Source: Myxococcota bacterium (GTDB lineage Bacteria > Myxococcota_A > SURF-8 > G963663525). Taken from it: a DNA stretch of 64,000 nt. The stretch lies in the NCBI GenBank assembly GCA_963676915.2, contig CAXXVK010000043.1:32001-96000 (forward strand). The letters run 5' to 3'. Positions 1 to 64,000 of this stretch are shown piece by piece. Position numbers and translations under genes: made by a program. Below the pieces are notes generated by a model that had not been told where the DNA came from, ran no database searches, and saw nothing but the letters and a program-made list of their open reading frames with translations. Position 1 is the first letter of the stretch. The number at the start of each line of letters is the position of its first letter.

Positions 1-1
1 T

Positions 2-271
2 TCATTTTTGTTTCGAAGTGCGGCAGAGGTTTTTGGATCGGGTGCGATCGGTATTCTGCTGACCGGCATGGGAAAGGATGGCGCCAACGAACTGAAAATG
101 ATGAAAGATCGCGGAGCCATCACGATCGCTCAGGACGCAGATAGTTCAGTGGTTCATGGCATGCCTGGCGAGGCGATAAAAATCGGAGCTGCCAAGCACA
201 TTCTTTCACCGGAAGGTATTTCAACTCTGGTGACGAACCTTTTGGCGAATGGGACGGGAGAATTCAAATGA
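2..271 (+). CDS. cheB: CheB/WspF-type chemotaxis methylesterase, C-terminal part (truncated by window start)
   Basis: Motifs [11 protein letters not shown] and [13 protein letters not shown] typical of the CheB methylesterase domain; stop overlaps next ATG (ATGA). Confidence 0.9.
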
Positions 272-3200
272 CTGATAAACCTACTCCATCAGACCCAAAC
301 GAGTCGGCAAAAATTCTCATCGTTGAAGATAGCCCCACTCAGCAGGAGCAGCTCCATTTCATTTTAGAAGATTCAGGCTACGACGTTGTCACAGCCAACA
401 ATGGAAAAGAGGGATTGCAAGCTGCTCAATCCCAGGAATTCGACTTGGTGATTTCAGACATAATAATGCCGGAGATGGATGGCTATGAATTATGTAAAGC
501 GATTCGTAGAGACAGCAAACTCAAAACATTGCCGGTCGTACTTCTAACATCGCTTACCGAACCGAAGGAAGTGATCCGAGCCCTTGAATCGGGAGCGACG
601 AATTTCATCCGCAAGCCTTACGAAGCGGTGCCGCTCGTCGAGCGTATCCGGAATGTCATTGCCACCGCGAAATTGCGCAGGGAGACTGGAAGCGAAATAG
701 GTTTGACGATCAGCTTCAATAACAAAAAATACCGTTTCAATCAGGATCGGCTTCAGATCTTGGACATGCTGTTGGCGACCTATGAGGATGCCATCTACCA
801 AGTACAACCTAGTGAAGGAGCCACATCCACATCCATTGAAGGAACCATTCTCGTTGTTGAAGACAGCATAACCCAGATGGAAAATATCTGTTTCATATTA
901 AAAGAGTTGGGTTGTAAGGTTTTTACGGCAACCAACGGTCTGGAAGCACTCCGTACTCTTGAGTCGACGCCAGTCGACTTGGTGATTTCGGACATAATAA
1001 TGCCGGAAATGGATGGCTATGAGCTTTGCAAGACCATTCGGGCAGACAATCGATTCGGTGGGGTTCCCATTATTCTCCTGACGTCTCGCACAAAGCCGGA
1101 AGATCTGATTGCTGGCTTAGAGGCCGGGGCTTCGAACTTCATTTGCAAGCCGTTTCAAAACAGCTATCTCGAAGCAAGAGTACGAAACCTTCTTTCCAAT
1201 AAGAGCATTTACGTAGACAATCAAAACACATCCAAAATAGACGTTGTCTTCGCCGGACAGCAATTCGCCATCACGGCAGATCGCAACCAGATACTTGATT
1301 TGCTCGTTTCCAGTTACGACAGCGCGGTCCAGCATAGCCAGGAACTTGCGCTTGCACGCGATGAATTAAGTAGTATCAATGAAGAGTTGGAAGAGCGTGT
1401 GGCTGAACGAACGGAAGAACTTACCGATGAGATCGAGGAGCGAAAAAAAGCGGAATTGGCATTGCAGGAACAGAGGGATTTCGCGGAAAGTCTTCTCGAA
1501 ACCGCTCAGGCCATCATTCTTGTCTTGGATAACAAAGGGCGTATCGTAAGGTTCAATCCATACCTTGAAGAATTGACCGGTTACACCTTGGAGGAGGTTA
1601 TTGGCAAGGACTGGATTGAGACTTTCATACCAGAACGAGAGCACGAAACAGTGCGAGCACTTTTAACAAGAGCCATTGACAATCAACCGACCAGGGGAAA
1701 TGTAAACCTCATCACCACAAAAGACGGAAACGAAATTTATGTGGAGTGGTATGATAAAACTCTAAAAGAGAAAGATGATAATGTCGTTGGATTGCTAGCC
1801 ATAGGTCAGAATGTCAGTGATCGAAAACTTTCGGAAGAGATTGCACGAATACGTCTTGAATTGCTGGAATATTCCGTCTCACATTCCTTAGATACCCTTC
1901 TCCAAAAAACATTGGATGAAATTTGCGATCTGGTGAAAAGCCCGATAGGTTTCTATCACTTTATTAGTGATGATCAAAAGACAATAGTGCAGCAGCAATG
2001 GTCGACACGGACCGTCAACGAATTCTGCAACGTGCGGGAAAAGAATCTGCATTACAGGCTTGAAGACGCAGGAGTGTGGGCCGACTGTATACGCCAGAAA
2101 AAAGCAGTTATCCACAACGATTACGATTCTCTAGACTATAAAAACGGGTTGCCGAATGGCCATACTCATGTCAATCGTGAGTTGGTATACCCAATTATTC
2201 GAAAAAACAAAGTTGTTGCGATTATTGGCGTGGGTAACAAGCCGGATGACTACGAAGAAAAAGACGTAAAAATTGTAGCGAATCTTGCGGATATTACATG
2301 GGAAATTATCAACAGAAAACGAACCGATGAGCAAACGAAAAGATTGGAAGAACAATTACAACAATCTCAGAAGATGGAATCCATCGGTCGCCTGGCAGGT
2401 GGGGTGGCCCATGATTTCAATAACCTGATAACAGCCATCCAAGGGTTTTCCGAACTTGTCAAAGATTCTCTCAATGAAAAAGATCCGATTAGACAGGATG
2501 TCGAAGAGATTCAGAAAGCCGCAGATTCAGCTGCCTTATTGACCAATCAGCTTCTTGCTTTTTCGCGCAAGCAGGTAGTCTCTCCCCAAGCTATCAATTT
2601 GAACAATTCCATCTCGTTTTCGGAAAAGATGCTTGAGCGAATTATTGGTGAAGATATTGATCTCGTTTTCTTGCCGGAAAAAAACATTGAACCCGTGCTC
2701 ATGGATCCGGGACAAGTGAATCAGATTCTTGTAAACCTTGCCGTAAACTCAAGGGACGCTATGCTTTCTGGGGGCAAGCTGACAATAGAAACCAAAAACG
2801 TTGTTCTCGATATGAAACGCTGTCAGACCTGTAATGGTCAAATCTCCGGAGATTATGTCATGCTGGCAATCAGTGATGATGGATCGGGAATGACGAATGA
2901 AACAATAACAAAGATTTTCGAACCCTTTTTCACTACAAAAGAAAAAGGAAAAGGCACTGGACTCGGACTTTCAACGGTGCATGGTATCATGCATCAGAAT
3001 AAAGGTCATATCAATATTTATTCAGAACCAGGCCATGGAACGACATTCAAGATGTATTTTCCGGCAATCGCTCAGAGACCCGTTGATGTAAGAGAAACAA
3101 ACGATCCACAAAACCTTGAAGGTCTGGAAACAATACTTGTTGTTGAGGATCAGGAAATTGTCAGAAAACTCGTTGTGAGATCTTTAAGGCAATATGGATA

Positions 3201-3885
3201 TAAAATTATCGAAGCAAAGAATGGAGGGGAGGCTCTAAATAAACTAGACGATGCGAAAATACAGATCGACCTCCTTTTAACAGATGTCGTTATGCCTGTT
3301 ATGGGAGGAAAAGAACTATATGACAAGATGTTGACGTTTAATCCAAATTTGAAAGCAGTTTTCATGTCTGGGTATACTGAAAATGCAATCGCGCATCACG
3401 GTGTATTGGATAAGGGTGTGAATTTCATTCAGAAACCGTTCATCCAGAAAAAATTGGTGCAAAAAGTAAGGCAAGTGTTGGATCAAAGTAGGAAAAGTAT
3501 ACAGGAAGATGAAATGAAAGGAGTATTGGTTATCGATGATGACGAACAAATTGTAGAACTTTATAAAATATATGCGCGAAAACACAAGTTCAAGTTATTT
3601 ACTGCACTGAACGGCAAAAAGGGATTGGATATTTTTGCCAGACATGAAAAAGAAGTTGGTCTTGTACTTTGTGATCTTAACTTGAATAACACAAATGGAG
3701 AGGCTCTGGTTGAAAAAATGATTCAGTTCAACGAGGACTGTCATTTTTTAATTGTCTCCGGAGCTGTTCCTGCAGGTCTTGGTGAGAAATACGCAGCTAA
3801 CAAGCGAATTTCGATTCTCCAAAAAGCGACTAGAGATCTGGAAAAATGGTTTATGGATACGATTCGAGAGTACTATCGGAAATAG
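268..3885 (+). CDS. Hybrid sensor histidine kinase: REC-REC-coiled coil-PAS-GAF-HisKA-HATPase-REC-REC (1205 aa)
   Basis: [16 protein letters not shown] receivers twice, PAS ([10 protein letters not shown]), GAF (AGVWADC), H-box [10 protein letters not shown]-boxes [15 protein letters not shown], two C-terminal receivers. Confidence 0.93.
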
Positions 3886-4077
3886 TGTGGTTCGTTCATG
3901 TCGGTGTCGTCATTGGACGCGGGGTCCAACCATTCAATACATGCTGTTATTTCTTTCTATATTGTAAGACTGGAGCGAATGATAGTTTGCTATTTTAGGC
4001 AGTCAATCGAAACGGATTTTTATGCTCGTCAGTTTCTTTCTGGCGCTACAGGTATTCGATTGGATAGATTGTTCTTG

Positions 4078-6819
4078 TCAAGCAATGATAGTTTTTCCAC
4101 GCAATGATGAATACGGTGATATCTTCTTCCAAAATCGGATCGCTAGAAACGTTCCTACCAAGAAAACAAAAACGACACCGTTAGAAGTTCCGTTGTTACA
4201 GCCGCTTTTACTTTTTTTCGTCTCGCTGTCTTCATCTCCATCTATTGCAACGGTATCGGAGCAATTGTACGGTGTGTCCACCGTTGTTTCGGGAAGTACG
4301 CACAGATGGCGGTCGAACAATTCCGGACGAGTTGCCGCCATGGCTGTGAGATAGGTCAGGCTGGCCGCCCACAAATGCGGATTGGCTACCCGCTGCTCGT
4401 ATATCCCGTCACGGAACAGGAAAACCTCTCCGTAATGAAGAGTACCGGAAGTGGGAAGATCGTGTACGAGGTGGTCGAGCGCTTCCTCAACTTGCGCGAA
4501 GCTATCGGTTCCAGCCAGTACCAATGCGGCAGCAAGAGTAACCTTGTTCAGGTAGGAACCACCATCGGTTTCACCACGCAGAACCTTCAGCACGTCATCC
4601 AGATTGGTTTCCATCTGAAGACGTGTTTTGGAGTCGGTGAAATCCAACAGTCTTCCAGGCCAGATCGCCGTGCTGGACGCCGCGTGCAGATTGCTGCCGG
4701 GATGGCCGGAAATATTCCTGCGTTCAAGCAGAAAACCGGTTTCCTCGTCGATCAAATAAGTCTGAATAGCCTGACGTAATTCGTTCGCACGGTTCTCGTA
4801 GGTGCTTGCGTAATCGTCATGTCCTAGCTGGCGGGCGATTTTCGCGGCACCGTTGAGAGCGGAGAATATCGGGCCCGCACCGAAAAGCGTCGCGGTATAG
4901 GCTGGGTTGTCGTTTTCGTTGGCGGGTGCTGGCAATCCGGTTTCGGCATCACGCCAGCGTGTCAGAAGATCCGCCGCCGCACGTACCGTCGGCCAGATGT
5001 CGTTTAAATACTGCTCTCTTGCGGATTCGTCCTCGATATAACCGGCGTGATAGGCGTAATTCCATACGAGAAACGCGGTGTTGTCGATTTCGAATCGTAT
5101 GAATCCTCCGGTCATTCCGTCCGCGTAGTAGTTCATCTCCCAGGCACCGGCAGGGTATAGTAAGGTCGAGGGATTATTGGGGTCGGATGGAGGGGCTGGA
5201 TCGATGATGGGTTCGGCAGCCGATGCTTCTTTTCGCTGCCACTGAGCATACTTCATCAGTCGTTGCGTGACGAGATCGTGCAACCCGGCGGCGTCCAGAG
5301 CCGCGTTGAAAAACGCTCCATCGCGAGGCCAGTCCTCTCCATATGCCGGTTGGCGACTCAACGACGCCACGATCGCTCCGCTGTCCCGATCCGTACCGAC
5401 AAGAAGATTTACCAGCGTTCGTTTGCAAAAAGCCAGGAGTTCGGCATCGTCGGAATCCGGCAATCGTAAAGGCTCTATGTGGGCTTTCCAGAGCGCAAGC
5501 GTATGCTCAAGATGTTTGTCGAAGCTCTGGCTTCGCGCCTCATCCAAGCTTTCATAAGCTTCCTGCGCTTTCGTGCCGAACGCGAAATAAAACGTTGCCG
5601 AGAATTTTCCATCCGTTTCATTCAACGGAAGATCCATGGCTGTATTGACCTGACCTGCGGCAATGCGGGAGCCGCTGAGACCATCCGTAGCATCCGTGTA
5701 GGCATCTTCGGCAGAATAGATCCATCCCTCGCGTTCGAGAATGGAGTCCAGGGCGGGTTTCGTGCAGCGCAGCATGTCCAGGGCGCTTAAATCCATCGGA
5801 TCGGCTTCCGGAAAGCGCTCTGGAATCAGTAGGATATTGTCTCCTAGTTCGTCAATATTTGCACAAAAATCCGTCGTATCGAAACCGACCTGTACCTTTC
5901 GGTTGGCCAGAGTTTTCGCCGCCCCCATGGCCACATACACCCCCTCCGAATAACGAGAATCTGGGTCAGAGGCGATATCCGCGACAACCGAGGAATCGAT
6001 CGCTTCCGATTTCAGCAACTCACCGATCGGACCGTAATCATTTGCCGGCGGAGAAAAAAGGTCGATCAGACTTTCCACCAATCCCGTATCTCCCGGCTTG
6101 AAATGCAGGATAGCATCCCGCTCGGCATTGTAGATGGCGGCGAAATCATGGTGGGGCTCCAAAGCCCAATCCACGATAGGAAGTTTGGGTACACGCGAAA
6201 GCGTGGGAGATAGATTCGCGTAGGCTACCAAAGCCACCGGTTCGATGGTCGCTCCCTCGTCCAGAGCGATGGATACGTTTCGGACGAGTACATCAGTTTC
6301 CGGCAGCACAAAGTCAATCAATGTTGCCGTAATTCCAAGGGTTTCGTTACGTAGTACGGTAACCGGTACCGGGGCATCCTCGGCAGCATAGCCTAGCTCA
6401 GAAGTCCAGCCCTCCCCACGCAACCAGGTGAAATTTTCCGTCCCTCCCGAACGAGTTCGAAGACCGAAAAACGCCCCCATCGACTCTTTCGCCCCGAAAT
6501 GCGATTGTTTTCGGGCGTCTGGGTGGTTCGAACTGATGTAGGCGAGTTGATCCGTATAACTAGGCGAGGGGTAGGTTAGAACCGTCAATTCTCCCTGCGA
6601 GGAAAGACCTACGGACAACCCTCCGTTCCCTGTAATGGCATGAACGTTTGTCGCCCCCATTAAATGCTCGTTGATATCCAGACTGCTCCAGTCTTCTTGG
6701 GCATGGGCCGAAGGAATTGCGACCCAAAAAAGAAGTGGCACAATCCAACCCCAAACCGGTGAAAAACTAGATGAAAAAGGTCTTTGTCGGTTTCCAAACC
6801 ACTGCATGGAAGCTCCCAT
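4078..6819 (-). CDS. Secreted GH15-like (alpha/alpha)6 glycoside hydrolase with C-terminal MYXO-CTERM-like anchor
   Basis: Signal peptide ending SAHA; GH15-like motifs YGEDWPRDGAF, FEIDNTA, PANEND, HYGEVF, NPHLWAAS; tail SKSGC + hydrophobic stretch + RFWKK. Start could be 6807. Confidence 0.72.
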   Translation of the reverse strand: MGASMQWFGNRQRPFSSSFSPVWGWIVPLLFWVAIPSAHAQEDWSSLDINEHLMGATNVHAITGNGGLSVGLSSQGELTVLTYPSPSYTDQLAYISSNHPDARKQSHFGAKESMGAFFGLRTRSGGTENFTWLRGEGWTSELGYAAEDAPVPVTVLRNETLGITATLIDFVLPETDVLVRNVSIALDEGATIEPVALVAYANLSPTLSRVPKLPIVDWALEPHHDFAAIYNAERDAILHFKPGDTGLVESLIDLFSPPANDYGPIGELLKSEAIDSSVVADIASDPDSRYSEGVYVAMGAAKTLANRKVQVGFDTTDFCANIDELGDNILLIPERFPEADPMDLSALDMLRCTKPALDSILEREGWIYSAEDAYTDATDGLSGSRIAAGQVNTAMDLPLNETDGKFSATFYFAFGTKAQEAYESLDEARSQSFDKHLEHTLALWKAHIEPLRLPDSDDAELLAFCKRTLVNLLVGTDRDSGAIVASLSRQPAYGEDWPRDGAFFNAALDAAGLHDLVTQRLMKYAQWQRKEASAAEPIIDPAPPSDPNNPSTLLYPAGAWEMNYYADGMTGGFIRFEIDNTAFLVWNYAYHAGYIEDESAREQYLNDIWPTVRAAADLLTRWRDAETGLPAPANENDNPAYTATLFGAGPIFSALNGAAKIARQLGHDDYASTYENRANELRQAIQTYLIDEETGFLLERRNISGHPGSNLHAASSTAIWPGRLLDFTDSKTRLQMETNLDDVLKVLRGETDGGSYLNKVTLAAALVLAGTDSFAQVEEALDHLVHDLPTSGTLHYGEVFLFRDGIYEQRVANPHLWAASLTYLTAMAATRPELFDRHLCVLPETTVDTPYNCSDTVAIDGDEDSETKKSKSGCNNGTSNGVVFVFLVGTFLAIRFWKKISPYSSLRGKTIIA

Positions 6820-6966
6820 TCATACAAGGTTGTTCATCATTGCATCGAAAAGTGTAATAAAGTCGTTTTTTGAACGCAAGAAACCACAGCATCCGCAGTA
6901 AATCTGCAGTCGATAACCATCCAACCCGAATCATTCATGTTTTCGAGAATCATGGTTGTGATGCAC

Positions 6967-7146
6967 TAACCCGGATGATTCATGAAGAATCTACTACGAC
7001 TTGAAAATTCTCGATCTTTCAATCGTTTCCCGATTTTCATCCTCGACAGACTGTTCAGTATGCCTGCGGGTGAAAATCGTTCCAACTTCATGAAATATCA
7101 TCGTTTTTCTACGTCTCGCTACGATCCTCATGAATAATCCGGGCTA
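6967..7146. mobile_element. MITE/REP-like non-autonomous hairpin element (180 bp)
   Basis: Left end TAACCCGGATGATTCATGA versus reverse complement of right end TAGCCCGGATTATTCATGA (17/19); inner arms CGATTTTCATCC / GGGTGAAAATCG also pair; TA at both termini. Confidence 0.65.
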
Positions 7147-9321
7147 AAACTGATCCATGAAAAAGCGCAGAAAGAGGTTCAGTGTAGTTGCATCGGTTTT
7201 CGCCATACCTTCGGGAAGGTCGTGATCGCTTGGGGTGTATCCCGACGGAGCGATTTTTGACAAATTCACCCACAAAAGATTGTTCAAAGATCCGCTACGC
7301 CAGGCATAGTAGGCCGAGGGTGACGCGAAACCGTCTTCGTAAACCGGTGAAAATGCATCAGATAACACCGCTTCGCCGTCATCCGGTAGAGATTGCAATA
7401 TTTCGGAGCTTTCAGAGAACATTTCCCTATCACGTGAGGTGTCCTTGAGGCAGGAAAGCCCTTCGCTCCATTTGCGGTCTGTTCCGTCTTCCTCGTATCT
7501 TGCAGTTATCTCAAAGGATTCGCCGTCTACACCGTCTTCCAGATACGTCACGACAAGGATTTCCGAGCCTGCAAGCGAGAGTACACCGTCCTCCGATACG
7601 GCGTCGGTCGTTGTGGAAGCTTCCTTGTCGTAATCGAGTGGAATCGACGCCGTAAAGCGTCCTGTCCCTTCTGGGATTTCGTTCGTCGTAAAGGTTTCGT
7701 GGTCCACCTCGTCGAAGCTGTCTTCTCCTGTGGATTTCAGACTAACGGCGATGATTTCGCGAGTGGTTTCTGTGGTGAAGGGATCGTCCAATACAAGGTC
7801 CACGGAAGGAGCTTCTTTTCCTGCTGCGTCGTCCAGTGTGGCGTCAGTAAAACCCAGGCGTGCACATTCATAAGCTGCCAGGAAACGAGGATCGGTATAG
7901 AGCGTCCCCGGTGTTTGGTTGGGTAGCACCTGTAGTAACCCTACGGGACGTTGCAGGAACGCACCGAGATCCAATTCCAGCAGGGACGGAGAAAACAGTG
8001 CCAGTTCAAGTGCTGAAACGAGCAACACCGGCATGTCTTCGGGGCCGTTGAATGTGCCGTCGTCAATCAGTGCAATCAACTCCGGATCGATATCCAAACC
8101 AAGTTCGTCGAGCAGCCCCTGAATGGTGATGGTCTGCCGTAAAAGATCGGCCAGGATAGCCAGCATTCCCAGTACATCGTGTTCCAGGCGCAACCGCCGG
8201 CCTGTTTCACCTTCGAGATTGGCAAGAATCTGGTCAGCCGAGTGCATCGGTCCGTATTTTTCTCCCTGCCAGAGCATTTCGAAGGTCTTGACGCTACCTC
8301 CATCTTCTTTGAAAAATGCTCCATTCAGGTACATAGACCGCACTACGTTTTCACCATCCACGTCTTCAGACTCTCCCAAAGTCAGTACATCGTCGCTTTG
8401 GTCGTCGATTTCCGCCGCAACAAGTTCCCCGGCTTTTTTTATGTCCTCTGCCGCCGTTCTCAACGCATCGAAAGCGGCCTGAAAACTTTCGGAACCACCC
8501 TCATCCAGAGAAAGGAAGGAGGGGTAACGCTCAAGTACACGGGCAATCAGTATGGGGATGTTCTCCAGACTGAGATTGTCCATCAGGTCGGGATAGATCT
8601 CTACGAGTCGGGCATCTGTAAGGTTCTGGCTGTCGAGTATGGCGACGAGGGCGTACAGACTCTGAGTCAGGGCATCGACCATGTAGACATCGGCAAGATC
8701 CCATTCACGACCCAACTCGAAGAGGTCCACTCGATGAAACGAGACCGGAAAGCGATTTAGCGTAAAGGTCACATCCGGCATTTGCTTGAGTTTTGCCAGG
8801 CGGGCGAGCTGCTCTTCCTGGAGCGCTCGGAGGTCATCGATCACCAACGTTCCAAGCAGATCGGCAAGAGGGTAGGGGACGTTCGAGTCCGGATTGTCTT
8901 CGGCTTGAAGAATTTTCAGCGACACTTTGTAAAGATGCTTTTTTACATAGCTTTTTTGGGGAATCACGGGATCGGCATACTGTGTTGGATCTTCGTCGAA
9001 AATCAGTCCGAGGATCAAGTTGAGCAGCGCTACCCAGTGCTGCATATCGGCGAGGACCAACCCGTAGGTGGCTTGTGGATCGTCGGGGAGACGTTCGATG
9101 CGTTTGTTGAAAAATTCCTCGGCTGCTGCATAGCTGAAGTTTTCCAATGATTCTTTGCCTTTTTCCAGCAATTCGTCGTCGGTGTACGTGTCCAGGGGAT
9201 CACCCATAGGTTCGTAGTCGTCGGAAGCGTTCCCGGAATCCGACGAGCAGCCGATACCCAATGTTACCAAAGCGAAAACCAGCAGAAAACCCGTAAAATC
9301 AAAGAGGTTGTTGCGTTTCAT
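7144..9321 (-). CDS. Lipoprotein of unknown function with N-terminal TPR-like helix pair (725 aa)
   Basis: Lipobox LGIG-C; segment GKESLENFSYAAAEEFF...DPQATYG resembles a TPR; acidic; RBS-like CAGGAGG upstream, 1 nt from the previous gene's stop. Confidence 0.7.
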   Translation of the reverse strand: MKRNNLFDFTGFLLVFALVTLGIGCSSDSGNASDDYEPMGDPLDTYTDDELLEKGKESLENFSYAAAEEFFNKRIERLPDDPQATYGLVLADMQHWVALLNLILGLIFDEDPTQYADPVIPQKSYVKKHLYKVSLKILQAEDNPDSNVPYPLADLLGTLVIDDLRALQEEQLARLAKLKQMPDVTFTLNRFPVSFHRVDLFELGREWDLADVYMVDALTQSLYALVAILDSQNLTDARLVEIYPDLMDNLSLENIPILIARVLERYPSFLSLDEGGSESFQAAFDALRTAAEDIKKAGELVAAEIDDQSDDVLTLGESEDVDGENVVRSMYLNGAFFKEDGGSVKTFEMLWQGEKYGPMHSADQILANLEGETGRRLRLEHDVLGMLAILADLLRQTITIQGLLDELGLDIDPELIALIDDGTFNGPEDMPVLLVSALELALFSPSLLELDLGAFLQRPVGLLQVLPNQTPGTLYTDPRFLAAYECARLGFTDATLDDAAGKEAPSVDLVLDDPFTTETTREIIAVSLKSTGEDSFDEVDHETFTTNEIPEGTGRFTASIPLDYDKEASTTTDAVSEDGVLSLAGSEILVVTYLEDGVDGESFEITARYEEDGTDRKWSEGLSCLKDTSRDREMFSESSEILQSLPDDGEAVLSDAFSPVYEDGFASPSAYYAWRSGSLNNLLWVNLSKIAPSGYTPSDHDLPEGMAKTDATTLNLFLRFFMDQF

Positions 9322-9322
9322 G

Positions 9323-11956
9323 CTATTTTTCCTCCTGCTTTTTCAGGTTTTTCGCAGACTTTTTCAAAATCTTGGGATCGGTGAAGGTGAAGTTTTCCAT
9401 TTCTTTGTCTTCATCCTCGTCATCTTCGTCTTTCTCAGGACCATCCGCCACAAGATGCTTCGGGAAGGGGATTTTGTCGCCTTTCATTGTCTTCCAAAGG
9501 ATCTCGCCCAAGCCGCTCTGAGTGTCCACCAGTTTGAAATCAAGCTTGGCTGTCTCTTTCGCCAGTGGGACGCCTTCGGGGGTGATCCACTTGGCTTTCT
9601 CGTTGAATTTCTCGTCGCGAGGGATGTGCTCGTATGGTGTGAAATCGGCTTCTGTGGTGAAAATATCGTACATTGGCTGGGCCAGCATCTGGTAGCGGCT
9701 GATTGGCGGAACCCCTAGAATCTGGAACATCGTCCGGTGCAGAGATGCAAAATCGTATTGGAGTGTGGAGCGGTAGCCCCGTTTCACCCAAGGTCCGGCT
9801 ACATGGCAGATTGATCGGTGCAGATCGATGTGATCTGGAGTATTTTGTGGATCGTCCTGGAAGGCAAACACGACGGTTTCCTTCCAGAAGGGGGAATGGG
9901 CGATCATGTCGATGATTTTTCCCAACGCCTCATCGTTGTCGGCAACCATATAGGCAGGATGGGGGCGGTTTGCTCCCATCCCGAAAGTATGATCGTTGGG
10001 AATCCAGATGTACGTGAAATCACGTAATATTCCGGCGTTCAAGTCTTTTTCGAAAACCTTGATTTTTTCGGAGTCGTCATAAACGGTAATGCCCACTTGG
10101 TACTCGTGGCTGATGTAATCGTAGCCATCACGGAAAATCTTGCTGGCACTGCCCACGAACTCACCATAAACACGGACGGAGCGGTCGTTTTCGATGAGAT
10201 AGCTGAACAGATCCCCGGTGGAAGGTGTGGAAACCGGATCGATGTTGGGAAGCATGAAGTTGCGTTCTCCGCGAACCTGCCATAGCAGCGAAAATTTTTC
10301 ACCGTAATCGTTGAGCCATCCGCCCGTAAGCCACATGTGTCCCTCGGTGGATTTGACGGAATTGTCGTAGAAATTGACAAGATCCACATAACGGCGGTTC
10401 AATTCGTGGGCGTTGGGGGTGATATCGAACGTTGTTCCTTCTGCGTATCCTGCATACTGAACGGAAATGGTTTGTCCTACGCCAAAGTACGACAGGCTGG
10501 GATCGTGCCATTCATCGCCTTGATCTCCTGCGAGATCGCCCAGAAGTACATCGTAGGTTTTGTTTTCCTTAACAATATAGACCACATGGCGGATTTGCTC
10601 GGAACGTTCGCCGATTTGGGAAGGAATAGGGCTGTCCCAGTTGTCGCAGTCGGCGGCGAAGTATGTCAGTGCCCCCTTGTTGTTTTCTTGCACCTTTTGG
10701 GAATATTGCTGCAATGCCGACTCATCGGGAATGTCGAGGATGTTTACACCACCGTAAAACAATCCTACCGAACTTCCATTTGCATCGACTTCTTTCTTGG
10801 AAACGGCGGTGTCTTCTTCGCCCGTATACGGTCCTAATCCGGTTCCTTTTGCATTGATGACGTAAAGCTTTCCATTGGCTTTTTCTACTGCGGTAGGATA
10901 GAACCCGGTGGGGATTTCTCCAAGAATATCATAGGTTTCGGCGTCGATAACCATGACGGAGTTGTCAGCGGCCATCGTCACATACAAGCGTTTGTCATCA
11001 GGGGATGCGAGCACGTCCACCGGCAAGCGTCCCGGAGGATCGTTTTCGGTATCACGCAGGGAAATTGTCTGGATTACGTTCTTCGTGCTCACGTCGATCA
11101 CCGAAAGCGTGTCGTCGTCATTATTCGTCACAAACAGCTTATTCTTGTAAAGCGCCAGTCCTTCCGGATTCTTGCCCACCGAAACGTGTCCCACTGTCGT
11201 TCCCTGTTTCAGGTCGAGAATCGTCACCGCATTGCTGGCGATGTTCGTTACATACGCAAAGGCGTCGTCTGTGTCGATCTCGATAAGGTAGGGATAGGTT
11301 AGTGCCTCGAATTTTCGAATGATTTCATAGGTTTCGGTATCGAATTGAAACACTTGAGAGCGATGTGAGCTTGCCACCAGCAGCGATTTTCCGTCATGAC
11401 TCACCGCTAGACCAAAGGGATAGCCAGGGACGTCGAGTGTACGGAGTTTCAAGTAGTCGTTTTCAACATCATACACGAACACCTCGTCGGATAACCCACC
11501 GGAAATAAACAGTTTTTTTCCATCCGGTGAATAGGCGGCACCAAGGAAACCCTCTTTTTCTTCCAAAGTTTTTACAATTGTTTCGTTAGTGGTGTCGATA
11601 ATGCGAACGCTCTGGTTTCCTTTGTCGGTGAGCGACCAATCTTTGCCGCCCGAACAAACAACAGCAAGGTGCTTGGCATCGGGGGAGATTGCACTGCCGG
11701 TCGGCATGGTACCAACACCTTTAATGTAGGTGCCGGCTGGCGTGAGGATACGTCCCGTATGAACCTTGGCGTATTCCACCTCGGTATCGTTTTTCCAGCG
11801 GACTTCAACAGGGGTAAGCCCTGTTTCTGTGACGGTGCGAACGTCGCATGTGGATTTTTCATCGTCGTCACAGGCAATGGACGAGATAAAAAGCCCGACT
11901 AAAATACTCAAGAATAAGATTTCCGGTACAGTTGGCCGGATATTATCGGTTTGCAT
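9323..11956 (-). CDS. Lipoprotein: YncE/YVTN beta-propeller fused to alkaline-phosphatase-like phosphoesterase domain (877 aa)
   Basis: Lipobox SSIA-C; YVTN/FVTN propeller repeats with VGKNP and TGFYP; phosphoesterase motifs IRHVVYIVKENKTYD, PNDHT, DDPQNTPDHID. Confidence 0.85.
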   Translation of the reverse strand: MQTDNIRPTVPEILFLSILVGLFISSIACDDDEKSTCDVRTVTETGLTPVEVRWKNDTEVEYAKVHTGRILTPAGTYIKGVGTMPTGSAISPDAKHLAVVCSGGKDWSLTDKGNQSVRIIDTTNETIVKTLEEKEGFLGAAYSPDGKKLFISGGLSDEVFVYDVENDYLKLRTLDVPGYPFGLAVSHDGKSLLVASSHRSQVFQFDTETYEIIRKFEALTYPYLIEIDTDDAFAYVTNIASNAVTILDLKQGTTVGHVSVGKNPEGLALYKNKLFVTNNDDDTLSVIDVSTKNVIQTISLRDTENDPPGRLPVDVLASPDDKRLYVTMAADNSVMVIDAETYDILGEIPTGFYPTAVEKANGKLYVINAKGTGLGPYTGEEDTAVSKKEVDANGSSVGLFYGGVNILDIPDESALQQYSQKVQENNKGALTYFAADCDNWDSPIPSQIGERSEQIRHVVYIVKENKTYDVLLGDLAGDQGDEWHDPSLSYFGVGQTISVQYAGYAEGTTFDITPNAHELNRRYVDLVNFYDNSVKSTEGHMWLTGGWLNDYGEKFSLLWQVRGERNFMLPNIDPVSTPSTGDLFSYLIENDRSVRVYGEFVGSASKIFRDGYDYISHEYQVGITVYDDSEKIKVFEKDLNAGILRDFTYIWIPNDHTFGMGANRPHPAYMVADNDEALGKIIDMIAHSPFWKETVVFAFQDDPQNTPDHIDLHRSICHVAGPWVKRGYRSTLQYDFASLHRTMFQILGVPPISRYQMLAQPMYDIFTTEADFTPYEHIPRDEKFNEKAKWITPEGVPLAKETAKLDFKLVDTQSGLGEILWKTMKGDKIPFPKHLVADGPEKDEDDEDEDKEMENFTFTDPKILKKSAKNLKKQEEK

Positions 11957-12290
11957 GGAAATTCTCCCAAAATGTCAACGATTTCGAAAATCCTAGCGAA
12001 TAGTTCAGTTGCTGACAAGTAAGAAGAATATTAGATTGTGGCCCTCTCACGCGATGATGTGGCCGCTGAAGGAGGGCTTATTACTTGTTAAAACACCTGG
12101 AAACGAAATTAAATCAACGAGTTGGAAGGTTAAAGAATAAGTTGCCGGCGGAATTCGTAAATCTAAAGTATAGAATGTTTGGATTCGTAGCATGTGGAAA
12201 AATCTAATATGTACATGGTCGTTTGTAAGTGGTCGAAATTATTGATTCAACGAATGATGGGTAGTGCAAGGTTGAGGAAAGACAAAAGCA

Positions 12291-12319
12291 TTGACAAGCT
12301 CGTTTCTCACAGATATTTT
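12291..12319 (+). promoter_or_regulatory. Putative sigma70 promoter of gntR
   Basis: TTGACA-17 nt-TATTTT upstream of 12445. Confidence 0.45.
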
Positions 12320-12444
12320 TAATAGAAGGAAAGAGGGAATCATACATTGTCGTGGAAATTACCGTTTTTATCCTTCAACCCTGAGAAAGCGAATTTTGGC
12401 AACTCGCAGCCGGAACGTTCCTGATACCTGCCCAAAAACATACC

Positions 12445-13239
12445 ATGTCTGATTTTGAAAACATCATGCCGCCTTTGGAAAGAGACGTGCAGCCCGATAT
12501 TCCGAAAAAGGTGGACAAACGCAGTCCGATTCCGGCCTACGCTCAACTTGCCACCATTTTGCGCTCCAGCATCTCACAGGGAATTTACTCTCCCGGAGAG
12601 CGTTTGCCTTCGGAATCCGCTTTAGCCAAAGCCCACGGTGTCAGCGCGATGACCGCACGGCAGGCTGTCAGTGTATTGGAAGACGAACGCCTGATCCGCC
12701 GTATCCAGGGCAAAGGAACGTACGTCCGAAAAATTCAGGTCACGACAACCACCTTCAGCCTGGATGCTCTTCGAGAAGTCTTTGCCGACCAGGAGAATCT
12801 TTCCGTACGCATCATCAGTTCCCGAGTGGATAAAAACGTGGGAGTCGCCCACGAATTTCTTCGATTGACACCGGGACAACCGGTGATTCTGGTGGAACGC
12901 ATCGTGTTTTACAAAAACAAACCTTTCACCATGCATGTCAGTTATGCCACCGTGGACCCAAAATCCCCAACGGTGGAAAGCATGTTGGATACAGCCGTTT
13001 TAACGGAGTTGCTTTCGAAAGAAGGATATTCGAGATTCAAACGGGGGGTGCTTCGCCTGCTTCCCACACAACTGGGGAATCGCGAGGCCGATTTGCTGGA
13101 ACTGGACGAGGGACATCCGGTTTTCAGGCTGGAGCATTACTTCTATGACTTCAAGAATCAACCCGCTGCCATAGGTTGGTTCTTTATCGCTCCGGAAGCC
13201 ATGCCCTTGGTAAGCAAAATAGGGATCTGGGATGAATAG
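12445..13239 (+). CDS. GntR family (HutC/UTRA subfamily) transcriptional regulator
   Basis: wHTH PGERLPSESALAKAHGVSAMTARQA...QGKGTYV, followed by a UTRA-like domain. Confidence 0.9.
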   Translation: MSDFENIMPPLERDVQPDIPKKVDKRSPIPAYAQLATILRSSISQGIYSPGERLPSESALAKAHGVSAMTARQAVSVLEDERLIRRIQGKGTYVRKIQVTTTTFSLDALREVFADQENLSVRIISSRVDKNVGVAHEFLRLTPGQPVILVERIVFYKNKPFTMHVSYATVDPKSPTVESMLDTAVLTELLSKEGYSRFKRGVLRLLPTQLGNREADLLELDEGHPVFRLEHYFYDFKNQPAAIGWFFIAPEAMPLVSKIGIWDE

Positions 13240-13906
13240 TACGAAGAAAGACAAAGAACTTGAGAATCCGCGCCTGGAAACATTAACACAATTGATTTCG
13301 GATCTCGTCGAAGAGGATAGCTACAAGGAACTACGTACATTACTGGACGAAGGAGTGCCTCCAACCGACCTTCTTGGAGCCTGCATGGAGGGTATGCGTC
13401 GTGTCGGCCTTCGCTTCGAGGCTGGAGAATATTTCATCTCGGCGTTGATCATGGCCGGGGAGATCATGCGCGTTGCCACGGAAATTTTACGCCCCCATCT
13501 GGTGAAGGCTCCGACGACACCGCAAAAAGGCAAAGCGCTGATAGGCACCATCAAGGGTGATATTCACGATTTAGGTAAAAACCTGTTCATTTTCATGCTG
13601 ACCTGTCACGGTTTCGATGTCGTGGACCTGGGTGTCGATGTCCCGGTGGAAACATTTCTTGAAAAAGCACGAGAAACACCGTTCGATATCATCGGCTTGA
13701 GCTGCCTCATGACCACAAGTATCGAGAGTCTCAAAGAGGCCGTAACGACCTTGCGCGAAAATCTTCCTGAGCCTCAAGCGGAGATCGTTATCGGTGGAAC
13801 CTGCCTCGATGCCGGAGTTGCCGAGTATATCGGTGCAGAAAACTGGGCACAGGATGCTGCTACAGGATTGCGGATCTGCGAACGACTCATCGAAAAAAAG
13901 CAGTAA
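13232..13906 (+). CDS. Corrinoid (B12-binding) protein 1
   Basis: Cap domain GMRRVGLRFEAGEYFI; base-off/His-on motif GDIHDLGKN...SCLMT...GG; overlaps gntR by 8 nt. Confidence 0.92.
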   Translation: MNSTKKDKELENPRLETLTQLISDLVEEDSYKELRTLLDEGVPPTDLLGACMEGMRRVGLRFEAGEYFISALIMAGEIMRVATEILRPHLVKAPTTPQKGKALIGTIKGDIHDLGKNLFIFMLTCHGFDVVDLGVDVPVETFLEKARETPFDIIGLSCLMTTSIESLKEAVTTLRENLPEPQAEIVIGGTCLDAGVAEYIGAENWAQDAATGLRICERLIEKKQ

Positions 13907-14012
13907 GAAACAAGGGTTTCGATACCCGGTTGGGAAATATCATCCATTCCGAAATTTTTCTCTGTTTTCAGTAACTTCTCTGCAATTTAAAAAGAAATAA
14001 CAAATAAAATGT

Positions 14013-14034
14013 AAAGGGGAAATCCCTCCCCTTT
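14013..14034 (+). terminator. Hairpin after the gntR-corrinoid pair (possible terminator)
   Basis: AAAGGGGA-aatccc-TCCCCTTT inverted repeat; weak U-tract. Confidence 0.35.
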
Positions 14035-14062
14035 CGCCTCGTTTACGCTTTTCTTGAAAGGG

Positions 14063-14107
14063 AAGAAAAATATTTTTCTTGACTCTTCTATAAGACTAGA
14101 ATACTAT
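14063..14107 (+). promoter_or_regulatory. Sigma70 promoter of the methyltransferase operon with overlapping palindromes (candidate operator)
   Basis: TTGACT(14079)-17 nt-TACTAT(14102); perfect 18-bp palindrome AAGAAAAATATTTTTCTT at 14063-14080; TTCTA-N6-TAGAA inverted repeat in the spacer. Confidence 0.65.
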
Positions 14108-14138
14108 GAGTTTGTGTTTGGGTGTAAAGGAACTTTCA

Positions 14139-14789
14139 ATGAGCGATTACCCACACAAAATTCTCTGTTGCAGGTCTTTGGCGCCAACGCTGGAAGAATT
14201 GCTTGGAAGCGACGCCCCCCTCACCATTCTTGATATTGCCTTACATTTGCAGCCGGAACGACTTCGTGCAGCGCTGTTGGAAACCATCGCCGAGTTGGAA
14301 GCTCCCGGTACCACGATTCTTTTAGGGTACGGGTTATGCGGTCGTGCGCTGGAAGGTGTGTATTCGAAGCACAGCCGCCTTGTTTTGCCGAAGATCGATG
14401 ATTGTGTGGGGATGTTTCTTGGATCACGCGAGCGGCACAGAGAGTCCCTGAGAACTCATTCAGGCCGGTACTGGCTGGAACGGAGCTGGCTGGATACAGA
14501 ACTCGATATTTTCAAACAACTTTATAAGGATTTAGGTCGTATTCCTGAAAAATACCACGATCGCATCGTGAAAATGACGCTGAAACATTACGACCGACTG
14601 GTCCTGTTTCGAGATGATCACGACGACGCCCAGGCGGTTTCCTACTGCGAAAACACGGCCAAAGAATACGGCATGACCTTCGAACGCATCGACAAAGACC
14701 TTGGGCTTTTGCGCCGACTGGTCTTTGGCCCCTGGGAACCCGAAGAATTCATCATCGTGGAACCGGGAACCCCTGTGCCTTTTTTCTGA
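14139..14789 (+). CDS. DUF1638-type protein (associated with corrinoid methyltransferase clusters)
   Basis: LHLQPERLR, LGYGLCG, PKIDDCVGMFLG and FIIVEPG patterns of DUF1638; RBS AAAGGA before ATG 14139. Confidence 0.8.
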   Translation: MSDYPHKILCCRSLAPTLEELLGSDAPLTILDIALHLQPERLRAALLETIAELEAPGTTILLGYGLCGRALEGVYSKHSRLVLPKIDDCVGMFLGSRERHRESLRTHSGRYWLERSWLDTELDIFKQLYKDLGRIPEKYHDRIVKMTLKHYDRLVLFRDDHDDAQAVSYCENTAKEYGMTFERIDKDLGLLRRLVFGPWEPEEFIIVEPGTPVPFF

Positions 14790-14803
14790 ACAAGGAGCTT
14801 TCC

Positions 14804-15613
14804 ATGATCGTAATTGCAGAAAAAATCAACGGAACTCGCAAAGCCGTCGGTGCCGCCGTGCGGGATCGCGATGCCGAATTCATCAAGAATCTGGCCTTGT
14901 CTCAAGTAGAAGCCGGCAGCAGCTATCTGGATATCAACGCCGGAACCACACCGGATCGCGAACCGGAAGACATGGCCTGGCTGGTCGAAACCGTGCAAAG
15001 CGTGACGGATACTCCCCTGTGTCTGGACAGCGCCAACCCGGCCGCGTTGGAAGCCGCATTGAGCCTGGTCAAGAAAACCCCGGTCATCAATTCCGTTTCG
15101 GGAGAGAAAAACCGGATCGAAGGCGTGCTCCCTCTGGCGCTCAAGCACAAAACAGGTCTTATCCTTCTGGCTCTGGATGACGAAACCGGTATTCCCAACA
15201 CGTGTGAAGGTCGCATGGAAATCGTCCATCGTCTGGTGGGTCTGGCCAAAGAAGGTGGTCTGGCGGAAAATCAGCTCTACGTGGACCCGCTGGTGACCAC
15301 CATCAGCACCGGCGACAAAAACGCAATGATCACCTACGACGCGATCAAGGAAACCCGAGCGGCCTATCCTGAAATTCACATTACCTGCGGACTGAGCAAT
15401 ATCTCTTTCGGTATGCCGCTTAGATCCCTGATCAATCAAACCTTTTTATCCATGTGCGTTCAGGTGGGACTGGACAGCGCCATTATCAACCCCAACGACC
15501 GATCCCTCAAAGGTGTGATGTTGGCCGCCGAGATGCTGGTAGGACGTGACAAGTTCTGTCAGAAATTCAACCGCGCCTTCCGTTCCAAGCAGATCGGTCC
15601 GTTGGATCAGTAA
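14804..15613 (+). CDS. Methyl-corrinoid:tetrahydrofolate methyltransferase (AcsE/MT II, pterin-binding family)
   Basis: IAEKINGTRK, YLDINAG, LCLDS, INSVSGE, GLSNISFGMPLR motifs. Confidence 0.9.
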   Translation: MIVIAEKINGTRKAVGAAVRDRDAEFIKNLALSQVEAGSSYLDINAGTTPDREPEDMAWLVETVQSVTDTPLCLDSANPAALEAALSLVKKTPVINSVSGEKNRIEGVLPLALKHKTGLILLALDDETGIPNTCEGRMEIVHRLVGLAKEGGLAENQLYVDPLVTTISTGDKNAMITYDAIKETRAAYPEIHITCGLSNISFGMPLRSLINQTFLSMCVQVGLDSAIINPNDRSLKGVMLAAEMLVGRDKFCQKFNRAFRSKQIGPLDQ

Positions 15614-15685
15614 GAATTTGTTTTCGCTCGTGGCTTGTCAATGGGATGGGGAGCCGCAAGCACCGTCAGCAGAAGGGAGAAACTC

Positions 15686-16330
15686 ATGGCTGATTTGAAC
15701 GATCTTTTCGACGCCATCGTCGAAATGCAGGAAGAAACCGCCCTGGAGCTTACCAACAAACATTTGGAGGGAGGCACTCCGGCAATGCAAATCTTCGACT
15801 GTTACCAGGACGCTCTGGCTGAAGTCGGAAAACGTTTCGAAAAGCAGATCTATTTCATCCCGGAACTGATTATGTCCGGTGAAATGATGAAAGCCGGTCT
15901 CGAGATTCTCAAGCCTCACATGGCAAACGAAGAAGCCAAGGAAGAAGAGAAAAAGAAGGGCGGCAAAGTACTTATCGCCACCGTCAGTGGTGATATCCAC
16001 GATATCGGCAAAAATATCGTGACCACCCTAATGGAACTCAACGGCCTGGATGTCAAAGACATCGGTGTGGACGTACCCGTGGATACCATTATCGAGGAAG
16101 CGGTTGCTTTCGAGGCTCAGGCGATCGGCCTTTCCGGCCTGTTGACTCTGGCTTTCGATCCGATGAAACAAGTCGTCGAAAAGCTGAAAGAAAAGGGTCT
16201 TCGTGATAAAATCAAGGTCATCATCGGTGGCGGTCAGATGGATGCCCACGTTTGCGAGCACGTCGGCGCCGACGCTTTCACCACCGATGCGGTGGAAGGT
16301 GTCAATGTGGTGAAAAGCTGGCTTAGCTAA
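15686..16330 (+). CDS. Corrinoid (B12-binding) protein 2, methyl carrier
   Basis: YFIPELIMSG cap; GDIHDIGKNIV...SGLLT...GGG motif; RBS AAGGGAG before ATG 15686. Confidence 0.93.
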   Translation: MADLNDLFDAIVEMQEETALELTNKHLEGGTPAMQIFDCYQDALAEVGKRFEKQIYFIPELIMSGEMMKAGLEILKPHMANEEAKEEEKKKGGKVLIATVSGDIHDIGKNIVTTLMELNGLDVKDIGVDVPVDTIIEEAVAFEAQAIGLSGLLTLAFDPMKQVVEKLKEKGLRDKIKVIIGGGQMDAHVCEHVGADAFTTDAVEGVNVVKSWLS

Positions 16331-16372
16331 CCCAATCGGCTGTTTTCAGCCGCAAACCGTAAGGAGAAATCC

Positions 16373-17704
16373 ATGAGTGGAAACGAAAAACTTACGCCGA
16401 TGCAACGCCAGGATGCTTTTTTGGACAAATGGATCGCCGCCGAAGGCGTTCCCTTCGTTGACGAGGAAGCCAAGGCCAAATATCAGGAACGCACCACCCT
16501 GGTGGCCAAAGCCTTCCGCCTGGACAAAGACATCAAGCGCGTGCCCATCATGCCTCTGACCACGTTCGCTCCGACCCAGATGGCGGGACTTTCCGGCAAA
16601 CAGGCAATGTACGATGCCGACGCCGCAGGCAAAGCCTATTACGACTTCGCCAAAACCTATCAGCCGGATACCGCAGGTTCCGCGCCGATGCTGATGTACG
16701 GTCCGGCTTTGGAAGCCCTGGATTACAAGCTTTACAAATGGCCCGGCCATGGCGTGGACGAAAACCTGTCCTATCAGTTCCATGAAAAAGAATATATGAA
16801 GCCGGATGAATACGACTGGCTGATTTCCGACCCCACCGATTACTGGTTACGGGGTTGGATGCCCAGAACTCACCTGGCCTTAGCGCCTTTGGCCAACATG
16901 TGGCCCATTTACGGTTCCATGGAAATGGCGATGTTCGGTCCCTGGCTGGTCGGCATGGGAACCCCGCAGATGCAGGAAGCCATGAAAGCTTTGATGGAAG
17001 CGGGCAAGCACTGCTTCGAATGGATCAACACACTGGGCGCTTACATGGGTAAAATCATGGCAGAGGGAATGCCTTTCGGTGCGGGCGGCTTCACCAAAGC
17101 TCCCTTCGACGTGCTCAGCGACTCTTTCCGAGGCACGACCCAGCTGATGATGGATATGTACCGCAAGCCGGACAAAGTCCTTGCTGCCGTAGAACGTCTG
17201 GTGAAGCCGATGATCGACCTGGGTGTTCGCGGAGCTATGGACAACGGCAACCCCGTCGTCTTCATCCCATTGCACAAGGGTGCCGATGGCTTCATGTCCG
17301 ACGATCAGTTCAAGACCTTCTACTGGCCTACGCTCAACGCCGTCATGCACGGTCTGGCCGATGCCGGTTGCATTCCTGCCTGTTTCGTCGAAGGCGGATA
17401 CAATCAGCGTCTGGAATACCTGAACGACACCAGCGACATCCGCAGCTTCTACCTTTTCGACCGTACCGACATGGCCAAAGCCCGCGAAGTGCTGGGCGGC
17501 AAGGTGTGCATCGGTGGAGGTATGGCCAATTCCCTGATTCTCACCGGAACGGTGGAGAAGGTGGTGGAAGAAACCAAGAAACTGATCGACACCGCCAAGG
17601 GCGACGGAGGGTATATCCTGAGCATCGGAACCGCCATGGACGAAGGCAAGCACGACACACTGAAAGCCTTCATCGACACCGGCCTGGAATACGGTGTCTA
17701 CTAA
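16373..17704 (+). CDS. URO-D/MtaA-CmuA family substrate:corrinoid methyltransferase (MT I; candidate O-demethylase)
   Basis: URO-D fold motifs APFDVLSDSFRG, DMYRKPDKV, FIPLHKGADGFMS, FYWPTL, GDGGYIL; cluster context. Confidence 0.8.
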   Translation: MSGNEKLTPMQRQDAFLDKWIAAEGVPFVDEEAKAKYQERTTLVAKAFRLDKDIKRVPIMPLTTFAPTQMAGLSGKQAMYDADAAGKAYYDFAKTYQPDTAGSAPMLMYGPALEALDYKLYKWPGHGVDENLSYQFHEKEYMKPDEYDWLISDPTDYWLRGWMPRTHLALAPLANMWPIYGSMEMAMFGPWLVGMGTPQMQEAMKALMEAGKHCFEWINTLGAYMGKIMAEGMPFGAGGFTKAPFDVLSDSFRGTTQLMMDMYRKPDKVLAAVERLVKPMIDLGVRGAMDNGNPVVFIPLHKGADGFMSDDQFKTFYWPTLNAVMHGLADAGCIPACFVEGGYNQRLEYLNDTSDIRSFYLFDRTDMAKAREVLGGKVCIGGGMANSLILTGTVEKVVEETKKLIDTAKGDGGYILSIGTAMDEGKHDTLKAFIDTGLEYGVY

Positions 17705-17744
17705 TTCAATGGCGTGATCCGCCTATTGAAGCGTTTGTTTTCTG

Positions 17745-17783
17745 CGAGGCGGTCGATACGAAACGACCGCCTCGTTTTTTTTT
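17745..17783 (+). terminator. Rho-independent terminator
   Basis: CGAGGCGGTCG-loop-CGACCGCCTCG followed by T9. Confidence 0.88.
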
Positions 17784-17849
17784 GCACAAGGCCAATGGTA
17801 TAATACGGAATCTTGGATTAAAAAATGCAGATATCCGCCACGATACGGG

Positions 17850-19694
17850 GTGACGATGACAAAGCAAGCAAACTCGAAATGGGTTACGATTCTCGTCCAG
17901 CCTTTCGGCAAACGTCTTCGTGCAAAACCCGGAACCCTTATTAGCGAAATTTTGGTAAACGAGGGCTTTATGCTCCCCTTGGACTGTGGTGGCCACGGGG
18001 TTTGCGGAAGTTGCCGGGTGCGTCTCCAAGGAAAAACCAGCCCACCGGACGAGGCAGAGATTCGCTTGAAGCAATCCGGTCGTTTGAAAGAGGACGAACG
18101 TCTGGCCTGCAAAACCCGGATAGAAGGCGATTGCGAGGTGGAGTTCTCCCGCCCGATCAGCGCCGGAGCGGAAAGCTGGCTGTTGGACGAACGCAGTCTC
18201 GACACGCTGTCTTTCGACAATCCGTTGATTGTTTCGGTCCCGTTGCAAGCCAGTGCACCCAGCCTGGATGATCCTCGTGCCGACGCTACCCGCGTGCTGG
18301 AAGATTCGCCGTCCCTGCAAGCTTGTTCCCACCTCGTTGCGGATTACGCCGTAGCCCGCGAACTGTCCATGAACGCGAGAGACTGGAACTGGAATTTTTC
18401 CGGTTTTATGCGTAACGAGGAGTTGGTGGGGATCGCTCCTGCCGGTGAACATCCGTTGGGACTGGCCGTAGACCTCGGTTCGACCAAACTTGCCGCGTAC
18501 TTGATTGACCTTCACGACGGAAAAATCCTGACCTCACGGGGAAGCGTCAACCCGCAAATCACGTCTGGTGCAGACGTGGTGACTCGTCTGCAAAAGGCCG
18601 TAAGCGACCCGGAAAGTCATCGACAACTTGTGACGATGATTCGTTCGGCAATCAGCGACCTCGTGACGGATCTCAGTACTCAGGCAAAGGCGTCACCGAA
18701 TCAAATCGCCGAAGCCTGTATCGTCGGCAATACCGTAATGACTCATTTGTATGCCGATCTCCCTCTAAAGCAGCTTGGCGCACCTCCCTTCGTGGCCTGT
18801 CTGGATCATGCCGTGGATATCAAAGCCCGTGAACTGGGACTTGAACTGGCACCCGGAGCTTACGTACACCTGCCGCCTTCCATTGGAGGATACGTAGGAG
18901 CGGACAACGTAGCCATGATTCTCGGTGCGGATCTCGATCAACCTTCCGGGCTGCGCCTGGGATTGGATATCGGCACCAATACGGAACTGGTCCTTTCCCA
19001 CACCCGACGGGCAATTGTTCATCACCTCCGCCCCTTCCGGACCGACTTTCGAGGGTGCTCATCTGAGTTCCGGGATGCGTGCGCTTTCCGGTGCCATTTC
19101 GCGCATATGGTTCGACGAGAGCGGACTTCGCTCCGAAACGGTGGACGGTAGCCCAGCGGCAGGATTGTGCGGCTTCCGGCTCCATCGACGCTATTGCCCA
19201 GTTGCTCGAACAGGGGTGGGATCAACGACCGTGGACACCTGGACCGTAACCGGTCCGAAGTGCTGCTCAAAGACGGTGTTCCTGCAGTGGCTTTAGCCAT
19301 GGGCGAACAGACGGTCCACGGTGACCCCGTCCTGTTGACCCAAGCCGATATCAGCCAGATTCAACTAGCGAAAAGCGCTATTTATGCGGCAGCGGACTCC
19401 CTGATGCGCGAAGCGGGAGTTCAGGCAAACGAGCTTGACGAAATTCTGCTGGCAGGATCTTTCGGCAGTCACATCGATGTGGTCAGCGCTCGGCGCATTG
19501 GCCTGGTGCCTGATTGCGAGAAAGCCGTTTACAAGCAGATCGGCAATGCAGCGGGTACGGGGGCAAGGCATTTGCTCAACGATCACGCCTACCGCGAACG
19601 TGCCGCCATTCTTTCTACCAAAGCACGATACCTGGAACTTTCCAACAAACCCACCTTCAAAACCGCCTTTGCCAAAGCTCTACGATTCGTTTGA
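17850..19694 (+). pseudogene. RACo/ASKHA (DUF4445) reductive activator of corrinoid proteins with N-terminal 2Fe-2S domain; three +1 frameshifts (probably sequencing errors)
   Basis: CGGHGVCGSC..RLAC ferredoxin; DLGST, DIGTNTE, GPTFEG, GLCGSG, LAGSFG and GNAAG motifs spread over three frames; extra bases near 18999, 19174 and 19213-19216. Confidence 0.85.
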
Positions 19695-19993
19695 TCGTCA
19701 CCAAACATCTGCTGGGGGGCTTGCTAGATTGGATAATTCAGGAGAAATCGTCGCGATAGACTGAAAATCGACGGATTTTCATAAAGTTGTAACGATTTTA
19801 ACGGAAGTAACCGTGATTGGTTGTTGAGTGTAAAAATCGTGAAACGAGTGAAAAAAACGAGAATTTTCAAGTCTTTGCAGCTTTTTGTGAATTATTCGGA
19901 GCAATTTGTTTTCTTCAGGTGATCCGTACCAAATCAAACCCGGATGGAGTTTTCAAATAGGACGGTTTTGTATCGGTAAGAATCTCTTCAAGA

Positions 19994-20021
19994 TTGACAA
20001 CCATGGAATCCATAGTAAAAT
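19994..20021 (+). promoter_or_regulatory. Putative sigma70 promoter of the giant adhesin
   Basis: TTGACA-16 nt-TAAAAT, with an ATGGA-A-TCCAT inverted repeat in the spacer. Confidence 0.45.
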
Positions 20022-20135
20022 TCATATTATAGAGATAGGTTTAGTAAAAATGGCGATACGAGATCGAGGAGACTTGTTTTGTATCGTTGAAAACAAAGAT
20101 AAACGATGTAAAAAATTGATTGGGGAGATTGATTC

Positions 20136-23100
20136 ATGAAAAGGCAAGCCATATTAGGCGTTTTTGCCGCACTTCTTTTTTTGATTCCATTCACGAAAGC
20201 CAATGCTGAAACGATTGTCAGCAGCAACATCCGAAGCGATACGACATGGACGCTGGACGGAAGTCCTTACATTGTCACGACAACGATTACACTGAGTGCT
20301 TCTTCGGCCAACCAGTCCGTTGGGTTGACCATCGAACCCGGCGTGGAAGTTCGATTTGATGAAGGAGCTAGGTTGTACGTCGGTGACTATCGAAGCTACA
20401 ATAATTATTATGGTTGGCTTTATGCCGTGGGGACCGCTGACGCTCCCATTGTTTTTACCGCTAATTCTGATACACCGACACCGGGATACTGGTCCGGCCT
20501 CTATTTCAAAGACCAAAACCTGGACAACTCAACGGTACTTGACCATGTGGTTGTTGAGTATGGTCAACCCAATGTGTATGCAACGAATACGATTTTATCC
20601 ATAAAAAACAGCGACATCCGCTTTAGCGGCGGTCATGGCATCCAAATCGCCGACAATGCCAACGTCACGATTGGTGGCGAGGATATCGGCAACAACATTT
20701 ACCAGAATATCGGCAACGGCATCTATCAAGCCGACTCCAGCGTTTCGCTCACGATTGGACACAACGATATTTATGAAAACGATGGCGCCGCTCTTCGTGT
20801 TGGAGTGAACAACAATGTTTACGGCAATGTGATCCACGATAACGGCTACGATGAAATCCAAACCTGGGGAGGAAGACTCACTGGTGCCGTGACTTGGCGG
20901 AATCAGAACGTTCCCATCGTCGTGTTGGCATCGATCACCGTTCGGGCTTCGGCAGCGAATCAAACAACGGGGTTGACGATCGAACCTGGCATTGAGGTAC
21001 GTTTCAATCAAAACACCATGATTTATGTGGGTGAGTACTACAGCTACAACCACTACTATGGATGGATCCATGCTGCGGGAACGGCTGACGCTCCCATTGT
21101 TTTTACTGCTAACTCCGATGAGCCTACCCCAGGTTTTTGGGGTGGTCTCCATTTCCGGAATGAAACCACCGATGCATCAGTGGTGCTGGACCATATCGTT
21201 GTCGAGTACGGTCAGCCGAACATCTACGCTACGAACGCAACGTTTGCGATTACCAACAGCGAAATTCGCTACAGTGGAAGTATAGGAATCCATGTCGATA
21301 CTAGCGCCAACATCACCATTGGTGGAGAAGATCAAGGCAACAGTATTTATCAGAACGCAACGTACGGTATCTATCAGGCCGATACCAGTGTCTCCCTCAA
21401 TGTCAGCCACAATGAACTTTACGAAAATGGCAGCATTCCTATGCGGGTTTGTGCCATATCCAATACCTTTTCCAACTCGATCCATGGAAATGGTCAGGAT
21501 GTGATCCAAGTATGGGGAGGAAGGCTCAATCGCGATCTGACTTGGTACAATCAGAACGTTCCCATTGTCGTATTGGCATCGATTACTGTCCGCGCTGCAT
21601 CGGCAAACCAGACTGTTGGTTTGACCATCGAACCCGGTTTGGAAATCCGTTTTGATCAAAATACCAAGCTATATATCGGTGAATACACCTCTTATAACAA
21701 TTACAATGGATGGATCAACGCTTCGGGAACCGCAGAATCTCCCATTGTTTTCACAGCCAATTCCGATGAACCCACGGCGGGATTTTGGGGCGGTCTCCAC
21801 TTTCAAGATCAAACTACCGATGCATCGGTGGTGCTGGACCATATCGTTGTCGAGTACGGTCAGCCGAACATCTATGCCACGAATGCGACGTTCGCTATCA
21901 CCAACAGCGAGATCCGCTACAGTGGTAGCATAGGTATCCATGTCGATACTAGCGCCAACATCACCATTGGTGGTGAAGCTCAAGGTAACAGCATCTATCA
22001 GAACACGACCTACGGTATCTTTCAGGCTGATTCCGGCATTTCCCTCGACATCGGACACAATGAAATCTACGAAAACGGGGGTATTGCATTGTATCTAGGC
22101 AGAAATTTCAATGCCTATTCCAATTCTATCCATGATAACGGCTATGACATTCTTCAAACCAGAGGCGGGCAATTGGACAAAACCGTCACTTGGTACAACC
22201 AGAACGTCCCCATTATCGTCACGTCAACAATCACCGTGCGTTCAACCACGGCGAACCAGAATGTGGGTTTGACCATTCAGCCCGGTGTCGAAGTTCGCTT
22301 CAATGAGAATACCAAGATCTATTTCGGTCAATACGTTAGTTACAACCATTACAATGGTTGGATCAATGCGGCAGGAACGGCAGAGAACCCGATTGTTTTT
22401 ACCGCCAATTCCGATGAACCGACACCAGGATTCTGGGGCGGTCTTAGCTTTCGTAATGAAACAATAGACGATTCGGTTGTGCTCGATCATGTCATCATTG
22501 AGTACGGTCAGCCCAATCTCTATGCCTACGATGCTGCTTTTGCCATTACCAACAGTGAACTGCGTTTTAGCGGCAGCATGGGAATTCACATCGCCAATAA
22601 CGCCAACCTCACGATCGGCGGAGTGGATCAGGGAAATAAAATTTATCAAAACACGACCTACGGAATTTATCAGGATGATTCCAGCGTCATGCCCGATATC
22701 GGCTACAACGAGATCTACGAAAACGCGGGTATCGCTCTGCTCATGGGCAGGAATATGAATGTCCATGATAACAGCATTTACGACAACGGAACGAACCGTA
22801 TTCAGGTTCGCGGTGGCACTTTAACCGCTACCACAACCTGGCACAACCAAATCACTCCTGTTCCGATCGAACCTCTGGCTGAAATCACTATTCGTGCGTC
22901 GTCAGCCAACCAGTCTGCCGGGTTGACCATCGAACCCGGTGTGCAAATTCTCTGTAACCAGGATTTCCGATTCATTCTCGGTATTTATACCAGTTACAAC
23001 AACTATTACGGCTGGATCAACGCTACAGGGACGGCAGACAAGCCCATTGTTTTCACACCGAATACCGACGAACCGACACCGGGATTTTGGAAAGGAATTT

Positions 23101-26100
23101 ATTTCCGTGACCAGACCAACGATACCCTATCGGTTTTGTCTCATGTGGAAATGCATTATGCCGGGCAGGAAGGCACCGCTGCCATCTACCTGGCGAGTGC
23201 CAGTCCGACGATTACCGACTCGTTGATCGAGCACAGTGCGACGTACGGAATTTATGCCGACGACGGAGCGCTTAACGCAACGATTGCAAACAATACTTTC
23301 TTAAACAACGGGGCGGCTCCGATTTCCGTGCTTCCGAATGCCGTCGAAACGATTCGTGGCAACACAGGGCAGGGGCGAATCACGATTCGTGGTGGTACCC
23401 AAACTCGAACGGTAACACTTCACAAGCAGGATCTCGATTTTACCGTTTCTGGATCTATCACCGTACGATCCTCCTCGGCTAACCAATCCTCCGGCCTGAC
23501 GATAGAGCCTGGTACGAATATTCTCTTCGATGAAGGTACTTATATTCATGTGGGGATTTACACCAGCTACAATAATTATTATGGTTGGATCAATGCTACA
23601 GGTACGGCCAACAGTCCGATTGTTTTTACAGCCAACACCACGGAGCCTACACCCGGATTCTGGGGGGGGCTGAACTTCCGTGACCAAACCAACGACAGCT
23701 TGACGGTTCTCGATCACGTGATCGTTGAATATGGCCAACCCAATATCCAAGCTACCAATGCAGCGATAACGTTGAAAAACAGCGACATCCGTTTCAGTGG
23801 TACGAACGGCCTCCAATTTTCGGAAAACTCATGGGGGACGATAGGTACGGAGGACAACGGTAACAGGATTTACCGAAACACCAGTTACGGGATCTATCAA
23901 GATAACGGGAACGGAGTACCGGCAGTCGGTTACAACGAAATCTATGAAAACGGAGAAGTGGCTGCACGTTTAGGACGCAATTTCAACGCATATGGCAATG
24001 TTATTCACGACAATGGTGCCGATGAAGTGCAGACCTGGGGTGGAAGTCTGGATCGCAGTGTGACATGGCACAACCAGAACGTTCCCATCGTTGTATTGAA
24101 TTCTGTCACGGTTCGAGGGGCTTCTGCCAACCAGACTGTCGGCTTGACCATCGAGCCCGGCACGGAAATTCGATTCAATGAGGGGAAGACGCTGATTTTC
24201 GGTATCTACACAAGCTTCAACGATCACTATGGATGGATCAATGCCACGGGAACACCGGAAGCCCCCATCCTGTTCACCGCAAATGCCAATCCACCTACGC
24301 CGGGATTTTGGAACGGTATTTACTTCAGAACTCAAACCTCGGATGCCAATACGGTTCTTGACCACGTTATTGTCGAGTACGCAGGGTATAGCAGCAATGC
24401 CAATATTTATGCGGAGTCCGCAGCGGTTACGATTCAAAACTCGACCATTCGTCATAGTTCCAATACGGGAATCTATCTGGATGACGGTTCCAACGGTACG
24501 ACGATTACGGACAATGAATTTTACGATAACGCCGTAGCCGCTATCAGCGGGTTACCCAATGCCGTAAACAATATGTCGGGCAATGCCGGAGAGGGCCGCA
24601 TTCACATACGTGGTGGGAACTTTACACTGTCGAGCGGTACATGGCGACGGCAAGGATTGGACTATGAAGTGACGGGATCGGTTACCGTTCGTGGCTCCAG
24701 TGCCAACCAAACCTCTGTTCTCACGATCGATCCGGGTGTAACCGTGCGATTCCGAAGCGGAACGAACCTCTCCTTCGGTATTTATACAAGTTTCAATAAT
24801 CACTATGGTGCATTATGGGCCAAGGGACTCGAAAACCTGCCGATTCGCTTCAGTTCGGCTTCGGATCTTCCTGCTCCCGGCGATTGGAACGGACTTTATT
24901 TTCGTACCTACACCGTCGATGCCTCGACTACCATGGAAAACTGCATTGTGGAGTACGCTGGCACGAACGTGTACGTAGACAACGCCAATTTCGCATTCAG
25001 TAAAAATACGCTTCAATATGGAAACGCCAACGGCTTGACAGTTAGCGGAGGGCAGGCCGATGGCATGCTCATCGAGTGTAACAACTTCAAAGGTAACAAC
25101 GTGGGGGTTTCCATAACGGATGGAGCCGACCCCAGACTTTTCAACAATAACTTTATTGAAAATATCCAGGATGGCGTCAATAATTCTGGATCGTCTACGG
25201 GTATCGATGCCATCGGAAACTGGTGGAACGATCCGGGGGGACCGGCAACAGGCGATCCCGCGACCGGTGCCGTGCTGTATGAACCGGTTTTGACGGAGCC
25301 ATCCACGTGCGTTTCATTGCCGCCGGACAATTTCCCTCCCTACTCGCCCATGCATCCTACGCCGGAGGATGGTGCTACGGATGTAGCTCTCGATGAACTG
25401 AACAACCTCCAGCTTTCATGGCGTGGCGGAGATCCCGACCCGGCTGACGAAATCTTCTACGACGTGTATTTCTCCACCGATCCAGACGCGCTGATGCTTA
25501 TTGCATCGGATGTAACGGAAACCTCGTTTGAGGTTAACGATCTCGCTGTTGGGATGCGCTATTATTGGCAAGTCGTGGCCAAAGACGGAGCCGAAAATGA
25601 AACTCAGGGAGCGGTGTGGCAATTCGTTACTGCCGGTCCTCCTCCCGACTTGGCATTGAGCGGATTGGAGATCGATGTTCCCGAAGGTGGTCTATTCAGC
25701 GGAATGGAAACCACAATTCGGGTTACGGTCACGAATGTGGGGGCTGGGCCGGTTTCCATACCTTTTTCCACCGATTTAAATGTGAATCAAGCCTTGTACG
25801 AATCGCAGTCAATCGACCGGGTGATGATCACTGACGAGGCTGAAACGCTCTCTTTCACATGGCTTGCCAAAGCTGGAACCCATACCGGTGAATTTGTTGT
25901 GGATACGGATAATATCGTGGAGGAATCCGACGAAACAAACAATATCTTGACCTTCGATCTACCTGAAATTCCTTACCCTGACCTGGTTGTTCACGACATA
26001 TCGTTACTCACGGAAGTTCCGGTACAGGGTGAGATTTCCTCCGTGCAGGTTACGTTGGACAACCTTGGTGCGACGACGGTGAAAGACTTGCTTGTCGAAC

Positions 26101-29100
26101 TTGAATCGAGGGGAACAACCTTTTCGAACTGGCAAACCGGCGGTTTGGTAGCCGGAGACTTCCCGACACTTATCTTCGAAGTTCCAACACCCGCTGGAGA
26201 GTTTTCTGTCACTGCCTTTGTAGATGCAACCGGTCTTGTTACGGAATCGGATGAAGCAAACAACAGGGTGACTCAGACGCTAGCGACCATTCCTTATCCC
26301 GACTTGATGGGGATGGAACTGGTCGTCGATCCACCATCGCCATATATCAACGAGACCGTGACGGTTTCTCTTGCCTTGGGTAACGAAGGTGAAGGCGGCA
26401 CAGTTCTGCCATTCGACGTGGCACTGTATGTAGATGAAACCAAAGTCGATACTGTTCGGGTAAACGATCCCCTGCGTACTGCTGAGGATAGTATACCGGT
26501 AGAACTTGAATGGGTCGCTCAGTCGGGATTGCACACACTGGAGGTACGAATCGACGAAAAACTGGAAGTGGAAGAAAGCGATGAAGCGGACAATATCATT
26601 GCGGTGGGCGAGCTGGAAATGCTGCTTCCCGACTATGTTCCCACGCTATCCGACTTCCGGCCCGAGCAGATTTCTCAGGGTGAATCGGTTTATTTTACAG
26701 CTACGGTTGAAAACCAGGGAGAGGGCGCGAATATTTTACCGATAAAAGCTCGTTTCTATATCGATGATTCGGCTTTCAACACAACCGAAATGCTTACTTG
26801 GCTGGAAACCGGAGCCTTGGCACAAGTTACAAACGATACGGCGTGGAGAGCACAGGCCGGGGAACATTGCTATACCATTATCGTAAATCCGGACGGAAGT
26901 ATGCCGGAGGCCAACCTTGAGAACAATAGCATTACGGATTGCCTGCCGTTGATCGAGCAACCCGACCTGACATTGATCTCCCTGACGTATGATCCAACCG
27001 AACTTGTTCTGGGTAACGTCATTTCGTTCAGTACGACGGTTAAAAATGTGGGGACTGGAGATACCTGGCTTCCCTTCTCTATCGCGCTTTATGCCAATGA
27101 TTCCAGACAAGCGGGCGCGAAGACCGTGGAAATTCTTGAAGTTAACCAGGAGCAGACTGTTACCCTGCCATGGCGGGTAACATCCGGTGACTGGACGATC
27201 AAGGTTGTGGCGGATGCGGATGACAATGTGGAAGAATTCGATGAAACCAACAACGTTTCCGAACTTGTTTTACCACACATTTACAGCAAACCTGACATCA
27301 CCGTGTCTCTTGACGACTATGAGGGTGAAATCGTCTGGGGTGAACGCACCGTTTCCTGGACGGCCAGTCATAACGAAGAGGTTGAGATTTCTCGTGTACG
27401 TATCTATGCCAGACATAATGGAGATACATTGTTATCTGATACGACCGAGGCACTAGGTAACATACCTTGGGATACGTCTTCATTCCCGGATGGTACCTAC
27501 CGTTTACGGGGTATCGTCACGGATGCCAATGGCGCGGAAGACGAGTTTTTTACCGGTTCTTTCGAGGTGAAAAACGCCCGGTCGATTACATTGAGTTCCT
27601 CTCCAACATCCTGGCAATCAGGCAGAATCAATGAAGAACTCACGTTTCAGATTACGGTTCGCAATTTGCAACCCGAAGAAGATACGATCAAGATTTCTTC
27701 GATCAATTCGGACAATATTTTCAGTTTGGCGATCGATGATGCGGAACTCACTATTCCGGCTTGGGGTAGTTCTTCTACAACCGTTCGTTCTATAGCGGAT
27801 GCAACCGGTACTTATGCCTTCGTCGTTGAAGGCGTTTCCGACTCCAATCCGGCACTGGCAGACAGTGTTGATCTAAGTGTTCGAGTCAGCGATCCCTTCC
27901 GATTCTCGCTATCCCCTGACAATATCAGTACAAGCCTCGGCGACAAGTTGTCGTACTCGCTCATCGTCACCAACCAGTTGACCATTGCCGATACCTACAG
28001 TTTCTCTGTTTCCGGTTTCCCGGAAGGTTGGGTTACGACGCCAGATTCCGTGATGTTGAATCCCGGAGAAACTAGAATCGTAAGTATGACGGTTGAGGAA
28101 GTCGACCAGACCGGGGAATTCGAACTCACGGTTGAAACCACCTCCACCGAAACTGGAGTGATGAAATCGGAATCGAGCAGTCTGTCCACCGTTGCCGACC
28201 CGAAAATTACATGGCTTTGGCCGGAAAACGGCTACCGCAGTGGCAGTGACCGCATTCTGATTCAATGGGAAACCAACGTTTCGACATTGGCAACAGCTTA
28301 TGTACGTCACGATGGTGATACCGAATGGACATCATACGACGCACAGGATGGACTGTTTCATGGTGTTTGGATTGAAGGATTACAACGTAACACAACCTAC
28401 GAATATTACGTGGAAAGCACCAATGACTTTGGAAGTGCAACTTCCAACGTGCGTTCATTCACGGTTTTGAACGGAGTGGTATTTTCCGAAAGCAGTCATA
28501 ATTTTTCCTTGTACAGAGGCAAGAGCGAAGAATTTTCGATTTCCGTCCAGAATACGGACTCGATTCCTCACCAGATCATGGTCTATGTTCTAGACCCGCC
28601 TGAGGATCTGAACGTCGGGATTGTCGGGCCCGGTTCCGGTCGAGGTGAAACGCTGATCGTCCCCTCTGGAGGGGTGGCTTCTTTGACACTGGCAGCTCAT
28701 GCACAGGACAGTCTTTTGGATGACTATGCTTTTTCCTTGAACCTTGAAACGGTTGATGAGGGAACCGTCATTTTCGACCAAACACAGGTGGCGATTCATG
28801 TCATGGACCTGGCCGTCGATTTTTCCGTGGCATATGTTTCAGAGAATGCCGCAACATTGTCTCAACGCTACAGAATCACAAACCGTGGTGCGGCGATCAA
28901 CGACCTTAGCGTGATTTTGGATGAACTGCTCGCCGAAGGCGCGACGATCGTGCCGTTGATCGACCATGCCTTCCTCGATGAAGGCGAGACATTGGAGTTC
29001 GATGTTATTCCGGATATCACACCACCTTTCTCTGCAATTGGCGGAACGATGACCGTTACAGGCGGCGGACATACGGTTGAAAAAACGCTCACTTTCTCTT

Positions 29101-32100
29101 TACCTCCCTCGTACGATACGTTTACCTATCGATTGTCGGAAGCGGAGTGCGCTTTCAACCCAACCCAAGGAACGTTTACAACTCAAGACTTTGACAACCG
29201 CTATACTTCATTTACTTGGGAAGCCGGTCGTACGAACCTCATCAACTGGAGTGTCGATGATCGTGAGGAAGAACTTTACGAACCTAGCGATACTGAACTC
29301 GCTGAGGGTATCCAGGTGTTCGATGCTTCGGTCTCCATGCTTCTGAACGATAATACTTTGACGTTTACATTCGATGGTCTCGTTCAGAATCCTTATGTAG
29401 ATCCGGGCGACGATGTTCCCATGGTGCGACGACGTATCTCATGGTCAAGTTCGGTGGATTCGGCTACAACCGAATCATCGGTCGTGAACGTTTTCCACAG
29501 TGCAGATGCTTTCGAAAGTTATCTTGATCTCCAAGATGTAATCGGTGCGGCTGATGGAACTCAGCAAGAGAAAGTCAATCTTTTCTGGGCTGCGAAAGCT
29601 TCGTCGGATCTTTCATCGATCATCGCAATGGAAGGTAGTCAGGATCCTTTGCTGGAACTGGCCGCCACGACGTTGAAAGACTGGGTAGCCGATAGCACTG
29701 GACCATGGCAATTCATGGGGCTTTTCGAGAAAGTTTCCACGGGAGCCAACAGTTACACCACAAACCGTCAGCGTGTGGAATCGTCAGTGGCAACGCCAGC
29801 CGGTTTAACGCCTGAAGACTTAACATCCGCGTACCTGGGTTTCCACTTCAGTCCGCAATCTCATTTGACTCCCCACGATGTGGATATTTTCTTCAACGAT
29901 TGGCTGGTTGGAAATTTCAGGCAGGATGCGCCACGAGGTTATTTCTTCTACGGTCTGGAGGCATACCAAGTCTTTTTCGGCATGGGTGCAACCAACCAAG
30001 TGGCTGTGACTATCTATAACAACAAGCCTGGCGAGTACTCGATTCTTTACGATTTTTCACTGCTTTTTACTCTGCTGGACCAGGAAATTTCTTACGTTGC
30101 AGTCAGCGAAGCTGAGGCACTTCAGGAACTTTGCGCTACATATTCAGACCTTTTGCGACGAACCGACCTTGCCGCTTATGAAACCTCTATCGCCTTGCCG
30201 GAGTCGACGATTCTTATCGATCGAGAAACGAACCTCGATTTGACCGTGTTCAATCGAGGTTCCGTTGCGGGTGTGGCGCTTGCCAGCTTATCCATTGACG
30301 ATCAAAGCGTTTGGGAGGACTTCGTTTACGTGCCGGGATTGGGAAGAACGGATTTCCCAATATCCTGGACACCGACGGAAGCCGGTGAACATTCGGTCAT
30401 TTTGTCGCTGATGCCTTTCGGACCGGACCGAGACAGTGCAAACGACCAGGTTTCCGTTTCTATTTCCGTTGTCGATCAGCTTACACATGAACTAACCGTG
30501 GTGATTACACCGCCAGAAACCGGGAGCGTACAAGGTGTCGGTATAGACTGTCCCGAGGATTGCGGAGAAACCATTACCGATGGCGAAATTATAGATCTCC
30601 AGGCAATTCCGCATACGGGATACGAATTTATCGGTTGGAAAGGAGACGATACTTCTGCCGATCCCAACCTTCAGGTCACCATGGATGGTCCGAAGAGCTA
30701 TCTTGCCGAGTTCGCCTGTATCGAATTGGCGAAGCCTGTTCTCACAACCGATGTGGAGGGCGTTTACAACGAGGTTCCTTATGATCTTTCCTGGGAAACC
30801 GTCGATGTGGCGACCGGTTATGTTTTTCAGGAAAGCATGGACCCCGATTTCCTGGCATGGGATGAGACCTCGACGGAATTGTTAACTCAAGATTATGAAA
30901 AGTTCGTCGATACAACAACAACGTTCTACTACCGTGTCAAAGCCGTTTCCGATTGCGGTGAGAGTGCTTGGTCTGACACGGTATCTGTCGTCGTTTCCGA
31001 CCATCACCTTTATACGCTTGATGTGGCTGTAGAAGGACCGGGAACTATCGAGGGTACGGGCATCGTCTGTCCCGAAGATTGTCAGGAAAGTATCGAGGAA
31101 ACATTCTCTGTCAGCCTTGAAGCCCTGCCTGACTACGCTCATGCATTTGTGCAATGGAATGTTACCGGATCTGAAACACCTGTATTCGATAACCCTTACG
31201 TTTTCGATATGGACGGAGATACCAATACCACAGCCGTCTTTGAATGTTTCCAGCCGGATCCAAGCGTAGCCCAGACCTCGAACTCTCAGGTAGAATGGCT
31301 TGAATCCTACACCATCTCCTGGTCGGGTGTTGATTATGCCGAGGGGTATGAAATCGAGGAATCGCTATCACCCGATTTTGCCGAATCCGTAACGATTCAA
31401 ACAACGGATATCGAACAGAGCTACCAGCATGAAGTCGATGTGGACACAACTTATTACTACCGAATCAAAGCAAGGACACCTTGTACGGTCACGGAGTCTT
31501 CCGAAACCGTTTCCGTTACAGTTTTGGCACGCGATGAGTACACGGTTACAGTGGGTGTCACGGGTGAAGGTTCCATCGAAGGCTCCGAACTGGCTTGTCC
31601 TGGTACCTGCATGGCAACGTACTATGAAAATTCACCTGTTTCCTTCACGGCTATTGCCGCCCAAGGCTGGCGTTTCGATCGCTGGGAAGGCGACATCCAA
31701 CAGACCCAGGCCGAAGTCTCCATAGAGGCCATTTTGCAAAACTATACACTGACAGCAGTATTCGAAATGATCGAACCGGTCATTGAAGTCGTACCGCTGG
31801 CTATCGATTTCGGTGAAGTGTCCGTCGCCGGAGCCGGAGAATATCGTGAAGTTTCGATCACAAATACTGGTGGTGCAACGTTAAACGTTAGCAGTATCGG
31901 GATGACTGCGGAGACGCCTTACTCTTTCTCTTTGATAAGCGAGACGTGCACAAGGGCTTCGTTGGCCCGTAATGAACATTGTGTGCTTCAAGTCCGTTTT
32001 TCGCCCGTTCGTGCGGAACAAGTGCAGGGTGGCTTGTGGGTCCACAGCAACGATCCAAATCAAAGTGAGGTGGTAATAACACTCGAAGGCAAGGGTGTGG

Positions 32101-32825
32101 TTGAGACATTGCCGCTTAGGGTCGTACTATTTGAAGCCAATCCAGCAGAAGGACCGGTGCCGCTAACGACGATCCTTTCATGGAATATCGTGGGAGGTAC
32201 AAGACCTTACGACTGTGAGATTTTCATCGATAATGAATCTGAATACCGGATTACCGATTGCCTCCCGGAAGATGAGATCGAGCACGAATTCCTTGATGAC
32301 GGACTTTACATGGTCGAATTGAGAGTTACGGACGATGAGGAAGGACAGTCTGGGGCGGCACTGGAAGTGAAAGCGACCCTGGAAGACATTGAAGAGGGCG
32401 ATGAGGATGAAGAAGTTCACCCCGGCGATATTGACGAAATGGACGATGCGGAATTCGAGTTAATCGAAGACGAGGAATTGGACGGAGAACAGGAATTCGA
32501 GAGTGTTGAAATGGATGACGAGGTTGTTGATGATGAAGAAGCCGCAGAAATCGAAGAGTCGCAAAGCGAGACGGAACTAGAAGAGGAAGAAACATCAGAG
32601 GGTGTTGAGCCAGGTGACGAGGATTCAGCGGAGCAGTCTGAAACTACGGAACAAGCAGGAGATCAGGATCGTACAGCCGATGAGAATGTCGGTGCGGTAG
32701 GTGGTGACAGTGGACTATGTAAAAGCGTTGGAGTCACATGGAGTCAAATCGTGCCCCTGACAATTCTTTTCCTGCTTGGTTTTGCAAGGATCAGGCGATG
32801 GCGGCGAGAGTTGTCGGTAGTCTGA
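20136..32825 (+). CDS. Giant cell-surface protein (4229 aa): 8 right-handed beta-helix modules, FN3, multiple CARDB, Ig/InlB-B-like, ASH, PKD, acidic stalk, MYXO-CTERM-like anchor
   Basis: Signal peptide ANA|ET; eight LTI(E/Q/D)PG...GT...PIxF modules; PDL...ESDExNN CARDB repeats; IDFGEV...SNDP ASH domain; D/E-rich linker; GGDSGLC + TM + RIRRWRR tail. Confidence 0.9.
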   Translation: MKRQAILGVFAALLFLIPFTKANAETIVSSNIRSDTTWTLDGSPYIVTTTITLSASSANQSVGLTIEPGVEVRFDEGARLYVGDYRSYNNYYGWLYAVGTADAPIVFTANSDTPTPGYWSGLYFKDQNLDNSTVLDHVVVEYGQPNVYATNTILSIKNSDIRFSGGHGIQIADNANVTIGGEDIGNNIYQNIGNGIYQADSSVSLTIGHNDIYENDGAALRVGVNNNVYGNVIHDNGYDEIQTWGGRLTGAVTWRNQNVPIVVLASITVRASAANQTTGLTIEPGIEVRFNQNTMIYVGEYYSYNHYYGWIHAAGTADAPIVFTANSDEPTPGFWGGLHFRNETTDASVVLDHIVVEYGQPNIYATNATFAITNSEIRYSGSIGIHVDTSANITIGGEDQGNSIYQNATYGIYQADTSVSLNVSHNELYENGSIPMRVCAISNTFSNSIHGNGQDVIQVWGGRLNRDLTWYNQNVPIVVLASITVRAASANQTVGLTIEPGLEIRFDQNTKLYIGEYTSYNNYNGWINASGTAESPIVFTANSDEPTAGFWGGLHFQDQTTDASVVLDHIVVEYGQPNIYATNATFAITNSEIRYSGSIGIHVDTSANITIGGEAQGNSIYQNTTYGIFQADSGISLDIGHNEIYENGGIALYLGRNFNAYSNSIHDNGYDILQTRGGQLDKTVTWYNQNVPIIVTSTITVRSTTANQNVGLTIQPGVEVRFNENTKIYFGQYVSYNHYNGWINAAGTAENPIVFTANSDEPTPGFWGGLSFRNETIDDSVVLDHVIIEYGQPNLYAYDAAFAITNSELRFSGSMGIHIANNANLTIGGVDQGNKIYQNTTYGIYQDDSSVMPDIGYNEIYENAGIALLMGRNMNVHDNSIYDNGTNRIQVRGGTLTATTTWHNQITPVPIEPLAEITIRASSANQSAGLTIEPGVQILCNQDFRFILGIYTSYNNYYGWINATGTADKPIVFTPNTDEPTPGFWKGIYFRDQTNDTLSVLSHVEMHYAGQEGTAAIYLASASPTITDSLIEHSATYGIYADDGALNATIANNTFLNNGAAPISVLPNAVETIRGNTGQGRITIRGGTQTRTVTLHKQDLDFTVSGSITVRSSSANQSSGLTIEPGTNILFDEGTYIHVGIYTSYNNYYGWINATGTANSPIVFTANTTEPTPGFWGGLNFRDQTNDSLTVLDHVIVEYGQPNIQATNAAITLKNSDIRFSGTNGLQFSENSWGTIGTEDNGNRIYRNTSYGIYQDNGNGVPAVGYNEIYENGEVAARLGRNFNAYGNVIHDNGADEVQTWGGSLDRSVTWHNQNVPIVVLNSVTVRGASANQTVGLTIEPGTEIRFNEGKTLIFGIYTSFNDHYGWINATGTPEAPILFTANANPPTPGFWNGIYFRTQTSDANTVLDHVIVEYAGYSSNANIYAESAAVTIQNSTIRHSSNTGIYLDDGSNGTTITDNEFYDNAVAAISGLPNAVNNMSGNAGEGRIHIRGGNFTLSSGTWRRQGLDYEVTGSVTVRGSSANQTSVLTIDPGVTVRFRSGTNLSFGIYTSFNNHYGALWAKGLENLPIRFSSASDLPAPGDWNGLYFRTYTVDASTTMENCIVEYAGTNVYVDNANFAFSKNTLQYGNANGLTVSGGQADGMLIECNNFKGNNVGVSITDGADPRLFNNNFIENIQDGVNNSGSSTGIDAIGNWWNDPGGPATGDPATGAVLYEPVLTEPSTCVSLPPDNFPPYSPMHPTPEDGATDVALDELNNLQLSWRGGDPDPADEIFYDVYFSTDPDALMLIASDVTETSFEVNDLAVGMRYYWQVVAKDGAENETQGAVWQFVTAGPPPDLALSGLEIDVPEGGLFSGMETTIRVTVTNVGAGPVSIPFSTDLNVNQALYESQSIDRVMITDEAETLSFTWLAKAGTHTGEFVVDTDNIVEESDETNNILTFDLPEIPYPDLVVHDISLLTEVPVQGEISSVQVTLDNLGATTVKDLLVELESRGTTFSNWQTGGLVAGDFPTLIFEVPTPAGEFSVTAFVDATGLVTESDEANNRVTQTLATIPYPDLMGMELVVDPPSPYINETVTVSLALGNEGEGGTVLPFDVALYVDETKVDTVRVNDPLRTAEDSIPVELEWVAQSGLHTLEVRIDEKLEVEESDEADNIIAVGELEMLLPDYVPTLSDFRPEQISQGESVYFTATVENQGEGANILPIKARFYIDDSAFNTTEMLTWLETGALAQVTNDTAWRAQAGEHCYTIIVNPDGSMPEANLENNSITDCLPLIEQPDLTLISLTYDPTELVLGNVISFSTTVKNVGTGDTWLPFSIALYANDSRQAGAKTVEILEVNQEQTVTLPWRVTSGDWTIKVVADADDNVEEFDETNNVSELVLPHIYSKPDITVSLDDYEGEIVWGERTVSWTASHNEEVEISRVRIYARHNGDTLLSDTTEALGNIPWDTSSFPDGTYRLRGIVTDANGAEDEFFTGSFEVKNARSITLSSSPTSWQSGRINEELTFQITVRNLQPEEDTIKISSINSDNIFSLAIDDAELTIPAWGSSSTTVRSIADATGTYAFVVEGVSDSNPALADSVDLSVRVSDPFRFSLSPDNISTSLGDKLSYSLIVTNQLTIADTYSFSVSGFPEGWVTTPDSVMLNPGETRIVSMTVEEVDQTGEFELTVETTSTETGVMKSESSSLSTVADPKITWLWPENGYRSGSDRILIQWETNVSTLATAYVRHDGDTEWTSYDAQDGLFHGVWIEGLQRNTTYEYYVESTNDFGSATSNVRSFTVLNGVVFSESSHNFSLYRGKSEEFSISVQNTDSIPHQIMVYVLDPPEDLNVGIVGPGSGRGETLIVPSGGVASLTLAAHAQDSLLDDYAFSLNLETVDEGTVIFDQTQVAIHVMDLAVDFSVAYVSENAATLSQRYRITNRGAAINDLSVILDELLAEGATIVPLIDHAFLDEGETLEFDVIPDITPPFSAIGGTMTVTGGGHTVEKTLTFSLPPSYDTFTYRLSEAECAFNPTQGTFTTQDFDNRYTSFTWEAGRTNLINWSVDDREEELYEPSDTELAEGIQVFDASVSMLLNDNTLTFTFDGLVQNPYVDPGDDVPMVRRRISWSSSVDSATTESSVVNVFHSADAFESYLDLQDVIGAADGTQQEKVNLFWAAKASSDLSSIIAMEGSQDPLLELAATTLKDWVADSTGPWQFMGLFEKVSTGANSYTTNRQRVESSVATPAGLTPEDLTSAYLGFHFSPQSHLTPHDVDIFFNDWLVGNFRQDAPRGYFFYGLEAYQVFFGMGATNQVAVTIYNNKPGEYSILYDFSLLFTLLDQEISYVAVSEAEALQELCATYSDLLRRTDLAAYETSIALPESTILIDRETNLDLTVFNRGSVAGVALASLSIDDQSVWEDFVYVPGLGRTDFPISWTPTEAGEHSVILSLMPFGPDRDSANDQVSVSISVVDQLTHELTVVITPPETGSVQGVGIDCPEDCGETITDGEIIDLQAIPHTGYEFIGWKGDDTSADPNLQVTMDGPKSYLAEFACIELAKPVLTTDVEGVYNEVPYDLSWETVDVATGYVFQESMDPDFLAWDETSTELLTQDYEKFVDTTTTFYYRVKAVSDCGESAWSDTVSVVVSDHHLYTLDVAVEGPGTIEGTGIVCPEDCQESIEETFSVSLEALPDYAHAFVQWNVTGSETPVFDNPYVFDMDGDTNTTAVFECFQPDPSVAQTSNSQVEWLESYTISWSGVDYAEGYEIEESLSPDFAESVTIQTTDIEQSYQHEVDVDTTYYYRIKARTPCTVTESSETVSVTVLARDEYTVTVGVTGEGSIEGSELACPGTCMATYYENSPVSFTAIAAQGWRFDRWEGDIQQTQAEVSIEAILQNYTLTAVFEMIEPVIEVVPLAIDFGEVSVAGAGEYREVSITNTGGATLNVSSIGMTAETPYSFSLISETCTRASLARNEHCVLQVRFSPVRAEQVQGGLWVHSNDPNQSEVVITLEGKGVVETLPLRVVLFEANPAEGPVPLTTILSWNIVGGTRPYDCEIFIDNESEYRITDCLPEDEIEHEFLDDGLYMVELRVTDDEEGQSGAALEVKATLEDIEEGDEDEEVHPGDIDEMDDAEFELIEDEELDGEQEFESVEMDDEVVDDEEAAEIEESQSETELEEEETSEGVEPGDEDSAEQSETTEQAGDQDRTADENVGAVGGDSGLCKSVGVTWSQIVPLTILFLLGFARIRRWRRELSVV
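20325..25000 (+). repeat. Intragenic tandem repeats (8 units; spacings about 648, 648, 648, 654, 573, 648, 576 bp)
   Basis: LTI(E/Q/D)PG codons at about 20325, 20973, 21621, 22269, 22923, 23496, 24144 and 24720; units 2 and 3 encode an identical stretch of about 50 aa with only synonymous differences. Confidence 0.85.
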
Positions 32826-33192
32826 AAAAAGAAAAGAACACTGTTTTTATTTCTTTTCCGTCTGCAAACACCATTTTATGGATTGTTGCTTGCCAATATT
32901 TCATTTTTCAATGAAATCAATGGTTTAGGCTATAGCGTCTCCCGTTTTCCGAACAAACGTATGGTACAGTTTTAATGTAAATATATTGAACAGTTGACTG
33001 GTGCTTCTAAAATGGCTGTAACTGGCAGATGTTATTGATATATCTGCAATGAGGAATGGCGCTGGTTTGTCATACTTTGTTGTTTGATGGGTAAAATACA
33101 GGATTTGCCTTTGGAGTTTTGGCGTTGTATATCTCTATGAATGACGAAACGATTTGTTTTCGTACCATGATGGAGACTCGGACGTTCGAACG

Positions 33193-33822
33193 ATGGTAAA
33201 AGACCTACCCAATGTCTATCTCGTAACGCATTCCCGGCGACATGCCAAATTGAGCTTGGAATCCGCCATTGCCGCCGCGCTCGATGGCGGTGCAAAACTG
33301 GTGCAATGTCGGGATGATAGCTTGTCACGGGAAGAGTTGTCGGACATCGTTTCGAAGGTGCTGCCGTGGTTCGATTCTTCCGACGCTCGATTGCTTGTCC
33401 ACCGATATATCGAGGAAGCTGTGATGCTAGGTGCTCATGGTGTGCATGTAGCTTCCGAGGATCTGCCTCGGCTCCCTGCGATACGTAAACGGGTACCGGA
33501 TGGTTTTCTAATCGGCTACACGGCGCACACGGTACGGGACGGCTATTCGGCGGCACATATGGGAGCGGATTTCGTCACCCTGGGACCGGTATTCGATCCG
33601 CCTCACGGTGAAGCGCGTCATCCGGTGCTTGGTGCGCAGGAGGCGGGACGTGCCGTTACGGAAGTTCCTTGTCCCGTGTTTGTTGCGGGAGGTATAAGTT
33701 CGTTTAAATTCAAGCGGTTGCGCGCTTGCGGTGTAGGACGGGTGGCATTGTCCAGTGCCGTATTCGATAACAGCGACGTACGCCGGGTAGTGATGGAATA
33801 CAGGGAGTTTTGGGAGGCGTAA
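33193..33822 (+). CDS. Thiamine-phosphate synthase (ThiE/TenI) family protein, divergent
   Basis: VYLVT, GAKLVQCR, GAHGVHV, GADFVTLGPVF and PVFVAGGI TIM-barrel motifs; start uncertain (33154 or 33193). Confidence 0.75.
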   Translation: MVKDLPNVYLVTHSRRHAKLSLESAIAAALDGGAKLVQCRDDSLSREELSDIVSKVLPWFDSSDARLLVHRYIEEAVMLGAHGVHVASEDLPRLPAIRKRVPDGFLIGYTAHTVRDGYSAAHMGADFVTLGPVFDPPHGEARHPVLGAQEAGRAVTEVPCPVFVAGGISSFKFKRLRACGVGRVALSSAVFDNSDVRRVVMEYREFWEA

Positions 33823-34457
33823 TGTCGGATCACCTGGAACGAATACGAAATGCGTTGAAGGACTATCAAGGGAAGCCGCTGGAATTCTCGATAAGAGAGC
33901 GCTTGACCGCATCCGCCGTTTTGGCTCCTTTGTATGTCGCCGAGGGGCGGACGTATTTGCTGTTCACCCTCAGAAGTTCCAAAGTGCGAGATCATAAAGG
34001 ACAGATTTCCTTTCCGGGCGGTAAACGAGAAGAGGGCGAAAGCACGCTCGAATGTGCATTGAGGGAAACCGAAGAAGAAATCGGAATTCACCCGCAACAA
34101 GTGGAAATCATAGGGAAACTGGATGAAGTCCCCGTCATTTCCAATCATGTGATTACTCCGTATGTGGGAATTATCCCGTATCCCCACAAACTCACGGTCA
34201 ATGCGGATGAGATCGAGCAGGTTATTCCAATACCGCTGGAGGGCTTTTTCGATCCCTCGATTTACCGGTTGCAACTCAGTCCGTTCATGGGGAGAAACGT
34301 CCCGGTACACTTCTTTTATTTTTCCGAAGCGACGGTCTGGGGTGCGACGGCGCGGATTGTCGTCAAATTGCTTTCGACCGTCTACGGTTTCCTGCCTGAA
34401 CCGTACCGGGAGGTACTGGAAAAAGAGCGAAAAGAACAGGGATTAGCTCGGAGATAG
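33822..34457 (+). CDS. nudL: CoA pyrophosphatase, Nudix family (NudL-like)
   Basis: LFTLRS...HKGQISFPGG and Nudix box ALRETEEEIG; VWGATA. Confidence 0.85.
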   Translation: MSDHLERIRNALKDYQGKPLEFSIRERLTASAVLAPLYVAEGRTYLLFTLRSSKVRDHKGQISFPGGKREEGESTLECALRETEEEIGIHPQQVEIIGKLDEVPVISNHVITPYVGIIPYPHKLTVNADEIEQVIPIPLEGFFDPSIYRLQLSPFMGRNVPVHFFYFSEATVWGATARIVVKLLSTVYGFLPEPYREVLEKERKEQGLARR

Positions 34458-34664
34458 TCCTGTGAAAACAGGGAGATACGTTAGTGAAAAGCATGTATCT
34501 GGACATTGCTTGTTCCTGATAGGGCTTTAATCGGTATTTCCCCCGCTCAAAACTTGACTTGCCCGAATATCCTGCTAAATTGGCGCATTCCGGGGTAGAT
34601 GTGGATGCATCCTGGAAAAGGCATCGGGTATCGAAGCTTATAGATCCATCAAGGAGCAAAAATA

Positions 34665-36755
34665 ATGGCGAAAAAACTGGAGATCGGTCAAAAGCGCGTC
34701 GTAGGATTTGCCGGGCATTCCGGCTGCGGCAAAACTTCTTTGTGCGAAGCGATGCTGTGGCTTGTCAAGGCGACCGACCGGCTTGGCCGCGTCGATCAGC
34801 AGACGGCGGCGATGGACTTCGAGCCCGAAGAGCACAAGCGGTTGTACTCGGTCAGTTCTTCGACCAACGACATCACCTATAAAAATATGCAGTATTTCAT
34901 GCTGGATACCCCCGGCAGTTCGGATTTCATTCCCGAGGCGAAAATCACTCTGACGGTCGCGGGTGGTGTTGTGATGCCGATCGATGCCGTGGAAGGTCCG
35001 AAGCATCAGCATGGTGTGTTGCAGGAATTTTTGACCGAGCGTAACGTTCCGTTGATGTTGTTCGTCAACAAACTCGATAAAGAACGCGCCAAAGTGGACG
35101 AAACGCTGACCGCCGTAAAAGAGCAAATCGGGATCGACCCCGTTCTGCTTCAGTTGCCGATCGGCAAGGAAGACGATTTCAAAGGCGTCGTCGATCTGCT
35201 GGCGAAACAGGCGTTTGTCTACTCCGACGAAAGTGGAAAATCCGAAAAGACCGACATTCCCGCCGACATGGCCGATGCCGTGGAAGAAGCTCGGGAAGCC
35301 ATGATCGAACGCCTTGTTGAAGGTGACGAAGAGATCATGGAAAAATACCTCGAAGGCGAAGAAGTCACCACCGAAGAACTTTACATGTGCTTGAAAAAAG
35401 GCACGCTTTCCGGTGAGTTGGTGCCTGCGTTGTTGGGTTCGGCCTACAAAAATATTGGTGTGGATCGTCTCTTGGAAGCCATCAAAGGCGCGTTTCCGTC
35501 TCCCGACGAAGAAGCCCCCCGCCCCATGGTGGATGTGGACAGTGGCGAGGAACTCGAAGAAACGGTGCAAATCACCGAAGACGGTCCGTTTTTGGGATAC
35601 GTATTCAAGACGTTGGCCGATCCTTTCGGAACCGTCTATTACCTGCGGGTTATGCGCGGAAAACTGGCGAGCGACGACGATTACGTCAACGTCAGCCGCA
35701 ATTCCAAAGAGCGGATGGGTAAACTGTTCTATATGCGCGGTAAAAAGCACGAATCCGTGGACGAAGTCGGTGCCGGTGAAATCGTTGCCGTGTCCAAGAT
35801 GAAGGACATGAAAACCGGCGATACCCTGGGCGCTGCGAAACATAACGCCGTGTTGGCTCCTCTGCCGGAAGCCATCCAGATGATCACCTTCGCCATTTAC
35901 GCCAAAAAGAAAGGCGAAGAAGAGAAAATGGGTCAGGCGATCTATCGTCTGCTCGAAGAAGACCCGACGTTGAAGATGGAACGCCAGGAGCAGACCAAGG
36001 AACTGCTGATTTCCGCCGTTGGCCAGGCGCACTTGGACGTGACGATCGAAAAAATAGCTCGCCGCTTCAAAGTCGAAATCGATTTCCGCACCCCCAAAAT
36101 TCCGTATCGTGAAACGATTCGCGGACGTTGCGAAGTCGAAGGGAAACACAAGAAACAATCCGGTGGTCGTGGACAATTCGGTGTGTGCTGGATTCGTGTG
36201 GCACCCAAACCCCGTGGTGAAGGCTTCGAATTTGTCAACTGCATCGTGGGTGGCGCGATTCCGAAGCAGTACATTCCTGCCGTGGAAAAAGGTATCGTCG
36301 ATACCATGCTGACGGGTGATTTGTCCGGTAACCCGGTGCAGGACGTACAAATCGAGCTGTTCGACGGTAAATACCACGACGTCGATTCCTCGGAAATGGC
36401 CTTCAAAATCGCGGGAAGTCAGGCTTGGAAGACGGCTTTCGAGAAGTCCGAACCGGTTCTCTTGGAGCCTTATATCGACGTGCTGGTCAAGGTGCCGTCC
36501 GAGCACATGGGCGATGTGATCGGTGAGTTGAACTCTCGCCGTGGTCGGGTTCAGGGTATGGAAGAAGCCGGGCGCTACGCCGAGGTTTCGGCACAGTGTC
36601 CTCAAGCGGAAATGCACGACTTTTCCCAGACTCTGCGCAGCATGACCCAGGACCGTGCGGTCTTTACCACGGCGTTCAGCCACTACGAGGAAACGCCGCC
36701 CGACGTGATGAAGAAGGTCGTCGAGGAGTATCAGCGCTCCAAAGAAGAAGAATAG
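34665..36755 (+). CDS. Elongation factor G paralogue (EF-G2/EFG II type)
   Basis: GHSGCGKT, DTPGSSDF, NKLD, HKKQSGGRGQFG, HDVDSSEMAF, LLEP; switch I is KRLYSV instead of RGITI; not in an str operon. Confidence 0.92.
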   Translation: MAKKLEIGQKRVVGFAGHSGCGKTSLCEAMLWLVKATDRLGRVDQQTAAMDFEPEEHKRLYSVSSSTNDITYKNMQYFMLDTPGSSDFIPEAKITLTVAGGVVMPIDAVEGPKHQHGVLQEFLTERNVPLMLFVNKLDKERAKVDETLTAVKEQIGIDPVLLQLPIGKEDDFKGVVDLLAKQAFVYSDESGKSEKTDIPADMADAVEEAREAMIERLVEGDEEIMEKYLEGEEVTTEELYMCLKKGTLSGELVPALLGSAYKNIGVDRLLEAIKGAFPSPDEEAPRPMVDVDSGEELEETVQITEDGPFLGYVFKTLADPFGTVYYLRVMRGKLASDDDYVNVSRNSKERMGKLFYMRGKKHESVDEVGAGEIVAVSKMKDMKTGDTLGAAKHNAVLAPLPEAIQMITFAIYAKKKGEEEKMGQAIYRLLEEDPTLKMERQEQTKELLISAVGQAHLDVTIEKIARRFKVEIDFRTPKIPYRETIRGRCEVEGKHKKQSGGRGQFGVCWIRVAPKPRGEGFEFVNCIVGGAIPKQYIPAVEKGIVDTMLTGDLSGNPVQDVQIELFDGKYHDVDSSEMAFKIAGSQAWKTAFEKSEPVLLEPYIDVLVKVPSEHMGDVIGELNSRRGRVQGMEEAGRYAEVSAQCPQAEMHDFSQTLRSMTQDRAVFTTAFSHYEETPPDVMKKVVEEYQRSKEEE

Positions 36756-36783
36756 ATCCTTTTCGTTCCATTTCGTAACCAAC

Positions 36784-36813
36784 AGGCACGGTTCACGCCG
36801 TGCCTTTCCTTTT
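36784..36813 (+). terminator. Terminator-like hairpin between EF-G2 and the btuF-like gene
   Basis: AGGCACGG-loop-CCGTGCCT followed by TTCCTTTT. Confidence 0.55.
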
Positions 36814-36823
36814 GGAGGACGTC

Positions 36824-37648
36824 ATGGTCGAGTCCGCTTCTCCCCGGTCCCGTCGAATTGTGGCCTGTACTCCTGCCGCTGCCGAAATCCTTTTGCTGCT
36901 TGGTGCCGGAGAGAGGCTTCTTGGAGTTTGTACAGGCTTGGAAATTCCTGAATTGGAATCCAAGGTCGAGGTGGGAACGCCGGACAACATCGACGCCGAA
37001 AAAGTCGCTTCTTTGAAACCCGACCTTGTGATTCACTCCAATTCGTATCCCGGAGCCGAGGTTGCGATTCATCGGATGGAAGCCATGGGACTGCATGTCC
37101 TGAATCTAACGACCGAACGTTTCGACGATTTGTTGTCTGATCTTTTTGCGGTGGGAGTGGAAATCGGAGAGGAAACCAAAGTTTCCGAATGGGTTGATCG
37201 GTTCGACGAGCGCCGCCGTCGCCTGCTTCGCCTTGTTCCGCGCAAAGATCGACCGTTGCGTGTTTACATCGAACTCTGGCCCAACCCTTTTGTCAGCGCA
37301 GGTTCGCAAAGCTGGATGACGGATATGATCAAGCTGGCGGGAGGACACAACTGTTTTGCCGACCGCTATTATCCCTCCTATACCATTGAAGAGGAACGTA
37401 TCCTCGAAGAAGACCCGGAAACGATTCTGATTTGCTGGGCCGGTCAAGGCGACGATACCGGCGAGCTGGACCCGGAAGAAATCCGCAAGCGAAAGGGCTG
37501 GCAGAAAATGGCCGCCGTACGTTTCAAACAGGTGTTTTTCTTGCCGGAATCCCTGTTTTCGATACCCGGTCCACGTATGCTGGATGGTTTGGAACATCTG
37601 ATCGGGCTGTTTTCAGGATTGCAGCGTGACGACGATGGACGGGATTGA
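36824..37648 (+). CDS. BtuF/YvrC-like cobalamin/iron-chelate binding protein (helical-backbone type)
   Basis: RRIVACTPAAAEIL, EKVASLKPDLV, DMIKLAGGHN, DPETIL, PGPRMLDG; RBS GGAGG before ATG 36824. Confidence 0.8.
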   Translation: MVESASPRSRRIVACTPAAAEILLLLGAGERLLGVCTGLEIPELESKVEVGTPDNIDAEKVASLKPDLVIHSNSYPGAEVAIHRMEAMGLHVLNLTTERFDDLLSDLFAVGVEIGEETKVSEWVDRFDERRRRLLRLVPRKDRPLRVYIELWPNPFVSAGSQSWMTDMIKLAGGHNCFADRYYPSYTIEEERILEEDPETILICWAGQGDDTGELDPEEIRKRKGWQKMAAVRFKQVFFLPESLFSIPGPRMLDGLEHLIGLFSGLQRDDDGRD

Positions 37649-37887
37649 CGAAAATCCTCTATACCGAGATTTTTCTTTCAGTGCAATTCATTTCCCACGG
37701 CATAGATACCTGACAGTCTTTTTTTTTAAATCGATAAAAAAATACAGGAAATAGTCGAGGAGAATTTTCTTTTACCATATGTACGGAAAAGCGAATTTAT
37801 GTTTAAATTCGAGGATTTATTGGGAATCTAAGACATATTTGCGTGCCATGTTTCATAGGATTTTACAGGATCGATACAAATAAAATA

Positions 37888-37916
37888 TTGCCAATCATCC
37901 GATACGGGAGTAATCT
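37888..37916 (+). promoter_or_regulatory. Putative sigma70 promoter of the Cys-rich peptide gene
   Basis: TTGCCA-17 nt-TAATCT, 60 nt upstream of the ATG, which has a GGGAGG RBS. Confidence 0.45.
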
Positions 37917-37976
37917 TCCCGGTGAATTGTCACCTATAAACCGTCTTTCTTTTCTTTCTACAGGGAGGTACCCCTT

Positions 37977-38570
37977 ATGAAATGGTTCCCACTGGTTGTT
38001 CTTGCGATGTTTTTCTGCTTAACCGGCTTTTCTCCGGTCGATGTGTCCGACGATCAAGATAGCGACTTTTCGTCGATGATGTCGCAATCTCCGGATGAAA
38101 CGATGGTCGTTGCGGCTAAAGATTGCCCAAAACGTTGCAAAAAGGCAGGGATATGTTCCCCGAATTGTTCTCAATGTGTCGATCAATGCAAAGCTTCGGT
38201 ACAGCAGTGCAAAGCCGCGTGTAAAAACAAAAAATGCCGTAACCAATGCAACAAAAAGCGTGAAAAATGCAAAGATTCGTGTCAGGGCATGCAATTCAAC
38301 GATCCTGTTGTCCAGCGATTTAAACAACAGCAAGCGGCTCAGACAACGCCTCCTCCTCCGCCTCCTCCTCCGCCCGCTCCGGCGGCTGTGGTCGATTGCC
38401 CGAAACGCTGCATGAAAGACGGCACGTGCTCGGTTCCGTGTATGAACTGCGTGAACAATTGCAAAAGCCAAACCATCAATTGCAAAGCGGCATGCAGCAA
38501 CAAGAAATGCCGGGGTAAATGCAACAAGAAACGTGAAAAATGCAAAAAATCGTGTCAGAAAATGAAGTAA
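37977..38570 (+). CDS. Secreted protein with two cationic 12-Cys domains separated by a Gln/Pro linker (197 aa)
   Basis: Signal peptide, acidic segment, two repeats with identical Cys spacing, poly-Pro linker; strong RBS and terminator. Confidence 0.85.
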   Translation: MKWFPLVVLAMFFCLTGFSPVDVSDDQDSDFSSMMSQSPDETMVVAAKDCPKRCKKAGICSPNCSQCVDQCKASVQQCKAACKNKKCRNQCNKKREKCKDSCQGMQFNDPVVQRFKQQQAAQTTPPPPPPPPPAPAAVVDCPKRCMKDGTCSVPCMNCVNNCKSQTINCKAACSNKKCRGKCNKKREKCKKSCQKMK

Positions 38571-38603
38571 GCACTAGCTGAATCAACGAGAGTTTTGGTG
38601 AGA

Positions 38604-38650
38604 GGACGGAGTAATGTTAGAAAGAACATTGCTCCGTCCCTTTTATTTTT
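38604..38650 (+). terminator. Rho-independent terminator between convergent genes
   Basis: GGACGGAGTAATGTT-loop-AACATTGCTCCGTCC followed by CTTTTATTTTT. Confidence 0.85.
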
Positions 38651-38685
38651 AGATGAATTATTCGGGTAAAGACTAAATGGGGTGG

Positions 38686-39345
38686 CTAGTCACCACTTCT
38701 GACGCATGTGACGCAAGTTGCATCGTAATATCCTTCACCCCACCAGTAATCGATCACAGCATTATGTGGTTGGATGTACAAATAATGTTTGCCAAATTGA
38801 TCGTCCGTATCCGTCATTTGGGTGGAAGACCAGAAAAGGATGCAGTAATAATTTTCGAATTCTTCTGGGACGTAGTAATTATATCCGTTTTCATCTTCGT
38901 AGTAAGGCCCTTCATTGCCCTCGCATCCATTGCAAGGGGAATTTTCTCCCAATTCTTCTTCCCAGCAACTTACCGTTGTGCAGTTGTTGCTCATCTTGCA
39001 TGATCCACCCGTTTTCGTGTTGTCACAACCTTTGATCAAAGTTCTTAGCTGGTCGATGGTCGGTAATGACCAATCCGAAAAACCGTAAGCTTCAGAATTT
39101 TCACAATAATCGTTTGCATGTTCCCAGCTTAGCCAATGCCCCATTTCGAGTGACCAGACAATTTGTGTGTTTGGATCTGTATAAGGGCCACTGTTTGAAG
39201 GAGCTTTCTCCTCACGATTTTCAATTGGAATATGGCTGTTGCAGTTGTCGCAATCACAGTCGTCGTTGCCACCGCAGCCAGTTGCAAAGAGGAAGATAGT
39301 CACAAGCACCAAAAGCGTGTTGGGTGTGGAAGAATTGATTCTCAT
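38686..39345 (-). CDS. DUF1566 (Lcl C-terminal, C-type-lectin-like) lipoprotein
   Basis: Lipobox FATG-C; TDPNTQIVW...WEHANDYC...GFSDWSLPTIDQL, FWSS and C-terminal VTCVR; RBS AAGGAG before ATG 39345. Confidence 0.8.
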   Translation of the reverse strand: MRINSSTPNTLLVLVTIFLFATGCGGNDDCDCDNCNSHIPIENREEKAPSNSGPYTDPNTQIVWSLEMGHWLSWEHANDYCENSEAYGFSDWSLPTIDQLRTLIKGCDNTKTGGSCKMSNNCTTVSCWEEELGENSPCNGCEGNEGPYYEDENGYNYYVPEEFENYYCILFWSSTQMTDTDDQFGKHYLYIQPHNAVIDYWWGEGYYDATCVTCVRSGD

Positions 39346-39618
39346 AAAAATCTCCTTAATTTTTGCAATGGAATTAACTCCAACGAAAAAAGACGAGTAG
39401 TTCCCTCGAAGAATTATCACCGATTCCTTTATTATAACAGAAAGTCAATTATTTCCAGAATATACAAAAAGCATCCGACAAAATCGCTAATGACTGTTTA
39501 TGTAAACACGAACTGGATATAAAAAGTAGTCTATATTTTCGGCTATTGAAAAAACGTGGGAACTTGTTACAATCTTGGTCAGTCGAATGTTTTTACTCCC
39601 TGTCAGAAAGGATCGATG

Positions 39619-40611
39619 ATGGCCATTTTATTGTCGAAAAGCGATGTTGCCAAACTGTTGGATATGCCGGATGTGATTGAAATCATGGCCAAAGCCTTTG
39701 CCGATCTATCCAACGGCGATGCCGAATTGCCGCAACGGACCCCGATCGTCGTGCCCAAGGAAGAAGGCTTGGCGCTATTCATGCCCGCCTATCTTAAAGG
39801 TATGGGTGCCCTGGGAGCGAAAATCGTGACCGTGTTCAAGAACAATCCGGCTCGCTATCAAATGCCGAACGTGATGGGAACCATTCTGCTCAACGACGAA
39901 AGCACCGGTAAGCCGATCGCTCTAATGGACGGTGGATTCTTGACCGCTATTCGTACAGGTGCCGTTGCCGGTTTGGCGACGAAACTGCTGGCTCGTGAAG
40001 ATGCGAAAATCCATACGGTTTTCGGAACCGGAGGCATGGCGCGTTCGCAAATCTGGGCCGTACAGAGCGCTCGAAACATCGAGACGCTGGTGCTGTATTC
40101 CCAAGATCCGAAAGAAAAAATCGAGGCATTTCGGGATTCTATCCGAGATAACGTGGATACCGAAATCGTCATCGCCGACGATCCGGTCCAGGCCATCGGA
40201 CAGGCGGATGTTCTGACCCTTATCACCAGTGCGAAAGATCCGATTCTCGACGGCGATTGGATCAAGCCCGGAACCCATGTCAATGGTATCGGTTCCCATG
40301 CCCCGGCGATGCGTGAACTCGACGCGAAAACCATTCAGCGCTCGAAAGTCGTTTGCGATCTCGTCGATGCCTGCAAGGCGGAGGCGGGGGATTTCATTAT
40401 TCCGGTCGAAGCGGGAGAATGGGACTGGTCGAAGGCGCACGGTTCGTTGGGAGACGTGGTGACGGGTAAAATTGCGGCTCGTGAAAATGCCGAAGAAATA
40501 ACGCTATTCAAGAGCGTCGGATTGGCCGTGCAGGATATTTCCACGGCGTACTATGTCTATGAAAAAGCGAAGCAAACCGGTACGGGAACGGAGTTTGATT
40601 TCGCCGGATAG
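39619..40611 (+). CDS. Ornithine cyclodeaminase/mu-crystallin family protein (AlaDH-like)
   Basis: LFMPAY, GAKIVTVF, LTAIRTGA, GTGGMA, GTHVNGIGS, FKSVGLAVQD. Confidence 0.9.
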   Translation: MAILLSKSDVAKLLDMPDVIEIMAKAFADLSNGDAELPQRTPIVVPKEEGLALFMPAYLKGMGALGAKIVTVFKNNPARYQMPNVMGTILLNDESTGKPIALMDGGFLTAIRTGAVAGLATKLLAREDAKIHTVFGTGGMARSQIWAVQSARNIETLVLYSQDPKEKIEAFRDSIRDNVDTEIVIADDPVQAIGQADVLTLITSAKDPILDGDWIKPGTHVNGIGSHAPAMRELDAKTIQRSKVVCDLVDACKAEAGDFIIPVEAGEWDWSKAHGSLGDVVTGKIAARENAEEITLFKSVGLAVQDISTAYYVYEKAKQTGTGTEFDFAG

Positions 40612-40617
40612 CCTTTC

Positions 40618-40663
40618 GTTTCCCTCGGTTCACGAATGGTCTATCCGTGAACCGAGAGGAAAC
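40618..40663. terminator. Long hairpin between convergent OCD and slyD genes
   Basis: GTTTCCCTCGGTTCACG ... CGTGAACCGAGAGGAAAC inverted repeat; no canonical U-tail. Confidence 0.55.
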
Positions 40664-40671
40664 AAAAAAAA

Positions 40672-41100
40672 TCAGTCGATTTTCACCAGTTCCAATTCAA
40701 AATTAAGGTTTTTCCCGGCTAAGGGATGGTTGGCATCCATTACCAGATAGTCGTCGTGGACTTCGGTGATGACCACCGGCATGCTCTGCTCGGGATTCGG
40801 ACCCATCTGCAATTGCAGTCCGACTTCGGGTTGGATGTGGGGCGGCATCTGCTTGCGCTCCACTTTAACCACCATTTCTTTATTGTGCTCGCCGTAGGCT
40901 TCCTCTACGGGAATGTGCACGGTTTTCTTGTCGCCGATTTCCATTCCTTCCACAGCGTTTTCGAAGCCGGGAATCACCATGGATTTTCCCAGCTCGAATT
41001 CCAAAGGTTCACGCCCCTTGGAGGAGTCGAAAATCGTTCCGTCATCGAGGGTTCCGGTGTAATGAACGTGCACGACATTTCCTGTTTTTGCACAAGACAT
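40672..41100 (-). CDS. slyD: FKBP-type peptidyl-prolyl isomerase (SlyD/FkpB-like, no His-rich tail)
   Basis: VHYTGTLDDGTIFDSS, IPGFE, EEAYG, DANHPLAGKNLNF. Confidence 0.88.
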   Translation of the reverse strand: MSCAKTGNVVHVHYTGTLDDGTIFDSSKGREPLEFELGKSMVIPGFENAVEGMEIGDKKTVHIPVEEAYGEHNKEMVVKVERKQMPPHIQPEVGLQLQMGPNPEQSMPVVITEVHDDYLVMDANHPLAGKNLNFELELVKID

Positions 41101-41125
41101 AGCATTCCTTTCGTTTCGTGAATGT

Positions 41126-41157
41126 AAAAAAAGCCCACGGGAAAGCTCCCGTGGGCT
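41126..41157 (-). terminator. Rho-independent terminator of the Cys-rich lipoprotein gene
   Basis: Minus strand AGCCCACGGGA-GCTT-TCCCGTGGGCT followed by a T-run. Confidence 0.9.
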
Positions 41158-41200
41158 GTGGGTTCGGTTCGAACGTTCGATCAGTCCGACAGCTTGGTCA

Positions 41201-43582
41201 TTAATCGACGGCCTGGTCGGTGTAGTAAGGAGTCGTGGTGCACCAGCAGCCCAGTTCGGTGGGCAGCCAGGTCATCGGCTCGCCGGTGTCACAGGCGTTC
41301 TGATCGTTGCAAGGCGCGATGCAGAAGGACACCATGCACATACCGTAATCGGTATCGCAGTAGCCGTTGGCTCCGCCACCATCGTTCGGCCAGGTGCCCT
41401 GGCAGGCGGTGCTTTCGGTGCAGGTCTGGTAGTCGCCGTCGTCGAGCAGGTTCAGCTCGGCGCATTGCATACCCGTAGCGCAGGCCGGGATCGTGTCGTC
41501 ACCGTAGGCGCATTGGGCACCCAAAGCGGCGGTTCCGGCGGGAGCGGCCAGCCCGGAGTCGCTAGGCAGGCAGTAGCAGGCTTCGGTACCCATCAGGTGG
41601 CCCTGACCGGCTTCGCAGGTACCCAGACCGTTGCAGAAGTCCACGCAAGCGGAGTAGGCGCAGAAACCATCGGTTCCGCCATCGGGAATGTTGCATTTGC
41701 TGTTGGCGCCGTAAGCGGTGACGCATTCGGCGTCGGCGGTGCAGGCGGTTTCCGTGGCGGCTTTACCGGCACAGATCAGGCTGTCGGCGCAGAATTCGCC
41801 GTCCCACAGGCCGTTGGCATCGTACATGCCGAGCTGGCAGGTTTCGCCGAGCTGCTTGGTTCCGTCGGGAACATCGGCCATCGGGTAGGGAGCGCAGAAG
41901 CAGCTACCGGAGATGGTGATCGGCCATTGACCGGCTTCTTCGCAGGCGTCGTTGACGCATTCGCTGACGCAGTAGCTGCCGCGGCAGGTGCCGTCGAAGC
42001 AAATGGCGCCGGGAATGTTGGTGTTTTCGATGCACGCCGCATCGTCGAGGCAAGGAAGCGTTTCGGCGACGGTGGAATGGATGCAGGAGCCATCTTCATT
42101 ACAGAACATGTCGTCGTAGGCTGCGTCATACGTGTACTTACAGGCTTCACCGACTCCCTGTTCGCCAACGGGGGTTCCGAAGGGCCAGGGGGCGCACCAG
42201 CAGGTGGTGGGCATGGAAGTGTCAGAGTATCCGATGTCATAGGTGGACTCTCCGTTCGGGCCGGTGATGGCGGAGCAGTCGCAGTTGTCTTCAGCGTCCA
42301 GCGTGGCGCGGGTGGTGCAGAAGGACAGGCGGCAGTAGCCGTCCAGGCAGACGGAGTTCGGACCGAGCATACTTACGCAATCTTCGTCGGCGCTTGCATC
42401 GGTATCGTCGCAGGCCAGTTCTGCCATCTCGCGGTAGGACAAGCAGTCGGCGCCTTCTTCACACCACTGGTTTTCGAAGTAGGTGGTGGTTCCGGAGTCG
42501 AATTCGCAGACTTCACCAGGCTTCTGGTCGCCGGTGCACTGGAAGTAGTTGGGGCTGCAGAAGCAAACCGTTCCGCCCTGGCCATCGCCGATTTCGCCCT
42601 TGCACAGTCCTTCGGGGCAGGTGTCATCGGTGTTACAGGGAGAGGCACAGAAAGCCATCGCGCAGTAGCCGCCGACGGACCAGTCGCAGTAGCCGTTTTC
42701 GCCATAGCCTTTTTCCATGCAATCTTCATTGGTGTTGCATTTGGAATCGGCGTCGGTTGCGTCGGCGGTAATTCCCAAGCATTCAGCTCCGGCTTCGCAG
42801 GAACGTCCCGGCCATACGGTAGCGCTACCCATAGGACCGAAAGCGCAGGGGCCACCCGCAGGATTGGGTTCGTGAGCGTCACAGTTGTCACCGGTGTCGG
42901 TGGGGCACTGTTTGCCACTCATGAGAGTGCACAGGCCGCCGATGCATTCGAAGCCGCCACCACAGTCGGTGTCTTCGGTGCAGGTTGCGGTGCAGATGCC
43001 GTACTCGCCGTTCTGCCAGACACATTCATCGGTGCCGCTGCAGGGGTCGCTTTCGTGGCAGCATTCGCAAGCGATGTCTTCGCAGGTAGGGTTCGAAGCA
43101 TCGGTAAGATCGCAGAACTGGAAGGCGTTGCAGGCCGGGTTGCAATCAACACCTTCACCGTCATCATCGGGGTCTTCATTACAACTATTATAACCATCCT
43201 GGCATTGTTTACCCGGAGCCAACGCACATTCACCGGCGCTGCATACAAAGCCGCCAGCGCAGTCGCCATCATCCTGGCACAGTCCGACGCACATTCCGTT
43301 GACACAAGACGTGTTGTCACCGCAAGGGAAGTCTTCGGCACAGCACTCACAAACAATGTTCTGACAGGTTTCGTTTGCGTCGCAGTACTGGTTGGTCAGG
43401 CAGCTATCGCAGGGTGAGACAGGGCTGTCGTTGTTGGAGTCGTCATCCGGATTTACGTTGCTATCCGTATCTCCATCGTTGTTGTTGTTATTGTCGTCGT
43501 TGCTGTCATCGGAAGATAGACAAGCTTGCATGGTAAACGTCAGACAAAACAACAGTAAAAATGCCAAGAATTTCCTCTTCAT
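41201..43582 (-). CDS. Cys-rich repeat lipoprotein (793 aa)
   Basis: CAGGAGG RBS before ATG 43582; MKRKFL...MQA-C lipobox; Asp/Asn linker; two CECC-type repeats, then five roughly 105-aa repeats ending C[FWY]C. Confidence 0.85.
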   Translation of the reverse strand: MKRKFLAFLLLFCLTFTMQACLSSDDSNDDNNNNNDGDTDSNVNPDDDSNNDSPVSPCDSCLTNQYCDANETCQNIVCECCAEDFPCGDNTSCVNGMCVGLCQDDGDCAGGFVCSAGECALAPGKQCQDGYNSCNEDPDDDGEGVDCNPACNAFQFCDLTDASNPTCEDIACECCHESDPCSGTDECVWQNGEYGICTATCTEDTDCGGGFECIGGLCTLMSGKQCPTDTGDNCDAHEPNPAGGPCAFGPMGSATVWPGRSCEAGAECLGITADATDADSKCNTNEDCMEKGYGENGYCDWSVGGYCAMAFCASPCNTDDTCPEGLCKGEIGDGQGGTVCFCSPNYFQCTGDQKPGEVCEFDSGTTTYFENQWCEEGADCLSYREMAELACDDTDASADEDCVSMLGPNSVCLDGYCRLSFCTTRATLDAEDNCDCSAITGPNGESTYDIGYSDTSMPTTCWCAPWPFGTPVGEQGVGEACKYTYDAAYDDMFCNEDGSCIHSTVAETLPCLDDAACIENTNIPGAICFDGTCRGSYCVSECVNDACEEAGQWPITISGSCFCAPYPMADVPDGTKQLGETCQLGMYDANGLWDGEFCADSLICAGKAATETACTADAECVTAYGANSKCNIPDGGTDGFCAYSACVDFCNGLGTCEAGQGHLMGTEACYCLPSDSGLAAPAGTAALGAQCAYGDDTIPACATGMQCAELNLLDDGDYQTCTESTACQGTWPNDGGGANGYCDTDYGMCMVSFCIAPCNDQNACDTGEPMTWLPTELGCWCTTTPYYTDQAVD

Positions 43583-43791
43583 TCCGTTTCCTCCTGTGTC
43601 TAGGTAAATCATTCCCGTCGGGCTGTCCTTCGGGATATCCATCGTCGTGAAAAACAGACGGAGATTAGCTTTCCCATTAAACCAAGTCAAGAAATTGGTG
43701 AAATTTCAATGAATTAATGCGTATAACGAACGCCTTGTCCCATACTGGGAAAAGGGATCGAAACGTGGGCGCGTGGCGAGAATAAAAAACC

Positions 43792-43870
43792 TTGACTCCC
43801 TGACTCAACATCAACATGCTAAAGATTGTTGGAATAACTGTCAAGTCAAATCGGTCTATACGTTATAGAC
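43792..43870. promoter_or_regulatory. Overlapping divergent sigma70-like promoters plus an operator-like palindrome
   Basis: Minus strand TTGACA(43844)-17-TAGCAT; plus strand TTGACT(43792)-17-CATGCT; GTCTATA-CGT-TATAGAC at 43854-43870. Confidence 0.45.
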
Positions 43871-44070
43871 GGTTTGGCTCGAAGGAACGATTCGAGCGTT
43901 TGACGTTGGAAAAACCGAGAAGTTGCCTTTGCTTTCGAATCTGAAGCGAAACGACAAAGACTCGTTGCTTAAGTCGTTGAAATCAGAGATGAAACGGTTT
44001 TTCTGATGGAGAAAATTGTTGAAGGGTAGCTTTCCAAGGAAAGACATTAGTAGCTAAAGGAGATATCCAG

Positions 44071-44559
44071 ATGAGTCGTAAATCCCTGTTGATTCTTGCT
44101 TTTGTGATGGTATGTGCGGTGGCGCTTTTTGCGGTTTCCGCCGGGGAAAGTGTCGCACAGCCTGCCGCGCCTTCCGACGATGCCGGTGTTTCGGACGACC
44201 CCTACGATGAAAAAGAAGGTGGAATCGACTACGAAGAAGAGGAAAAACCCATCGAATTGACCAAGGGAGAAATTCTCAAGGTCATCAACGGGCGCAACGG
44301 TATCAAAGCCTGCTACGAAAAAGAACTACAGACCGATCACAGTCTCAAGGGGCGCGTGGTGGTCAATTTCACCATCGAAGTGAATGGCACCGTTACCGGA
44401 GCGAAGGCCGTTCGTCGTGCGACCAAAATGAAAAACAAGAAAGTCGTCGATTGCGTAGTGGAGCAAGTGGCTTTGTTGCGCTTCCCGGAACGCGTGAAGG
44501 GACCGCGTCAGGAAATCAATTTCCCCTTCAAGTTCGAGCCGGAAAAAGAAAAGAAATAA
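44071..44559 (+). CDS. Exported AgmX/PglI C-terminal (TonB_C-like) domain protein
   Basis: IKACYEKEL...LKGRVVVNFTI...G.V...DCV...LRFP...INFPF.F pattern; N-terminal signal. Confidence 0.8.
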   Translation: MSRKSLLILAFVMVCAVALFAVSAGESVAQPAAPSDDAGVSDDPYDEKEGGIDYEEEEKPIELTKGEILKVINGRNGIKACYEKELQTDHSLKGRVVVNFTIEVNGTVTGAKAVRRATKMKNKKVVDCVVEQVALLRFPERVKGPRQEINFPFKFEPEKEKK

Positions 44560-44640
44560 TTTCAATACGATACATCTTTCCGTCGGGAATTCGACTCCGA
44601 CGGAAAGAGAAAAATCGCCAGTCGGGGAAGGAGCGAGAGC

Positions 44641-45147
44641 ATGGGAACGCGATGGGTACTCGGGTTGTTCCTCGGGATGGTGATTGCCTTGGCGGCGTGT
44701 TCCAGCCGGGAAGAAGCTCCGGCGACAAAGGCACGTCGTCCCCTTTCCATCGATCCTGCCTCGTTTGCCGCCAAAACTCCGAAAGCTTCGAAAAAAGCGG
44801 TCGATCCTGCGAAAAAGTGGCTCGAATTCGATCCGAAGGCGCTGAAAATGTCGTCGGGACTCGATCCTGAAGTCTTTCGTCGGGTAGTCAACAAACGAAA
44901 CAGTACACTAAAGGTGTGTTATCGTCAGGCTCTGGCGGACAATCCAGCCGCTTCCGGCGATATCAGGCTGAAGATCGACATCACCCCCACGGGGCGGGTA
45001 TCGTCTGCCGAAGTGCTTGAAAACACTCTTGGTCATCAGGGCGCGACCGATTGCCTGCTGCGTACCGTTCGACGTCTGCGTTTCCCCATGCCCGAAGGAA
45101 AAGCTCTAAAGGTAGAGATCGAATATCCTTTCCATTTCGTTCCATAA
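44641..45147 (+). CDS. Lipoprotein with AgmX/PglI C-terminal domain
   Basis: Lipobox LAA-C; LKVCYRQAL...GDIRL...GRVSSA...DCL...LRFP...YPF.F. Confidence 0.8.
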   Translation: MGTRWVLGLFLGMVIALAACSSREEAPATKARRPLSIDPASFAAKTPKASKKAVDPAKKWLEFDPKALKMSSGLDPEVFRRVVNKRNSTLKVCYRQALADNPAASGDIRLKIDITPTGRVSSAEVLENTLGHQGATDCLLRTVRRLRFPMPEGKALKVEIEYPFHFVP

Positions 45148-45160
45148 AGGAGAGACGGCG

Positions 45161-46570
45161 ATGTGGCGTAACTTATTGCTATGGCTGCCGTTGCTCCTGA
45201 TCTTTCCGGCAAGCGCGCAGGCGGCCAAAAATTCGATTTACCTGTTTCCCGTTCAGGTGGTTGGCGGAAGCGGCAACGAAGGAGCCTTGGAATACGCCGA
45301 CAACATGTGCAAAGAGGAAATGGCGGCGTACATCTGGCTCGATGTGGCTCACAAAGACAATCTCATCGAAAAATATGGGGAATCCGCCCGAAAACTGCTG
45401 GAATGTTCGAGCGTCCAATGCGCCAAGCCGTACCTGAGTCGTTTGGCGATCAAGCGGGCGGTGCGTATCGAGGCGAAACCGACGAAAAAGGGTATCGAGG
45501 TTGAAGGAAAAATCCTCGCAGCCTCGGGAGCGGAACTCCACAAAGTCAAAAAACTTGAACGTGGTGGCGTTTCGGATATGCCGTACATGATGATCGGTAT
45601 CATTGAAAAGCTATTCAAGGCCGAATTCAATAAATACGGAAAATCTCTGACCCGTGTGCTGGATATGGACACCACGGTAACTTCCGACGATGCCGACCGT
45701 TTTCTGTCCTTGGGGGATGAATCTCTGGATGCCGGGATGTTCGACATTGCTGTGGAGCACTACCAGGAAGCGTTGAAAAGCAATAGTGGATTGGTGGCGG
45801 CGCATATCGGTATGGGAAGGGCGCTTTTGGCGCTCGATAAACCCGGAGAAGCGCTGCTTTGCGTGAACAAAGCCCGTCATTTCGATAAGAAACTGGCGTG
45901 GGCTTCGTTGCTGGAAGCCCAGATTCATTTGGTTCGCGGCCAAGCCGTCAAGGCGATTTCCTCGGCACGAAAAGCCATTTCTCAGTCTCCCCGGTGGATC
46001 GATGCCCACCGGTTTTTAGGGCAAGCGCTGGTTGCCGAAGGACGTTTCGATGAGGCAAAGCAAGCTCTTGAAAAAGCTAAGGAAATCGATCCAGAGGACG
46101 TACGGACTCAAGAAATGCTCGCGCAGTTGAGCTCTCCTGCCGACGCTTCGGAGGGGGGGGCTTCGGGAGGTTCTGATCTGCCCAATGATCCCGAAACGCT
46201 GGTCAATCTGGCCAAGGGATTCGAGAAGAAAAAAGAATGGAAGAAGGCCGAGGATGTGTACGCCTATCTCGTAACCCTGATGGATCGCTGTGCCCCATGT
46301 TGGTACAATCTGGGCTTTGTGCGAGAAGAAGACAAGAATTTCGAAGGAGCGCTGGAAGCCTACGAGAAGGCGGTGGAATACGACCCCGAACTTCCCGATG
46401 CATTGTTCGCGGCGGGAATGGCGGCCTGGAACCTGAAAGATCTGCGGACGGCCGAAGATTACCTCGTGGATTATGTCGAAAAAGAAAAACGGAATCAAAA
46501 CAAGGATTTGATTCAAACGGCAACCAATATACTAAAGAAAATTCAAAGCGAAGAACCATCCGATCTGTAG
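45161..46570 (+). CDS. Secreted tetratricopeptide-repeat protein
   Basis: Signal peptide AQA|AK; multiple TPRs (AVEHYQEAL, AHRFLGQAL, WYNLG, YEKAVEYDP). Confidence 0.85.
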   Translation: MWRNLLLWLPLLLIFPASAQAAKNSIYLFPVQVVGGSGNEGALEYADNMCKEEMAAYIWLDVAHKDNLIEKYGESARKLLECSSVQCAKPYLSRLAIKRAVRIEAKPTKKGIEVEGKILAASGAELHKVKKLERGGVSDMPYMMIGIIEKLFKAEFNKYGKSLTRVLDMDTTVTSDDADRFLSLGDESLDAGMFDIAVEHYQEALKSNSGLVAAHIGMGRALLALDKPGEALLCVNKARHFDKKLAWASLLEAQIHLVRGQAVKAISSARKAISQSPRWIDAHRFLGQALVAEGRFDEAKQALEKAKEIDPEDVRTQEMLAQLSSPADASEGGASGGSDLPNDPETLVNLAKGFEKKKEWKKAEDVYAYLVTLMDRCAPCWYNLGFVREEDKNFEGALEAYEKAVEYDPELPDALFAAGMAAWNLKDLRTAEDYLVDYVEKEKRNQNKDLIQTATNILKKIQSEEPSDL

Positions 46571-46582
46571 CCAACTTCGGAA

Positions 46583-47071
46583 GTGAGTGATATTATGGAG
46601 CTTTCTCCAGCCCAACGTGACGCCGTAACGATTCTTTTGGAAGACCTCTGGCAGGAACTGGGAACCAAAATTCGTCGGAAAACCCGTTTGTTGACTGATG
46701 ATTCCCTTCAGCTTTCCAGTCTTTCCGCACGTCGTCTGGTGGAAAAATCCCTGGAAGAAGACTTGTTGCGAACGGGAGAAAACGTCAACGGTCCGATGAC
46801 CTCTTGGGAGGTGTATGAAGTGTTCCGGGGGCGTTTGTTGGGTGCCAGACCGATTCAGACCGCCGAAGACGTGTATTATCTGAGTTGGCCGGTTACGGAA
46901 ATCGCCGAGTTGGAAAAGCGGATGATGACGATTCATTCCTACGCCCACCGTCTCAAGCATGGCGGTCTCGAAGCCCTCACCGGCGAACTTCCCGGCGTGA
47001 TGGCGATCATGCTGCGTGTCGCCGAAATCTGCTATGCCCTGCGTGAGAAGTGGAAAAAGAAAATAGCATGA
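46583..47071 (+). CDS. Hypothetical protein, translationally coupled to the helicase gene
   Basis: Fills the gap in the operon; TGA overlaps ATG 47068. Confidence 0.65.
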   Translation: MSDIMELSPAQRDAVTILLEDLWQELGTKIRRKTRLLTDDSLQLSSLSARRLVEKSLEEDLLRTGENVNGPMTSWEVYEVFRGRLLGARPIQTAEDVYYLSWPVTEIAELEKRMMTIHSYAHRLKHGGLEALTGELPGVMAIMLRVAEICYALREKWKKKIA

Positions 47072-50000
47072 AAAATCAGGGAAAATCGGGTGCCTGGCGC
47101 TGGACCGACGACCAGCAGGCGCTGTTTGATTTTCCCCGCGATACCTTGGTTTCCGCCTCGGCAGGCACGGGAAAAACCACGGCGCTCGTCGAATTGTGTG
47201 TGCGTCTTGTGGAAGGTCACGACGGTGCCGAGCCGGTGCCGCTGGACCGGATTCTCGCCATTACCTTCACCAACAAAGCCGCTGCCGAAATGGTCGAACG
47301 GCTGATGCGCAAGCTGTCCGACCGGTTGGACGATCCGGTTTGGAAGCACGCCGGGGAGTGCTGGTTCCATACATTTCACAGCCTTGGGGTTCGTATCATT
47401 TCCGAACATGCATTGGAACTCGGATTGCCCCCTGATTTCGAGGTGTTGCCGCAGGAAGACGCCGCCGTACTTCGGCACGAGACGGTGGAAGACGTATTGC
47501 GGGACGCCCTGATCGCCGACGATCCTACGGTGCTGCGGCTGGTTTCTGCCGCGCACTGGAAGGAAGTGGTTCAATGGGTGAAAAACCTGATGCCGCTACC
47601 CGATGAGGAGACGGACGAAAACCCCTCAAAAATACTGGCGAAACTGGAGCGTGAGTTCGAGCGTTTGAAAAACGACCAGCGCGAGCGCATCGAGGATATC
47701 AAAGATGCGTTGGCAAGTTCGAAAATGTCCGATTTGCAGCGCAATAAACTGACAAGTTTTCTTCATTTGCTTCCCGGTCCCGATCTTTTCGATTTCCAAG
47801 ATGACGCCGAAACGGGGCTTGCGCAGTTCGATAAAGCCTTGGATGCCTACGCGCAGCATTCCCGTTGGCCGCGACCTATAGGGGCTTTGCGCAAGGAATT
47901 GATGGAATTGCTCGAACGTCAGCGCTCGGTGTTCGCCGAAAAACTTGCTTTGCCCGATTTGCGACGCATGAAGCGGCTTGCCGCCGAAGCGAGACAACGA
48001 TATGCCGAAAAAAAGAGGAGGCGAGGGGGGATCGATTTCGACGATATGATGTCCATGCCGTTGAAATTGCTGGAGAATCATCCCAATCTGCGTTCGTATT
48101 GGCAAAATCGTTTCGACGTGATTCTTGTAGACGAGTTTCAGGATACCAACGAGCGGCAACTCGATTTTGTCGAATGGTTGAGCCACCCCGGCGATTCCGA
48201 ACGTTCGGCTACACGATGTCTTTACGTTGGGGACCGCAAACAATCCATTTACGCTTTTCGTGGTGCGGACGTTTCGGTGATGCGTGGTGTCGAGGAGAGG
48301 TTTTCCAAGGAAAATTCGGGACGTATCGTGCCTCTGCGCGACAACTTTCGCTCGTCTCCGGCGCTGATCGACCTGTTCAACGGAATTTTTCCCACCGTGC
48401 TTTCCGGTGGCGACGAAGATTGGGACGTGGGATACGACCACAAGGACGATCTGAACGCCGGTCGGCCCGAAAATCCCGAAGGAGAGAACGGTCCGCAGGC
48501 CGAATTGAATTTGATCGCCTTCGAGGGTTCCGCTGCCGAAGCGCGGGAGGTCGAAGCTCGCGAAATGGCGGCTCGTATTGCACAAATCGTCGAAGAAGGA
48601 TTGGTTTCCATTCCCGATGGAAAGGGCGGTTTGCGTCCCGCTGCTTATGGGGATTTTGCAATCCTGATCCGACGCAACAAGCAAGCGCCCGACTACGAAC
48701 AAGCTCTGCGGGAATACGAAATTCCTTTGTCATTTTCAGGGTCTTACGGGTTTTCAACTCGCCCGGAAGTACTCGATGCGATCCAGCTTCTGACACTTCT
48801 TGTCGATCCGTTCGACTCATTGTCTGCGGTGGGAGTGGCGCGTTCCCCGGCTATAATGATTAGTGACCCGGATCTTGCCCGGCTACAGTTGGCAAATGAA
48901 CATTGGGCTGTGTACCTGGAGACACCCGAGGCTCTTGTATCCCATGCCCGAAAAATCGGCGTTTCCGAGGAAGGTCTGCAGCGTCTCGAAATATTTTCCA
49001 ATGTTTTCAAACTGTTGCGTGAATCCCGTTACCTTCGCTCCGTCCCGGAGTTGTTGGAATCGTTGATCGAACGAAGCGATTTGCTGCTTTTGAGTTCGAG
49101 CGGTTCGGAAGGCACACGCGCCCGTGCCAATCTACGTCGCTTGTTGGATCGCACATGGGCGTTTCATTTGCGAAATCCTGGCTTGTCTCCCGAAGCGTTT
49201 CTTCGCTTATGGAAAAGGGATCTGGAATTTCAAAGCCGGGACGCCGAAGCCTCGCCGGATCTTTCCACCGATGCCGTCAAACTGATGACCGTGCATCAGG
49301 CCAAAGGATTGGAATTCCCTATAGTGATTCTCCCTGGTCTGGCCCAGCATCCTCCGTTTCGTGGGGGGAGGGTGTTTCGGACCGACGATCAGGAGGCGGG
49401 AGTTCAGTACTATGCCGGAGGGGGACGTTTTGAGAAAACGTATAGTTATTTCAGAAGCTTGAAGCTACAGGCGTTGAAGAGCCAGGCCGAGGAAATGCGC
49501 CTGTTTTACGTTGCGTTGACCCGTGCGAAAGAATATCTGGTGTTTTCGGCGACGCGCACTGCCAAGCAGTTGGACAAAGGCCCGTCCAGTGAGTTGGATA
49601 TCCGTCATTGGCTGGATTCCGTATGGCGGTACGCCGAAGACAGCGATGAAATTCTGCTTCAGAAACACGAAGAGGCAAAGTCCTATTCTCCCATAAAAAT
49701 CGAGGATTTCACCGAACCGCCCTGGCGTGTCGGCTCTTCGGAGCCACCCTTTGTTCCGTTGGGGATGGGGACCATCAGCATCAGCCGATTGTCCATGCAC
49801 GATCGCTGTCCTCGGCGCTTTCACCTTCAGCGGCGCATCGACCGTTCGGCGGGACTGTGGCACGGGATTTCTCGTGAGGATTCGCTCCCCGTGACGGACA
49901 CCGGTTCCCAACGACAAGGCTTGTTATTGCACAATGCTCTGGAACGCCTGTCGCTGGATCGTATTCCATCTGGCGATGAGGTAGAGAACCTGTTGAAAAC

Positions 50001-50568
50001 GTTCGGAGATTTCGAAGGAGAAGGCTTTTTTGATCGCGTGAAGATTCTTGGCGCGTTGTTTCGTTCGGAGTGGATGGCTGGGGTTTGTTCTCGTATGGAA
50101 ACCGGCACGAAGGCGTTGCGTGAAGTGTCGATCCTGACGCGCTTCGATTTCCCCTCGGGGCGTTTCGTGCGACTTAAAGGCGTGCTCGATTTGCTGCTGA
50201 TTCACCCGGACGGTACTCGGGAGATTGTCGAATTCAAGTCGGGAAAACCTCGTAAAATCCACGAGTTCCAGTGTAAAACCTATGCTTGTGCAATTCGTCA
50301 GGCCGATTCGAGAATGAAGGTAGAGGCTCGTCTCGTATACCTGGGAAACGACCCCGAAGTCCGAGAACTCCGTATGGGAAATGCTTCGTGTCGCAGCATC
50401 AAAGCGGAGTGGGAAAAACGCTTGCAAGGTATTGAAGAGGAAAAGAGTGCCGGGTGGGAAAGCTGGCGGCACATGCCTGAAACCACCTGTCGAAACGATG
50501 CCTGTTCGTTTCTAGAGGTTTGTTACCCGCCTGTGAAAGAATTCGACCCGCTAAAAGAGTGGTTCTAA
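47068..50568 (+). CDS. addA: AddA/AdnA-like UvrD helicase fused to a PD-(D/E)XK nuclease
   Basis: ASAGTGKT, ITFTNKAA, VDEFQDTN, VGDRKQSIYAFRG, NFRS, TVHQAKGLEF, YVALTRAK; nuclease GVLDLL...IVEFK. Confidence 0.85.
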   Translation: MKNQGKSGAWRWTDDQQALFDFPRDTLVSASAGTGKTTALVELCVRLVEGHDGAEPVPLDRILAITFTNKAAAEMVERLMRKLSDRLDDPVWKHAGECWFHTFHSLGVRIISEHALELGLPPDFEVLPQEDAAVLRHETVEDVLRDALIADDPTVLRLVSAAHWKEVVQWVKNLMPLPDEETDENPSKILAKLEREFERLKNDQRERIEDIKDALASSKMSDLQRNKLTSFLHLLPGPDLFDFQDDAETGLAQFDKALDAYAQHSRWPRPIGALRKELMELLERQRSVFAEKLALPDLRRMKRLAAEARQRYAEKKRRRGGIDFDDMMSMPLKLLENHPNLRSYWQNRFDVILVDEFQDTNERQLDFVEWLSHPGDSERSATRCLYVGDRKQSIYAFRGADVSVMRGVEERFSKENSGRIVPLRDNFRSSPALIDLFNGIFPTVLSGGDEDWDVGYDHKDDLNAGRPENPEGENGPQAELNLIAFEGSAAEAREVEAREMAARIAQIVEEGLVSIPDGKGGLRPAAYGDFAILIRRNKQAPDYEQALREYEIPLSFSGSYGFSTRPEVLDAIQLLTLLVDPFDSLSAVGVARSPAIMISDPDLARLQLANEHWAVYLETPEALVSHARKIGVSEEGLQRLEIFSNVFKLLRESRYLRSVPELLESLIERSDLLLLSSSGSEGTRARANLRRLLDRTWAFHLRNPGLSPEAFLRLWKRDLEFQSRDAEASPDLSTDAVKLMTVHQAKGLEFPIVILPGLAQHPPFRGGRVFRTDDQEAGVQYYAGGGRFEKTYSYFRSLKLQALKSQAEEMRLFYVALTRAKEYLVFSATRTAKQLDKGPSSELDIRHWLDSVWRYAEDSDEILLQKHEEAKSYSPIKIEDFTEPPWRVGSSEPPFVPLGMGTISISRLSMHDRCPRRFHLQRRIDRSAGLWHGISREDSLPVTDTGSQRQGLLLHNALERLSLDRIPSGDEVENLLKTFGDFEGEGFFDRVKILGALFRSEWMAGVCSRMETGTKALREVSILTRFDFPSGRFVRLKGVLDLLLIHPDGTREIVEFKSGKPRKIHEFQCKTYACAIRQADSRMKVEARLVYLGNDPEVRELRMGNASCRSIKAEWEKRLQGIEEEKSAGWESWRHMPETTCRNDACSFLEVCYPPVKEFDPLKEWF

Positions 50569-50571
50569 GCG

Positions 50572-51690
50572 TTATAGTTCTCGTTCGCCGGATTCGTGCT
50601 CGGCTTCTTTTTGGGTCTGTTCCAACTCTTCCGTGACGATTTCGGTGCTGGCGGCACTGGGTGGAATGCGAGCCGAGTGCTTGACGCCGATCAATCGACC
50701 GCTCAGGCGTTTTCGGTTACGGATTTTGGCCCCGCTGAAGACGATGCTTTCCAATAATTCCACTTTTTTTCCGACCTGGGTTCCGTTCCCCAGAATCACG
50801 TACGGGCCGATGGTCGAGTTGGGACCGATTTTCGTGTTGTGTCCGATCAATACGGGAGGGCGGATGTCGATATTGTCACCCAACTCGACGTTTTCGCCCA
50901 TGATAACCCCGCCGCCGGTAGTGTTTTTGGGCTTGAGTGGGTACGGTTCGAAGGGATCGAGGTACGACAACCGGATACTATCGTCCAAAAATCCCATGTT
51001 GGTTCGGTAGTAGGTTTCCAGTGTGCCGGTATCGTGCCATGGGCCTTCTACGAAATCGCCTCGGATCGACTCGCCGTTTTCGATCATTTTCGGGTAAGTG
51101 TATGAATTGATACAGCTTTCTACGTGAGGAGGAATGTATTCGAAAATTTTTTGTCCGAGAATATGCACGCCGATGAAGCCACCGGCCTTTCGTGGGTCGC
51201 CGGGGTCGTGCAAACGTCCGGCGATGTTTCTCACCTGACCTTTGAGGTCGATTTCGATCGGTGAGTATTTTTTCAGGTCCATCGAACTGCTCAACAGCAT
51301 CGTGGCGGCGCTTTCGCTTTCCCGATGGCGCTCAATGGCTTGCCGGAGATCGAATTCCATCAATGCGTCGGCATTGGCGACGACGAACGTTTCCTCGTTT
51401 TCGAAAAAAGCTTCGACGTTTTTGATGCCGCCGCCGGTTCCGAGGATTTCCGTCTCGTGTGCGTACACAAGATTCGGAAGACTTCCACCACCGGTACCGA
51501 GGGTTTGTTCGATGCTTTCCCCGAGATGGTGCAGGTTGATCATGACTTCATCGATTCCCTGTGATTTCAGGAAGTTGAGCATGAACAGAATCGATGGGAC
51601 GTTGGCGATGGGTATGCAAGGTTTTGGAATTTCGTCGGTCAACGGAGCCAGACGAGTTCCGAATCCTGCGGCAAGAACCATTGCTTTCAT
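50572..51690 (-). CDS. murU: Sugar-1-phosphate nucleotidyltransferase (MurU/mannose-1-P guanylyltransferase type) with C-terminal hexapeptide repeats
   Basis: KAMVLAAGFGTRLAPLT..PKP, LGTGG, WHDTGT; coupled to the amgK-like kinase. Confidence 0.7.
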   Translation of the reverse strand: MKAMVLAAGFGTRLAPLTDEIPKPCIPIANVPSILFMLNFLKSQGIDEVMINLHHLGESIEQTLGTGGGSLPNLVYAHETEILGTGGGIKNVEAFFENEETFVVANADALMEFDLRQAIERHRESESAATMLLSSSMDLKKYSPIEIDLKGQVRNIAGRLHDPGDPRKAGGFIGVHILGQKIFEYIPPHVESCINSYTYPKMIENGESIRGDFVEGPWHDTGTLETYYRTNMGFLDDSIRLSYLDPFEPYPLKPKNTTGGGVIMGENVELGDNIDIRPPVLIGHNTKIGPNSTIGPYVILGNGTQVGKKVELLESIVFSGAKIRNRKRLSGRLIGVKHSARIPPSAASTEIVTEELEQTQKEAEHESGEREL

Positions 51691-52740
51691 TGCCGAAGCC
51701 TTTCTTCGTATCCTCCCAGAATTTCTCGAACGATTTCCATGCCTTCGACGTTGTTCAACAGGAGTTTCACGTAGTCCAAAGTATCCGGCAGGTATTGGAG
51801 AAAACTGGGATTGTTGCGTACTCTGTCGATGAACACGAAGCGTCCGGCATCCTTCGTTTTTCGTTGCAGAGCTTGGGTGTAGAATTGCTCTTTGAAGCTG
51901 TCGGTGTCGAAGGTCGAGCCGAAAGTCTCTTTAAAACGGCGGATGTAGTCGTCGATCAGATTTTCTCGAAGCGTTTCGGACAGCACGATGTAGCTGTCGA
52001 ACAGCAAGGCCGTCAGGTCGTAAGGCCAGGGGCCGTACCAAGGTGTCCTGAAAATCGATCAGCGCCAATTTCTCGTTTCGAATCATCAGGTTACGGCTTT
52101 GAAAGTCGCGGTGAACCAGGATTTGAGGAAACGAAAGCAAACGGTCGCAGACCTTGGAATAAGCTTCTCGGCAGGTGGATCGTTCCGCCGGGGTCATGGT
52201 GAGGTCATACAGCGCTTCGATACCCCATTCCAGGTAATGCTCGAATTCCCACAGCAGCAGTTCCTTGTCGAAACGTCTTTGAATTCCTGATGCTTCGGCA
52301 TGTTTCGCGTTGTGAGATTGGAATTGGACCAACAGATCGATAGCCTGACCGTACCATCGGCGTCGCTCGGAATCATCGGCGTGCAGAACGGCATCCATCA
52401 ACAGGGTGTCGCCCAGGTCTTCGAGAAACACCATGCCGTGCTCCACATCGGCCAGCAACACATTGGGAACCGGTAGTTTTCCCTCGGAAAGATAGCGTTG
52501 CACGGTCAGGAACGGGAGTTCCTCGATGCGTTCATCTGCGCTCGTGGCTTCGTCCGAAACCAAAGCTTGTTCGGGTTCGAACTTCATCAGCACTATGGAA
52601 GAAGGAACAGTGCTCCCATCTGTAACAATGCGAAAATACTCGCGAGTCGAGGCGTCACCGGCCATTTTTTGTACCGAAAATCCCGATTCCGGCGTACCGG
52701 TAATTTGGTGCACGTACGGCACGAGTCCATTGCGATCCAT
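51687..52740 (-). pseudogene. amgK: AmgK-like MurNAc/GlcNAc kinase (APH family) with one +1 frameshift near 52035 (probably a sequencing error)
   Basis: GDASTREYFR, LEDLGD, HRDFQSRNLM, IDFQD; removing one base restores DFQDTLVGPWPYDLTALLFDSY and joins the 51687-52007 ORF (QRKTKDAGRF). Confidence 0.8.
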
Positions 52741-52904
52741 GCGTCCTCCGTGGCGGGTCGTTCGTTGCGAGTCATGAGGGAAAATATCATCGCCGAGTAA
52801 ACTGTGTCAAGCCAGCGTGAACAAGCGGGGGGCTCGCGGATGCAAGGAATTGAATTTGCATTTGATTGCAGGATTTTAGAAGAGTGAAAAAAGTCTCAAA
52901 AACG

Positions 52905-52986
52905 TGTCAATCACTGACAATTCAAACCAAAGAGTGTGAAATCGCGTTTTGATCATCAATCCTCACGTTTTGGTGTGGCAATTGCA
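52905..52986 (+). promoter_or_regulatory. Possible sigma54 promoter with upstream inverted repeat, for the giant gene
   Basis: TGGTGTGGCAATTGCA (GG-N10-GC) at 52971-52986; TGTCA-N5-TGACA at 52905-52919. Confidence 0.3.
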
Positions 52987-53220
52987 TTTCATCTTTTTGA
53001 GGAAAACGTTTCAGGACACTTGCTGCATGTTCGAGAATCGATACAATAGAAGGATTGAACCAATAATCCCGTGTAAGTCAACGGTTAGCGGTTGCGTATC
53101 GTTGAGTTCCAAATCGAAATGGAAACGGGTTCGATCCGGAACATGGTGTTTTCTATGAAAAAAGTGCATAATCATTGGAATCATTTCCGATTTTTCTTCC
53201 CCCCCCGTATAGGTGATGTC

Positions 53221-56200
53221 ATGAAAGCCTTAACCACCTCGAAAAATATTTTCCTGTTTACCTTGGCGGTAATGCTCTGTTGCATTGGATGGGTTCAACC
53301 CGCATGGGGTGAATGCATCGATCCGTCCGTGCGCATTATTCCCAGCGGTGGAGACTATTGCGGCAACGATTTGACGATTTCCGGTACTGTACCGGTCGAA
53401 TTGCACGGAAAGCATTACAACGTCGGTGTTTTCAAGGTCGAGGACGGTGCTACGCTTCGTGTTCCCTCTGTGGCAGATGGTGGTGGGCAACTGGAAATCC
53501 ATGCGGTGGATGTTATCATCGAAGGCTTGATCGATGCCAACTCTTCGGGGTGGTCCGGTGGTCTTGGTGGGGGGGGTGCCAGATCACTCCAGCTCTACTT
53601 CGAGTTTTAATTTAGGTGCCGGAAAAGCCGGAGGAGATGGTGAAGGACCGGCTGGGGGAAAAGCCGGAACGTTCGGAGACAGTGGAGTTTACGTTCCGAC
53701 TGGAGAGGTTCCCAATGGTGCGGTGATCGATAAATACTATTCCGGTGGTGGTGGTGCCGGTGGCGGTTCGGGAGGAGCCAACGCGACAGCCGGATGCAAA
53801 GGTGGATATGGCGAAAAATCCGAAACGATTCCGGTTTCTCCTTATGAATACAATGCCGGTGGTGATGGCGGAGACGCTCCGCCCGCTTTGGAACCTCCGA
53901 GTGCCGAAAATATCGGAGTAAATATCGGTTCCGGCGGTGGTGGTGCCGGTGGTGCCGGTTCAGGAGCTTGGGAGCCTGGGTACAAGAACAACGAATATGA
54001 AAATGAAGCTGACACGAATTGGTGGGATGATCTCTGGTACTGGGCTTCTGGGGATACCAGTGGCCTAGGGCGGGTTTTCATGCGAGCCCATGGCGATGAA
54101 CGAACCGGTTTCTGGACATATGCAGGAAAAGATTCCGACGAGTGGGATGCTTATGTTTATTGGGGATATTTGTGGGACTGGAACCAGTACGCCGGGCTGA
54201 ATCGAGACGGAAGTGGTGGCAGTGGCGGGATCGGCGGTGGCGCGGTGATCCTTGTCGCCGAAGATGAGTTGAAAGTTTTGGGCAATGGTCGAATTCAGGC
54301 CAGAGGCGGTGATGGTGGGGCGGCAGGTGAAGGTTACGCCCCGATTCAAACGGATTACAAGAGCCTGAACGGTGGCGATCCGAATTTCAAGTTTGGATAT
54401 CGCGGTCAGAAAATAGCCGATTATTGTTACAAGAAAAAGTGCCTAGAGGAAATTTTTGGAGTATGTGTCGATCGATACTGTGACAAGAAGATTCAATTGT
54501 ATCGATTTTTGATGGGTAGTGGTTCCGGTTCCGGTGCGGGCGGTGGTTCCGGTGGTGGAATCAGCCTGTTCGGTAAAACCGTTACTATCGAGAAACGAAG
54601 CGACAATTACTGGCGGTTCGACGTTCTCGGTGGTGCCGGTGGCGCTGGTTGGGGTGGAAATTCCGGATATTCGAACCTGGGGGATCCTCTTGGAAAATGG
54701 GGAGACACCGACCCTCATAACGGTGGTTACGGTGGATATGGCCAGGTAAAAATCAATTATATGACCGGTGGCGGTTTTTACTGTGACGCAGTTGGTGGTG
54801 CGACCTGTACGACGGCAGCTGATGTCAACGAATTGATTCTCAGCGATTCCAGTTCGGAGCGATGTGGGGAGCCGCTGCTGTTGGATCTGGTTCCGGGAAG
54901 TATTGAATCCGGTATTACAGGAACGGTGAAAATCGGTGCTCGGGAATACGGTACGAACATCCCGCTGGCGATGAATTACAATTTCAACGGGAATCCTTTC
55001 GTAACGGCGACCTCTCCCGTTGGAGACGAGTACACGGTGCATTCCTGGCCCAAAGGCACGTCAAAGAGCGTATTCTCTGCTGGGGCGATTCTGGAAGACC
55101 AGAACGATCCGGGGCAGTTTTATGAGTTCATTCAATGGACCCATCCCCAGTTGGGGCTTTTCGAGTTGGGTAATGATAATCTGATTCACGACGATTCGCC
55201 CTCGACGGATGCCTTTGTCAGCTATTGGCAGAACGTGAACGGCTGGCGTTGGACCGGCGTGGATGACGATATATGGGAGAACCCCAGCAACTGGACTGAA
55301 GACGGACTGCCAACCACGAGCTATCCGGGTGAAAACGGCTACGATGGGAAAAATATCTATATCGATTCTTCTCTCGTAGAAGCGCCCTACAACTGGCCAC
55401 ACATTACCACCAATCGTCCCGCCGGTAAAAGCATGGCGATCACGACCGGCGCGAAAGTGTATTTCGCCAACCACAACACCGAGCTTTATCTTTTCGACAG
55501 TCTCAACGTGCAGGGTGACATTATTGGACCTTCGGGGCAGGCCACCGATGCCGATCGAGCAAAGCTGACGGTGATGGGAAACATCGTTTTCCCGCAGACG
55601 ACGGGTGGATTGTCTGGAGCGATTTATGCCGAGCATCTCGATATTTTCCTTTATGGCAACCTTACCATGGATACGTACTCGCTGATTCGGCAGAATCCGT
55701 CGAATACCAGCGATCCGGAACAGAAGGCGGACGGTCGGTTTATTCTGGTCGGTTCCGATCCTACGAATTTCGATTTCTCGTCGTTTAAAGCTGCGACGGG
55801 AGGAGGGGAACCCGCTTACTCCGAATTGACGTTTACCGGAACCGTTTCCTCCGGTGGATTGGTGATAATTACGGACAATGAAAACGCAACCCAGGATACC
55901 TATGAGTTCGTTTCCACCGCAGGAGATGCTGCAGCGGGACATATCGAAGTCCTTTTGGGATTAGACGATGATGAATCGTTGGAGAATCTCTTCAATGCAA
56001 TGGTGGCTTCTGGAACGGTTTCTCTGTATTACATCCGATCCTATGGTTATATAAAAATTTACAATGCCGATGGTCCTCAAGGGAGCATCGTCGCCGGTGG
56101 ACAGGATATTTCCCTTTCTACAGACAGTCTCGACAACGTCTACTGGAGCCGGTCTTCGCTCAAGCCGGACTTGGACAATGTTTGGGGTAATGTCGATTCC

Positions 56201-59200
56201 GGTTTCCTTGTTCGGACATTGATTGTCGCTAAGAATCTCGCTTACACGGGAGAGGGCGACATCGATTGGGACCAGATGAAGCTTCGAGCCTTCACGGTCA
56301 ATCGCGATTTCGGAAAGACCTATTCTTTGTCGAATGAAGTGGACACACTGGGTGTGGATCCCGGTAGTTCCAATACGGGAAATTGCCAGCTTTCCGGTGA
56401 GACGGCTTATTGCGATGGGGCTTCGATCGATCCGGCATCGGTCCACACGTTGATCATCATGCGTGGTGTGATGATGCTCGAAGGCCACAATCTGTATGTC
56501 AGCGATCGGTTGGAAATCGGTTCGACCGAAGGTACGCTTACCGGTGGAGAAGGTCGGTTGATTCTCGGATCTTCGGGTAAGGTGACCTACAGCCTTTTAG
56601 GAGACGTGAGCGAATTACCCTTGCTTGCGGACAAGTGGGTAAAAATTACCGTTGCCGAAGATGATTACAATCAATATGTCTTCAAAATGCCTCCGGTTCC
56701 TGCCGATCCAGGCGATGGAAAAACACATTACGTAAAAATCGGCAGCACTGTGGAGCATACAGTTGGATACCTTGCCGATGCAATCAACAATTACGGCAGC
56801 TACTCGTTGAGAGCGGAGCCAGATAGCACGGCGAACAATATTCTCGGTCTGTACAACGCGGACTCGCCGGGTGGATCGATTATCGATGGCACGCAATACG
56901 CTCTTCTTGAGCAGTCAGCAGGATTGGACGGAAAGTGGAGTCACAACAACTTCAATGAAACCGGTTCGGACAGTGAAGGCGTGGAAATTCACGTTCTAGG
57001 TTGGCACCGCCGAGAAAACAGCACCGACCACGAAGGTGGAGCGTTGATGTTCAAACTCGAGAAAAACGCCGAACTCGATCTTGGTAGCGGTGCGTTGTAT
57101 ATCGAACCGTTGCAGCAAGCTTATGGAATCGAGATGCCGCAATGGGCGACCGGTGCGACGGTTGACGAAAACGATGTGGCGATTCAGATCTTCGGTCGCT
57201 TGGAGATGGGTAGTGGATCGGTTATTTACGGTGATAACGGCTTGGAAGATTCCGGTATCTCGATGAAATTGTTCTCCGATTCCTATATGCGGGGTATTGA
57301 AGCCAGAGTCGAACTTGATTCAAGTCTGATCAACGATGCGGGGATGTTCTCGGATCGGGTGAATCTGATGTTTGTGGATTCCGATCTCGTGCTGGGTTAT
57401 GGAGATACTTCTCTGTTGCCGACGGACCAGTGGTGCATCGACCATGGTGGATGTCTCGATGAGCCGTTTGCTTTCGAAACCCGCACGGCCTTCAATTTCG
57501 ACACGCTGACCACGATTACCAGCTACGCTTCGGTATACATCGATACGGCTGCGATTTTAACAGAGATTTCCACCATTGGGGATTCCGAGGATCTCTGGTA
57601 CGAAAAGCTAGGAGCGGGAGCCATCTGGCGATTTGCCTGGATGCCACTCGATGCTGCTGCATCCGATCCCATTGAAGCGAACATTCCGTCTGTTCGACTG
57701 TTTGGTTCCTTGCCGGTGGGTGATCTGATTATCGAAACCGAACGGTTTATCGTCAATGAACCGATGGCTTCATGGACGGAAAACGAAGAAAAACTTTATG
57801 CGGGTATGTTCTTGTTGGGGAGCACTTTCAGAGTGCAACCGTATCTCTATCGTTCCTCCGATCCTGATAATTCCATCGACCCATTGTATCGGCAGTCAAC
57901 CTTTATCATGAAGCCCGGTTCGTGGTTGCGTCCGAACGATTCCGCTGTGCTCGATTTCACGGGTGCGAGAGTTGAGATGGTCGGAACGAGCGACAATCCG
58001 ATCCATCTAAAGGTTGCCTGGGATGAGAACGCGGAAGGCGGCCCCTGGTATTACGAACATTACTGGCAATTTTACGCCCATGAGAGCTATCAGGCGATCG
58101 ATCCCTTCCCCAACCTGGACGAAGAACCTCCGGTAGCATTCGGTGAAGATGATGTGGGAGTGGCAAGCACGTATCTCAAGGTTAAATATGCGGAAATCGG
58201 CAACTTGAGAGACAGTGGAATTTCCCTGACCGAACATACGCTTTTGGAAAAAGGTTATGCTTTCGACAATTGCAAGCTGTTCAATGCCTACCAGGGAACC
58301 ATGTTGGATGTGTTGTCCGCGTACATGGTCGAGACCGATCCGGCCAAACAATGGCCTGCCTCGTTGAGTTGGGATCTCGACACCTATTCCTTCATCGAAA
58401 TGACGGATGTTGAGTTCGAAGCTCCTCCGCTCGAAGAAGGATCTGGACTGACGGAACAACAACTCTTGGATATTCTCTCATACAACGGCTTGCGCAATGC
58501 AAGGCGAGGAGCCGAAGGATATCTGCGATTCAATTATTCCGGGACCGTAAGTCACGCAGGATTCTGCGACGATGGCGATCCCGTGCTTTTGGGTAACTTG
58601 GCCGGTGAGCGCTATGACCAAGACCCCGACAAGCGGGTTTTCTGGCCCATTTCAGCTCCGGTTGTCAAATTCTATTCCAAAACAGATGAATTTGCCCGTT
58701 TGAACTCGGAAACGGGTGCGATTACCTGGCAGGTGACGCACATGGATACCCTCCAGGATTTCGATGGCAGCTTCCATACCGAAAACCTGACGTATTCCAT
58801 TCGTGAAGTGACCAAGTATCCCGATACCGGTTCCGGTGATACCTATGTAACGCTGGATTCTCCCTGGCTGGCAACGCCGAGCGGTACTCCGTATCCGCCG
58901 GACGATCTCGACATGTGGCTGGCGCTGGCGGACTGGCCGAGCGTAAAGACCTACGTTTTCGAGGCGGGTCAATACGGTTTCGAAGTCAAGGCGCGCATGG
59001 AATATCCGCTGTTCGATGGTGTGATTCCACCTCTTGAAACGTCCTATCGAGGTACCTGCAAATGGGTCGATACAGACCCGACCCCGGCATCCAATATTTA
59101 CGTGCCGATTCGCAAGGGACCGGATTCGGCAGATCCGCTGGAGGCGAAAGCCAATCATGCCACCGATCCGCACAGTTACATGAAAGTGGTGTGGAAAGGA

Positions 59201-62200
59201 CACGATCCGAATGCAGAAGATCGTGACTACGGCGTGTTCCGTGCCGATTACGATCCAGAAAGTTCAACGCCCTACAATGGTCGTTACCAGCCGGTCAGTG
59301 GATTTTTCGATGACTTCTCTGACGGGAATTTCTCCGAAAGCCCGTCCTGGAGTATGAACGGAAACTCGCAGTCGCTTTCCTACTGGTCTGCCTCGAATCA
59401 ATATCTCTCCTTTGATACGGAAGGTGGGACATATTACAACGATCACCCCATTGCTTATCCCAACCTGACGACATCTCGTGCGAATTGCGATACGGACGAT
59501 GATTGCTCCGAGGGCTATGAATGCTCGATCTACAATCGCTGCATTCCCATTGGTTATCAACCGGGGTTGATGGAAAAATGCTCGCCGGGTCTGTACGATT
59601 GTCAGCAAGCGCTTGAATGCAAAGACCTGAATGGTGTGTCTCGTTGTCTGACGGACAACTACATGTTCAGTTTCGGTTTCCTGCGGGATGGCAACGAAGA
59701 TGATGGTGGTTTGCAGATCGTCTTCAGTTGGTTGGGGCGTCAAGTGGTGTGGGAATTGCACCAGGAGCATCCGGCGGATAGCGGTATTTTCGAAAACCGT
59801 CTCTATGGTGTGAAAAAACTGGGCGTATCGGACTATTACCATGTGGAAGATCGATACCGGACCGATCAGGATGCCTTCGGCATTATTCCTCTCAACGACT
59901 GGATGACCGTCAAGATCCGTGTGGCGGGAGATAGTGCCTATGGTTATGTCGACGACCGGCTTTTCTGGCAGGTGGAAGACGCGTTGGCCTGCGTTGGAGG
60001 AACCTGTTCCTCGACTGGTGATTGCATCGCTTCTGTTGGAAGTGACTACGTGTGTGATGGTGGCGTGTGTGTGGGACACGGTTTGTGCGATACGGACAAT
60101 TTCTCCTGCACGGAAACCGGATATGCCTGCGAACCGCAAATTTTCGACAAAGCTTGGGCGGATAACGATCATAAGAGCGTGTTGAGTTGGTTCACCTCAA
60201 CGGGCTATGCCGAAACCTATCCGGTTGGTATTGCCGTAGACGATGCTACGGTTCGTATCGATAACGTCGAGTTCACACCGTTTTCCAACGATCAGATGGT
60301 TCCCGGAAGTTCAACGGACCTGAGGTACTATTACGAAGACGTTACCGCAATCGACCAGTCGACTCCGAATGCTCCGACATTCACCTACGGTGGGTTGGAT
60401 TCGGTGGTTAACGAAAGCGGCGATGCTCTTGGAATCAAGGTCGCTTGGGATGACAATGGAGACAAGGGAACCGATTATTATTACTACGTTATCGGGTACG
60501 ATTACACCGGTAACGAGAGCAACCTCCTTAGCAATATGGGCTTGGAAAAAGGTGAAGTTGTCCAGTACAACAATGGAGCGGCGAATGATTTGACGCTCCA
60601 AGATCTTTCCTGTTTCTCCGGTCAGTATTGCGCCAAAGCCGCCATTAGTGGAGGAGGTTATTACGGTCGATATCTTATCGACAACAACGCCGGGGATACT
60701 CTGTCATTGGCAGATTCCACCGACCCGCTGTTGATTCTTTCTCGTTACTATCAAGTTCCGTTGTCGGGAAGCCAATGGGCCAATCCTGGCTTGATCTCTG
60801 TCCAGTACACCTCCGGCACCGTGAAAACTCCTGATGATGCCACCATCGTCTATGCTACGGGTGACCGCTGGGATCGTCTCTGGACCGGTGTGGAGATCAA
60901 TCCCTCTCAGCCCATCGACACCGTGGAAATTGCTACCTATGCGTTCGATGGCGCTTCTTTGAATATGTCGCTCGACGATAACCGGCTGCATAAAGCTGTC
61001 AAAGGATCGTTGATTTCTGGAACGTATTCGTATCCGACTTTGGGACGTCTTCAAGGTGACGATGCCTGCCGGGACAATTGGAGTTTCGGTACGACGGTGG
61101 AATACGTGGATGGGACGACATCCTATTCCTGGACGCCAAACGGTTTCGAGCCGAACGCCGGTTTTGCCAGCCGAGTACGTGCTTGCGATGCCCGGTCGAA
61201 CTGTTCGGAATGGGTTGGACGAAACGATTGTACCGGACCGACGGATTGTTACGTGGCTGCTGACGAAATCTGCAAGAATTTCGGGAACAGTGTTGTGCAA
61301 TGCGAATACCGAAGCCTTGAAACCACGACCTATTGCAATCCGGATTGTCCTGTAATTCCTGCCGATTGTGTGGAGTGTGCTTACGATACGACGGGATGTT
61401 TCTCAGACCCATCCTATCCCGATTGCAGAGCCGACGATTTCTGTGCCAATTGCGCACCCGAATGTCAATCGGCATCCTTGAACTGTGCAACTTGTCCGAA
61501 GGATTGTATTTCCACCGACCACGAGACGCTGGAGTGTATGCCGGGTATCACGAAGTTCAACTTCTCCGTAACTCCTCCGATGCCTCAGTTGTATCAGGTG
61601 TCGGGTGAAAATCCGGGTCTGCGATTGAGCTTCGAAGGGGCACCCCCATGGCCGGGCGGTGGAAAAGAAAACTCATTGAATACACTGTATCGTGTGCAGG
61701 TGTGGGAACTGGACACTGAAATCGATGATTGCAACGAAGCGCCTTCCGGAACCGGAGATCCTACGGAACTATACATTCACAATCCAAACCAAAGCGATTC
61801 GGCCATCGATGTGGCGTGTACTTCCGGCAATGACGAGGAATGCTGGGATGTGGATCGGGTTTGGGAGCTTACCGGCGATACCATCAACGATAAAAAATAC
61901 TATTGTATGCGCGTACAAGCCCGCAACGAAGAAGGTGAGCCAAGCGTAACGAGCCGATGTGTTGCAAATGCTTGTTCGAGTAGCTCGGAATGTTCTGCCG
62001 GGTACGCTTGTGATGCTTCTTTAGGAAAATGTGTGGGACATGATTCCTGCTCTGGAGAAGGTTCTTGCGGTGGTACGGAAGTATGCACCGTCGGAGCGTT
62101 CTGGTCGCCTTGGAGTAACGTAACTCGTACCAATGCTGCACCTAGCCTGAAGCCGGGAAGCACGTTGAAGGTCACTACGGGAACCGCCGTGACTTCTGAT

Positions 62201-64000
62201 GCGGATGAACGTGTCAACTATCCCGTCTTGCGCACCAACGGTGCGAATGGACAGCTAGCCACCGAAAAGGGTGATCGCCAGCGGGTCACACTTAGCCTCG
62301 TGGATGCCAATGGCTCCCAGGATATCGAAAAAGTTCAGATCAAGATCGGTACCGGCATCGATTGTATCGGTGATACCTGTTCGGTGGAGAATCCTCGCGG
62401 TTGGTTCGTTTGGGAACGCAACCCCGAACCGCCTACCGTCGGATGCAGCGCGCCGCAGCCGTTCCACGAAGCGGTCAGCGTCGATGCGATGAACGGATGT
62501 GCCGAGACGCCACTGAGTGGCAACCAATTGGTAGAGTTGATCGAAGAAGAATGCTTCGTAGAGGACAACGATTCCATCCTGGACATGCGTTTCACCTGGG
62601 TTCTCGACGGAAGCTATGGAGACGTGCAGGACAACAAGATCTATTTATGGTTCATAGACTCTCAGGGGAACAAGATCAGCTGGGCCACTCCTGAGAACCA
62701 GCATGACGATGCCCTGACGGAACGTTTCCATGTCTCGACCAGACCGTATGAACCGGCTGCTTTGAGCGCGGACAAAATGTGGACCAACTGGCAGTTGCTG
62801 GGTGAAAAGAACAATCTTTACAATCAGCATATCGGTCAGTCGGTGTTCCAGCCTACGGCTTTGAGCTTGAGCGATTTGAACATTAAAGCCCAGGACAACA
62901 TTTTCGACAACGGTGACCAGGTTGAGTTCAAGTTCTACTTTGCCAAGTTACCGACGGAAACCTGGGGTTACTACGAAGACCTTGCCGAATTGAACTGCAC
63001 GGATTACCCGACGGTTCACGAAACCGACTGGGTGCCTGCTGCCAAGACATATTTCGGCGTTTCCTGTCATTCGGACGCTGATTGTGCGACGGGAGCGACC
63101 TGCAATGTCGAGGATACGAGTGCTTGTATCGGCGGTGATTCCTGCTACGACAACAGTTCGTGTATAGGAAGTGCGTCGGCTTCGGCTTGCGAAGACACCA
63201 GCCGCTGCGTGGGTGAAAACGTTTGTACGGAGAACGACGATTGCGACGTGGACAACGGATACTATTGCGATACTGGAATCAATCGCTGCGTTGGTGAACA
63301 TAAATGTAGCAAAACCAGTACGGACATCTGCCCGCCGGCGTTCTTCTGCGAAGTATCGGATGACTGCTCGCTTCCGGGATATTCCTGCAACCTCGACACG
63401 TTACGATGCGAAGGGTTCCGCCAGTGCAGCGGTCTGGAACCGGACTGTCCTGAAAACTACAACTGCATTGTCGAGCAAAACTGCCCCGAAGCCGGGTACC
63501 TGTGTGACAACGAGTTGGGCAAGTGCGTGGGTGTTGGCGAGTGCAGCGTATCCGATCCAAGTTGTCCCGAAAATTATTATTGCGAAGTCAGCGAGGGTGG
63601 CACCTGCTCGGGTGGTTGTCACGAAAGTAGCGACTGCCCCGGCAATTACGATTGCAGCGTGCAGGACACCAGCGCTTGTTGGGGCGGACCGATCTGCGAA
63701 GATTTGAGCGTTTGCGTCCAGGAAGCGGCCAGCGGCGTTTGCAGTACCGATATCGATTGTGAAAACCAGTTCGGTGCTGGATACGGCTGCGATATCGTGG
63801 TGTCCCACTGCGTAGGTTCCAACCAATGTAGTATCGCCGATCCGAGTTCTTGTCCCTCGGGATACAATTGTGTGACCGATGAGGAACAAAGTTACTGCCT
63901 AGGTGATGCGGACGGTCTGGTTTGCGCTACAGACGGTAATTGCCCTGAGGATTACTACTGTGATACCGCAGCTTCACGTTGCCGTGGCGATGGCGAGTGC
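53221..64000 (+). CDS. Giant secreted Gly-rich/Cys-rich mosaic protein (>3590 codons, runs off the window); frame break at G8 53569-53576
   Basis: AGGTGA RBS, ATG 53221 and signal peptide ...QPAWG|EC. The frame starting at 53576 reads without a stop to 64000 (Gly-rich, WTG..WENPSNW, FN3/LamG-like segments, dense Cys repeats). Absent from the ORF track because it has no stop in the window. Confidence 0.85.

Follow-up and report, generated by a model that had tools for sequence, protein, structure and literature searches.

In the 64,000-nt stretch of DNA analyzed here (the window), the gene of a GntR/HutC-type regulator is followed and overlapped by the gene of a corrinoid protein, cor1, and the position of this pair beside a B12-dependent demethylase operon suggests an undescribed B12-based switch (features in Table 1). 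The gene context and one weak complex prediction tip the balance slightly toward Cor1 being a cobalamin-binding regulatory partner of GntR, whichever state of the cofactor it reports; against such a role counts that the UTRA domain of GntR could sense a small molecule unaided.

Table 1. Positions, strands, and supporting evidence of the features of the gntR–cor1 unit and the neighboring catabolic operon in the window.
Feature	Position	Strand	Evidence
Promoter-like site of the gntR–cor1 unit, TTGACA-17-TATTTT	12291–12319	+	10/12 matches
gntR, GntR/HutC-type regulator, 264 aa, wHTH and divergent UTRA	12445–13239	+	ORF, Pfam
8-nt gntR/cor1 overlap, ATGAATAG	13232–13239	+	
cor1, regulator-linked corrinoid protein, cap and Rossmann B12 domain, 224 aa	13232–13906	+	ORF, Pfam
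Hairpin in the cor1–DUF1638 spacer, weak	14013–14034	+	-11.8 kcal/mol
Catabolic operon promoter, TTGACT-17-TACTAT	14079–14107	+	9/12 consensus matches, weak
Putative GntR operator CTATAAGACTA within the promoter spacer	14088–14098	+	Conservation
DUF1638 protein	14136–14789	+	117.6 bits; sole copy in the genome
MT II, methyl-THF:corrinoid methyltransferase, pterin-binding	14804–15613	+	NF005719, 323.8 bits (cut-off 259)
cor2, the operon's own corrinoid carrier	15686–16330	+	4JGI, 164.6 bits over full length
MT I, URO-D-fold, MtvB/CdmB-like substrate:corrinoid methyltransferase, 443 aa	16373–17704	+	CdmB 9rui, E 2.5e-23
Strong terminator-like hairpin between MT I and RACo, 12 pairs, then a T-run	17744–17775	+	
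RACo-type corrinoid reductive activase, frame broken in this assembly	17850–19694	+	

The initial annotation reported that gntR overlaps by 8 nt a gene coding for a DxHxxG corrinoid protein, and that the catabolic operon has a corrinoid carrier of its own. The overlap is borne out by the ORFs and the Pfam matches, and cor2 is indeed a second such gene, located in the operon. The ATG of cor1 lies inside the last codons of gntR and is the sole start candidate in its frame. The adjacency, whose conservation had been put forward as a check, holds in each of the 15 metagenome loci whose sequence extends to the junction (GntR identity of at least 50%), where cor1 is directly 3' of gntR, and also in L001 (Myxococcota), the single relative retrieved by a scan of the genome contigs with Cor1. 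The 8-nt overlap is seen in the identical register in L001 and in 13 of the 15 metagenome loci, 11 of these 13 junctions being distinct (L024 and L027 have the same sequence there, as do L025 and L026), and it is kept at a protein identity of just 45–66%; the exceptions are L032, with a 3-nt gap, and L035, with a gap of 61–94 nt. Because the same register recurs in these loci, the pairing of gntR and cor1 is beyond chance. In the loci L038–L040, near-identical to one another, a GntR of 34% identity is also followed by a corrinoid protein, which in L038 is without the Cys signature of Cor1 described below and looks carrier-like. Among 75 GntR clusters with a longest contig of at least 3 kb, at least 41 match a listed Cor1 cluster, a match being defined by equal size of the longest contig, a proxy that gives a lower bound.

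Fusions of gntR with a corrinoid gene, also envisaged initially, did not turn up. No GntR–B12 fusion is present among the 21 longer proteins matching Cor1, which are MetH forms and P0241 (493 aa). Among the best 150 representatives matched by the GntR profile, the long proteins that were checked contain no B12 domain; P0306 is a tandem GntR–UTRA duplication, the others are N-terminally extended regulators. P0241 was considered as a candidate GntR fusion and rejected, since what follows its corrinoid protein part is low-complexity, out-of-frame sequence. A literature search covering main texts found no paper on gntR–corrinoid pairing; in the available portions of the literature on corrinoid methyltransferases, GntR genes come up near methyltransferase genes in general terms only, and the other regulators treated are unrelated.

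In 16 of the 18 metagenome loci, the catabolic genes and gntR–cor1 are on opposite strands; the remaining two (L025 and L030) end less than 380 nt upstream, yet carry the divergent operator. Because of this divergence, gntR–cor1 appears to be a transcription unit of its own, in agreement with the initial proposal, and Cor1 is therefore never transcribed together with the enzymes in the divergent loci. The two corrinoid proteins differ in this respect: Cor2 is encoded in one operon with MT I and MT II, while cor1 in these 16 loci is on the other strand. The unit is preceded in the window by a promoter-like site, from which the operator CTATAAGACTA is absent; L001 has a comparable TTGACA...TATTTTTAAT string 5' of gntR. 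A hairpin and a new promoter had been invoked to set the unit apart from the operon downstream. Only the latter stands: the promoter, weak by consensus, is conserved together with the operator. The hairpin is present but unremarkable (z -1.74; 11 of 200 shuffles fold equally well), lacks a T-run on the + strand, and has no conserved counterpart in L001; it was rejected as evidence of a transcription stop.

In the operon promoter, the -35 box, the putative operator CTATAAGACTA, and the -10 box are kept as one module in 18/18 regions (at most two mismatches in the operator), and CTATAAGACTA occurs as a single copy in the 5.18-Mb genome. The regulator itself has an N-terminal winged helix (PF00392, 67.3 bits, cut-off 27) and a C-terminal UTRA domain of the chorismate-lyase fold (PF07702, 38.7 bits, cut-off 23.8). 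Both are present in 46 of 46 aligned GntR orthologs; the UTRA matches are weak (best E 3.4e-14). The UTRA of the whole clade is distant from the family model, which the unrelated HutC regulator in L046 matches with 132.9 bits, and its sequence is well kept inside the clade. GntR has 147 homologs at E<=1e-10, with an identity of 48–80% among the 120 listed. The nearest solved structures are those of NagR/YvoA and DasR, which have the wHTH and UTRA architecture in common with the window GntR, and whose operator overlaps a catabolic operon promoter, as is predicted here. The available text on these regulators describes small sugar-phosphate effectors and no dedicated protein partner (PMC4333415, PMC4918961); they bind dre operators, whereas the window GntR has a divergent UTRA and a different putative operator.

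Cor1 consists of a cap (B12-binding_2, 46.7 bits) and a Rossmann domain (B12-binding, 72.4 bits), with GDIHDLG as the DxHxxG motif, and with the SxL and GG motifs. Residues D110, H112, G115, S157, C158, G188, and G189 are invariant across 49 Cor1 orthologs, L160 is (nearly) invariant in the same 49 sequences, and the cap helix is invariant in the ortholog alignment; because the B12 ligand motifs and this helix are invariant, cofactor binding by Cor1 is under selection. The orthologs include proteins of the cultured hosts Desulfoferula mesophila and Dethiosulfatarculus sandiegensis. A search of the ESM Atlas returned solely generic corrinoid-protein clusters.

The same features raise the question of whether Cor1 serves the demethylase system as a methyl carrier, ordinary or auxiliary, sharing the transcript of the regulator so that a carrier is always present, or works for a second MT I or acceptor with its gene elsewhere. 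Every carrier motif (DxHxxG, SxL, GG, cap) is intact in Cor1, and carriers are the solved proteins that match it best (4JGI, 143.8 bits; 1Y80; MttC; MetH). It matches TIGR02370, the model for methyltransferase-cognate corrinoid proteins of the MtaC/MtbC/MtgC/4JGI type, with 138.9 bits, not far under the 164.1 bits of Cor2; the cut-off of this model is 215.3, and since Cor2 falls short too, the failure of Cor1 to reach it says little. Acetogens, moreover, commonly have methyltransferase gene clusters that include GntR regulators along with several B12-binding proteins, according to the available part of one study (PMC9303578). We nevertheless hold a carrier role to be rather unlikely, as cor1 invariably comes after the regulator gene, its translational coupling to that gene is conserved, none of the 16 divergent loci encodes Cor1 together with the enzymes, and Cor1 differs from Cor2 in its evolution. 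The identity of Cor1 and Cor2 is 35% (74/210), and Cor1 has an N-terminal extension of 14 aa. A tree of 24 rows, whose scope is the relation of Cor1 to Cor2, splits the two cleanly (support 100/100), with longer branches for Cor1; a phylogeny had been put forward as a check in the initial annotation, and this outcome is in its favor. Identity to the window proteins across the loci is 45–59% for Cor1, 59–73% for Cor2, 61–77% for MT II, and 61–74% for MT I. Judged by these sequence comparisons, Cor1 is a separate, faster-evolving lineage than Cor2. Its changes adjoin the cofactor-binding motifs: the signature G[IL]SC[VL][LM]T and IGGTC of Cor1 corresponds to GLSGLLT and IGGGQ in Cor2.

The gene content of the source genome (90.8% complete) also speaks against a carrier that serves other enzymes. 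Cor1 and Cor2 are its only MtaC-type corrinoid proteins; there is one MtvB-like MT I, otherwise only hemE of that kind, and no MttB; the pterin-binding methyltransferases are MT II and AcsE of a CODH/ACS cluster, with no others. Thus, no orphan MT I, MttB, or MT II needing Cor1 is found in this genome.

The contact between Cor1 and GntR envisaged initially passed complex prediction, albeit weakly. The predicted pair scores 0.44 (runs 0.44, 0.44, and 0.41), against 0.00 for the best of three controls, the mark applied being one that 58 of a set of 80 solved complexes pass, as do 2 of 110 mismatched pairs. Just 7 of the 80 solved complexes, but both of these mismatched pairs, pass it with a score of at most 0.60, and the prediction tool itself rates a result of this kind as oftener wrong than right unless the guess is already likely. 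In the GntR–Cor1 runs, built on alignments made for this analysis, at least 90% of the contacts agree, and the pLDDT of the partner is at least 77. The prediction weakly supports an interaction of the two proteins.

In the switch that we propose, the HutC-type GntR would bind the putative operator between the -35 and -10 boxes and repress the operon, as the position and conservation of the site suggest. Cor1 would be made in step with GntR and would bind it, consistent with the strict adjacency, the conserved translational coupling, and the weak complex prediction; the cobalamin state of Cor1 would then, hypothetically, decide whether GntR remains on the DNA. As the signal we tentatively favor the upper-ligand or redox state of the Cor1 cobalamin, likewise hypothetical. 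With substrate present, basal MT I would methylate Cor1, and methyl-Co(III)-Cor1 would free the repressor, so that catalytic turnover is sensed. In its full form, with Cor1 as a methyl-relay sensor whose methyl-Co(III) form, as opposed to the Co(I)/Co(II) form that MT II and RACo restore, takes the repressor off the operator, the scheme is possible, if doubtful. Plain B12 occupancy fits equally well as the signal as does cobalt methylation or redox state.

Cor1 as a regulatory partner might, accordingly, report B12 availability alone (holo versus apo), with the UTRA domain sensing the substrate and the operon needing both. The eut operon, which needs both ethanolamine and AdoCbl, is a precedent for such a substrate and cofactor gate. 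No CobD/CbiB is found in the source genome (90.8% complete), because of which it may depend on imported corrinoids; genes for a BtuD/BtuC/BtuF-like ABC system and a TonB-dependent receptor are directly 3' of cor1 in L028, and genes for a TonB-dependent receptor and DUF4198 are 3' of cor1 in L027; and no cobalamin riboswitch guards the window or seven loci (at the gathering threshold). We consider this version unlikely all the same. Uptake-type genes are behind cor1 in only three loci with a downstream flank, of which L024 and L027 represent the same population, and the transporter genes of L028 and L027 have no operator at up to one mismatch; the genome already has three cobalamin riboswitches elsewhere; and Cor1 retains the Asp-His-Ser residues and the invariant cap helix, which in MetH are tied to methyl cycling and not to mere B12 binding. 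The uptake genes linked to cor1 in L028 and L027 would also suit a corrinoid chaperone or reservoir that accepts imported B12 in order to load Cor2 with it, or to offer it to RACo/DUF1638 for activation, leaving GntR unaffected, and constitutive co-expression with the regulator would keep such a loader ready before induction. This role is improbable: we know of no need for a corrinoid loader in the characterized three- and four-component systems, and it would leave unexplained why translational coupling to a DNA-binding protein is conserved, as well as the weak predicted GntR–Cor1 interface.

Returning to Cor1 as a regulatory partner, the claim that its logic is distinct from all known B12 regulation went too far. 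AerR/PpaA are presented, in the accessible parts of the sources, as stand-alone B12-binding co-regulators of a separate transcription factor, CrtJ/PpsR, in purple bacteria (PMC5362033, PMC9144470, PMC6199135). The likeness is in logic only: AerR/PpaA act with PpsR/CrtJ, on a light/redox signal, upon photosystem genes, whereas Cor1 is of the methyltransferase type, has methyl carriers as nearest relatives, and is encoded with a GntR/HutC gene beside a demethylase operon, with neither a PpsR/CrtJ repressor nor a photosynthesis gene cluster. CarH/LitR share with Cor1 the four-helix cap and Rossmann B12 module, which in CarH controls DNA binding; there, however, the module is fused to a MerR domain, which Cor1 lacks, while the DNA-binding protein of the window is separate and belongs to the GntR/HutC family. 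The shared two-domain module and weak matches to CarH (NF052513) and to the photoreceptor-like structures 8JBS and 8J2W could be taken to mean that Cor1 acts on GntR as an AdoCbl-based light sensor in the manner of CarH/AerR. Such a function is very improbable, as the NF052513 match has 34.3 bits against a cut-off of 400, carriers match Cor1 far better, and the genes of the hosts (CODH/ACS, corrinoid reductive activase, benzoyl-CoA-reductase-like) point to dark anoxic habitats.

If Cor1 does control GntR, a repressor paired with a B12-binding protein of its own would add a new mode of input to the very large GntR/HutC family, and, after AerR/PpaA, a second example of a transcription factor under the direction of a stand-alone B12 protein, in this case within dark anoxic carbon metabolism. 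If the methyl relay is true, the cell would read the flux through a B12 enzyme and not a ligand; such a protein-borne, catalysis-generated inducer would explain in general how anaerobes regulate the numerous corrinoid methyltransferase systems that they have for methoxylated aromatics, methylamines, betaines, and halomethanes. With methylation state as the signal, the switch might also be used as a sensor module for demethylatable compounds. The switch is directly testable because the operator is conserved, the proteins are small, and cultured hosts of Cor1 orthologs are named.

The operon adjoining gntR–cor1 probably encodes an O-demethylase that acts on methoxylated aromatic acids. It resembles the corrinoid O-demethylase/haloalkane systems (MtvABC, OdmABCD, VdmABCD, CdmBCA, MtoABCD) in that an MT I, a carrier, a methyl-THF MT II, and a RACo-type activase are all present in the window; in descriptions of those systems, each module has a single carrier, while the window has the second, regulator-linked corrinoid protein. 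The available text of a 2026 study names MtvB, OdmB, VdmB, and MtoB as relatives of CdmB, identifies no regulatory system for CdmBCA, and presents the regulation of such systems as largely unexplored (PMC13222342). The DUF1638 protein, for which a role in the reductive recharging of cobalamin is predicted in the accessible part of one report (PMC12478193), probably starts at ATG 14136, not at 14106. There is no GC anomaly across the cluster. Two DNA-contig runs show no differences from the window at a depth of 2–4.5 and leave 18182–18803, 18957–18997, and 19175–19218 uncovered. The RACo gene is intact in L001, where it codes for 612 aa.

The initial annotation had described gntR as overlapped by the gene of a second corrinoid protein, which is correct: the cor1 ATG falls within gntR, 8 nt from its end (ATGAATAG), its frame offers no other start candidate, and Cor1 is 35% identical to Cor2, the carrier of the catabolic operon. 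To see how far the pair is conserved, metagenomes were scanned with a 46-sequence GntR alignment (93 confirmed relatives, 80 kept), and the window proteins were mapped by tblastn onto L001, the locus of a Myxococcota relative, and onto metagenome loci L022–L048. Eighteen loci (L022–L037, L041, L042) carry a GntR of at least 50% identity. All 15 that reach the end of gntR have a Cor1 orthologue (45–59% identity) directly behind it on the same strand, which bears out the proposed adjacency; the 8-nt ATG overlap is identical in 13 of them, or in 11 of 13 distinct sequences, as L024 and L027, and likewise L025 and L026, are identical across the junction. The exceptions are L032 (3-nt gap) and L035 (61–94 nt gap). 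In three near-identical loci whose GntR is only 34% identical (L038–L040), a corrinoid gene begins 6 nt after the regulator gene; none follows the approximately 30% identical GntRs of six other loci (L043–L048). By a rough proxy that gives a lower bound on pairing, at least 46 of 120 listed GntR clusters, and at least 41 of 75 with contigs of 3 kb or more, have a longest contig of the same size as a listed Cor1 cluster.

Features of the gntR–cor1 cluster in the window and of genes in metagenome loci
Feature	Location	Strand	Remark
GntR/HutC regulator with UTRA domain (gntR)	12445–13239	+	
Corrinoid protein Cor1	13232–13906	+	
Spacer	between cor1 and 14106		199 nt; 14106 is a less likely DUF1638 start than 14136
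Putative operator	14088–14098		CTATAAGACTA, inside TTGACT-17-TACTAT
DUF1638 protein	14136–14789	+	probable start
MT II, methyl-THF:corrinoid methyltransferase	14804–15613	+	NF005719, 323.8 bits (cut-off 259)
Second corrinoid protein Cor2	15686–16330	+	
MT I	16373–17704	+	URO-D fold, 443 aa
Strong terminator-like hairpin	17744–17775		MT I–RACo interval
RACo-type reductive activase	17850–19694	+	
BtuD/BtuC/BtuF-like ABC genes and TonB-dependent receptor	L028 8426–13765		directly behind cor1
TonB-dependent receptor and DUF4198	L027 9141–12061		directly behind cor1
Phenol_MetA_deg channel gene	L023 2239–3153; L028 1892–2830; L030 6676–7623		

Cor1 shares its transcription unit with the regulator rather than with the enzymes, because the catabolic genes of 16 of the 18 metagenome loci are divergent, located upstream of gntR on the other strand. 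This divergent set consists of MT II, Cor2, and MT I; eight loci add DUF1638, and RACo is seen wherever the flanking sequence is long enough. The two other loci, L025 and L030, have under 380 nt of sequence upstream of gntR yet retain the divergent operator. The co-directional order of the window and L001 is the exception. Hence a separate gntR–cor1 unit, as originally suggested, is supported better by the divergent arrangement than by the hairpin at 14013–14034 then taken as its boundary, which does not hold up (z −1.74, 11 of 200 shuffles equal, + strand without a T-tract) and is absent from the closest relative, L001.

A putative operator, CTATAAGACTA, is present with at most two mismatches in all 18 promoter regions considered (none in 10, one in 6, two in 2), i.e., 16 divergent intergenic regions, window positions 13907–14150, and the L001 equivalent, 16 of them distinct. 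It is flanked by a −35 box of the TTGAC type and a −10 box of the TAnnAT type, with a second tandem copy in several loci; this placement over the promoter spacer would imply repression by occupancy. The window and the whole genome each contain a single copy (0.21 expected in the window at up to one mismatch), and gntR's own promoter-like site (12291–12319) has none. Downstream of cor1 in L025 (2059) and L026 (4492), an extra perfect copy precedes the gene of a DctP-type TRAP solute-binding protein, so that in this population the regulon would include a carboxylate importer.

Maximum-likelihood analysis of 24 proteins from the loci (13 Cor1, 11 Cor2) splits the two groups with 100/100 support, Cor1 having the longer branches; Cor1 thus forms a lineage separate from the operon carrier. 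The L038 protein is a long branch of unsure placement at the base of Cor1. Identity to the window proteins is 45–59% for Cor1, 59–73% for Cor2, 61–77% for MT II, 61–74% for MT I (excluding a 34% MT I-like gene of L035), and 51–66% for GntR. Both corrinoid proteins keep GDIHD[LI]GKN and have the Desulfitobacterium corrinoid protein 4JGI as the best structural match (Cor2 164.6 bits over the full length, Cor1 143.8 bits). Cor1 has an N-terminal extension of approximately 14 aa and the motifs YFI[AS]ALIMAGEIMR, G[IL]SC[VL][LM]T, and IGGTC, against YFIPELIMSGEMM, GLSGLLT, and IGGGQ in Cor2. Cor1-lineage cysteines C158 (invariant in 49 sequences) and C191 (in at least 90%), encoded at 13703–13705 and 13802–13804, replace Gly and Gln beside the SxL and GG cofactor-tail motifs; the L038-type protein lacks both. 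A thiol-based redox role for them is conceivable.

By its residues Cor1 appears equipped for full carrier function, and that it is an ordinary carrier is a somewhat unlikely reading; genome searches argue against an orphan partner enzyme. Of 17 B12-binding-domain matches in the genome, only the two in the window are corrinoid-protein-sized frames, the rest being in shorter (142 aa) or longer (440–731 aa) open frames. The URO-D family comprises hemE and the window MT I, and the pterin-binding proteins are FolP, MT II, and AcsE; DUF1638 has one copy, and a family search found no MttB, these absences resting on 90.8% completeness. A passage of PMC9303578 describes mttB genes as "often associated" with those of B12-binding proteins and GntR regulators.

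The reading of gntR–cor1 as a two-protein switch is somewhat favoured. Its observed side comprises conserved adjacency, coupling, separate transcription, a separate lineage, and a conserved operator; we infer the rest, namely that GntR would repress at the operator, bind Cor1, and be controlled by the cofactor. The suggested complex passes structure prediction weakly, with a score of 0.44 (runs 0.44, 0.44, 0.41; alignments A1, A2) against 0.00 for the best of three controls. Of 80 solved complexes, 58 attain the mark, as do 2 of 110 mismatched pairs, but with a score no higher than 0.60 it is attained by just 7 of the 80 and by both mismatched pairs; contacts agree between runs to at least 90%, with partner pLDDT of at least 77. 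Fusions of the two proteins, also envisaged initially, were not found among longer Cor1 relatives or the best 150 representatives of a GntR profile search. The UTRA domain, found in 46 of 46 clade members, matches the family model only distantly (38.7 bits here, best E 3.4e-14) but is conserved within the clade, which would be compatible with a novel ligand or with a protein partner.

As to the signal in such a switch, the upper-ligand or redox state of Cor1 is a tentative candidate, in whose favour we count D110, H112, S157, and an invariant cap helix. In MetH, these Asp/His/Ser residues and the cap are tied to methyl cycling. RACo, behind its own terminator, could keep Cor1 reduced before induction. 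Plain B12 occupancy is an unlikely signal: in its favour, the genome at 90.8% completeness yielded no CobD/CbiB, and in L028 and L027 cor1 is followed by Btu-like or TonB-dependent receptor genes; however, these uptake genes have no operator, and three cobalamin riboswitches are already in place elsewhere in the genome (contigs C68, C13, C48). The uptake genes show no cobalamin riboswitch at the gathering threshold. At the same completeness the genome gave no homocysteine S-methyltransferase domain (MetH) and no MetE. Literature searches gave no description of a corrinoid sensor linked to a GntR regulator; the nearest known logic, judging from excerpts, is AerR/PpaA with CrtJ/PpsR.

The protein most similar to MT I is CdmB (9rui, E 2.5e-23), which a 2026 paper (PMC13222342) places beside the O-demethylases MtvB, OdmB, VdmB, and MtoB; DUF1638 is predicted, in an excerpt of PMC12478193, to act in reductive recharging of cobalamin. 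Methoxylated aromatic acids are the probable substrate, judging from three features of the Desulfobacterota-like loci: a Phenol_MetA_deg outer-membrane channel gene that separates MT I from RACo or lies close by, BcrAD/HgdD-like genes near L030's cluster, and the operator-bearing TRAP gene. The channel gene is missing from the window and L001, where a strong terminator (17744–17775 in the window) takes that position. A TPP riboswitch (71.7 bits) at the edge of L023 (3–109, − strand) is unrelated to the cluster. The methyl-THF could feed a CODH/ACS pathway (Wood–Ljungdahl carbonyl branch), the likely sink for what the demethylase makes, encoded approximately 190 kb away on the same contig (C43, 232690–240048). 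That cluster, unusual for a Myxococcota-like MAG, contains prismane/CODH, ACS, a CFeSP subunit, AcsE, and a CooC-like ATPase.

The genome assembly is 5.18 Mb in 74 contigs. The sole close relative with the cluster is the Myxococcota MAG of L001 (OY782497), with the same gene order, 70–91% identity, and RACo intact at 612 aa. Among 60 relatives in the phylum, one of the same genus, a GntR orthologue is found only in this L001 genome, G003 (80% identity; next best match 27%), and not in the same-genus genome. The cluster is patchy in the phylum and probably acquired; its GC content is unremarkable. In a set of 5.8 billion proteins, a threshold of E ≤ 1e-10 yields 147 homologues for GntR (48–80% identity among the 120 listed, the few named ones being Deltaproteobacteria or Deferrisomatales) and 543 for Cor1 (44–75% identity among the 120 listed, which include, by protein name, Desulfoferula mesophila, Dethiosulfatarculus sandiegensis, and Desulfobacteraceae). 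A GntR profile search at 50% clustering gives one representative for the orthologue clade (405.6 bits), then a graded series, with 78 representatives at E ≤ 1e-30.

Three consecutive +1 shifts, near 18998, 19174, and 19214, disrupt the RACo frame of the window; the breaks would be either very recent or assembly errors, because ungapped pieces in the shifted frames are still 65–90% identical to the intact L001 protein. Independent contigs of run X1 (depth approximately 2) end at 18956, 18998, 19174, and 19219, adjoining the breaks near 18998 and 19174 and close to the one near 19214. The window also holds two giant ORFs, 53534–64000 (>3489 aa, running off the window) and 20136–32825 (4229 aa), the latter with many near-repeats of an approximately 250-aa unit, an acidic C-terminal tail, and then a membrane anchor.
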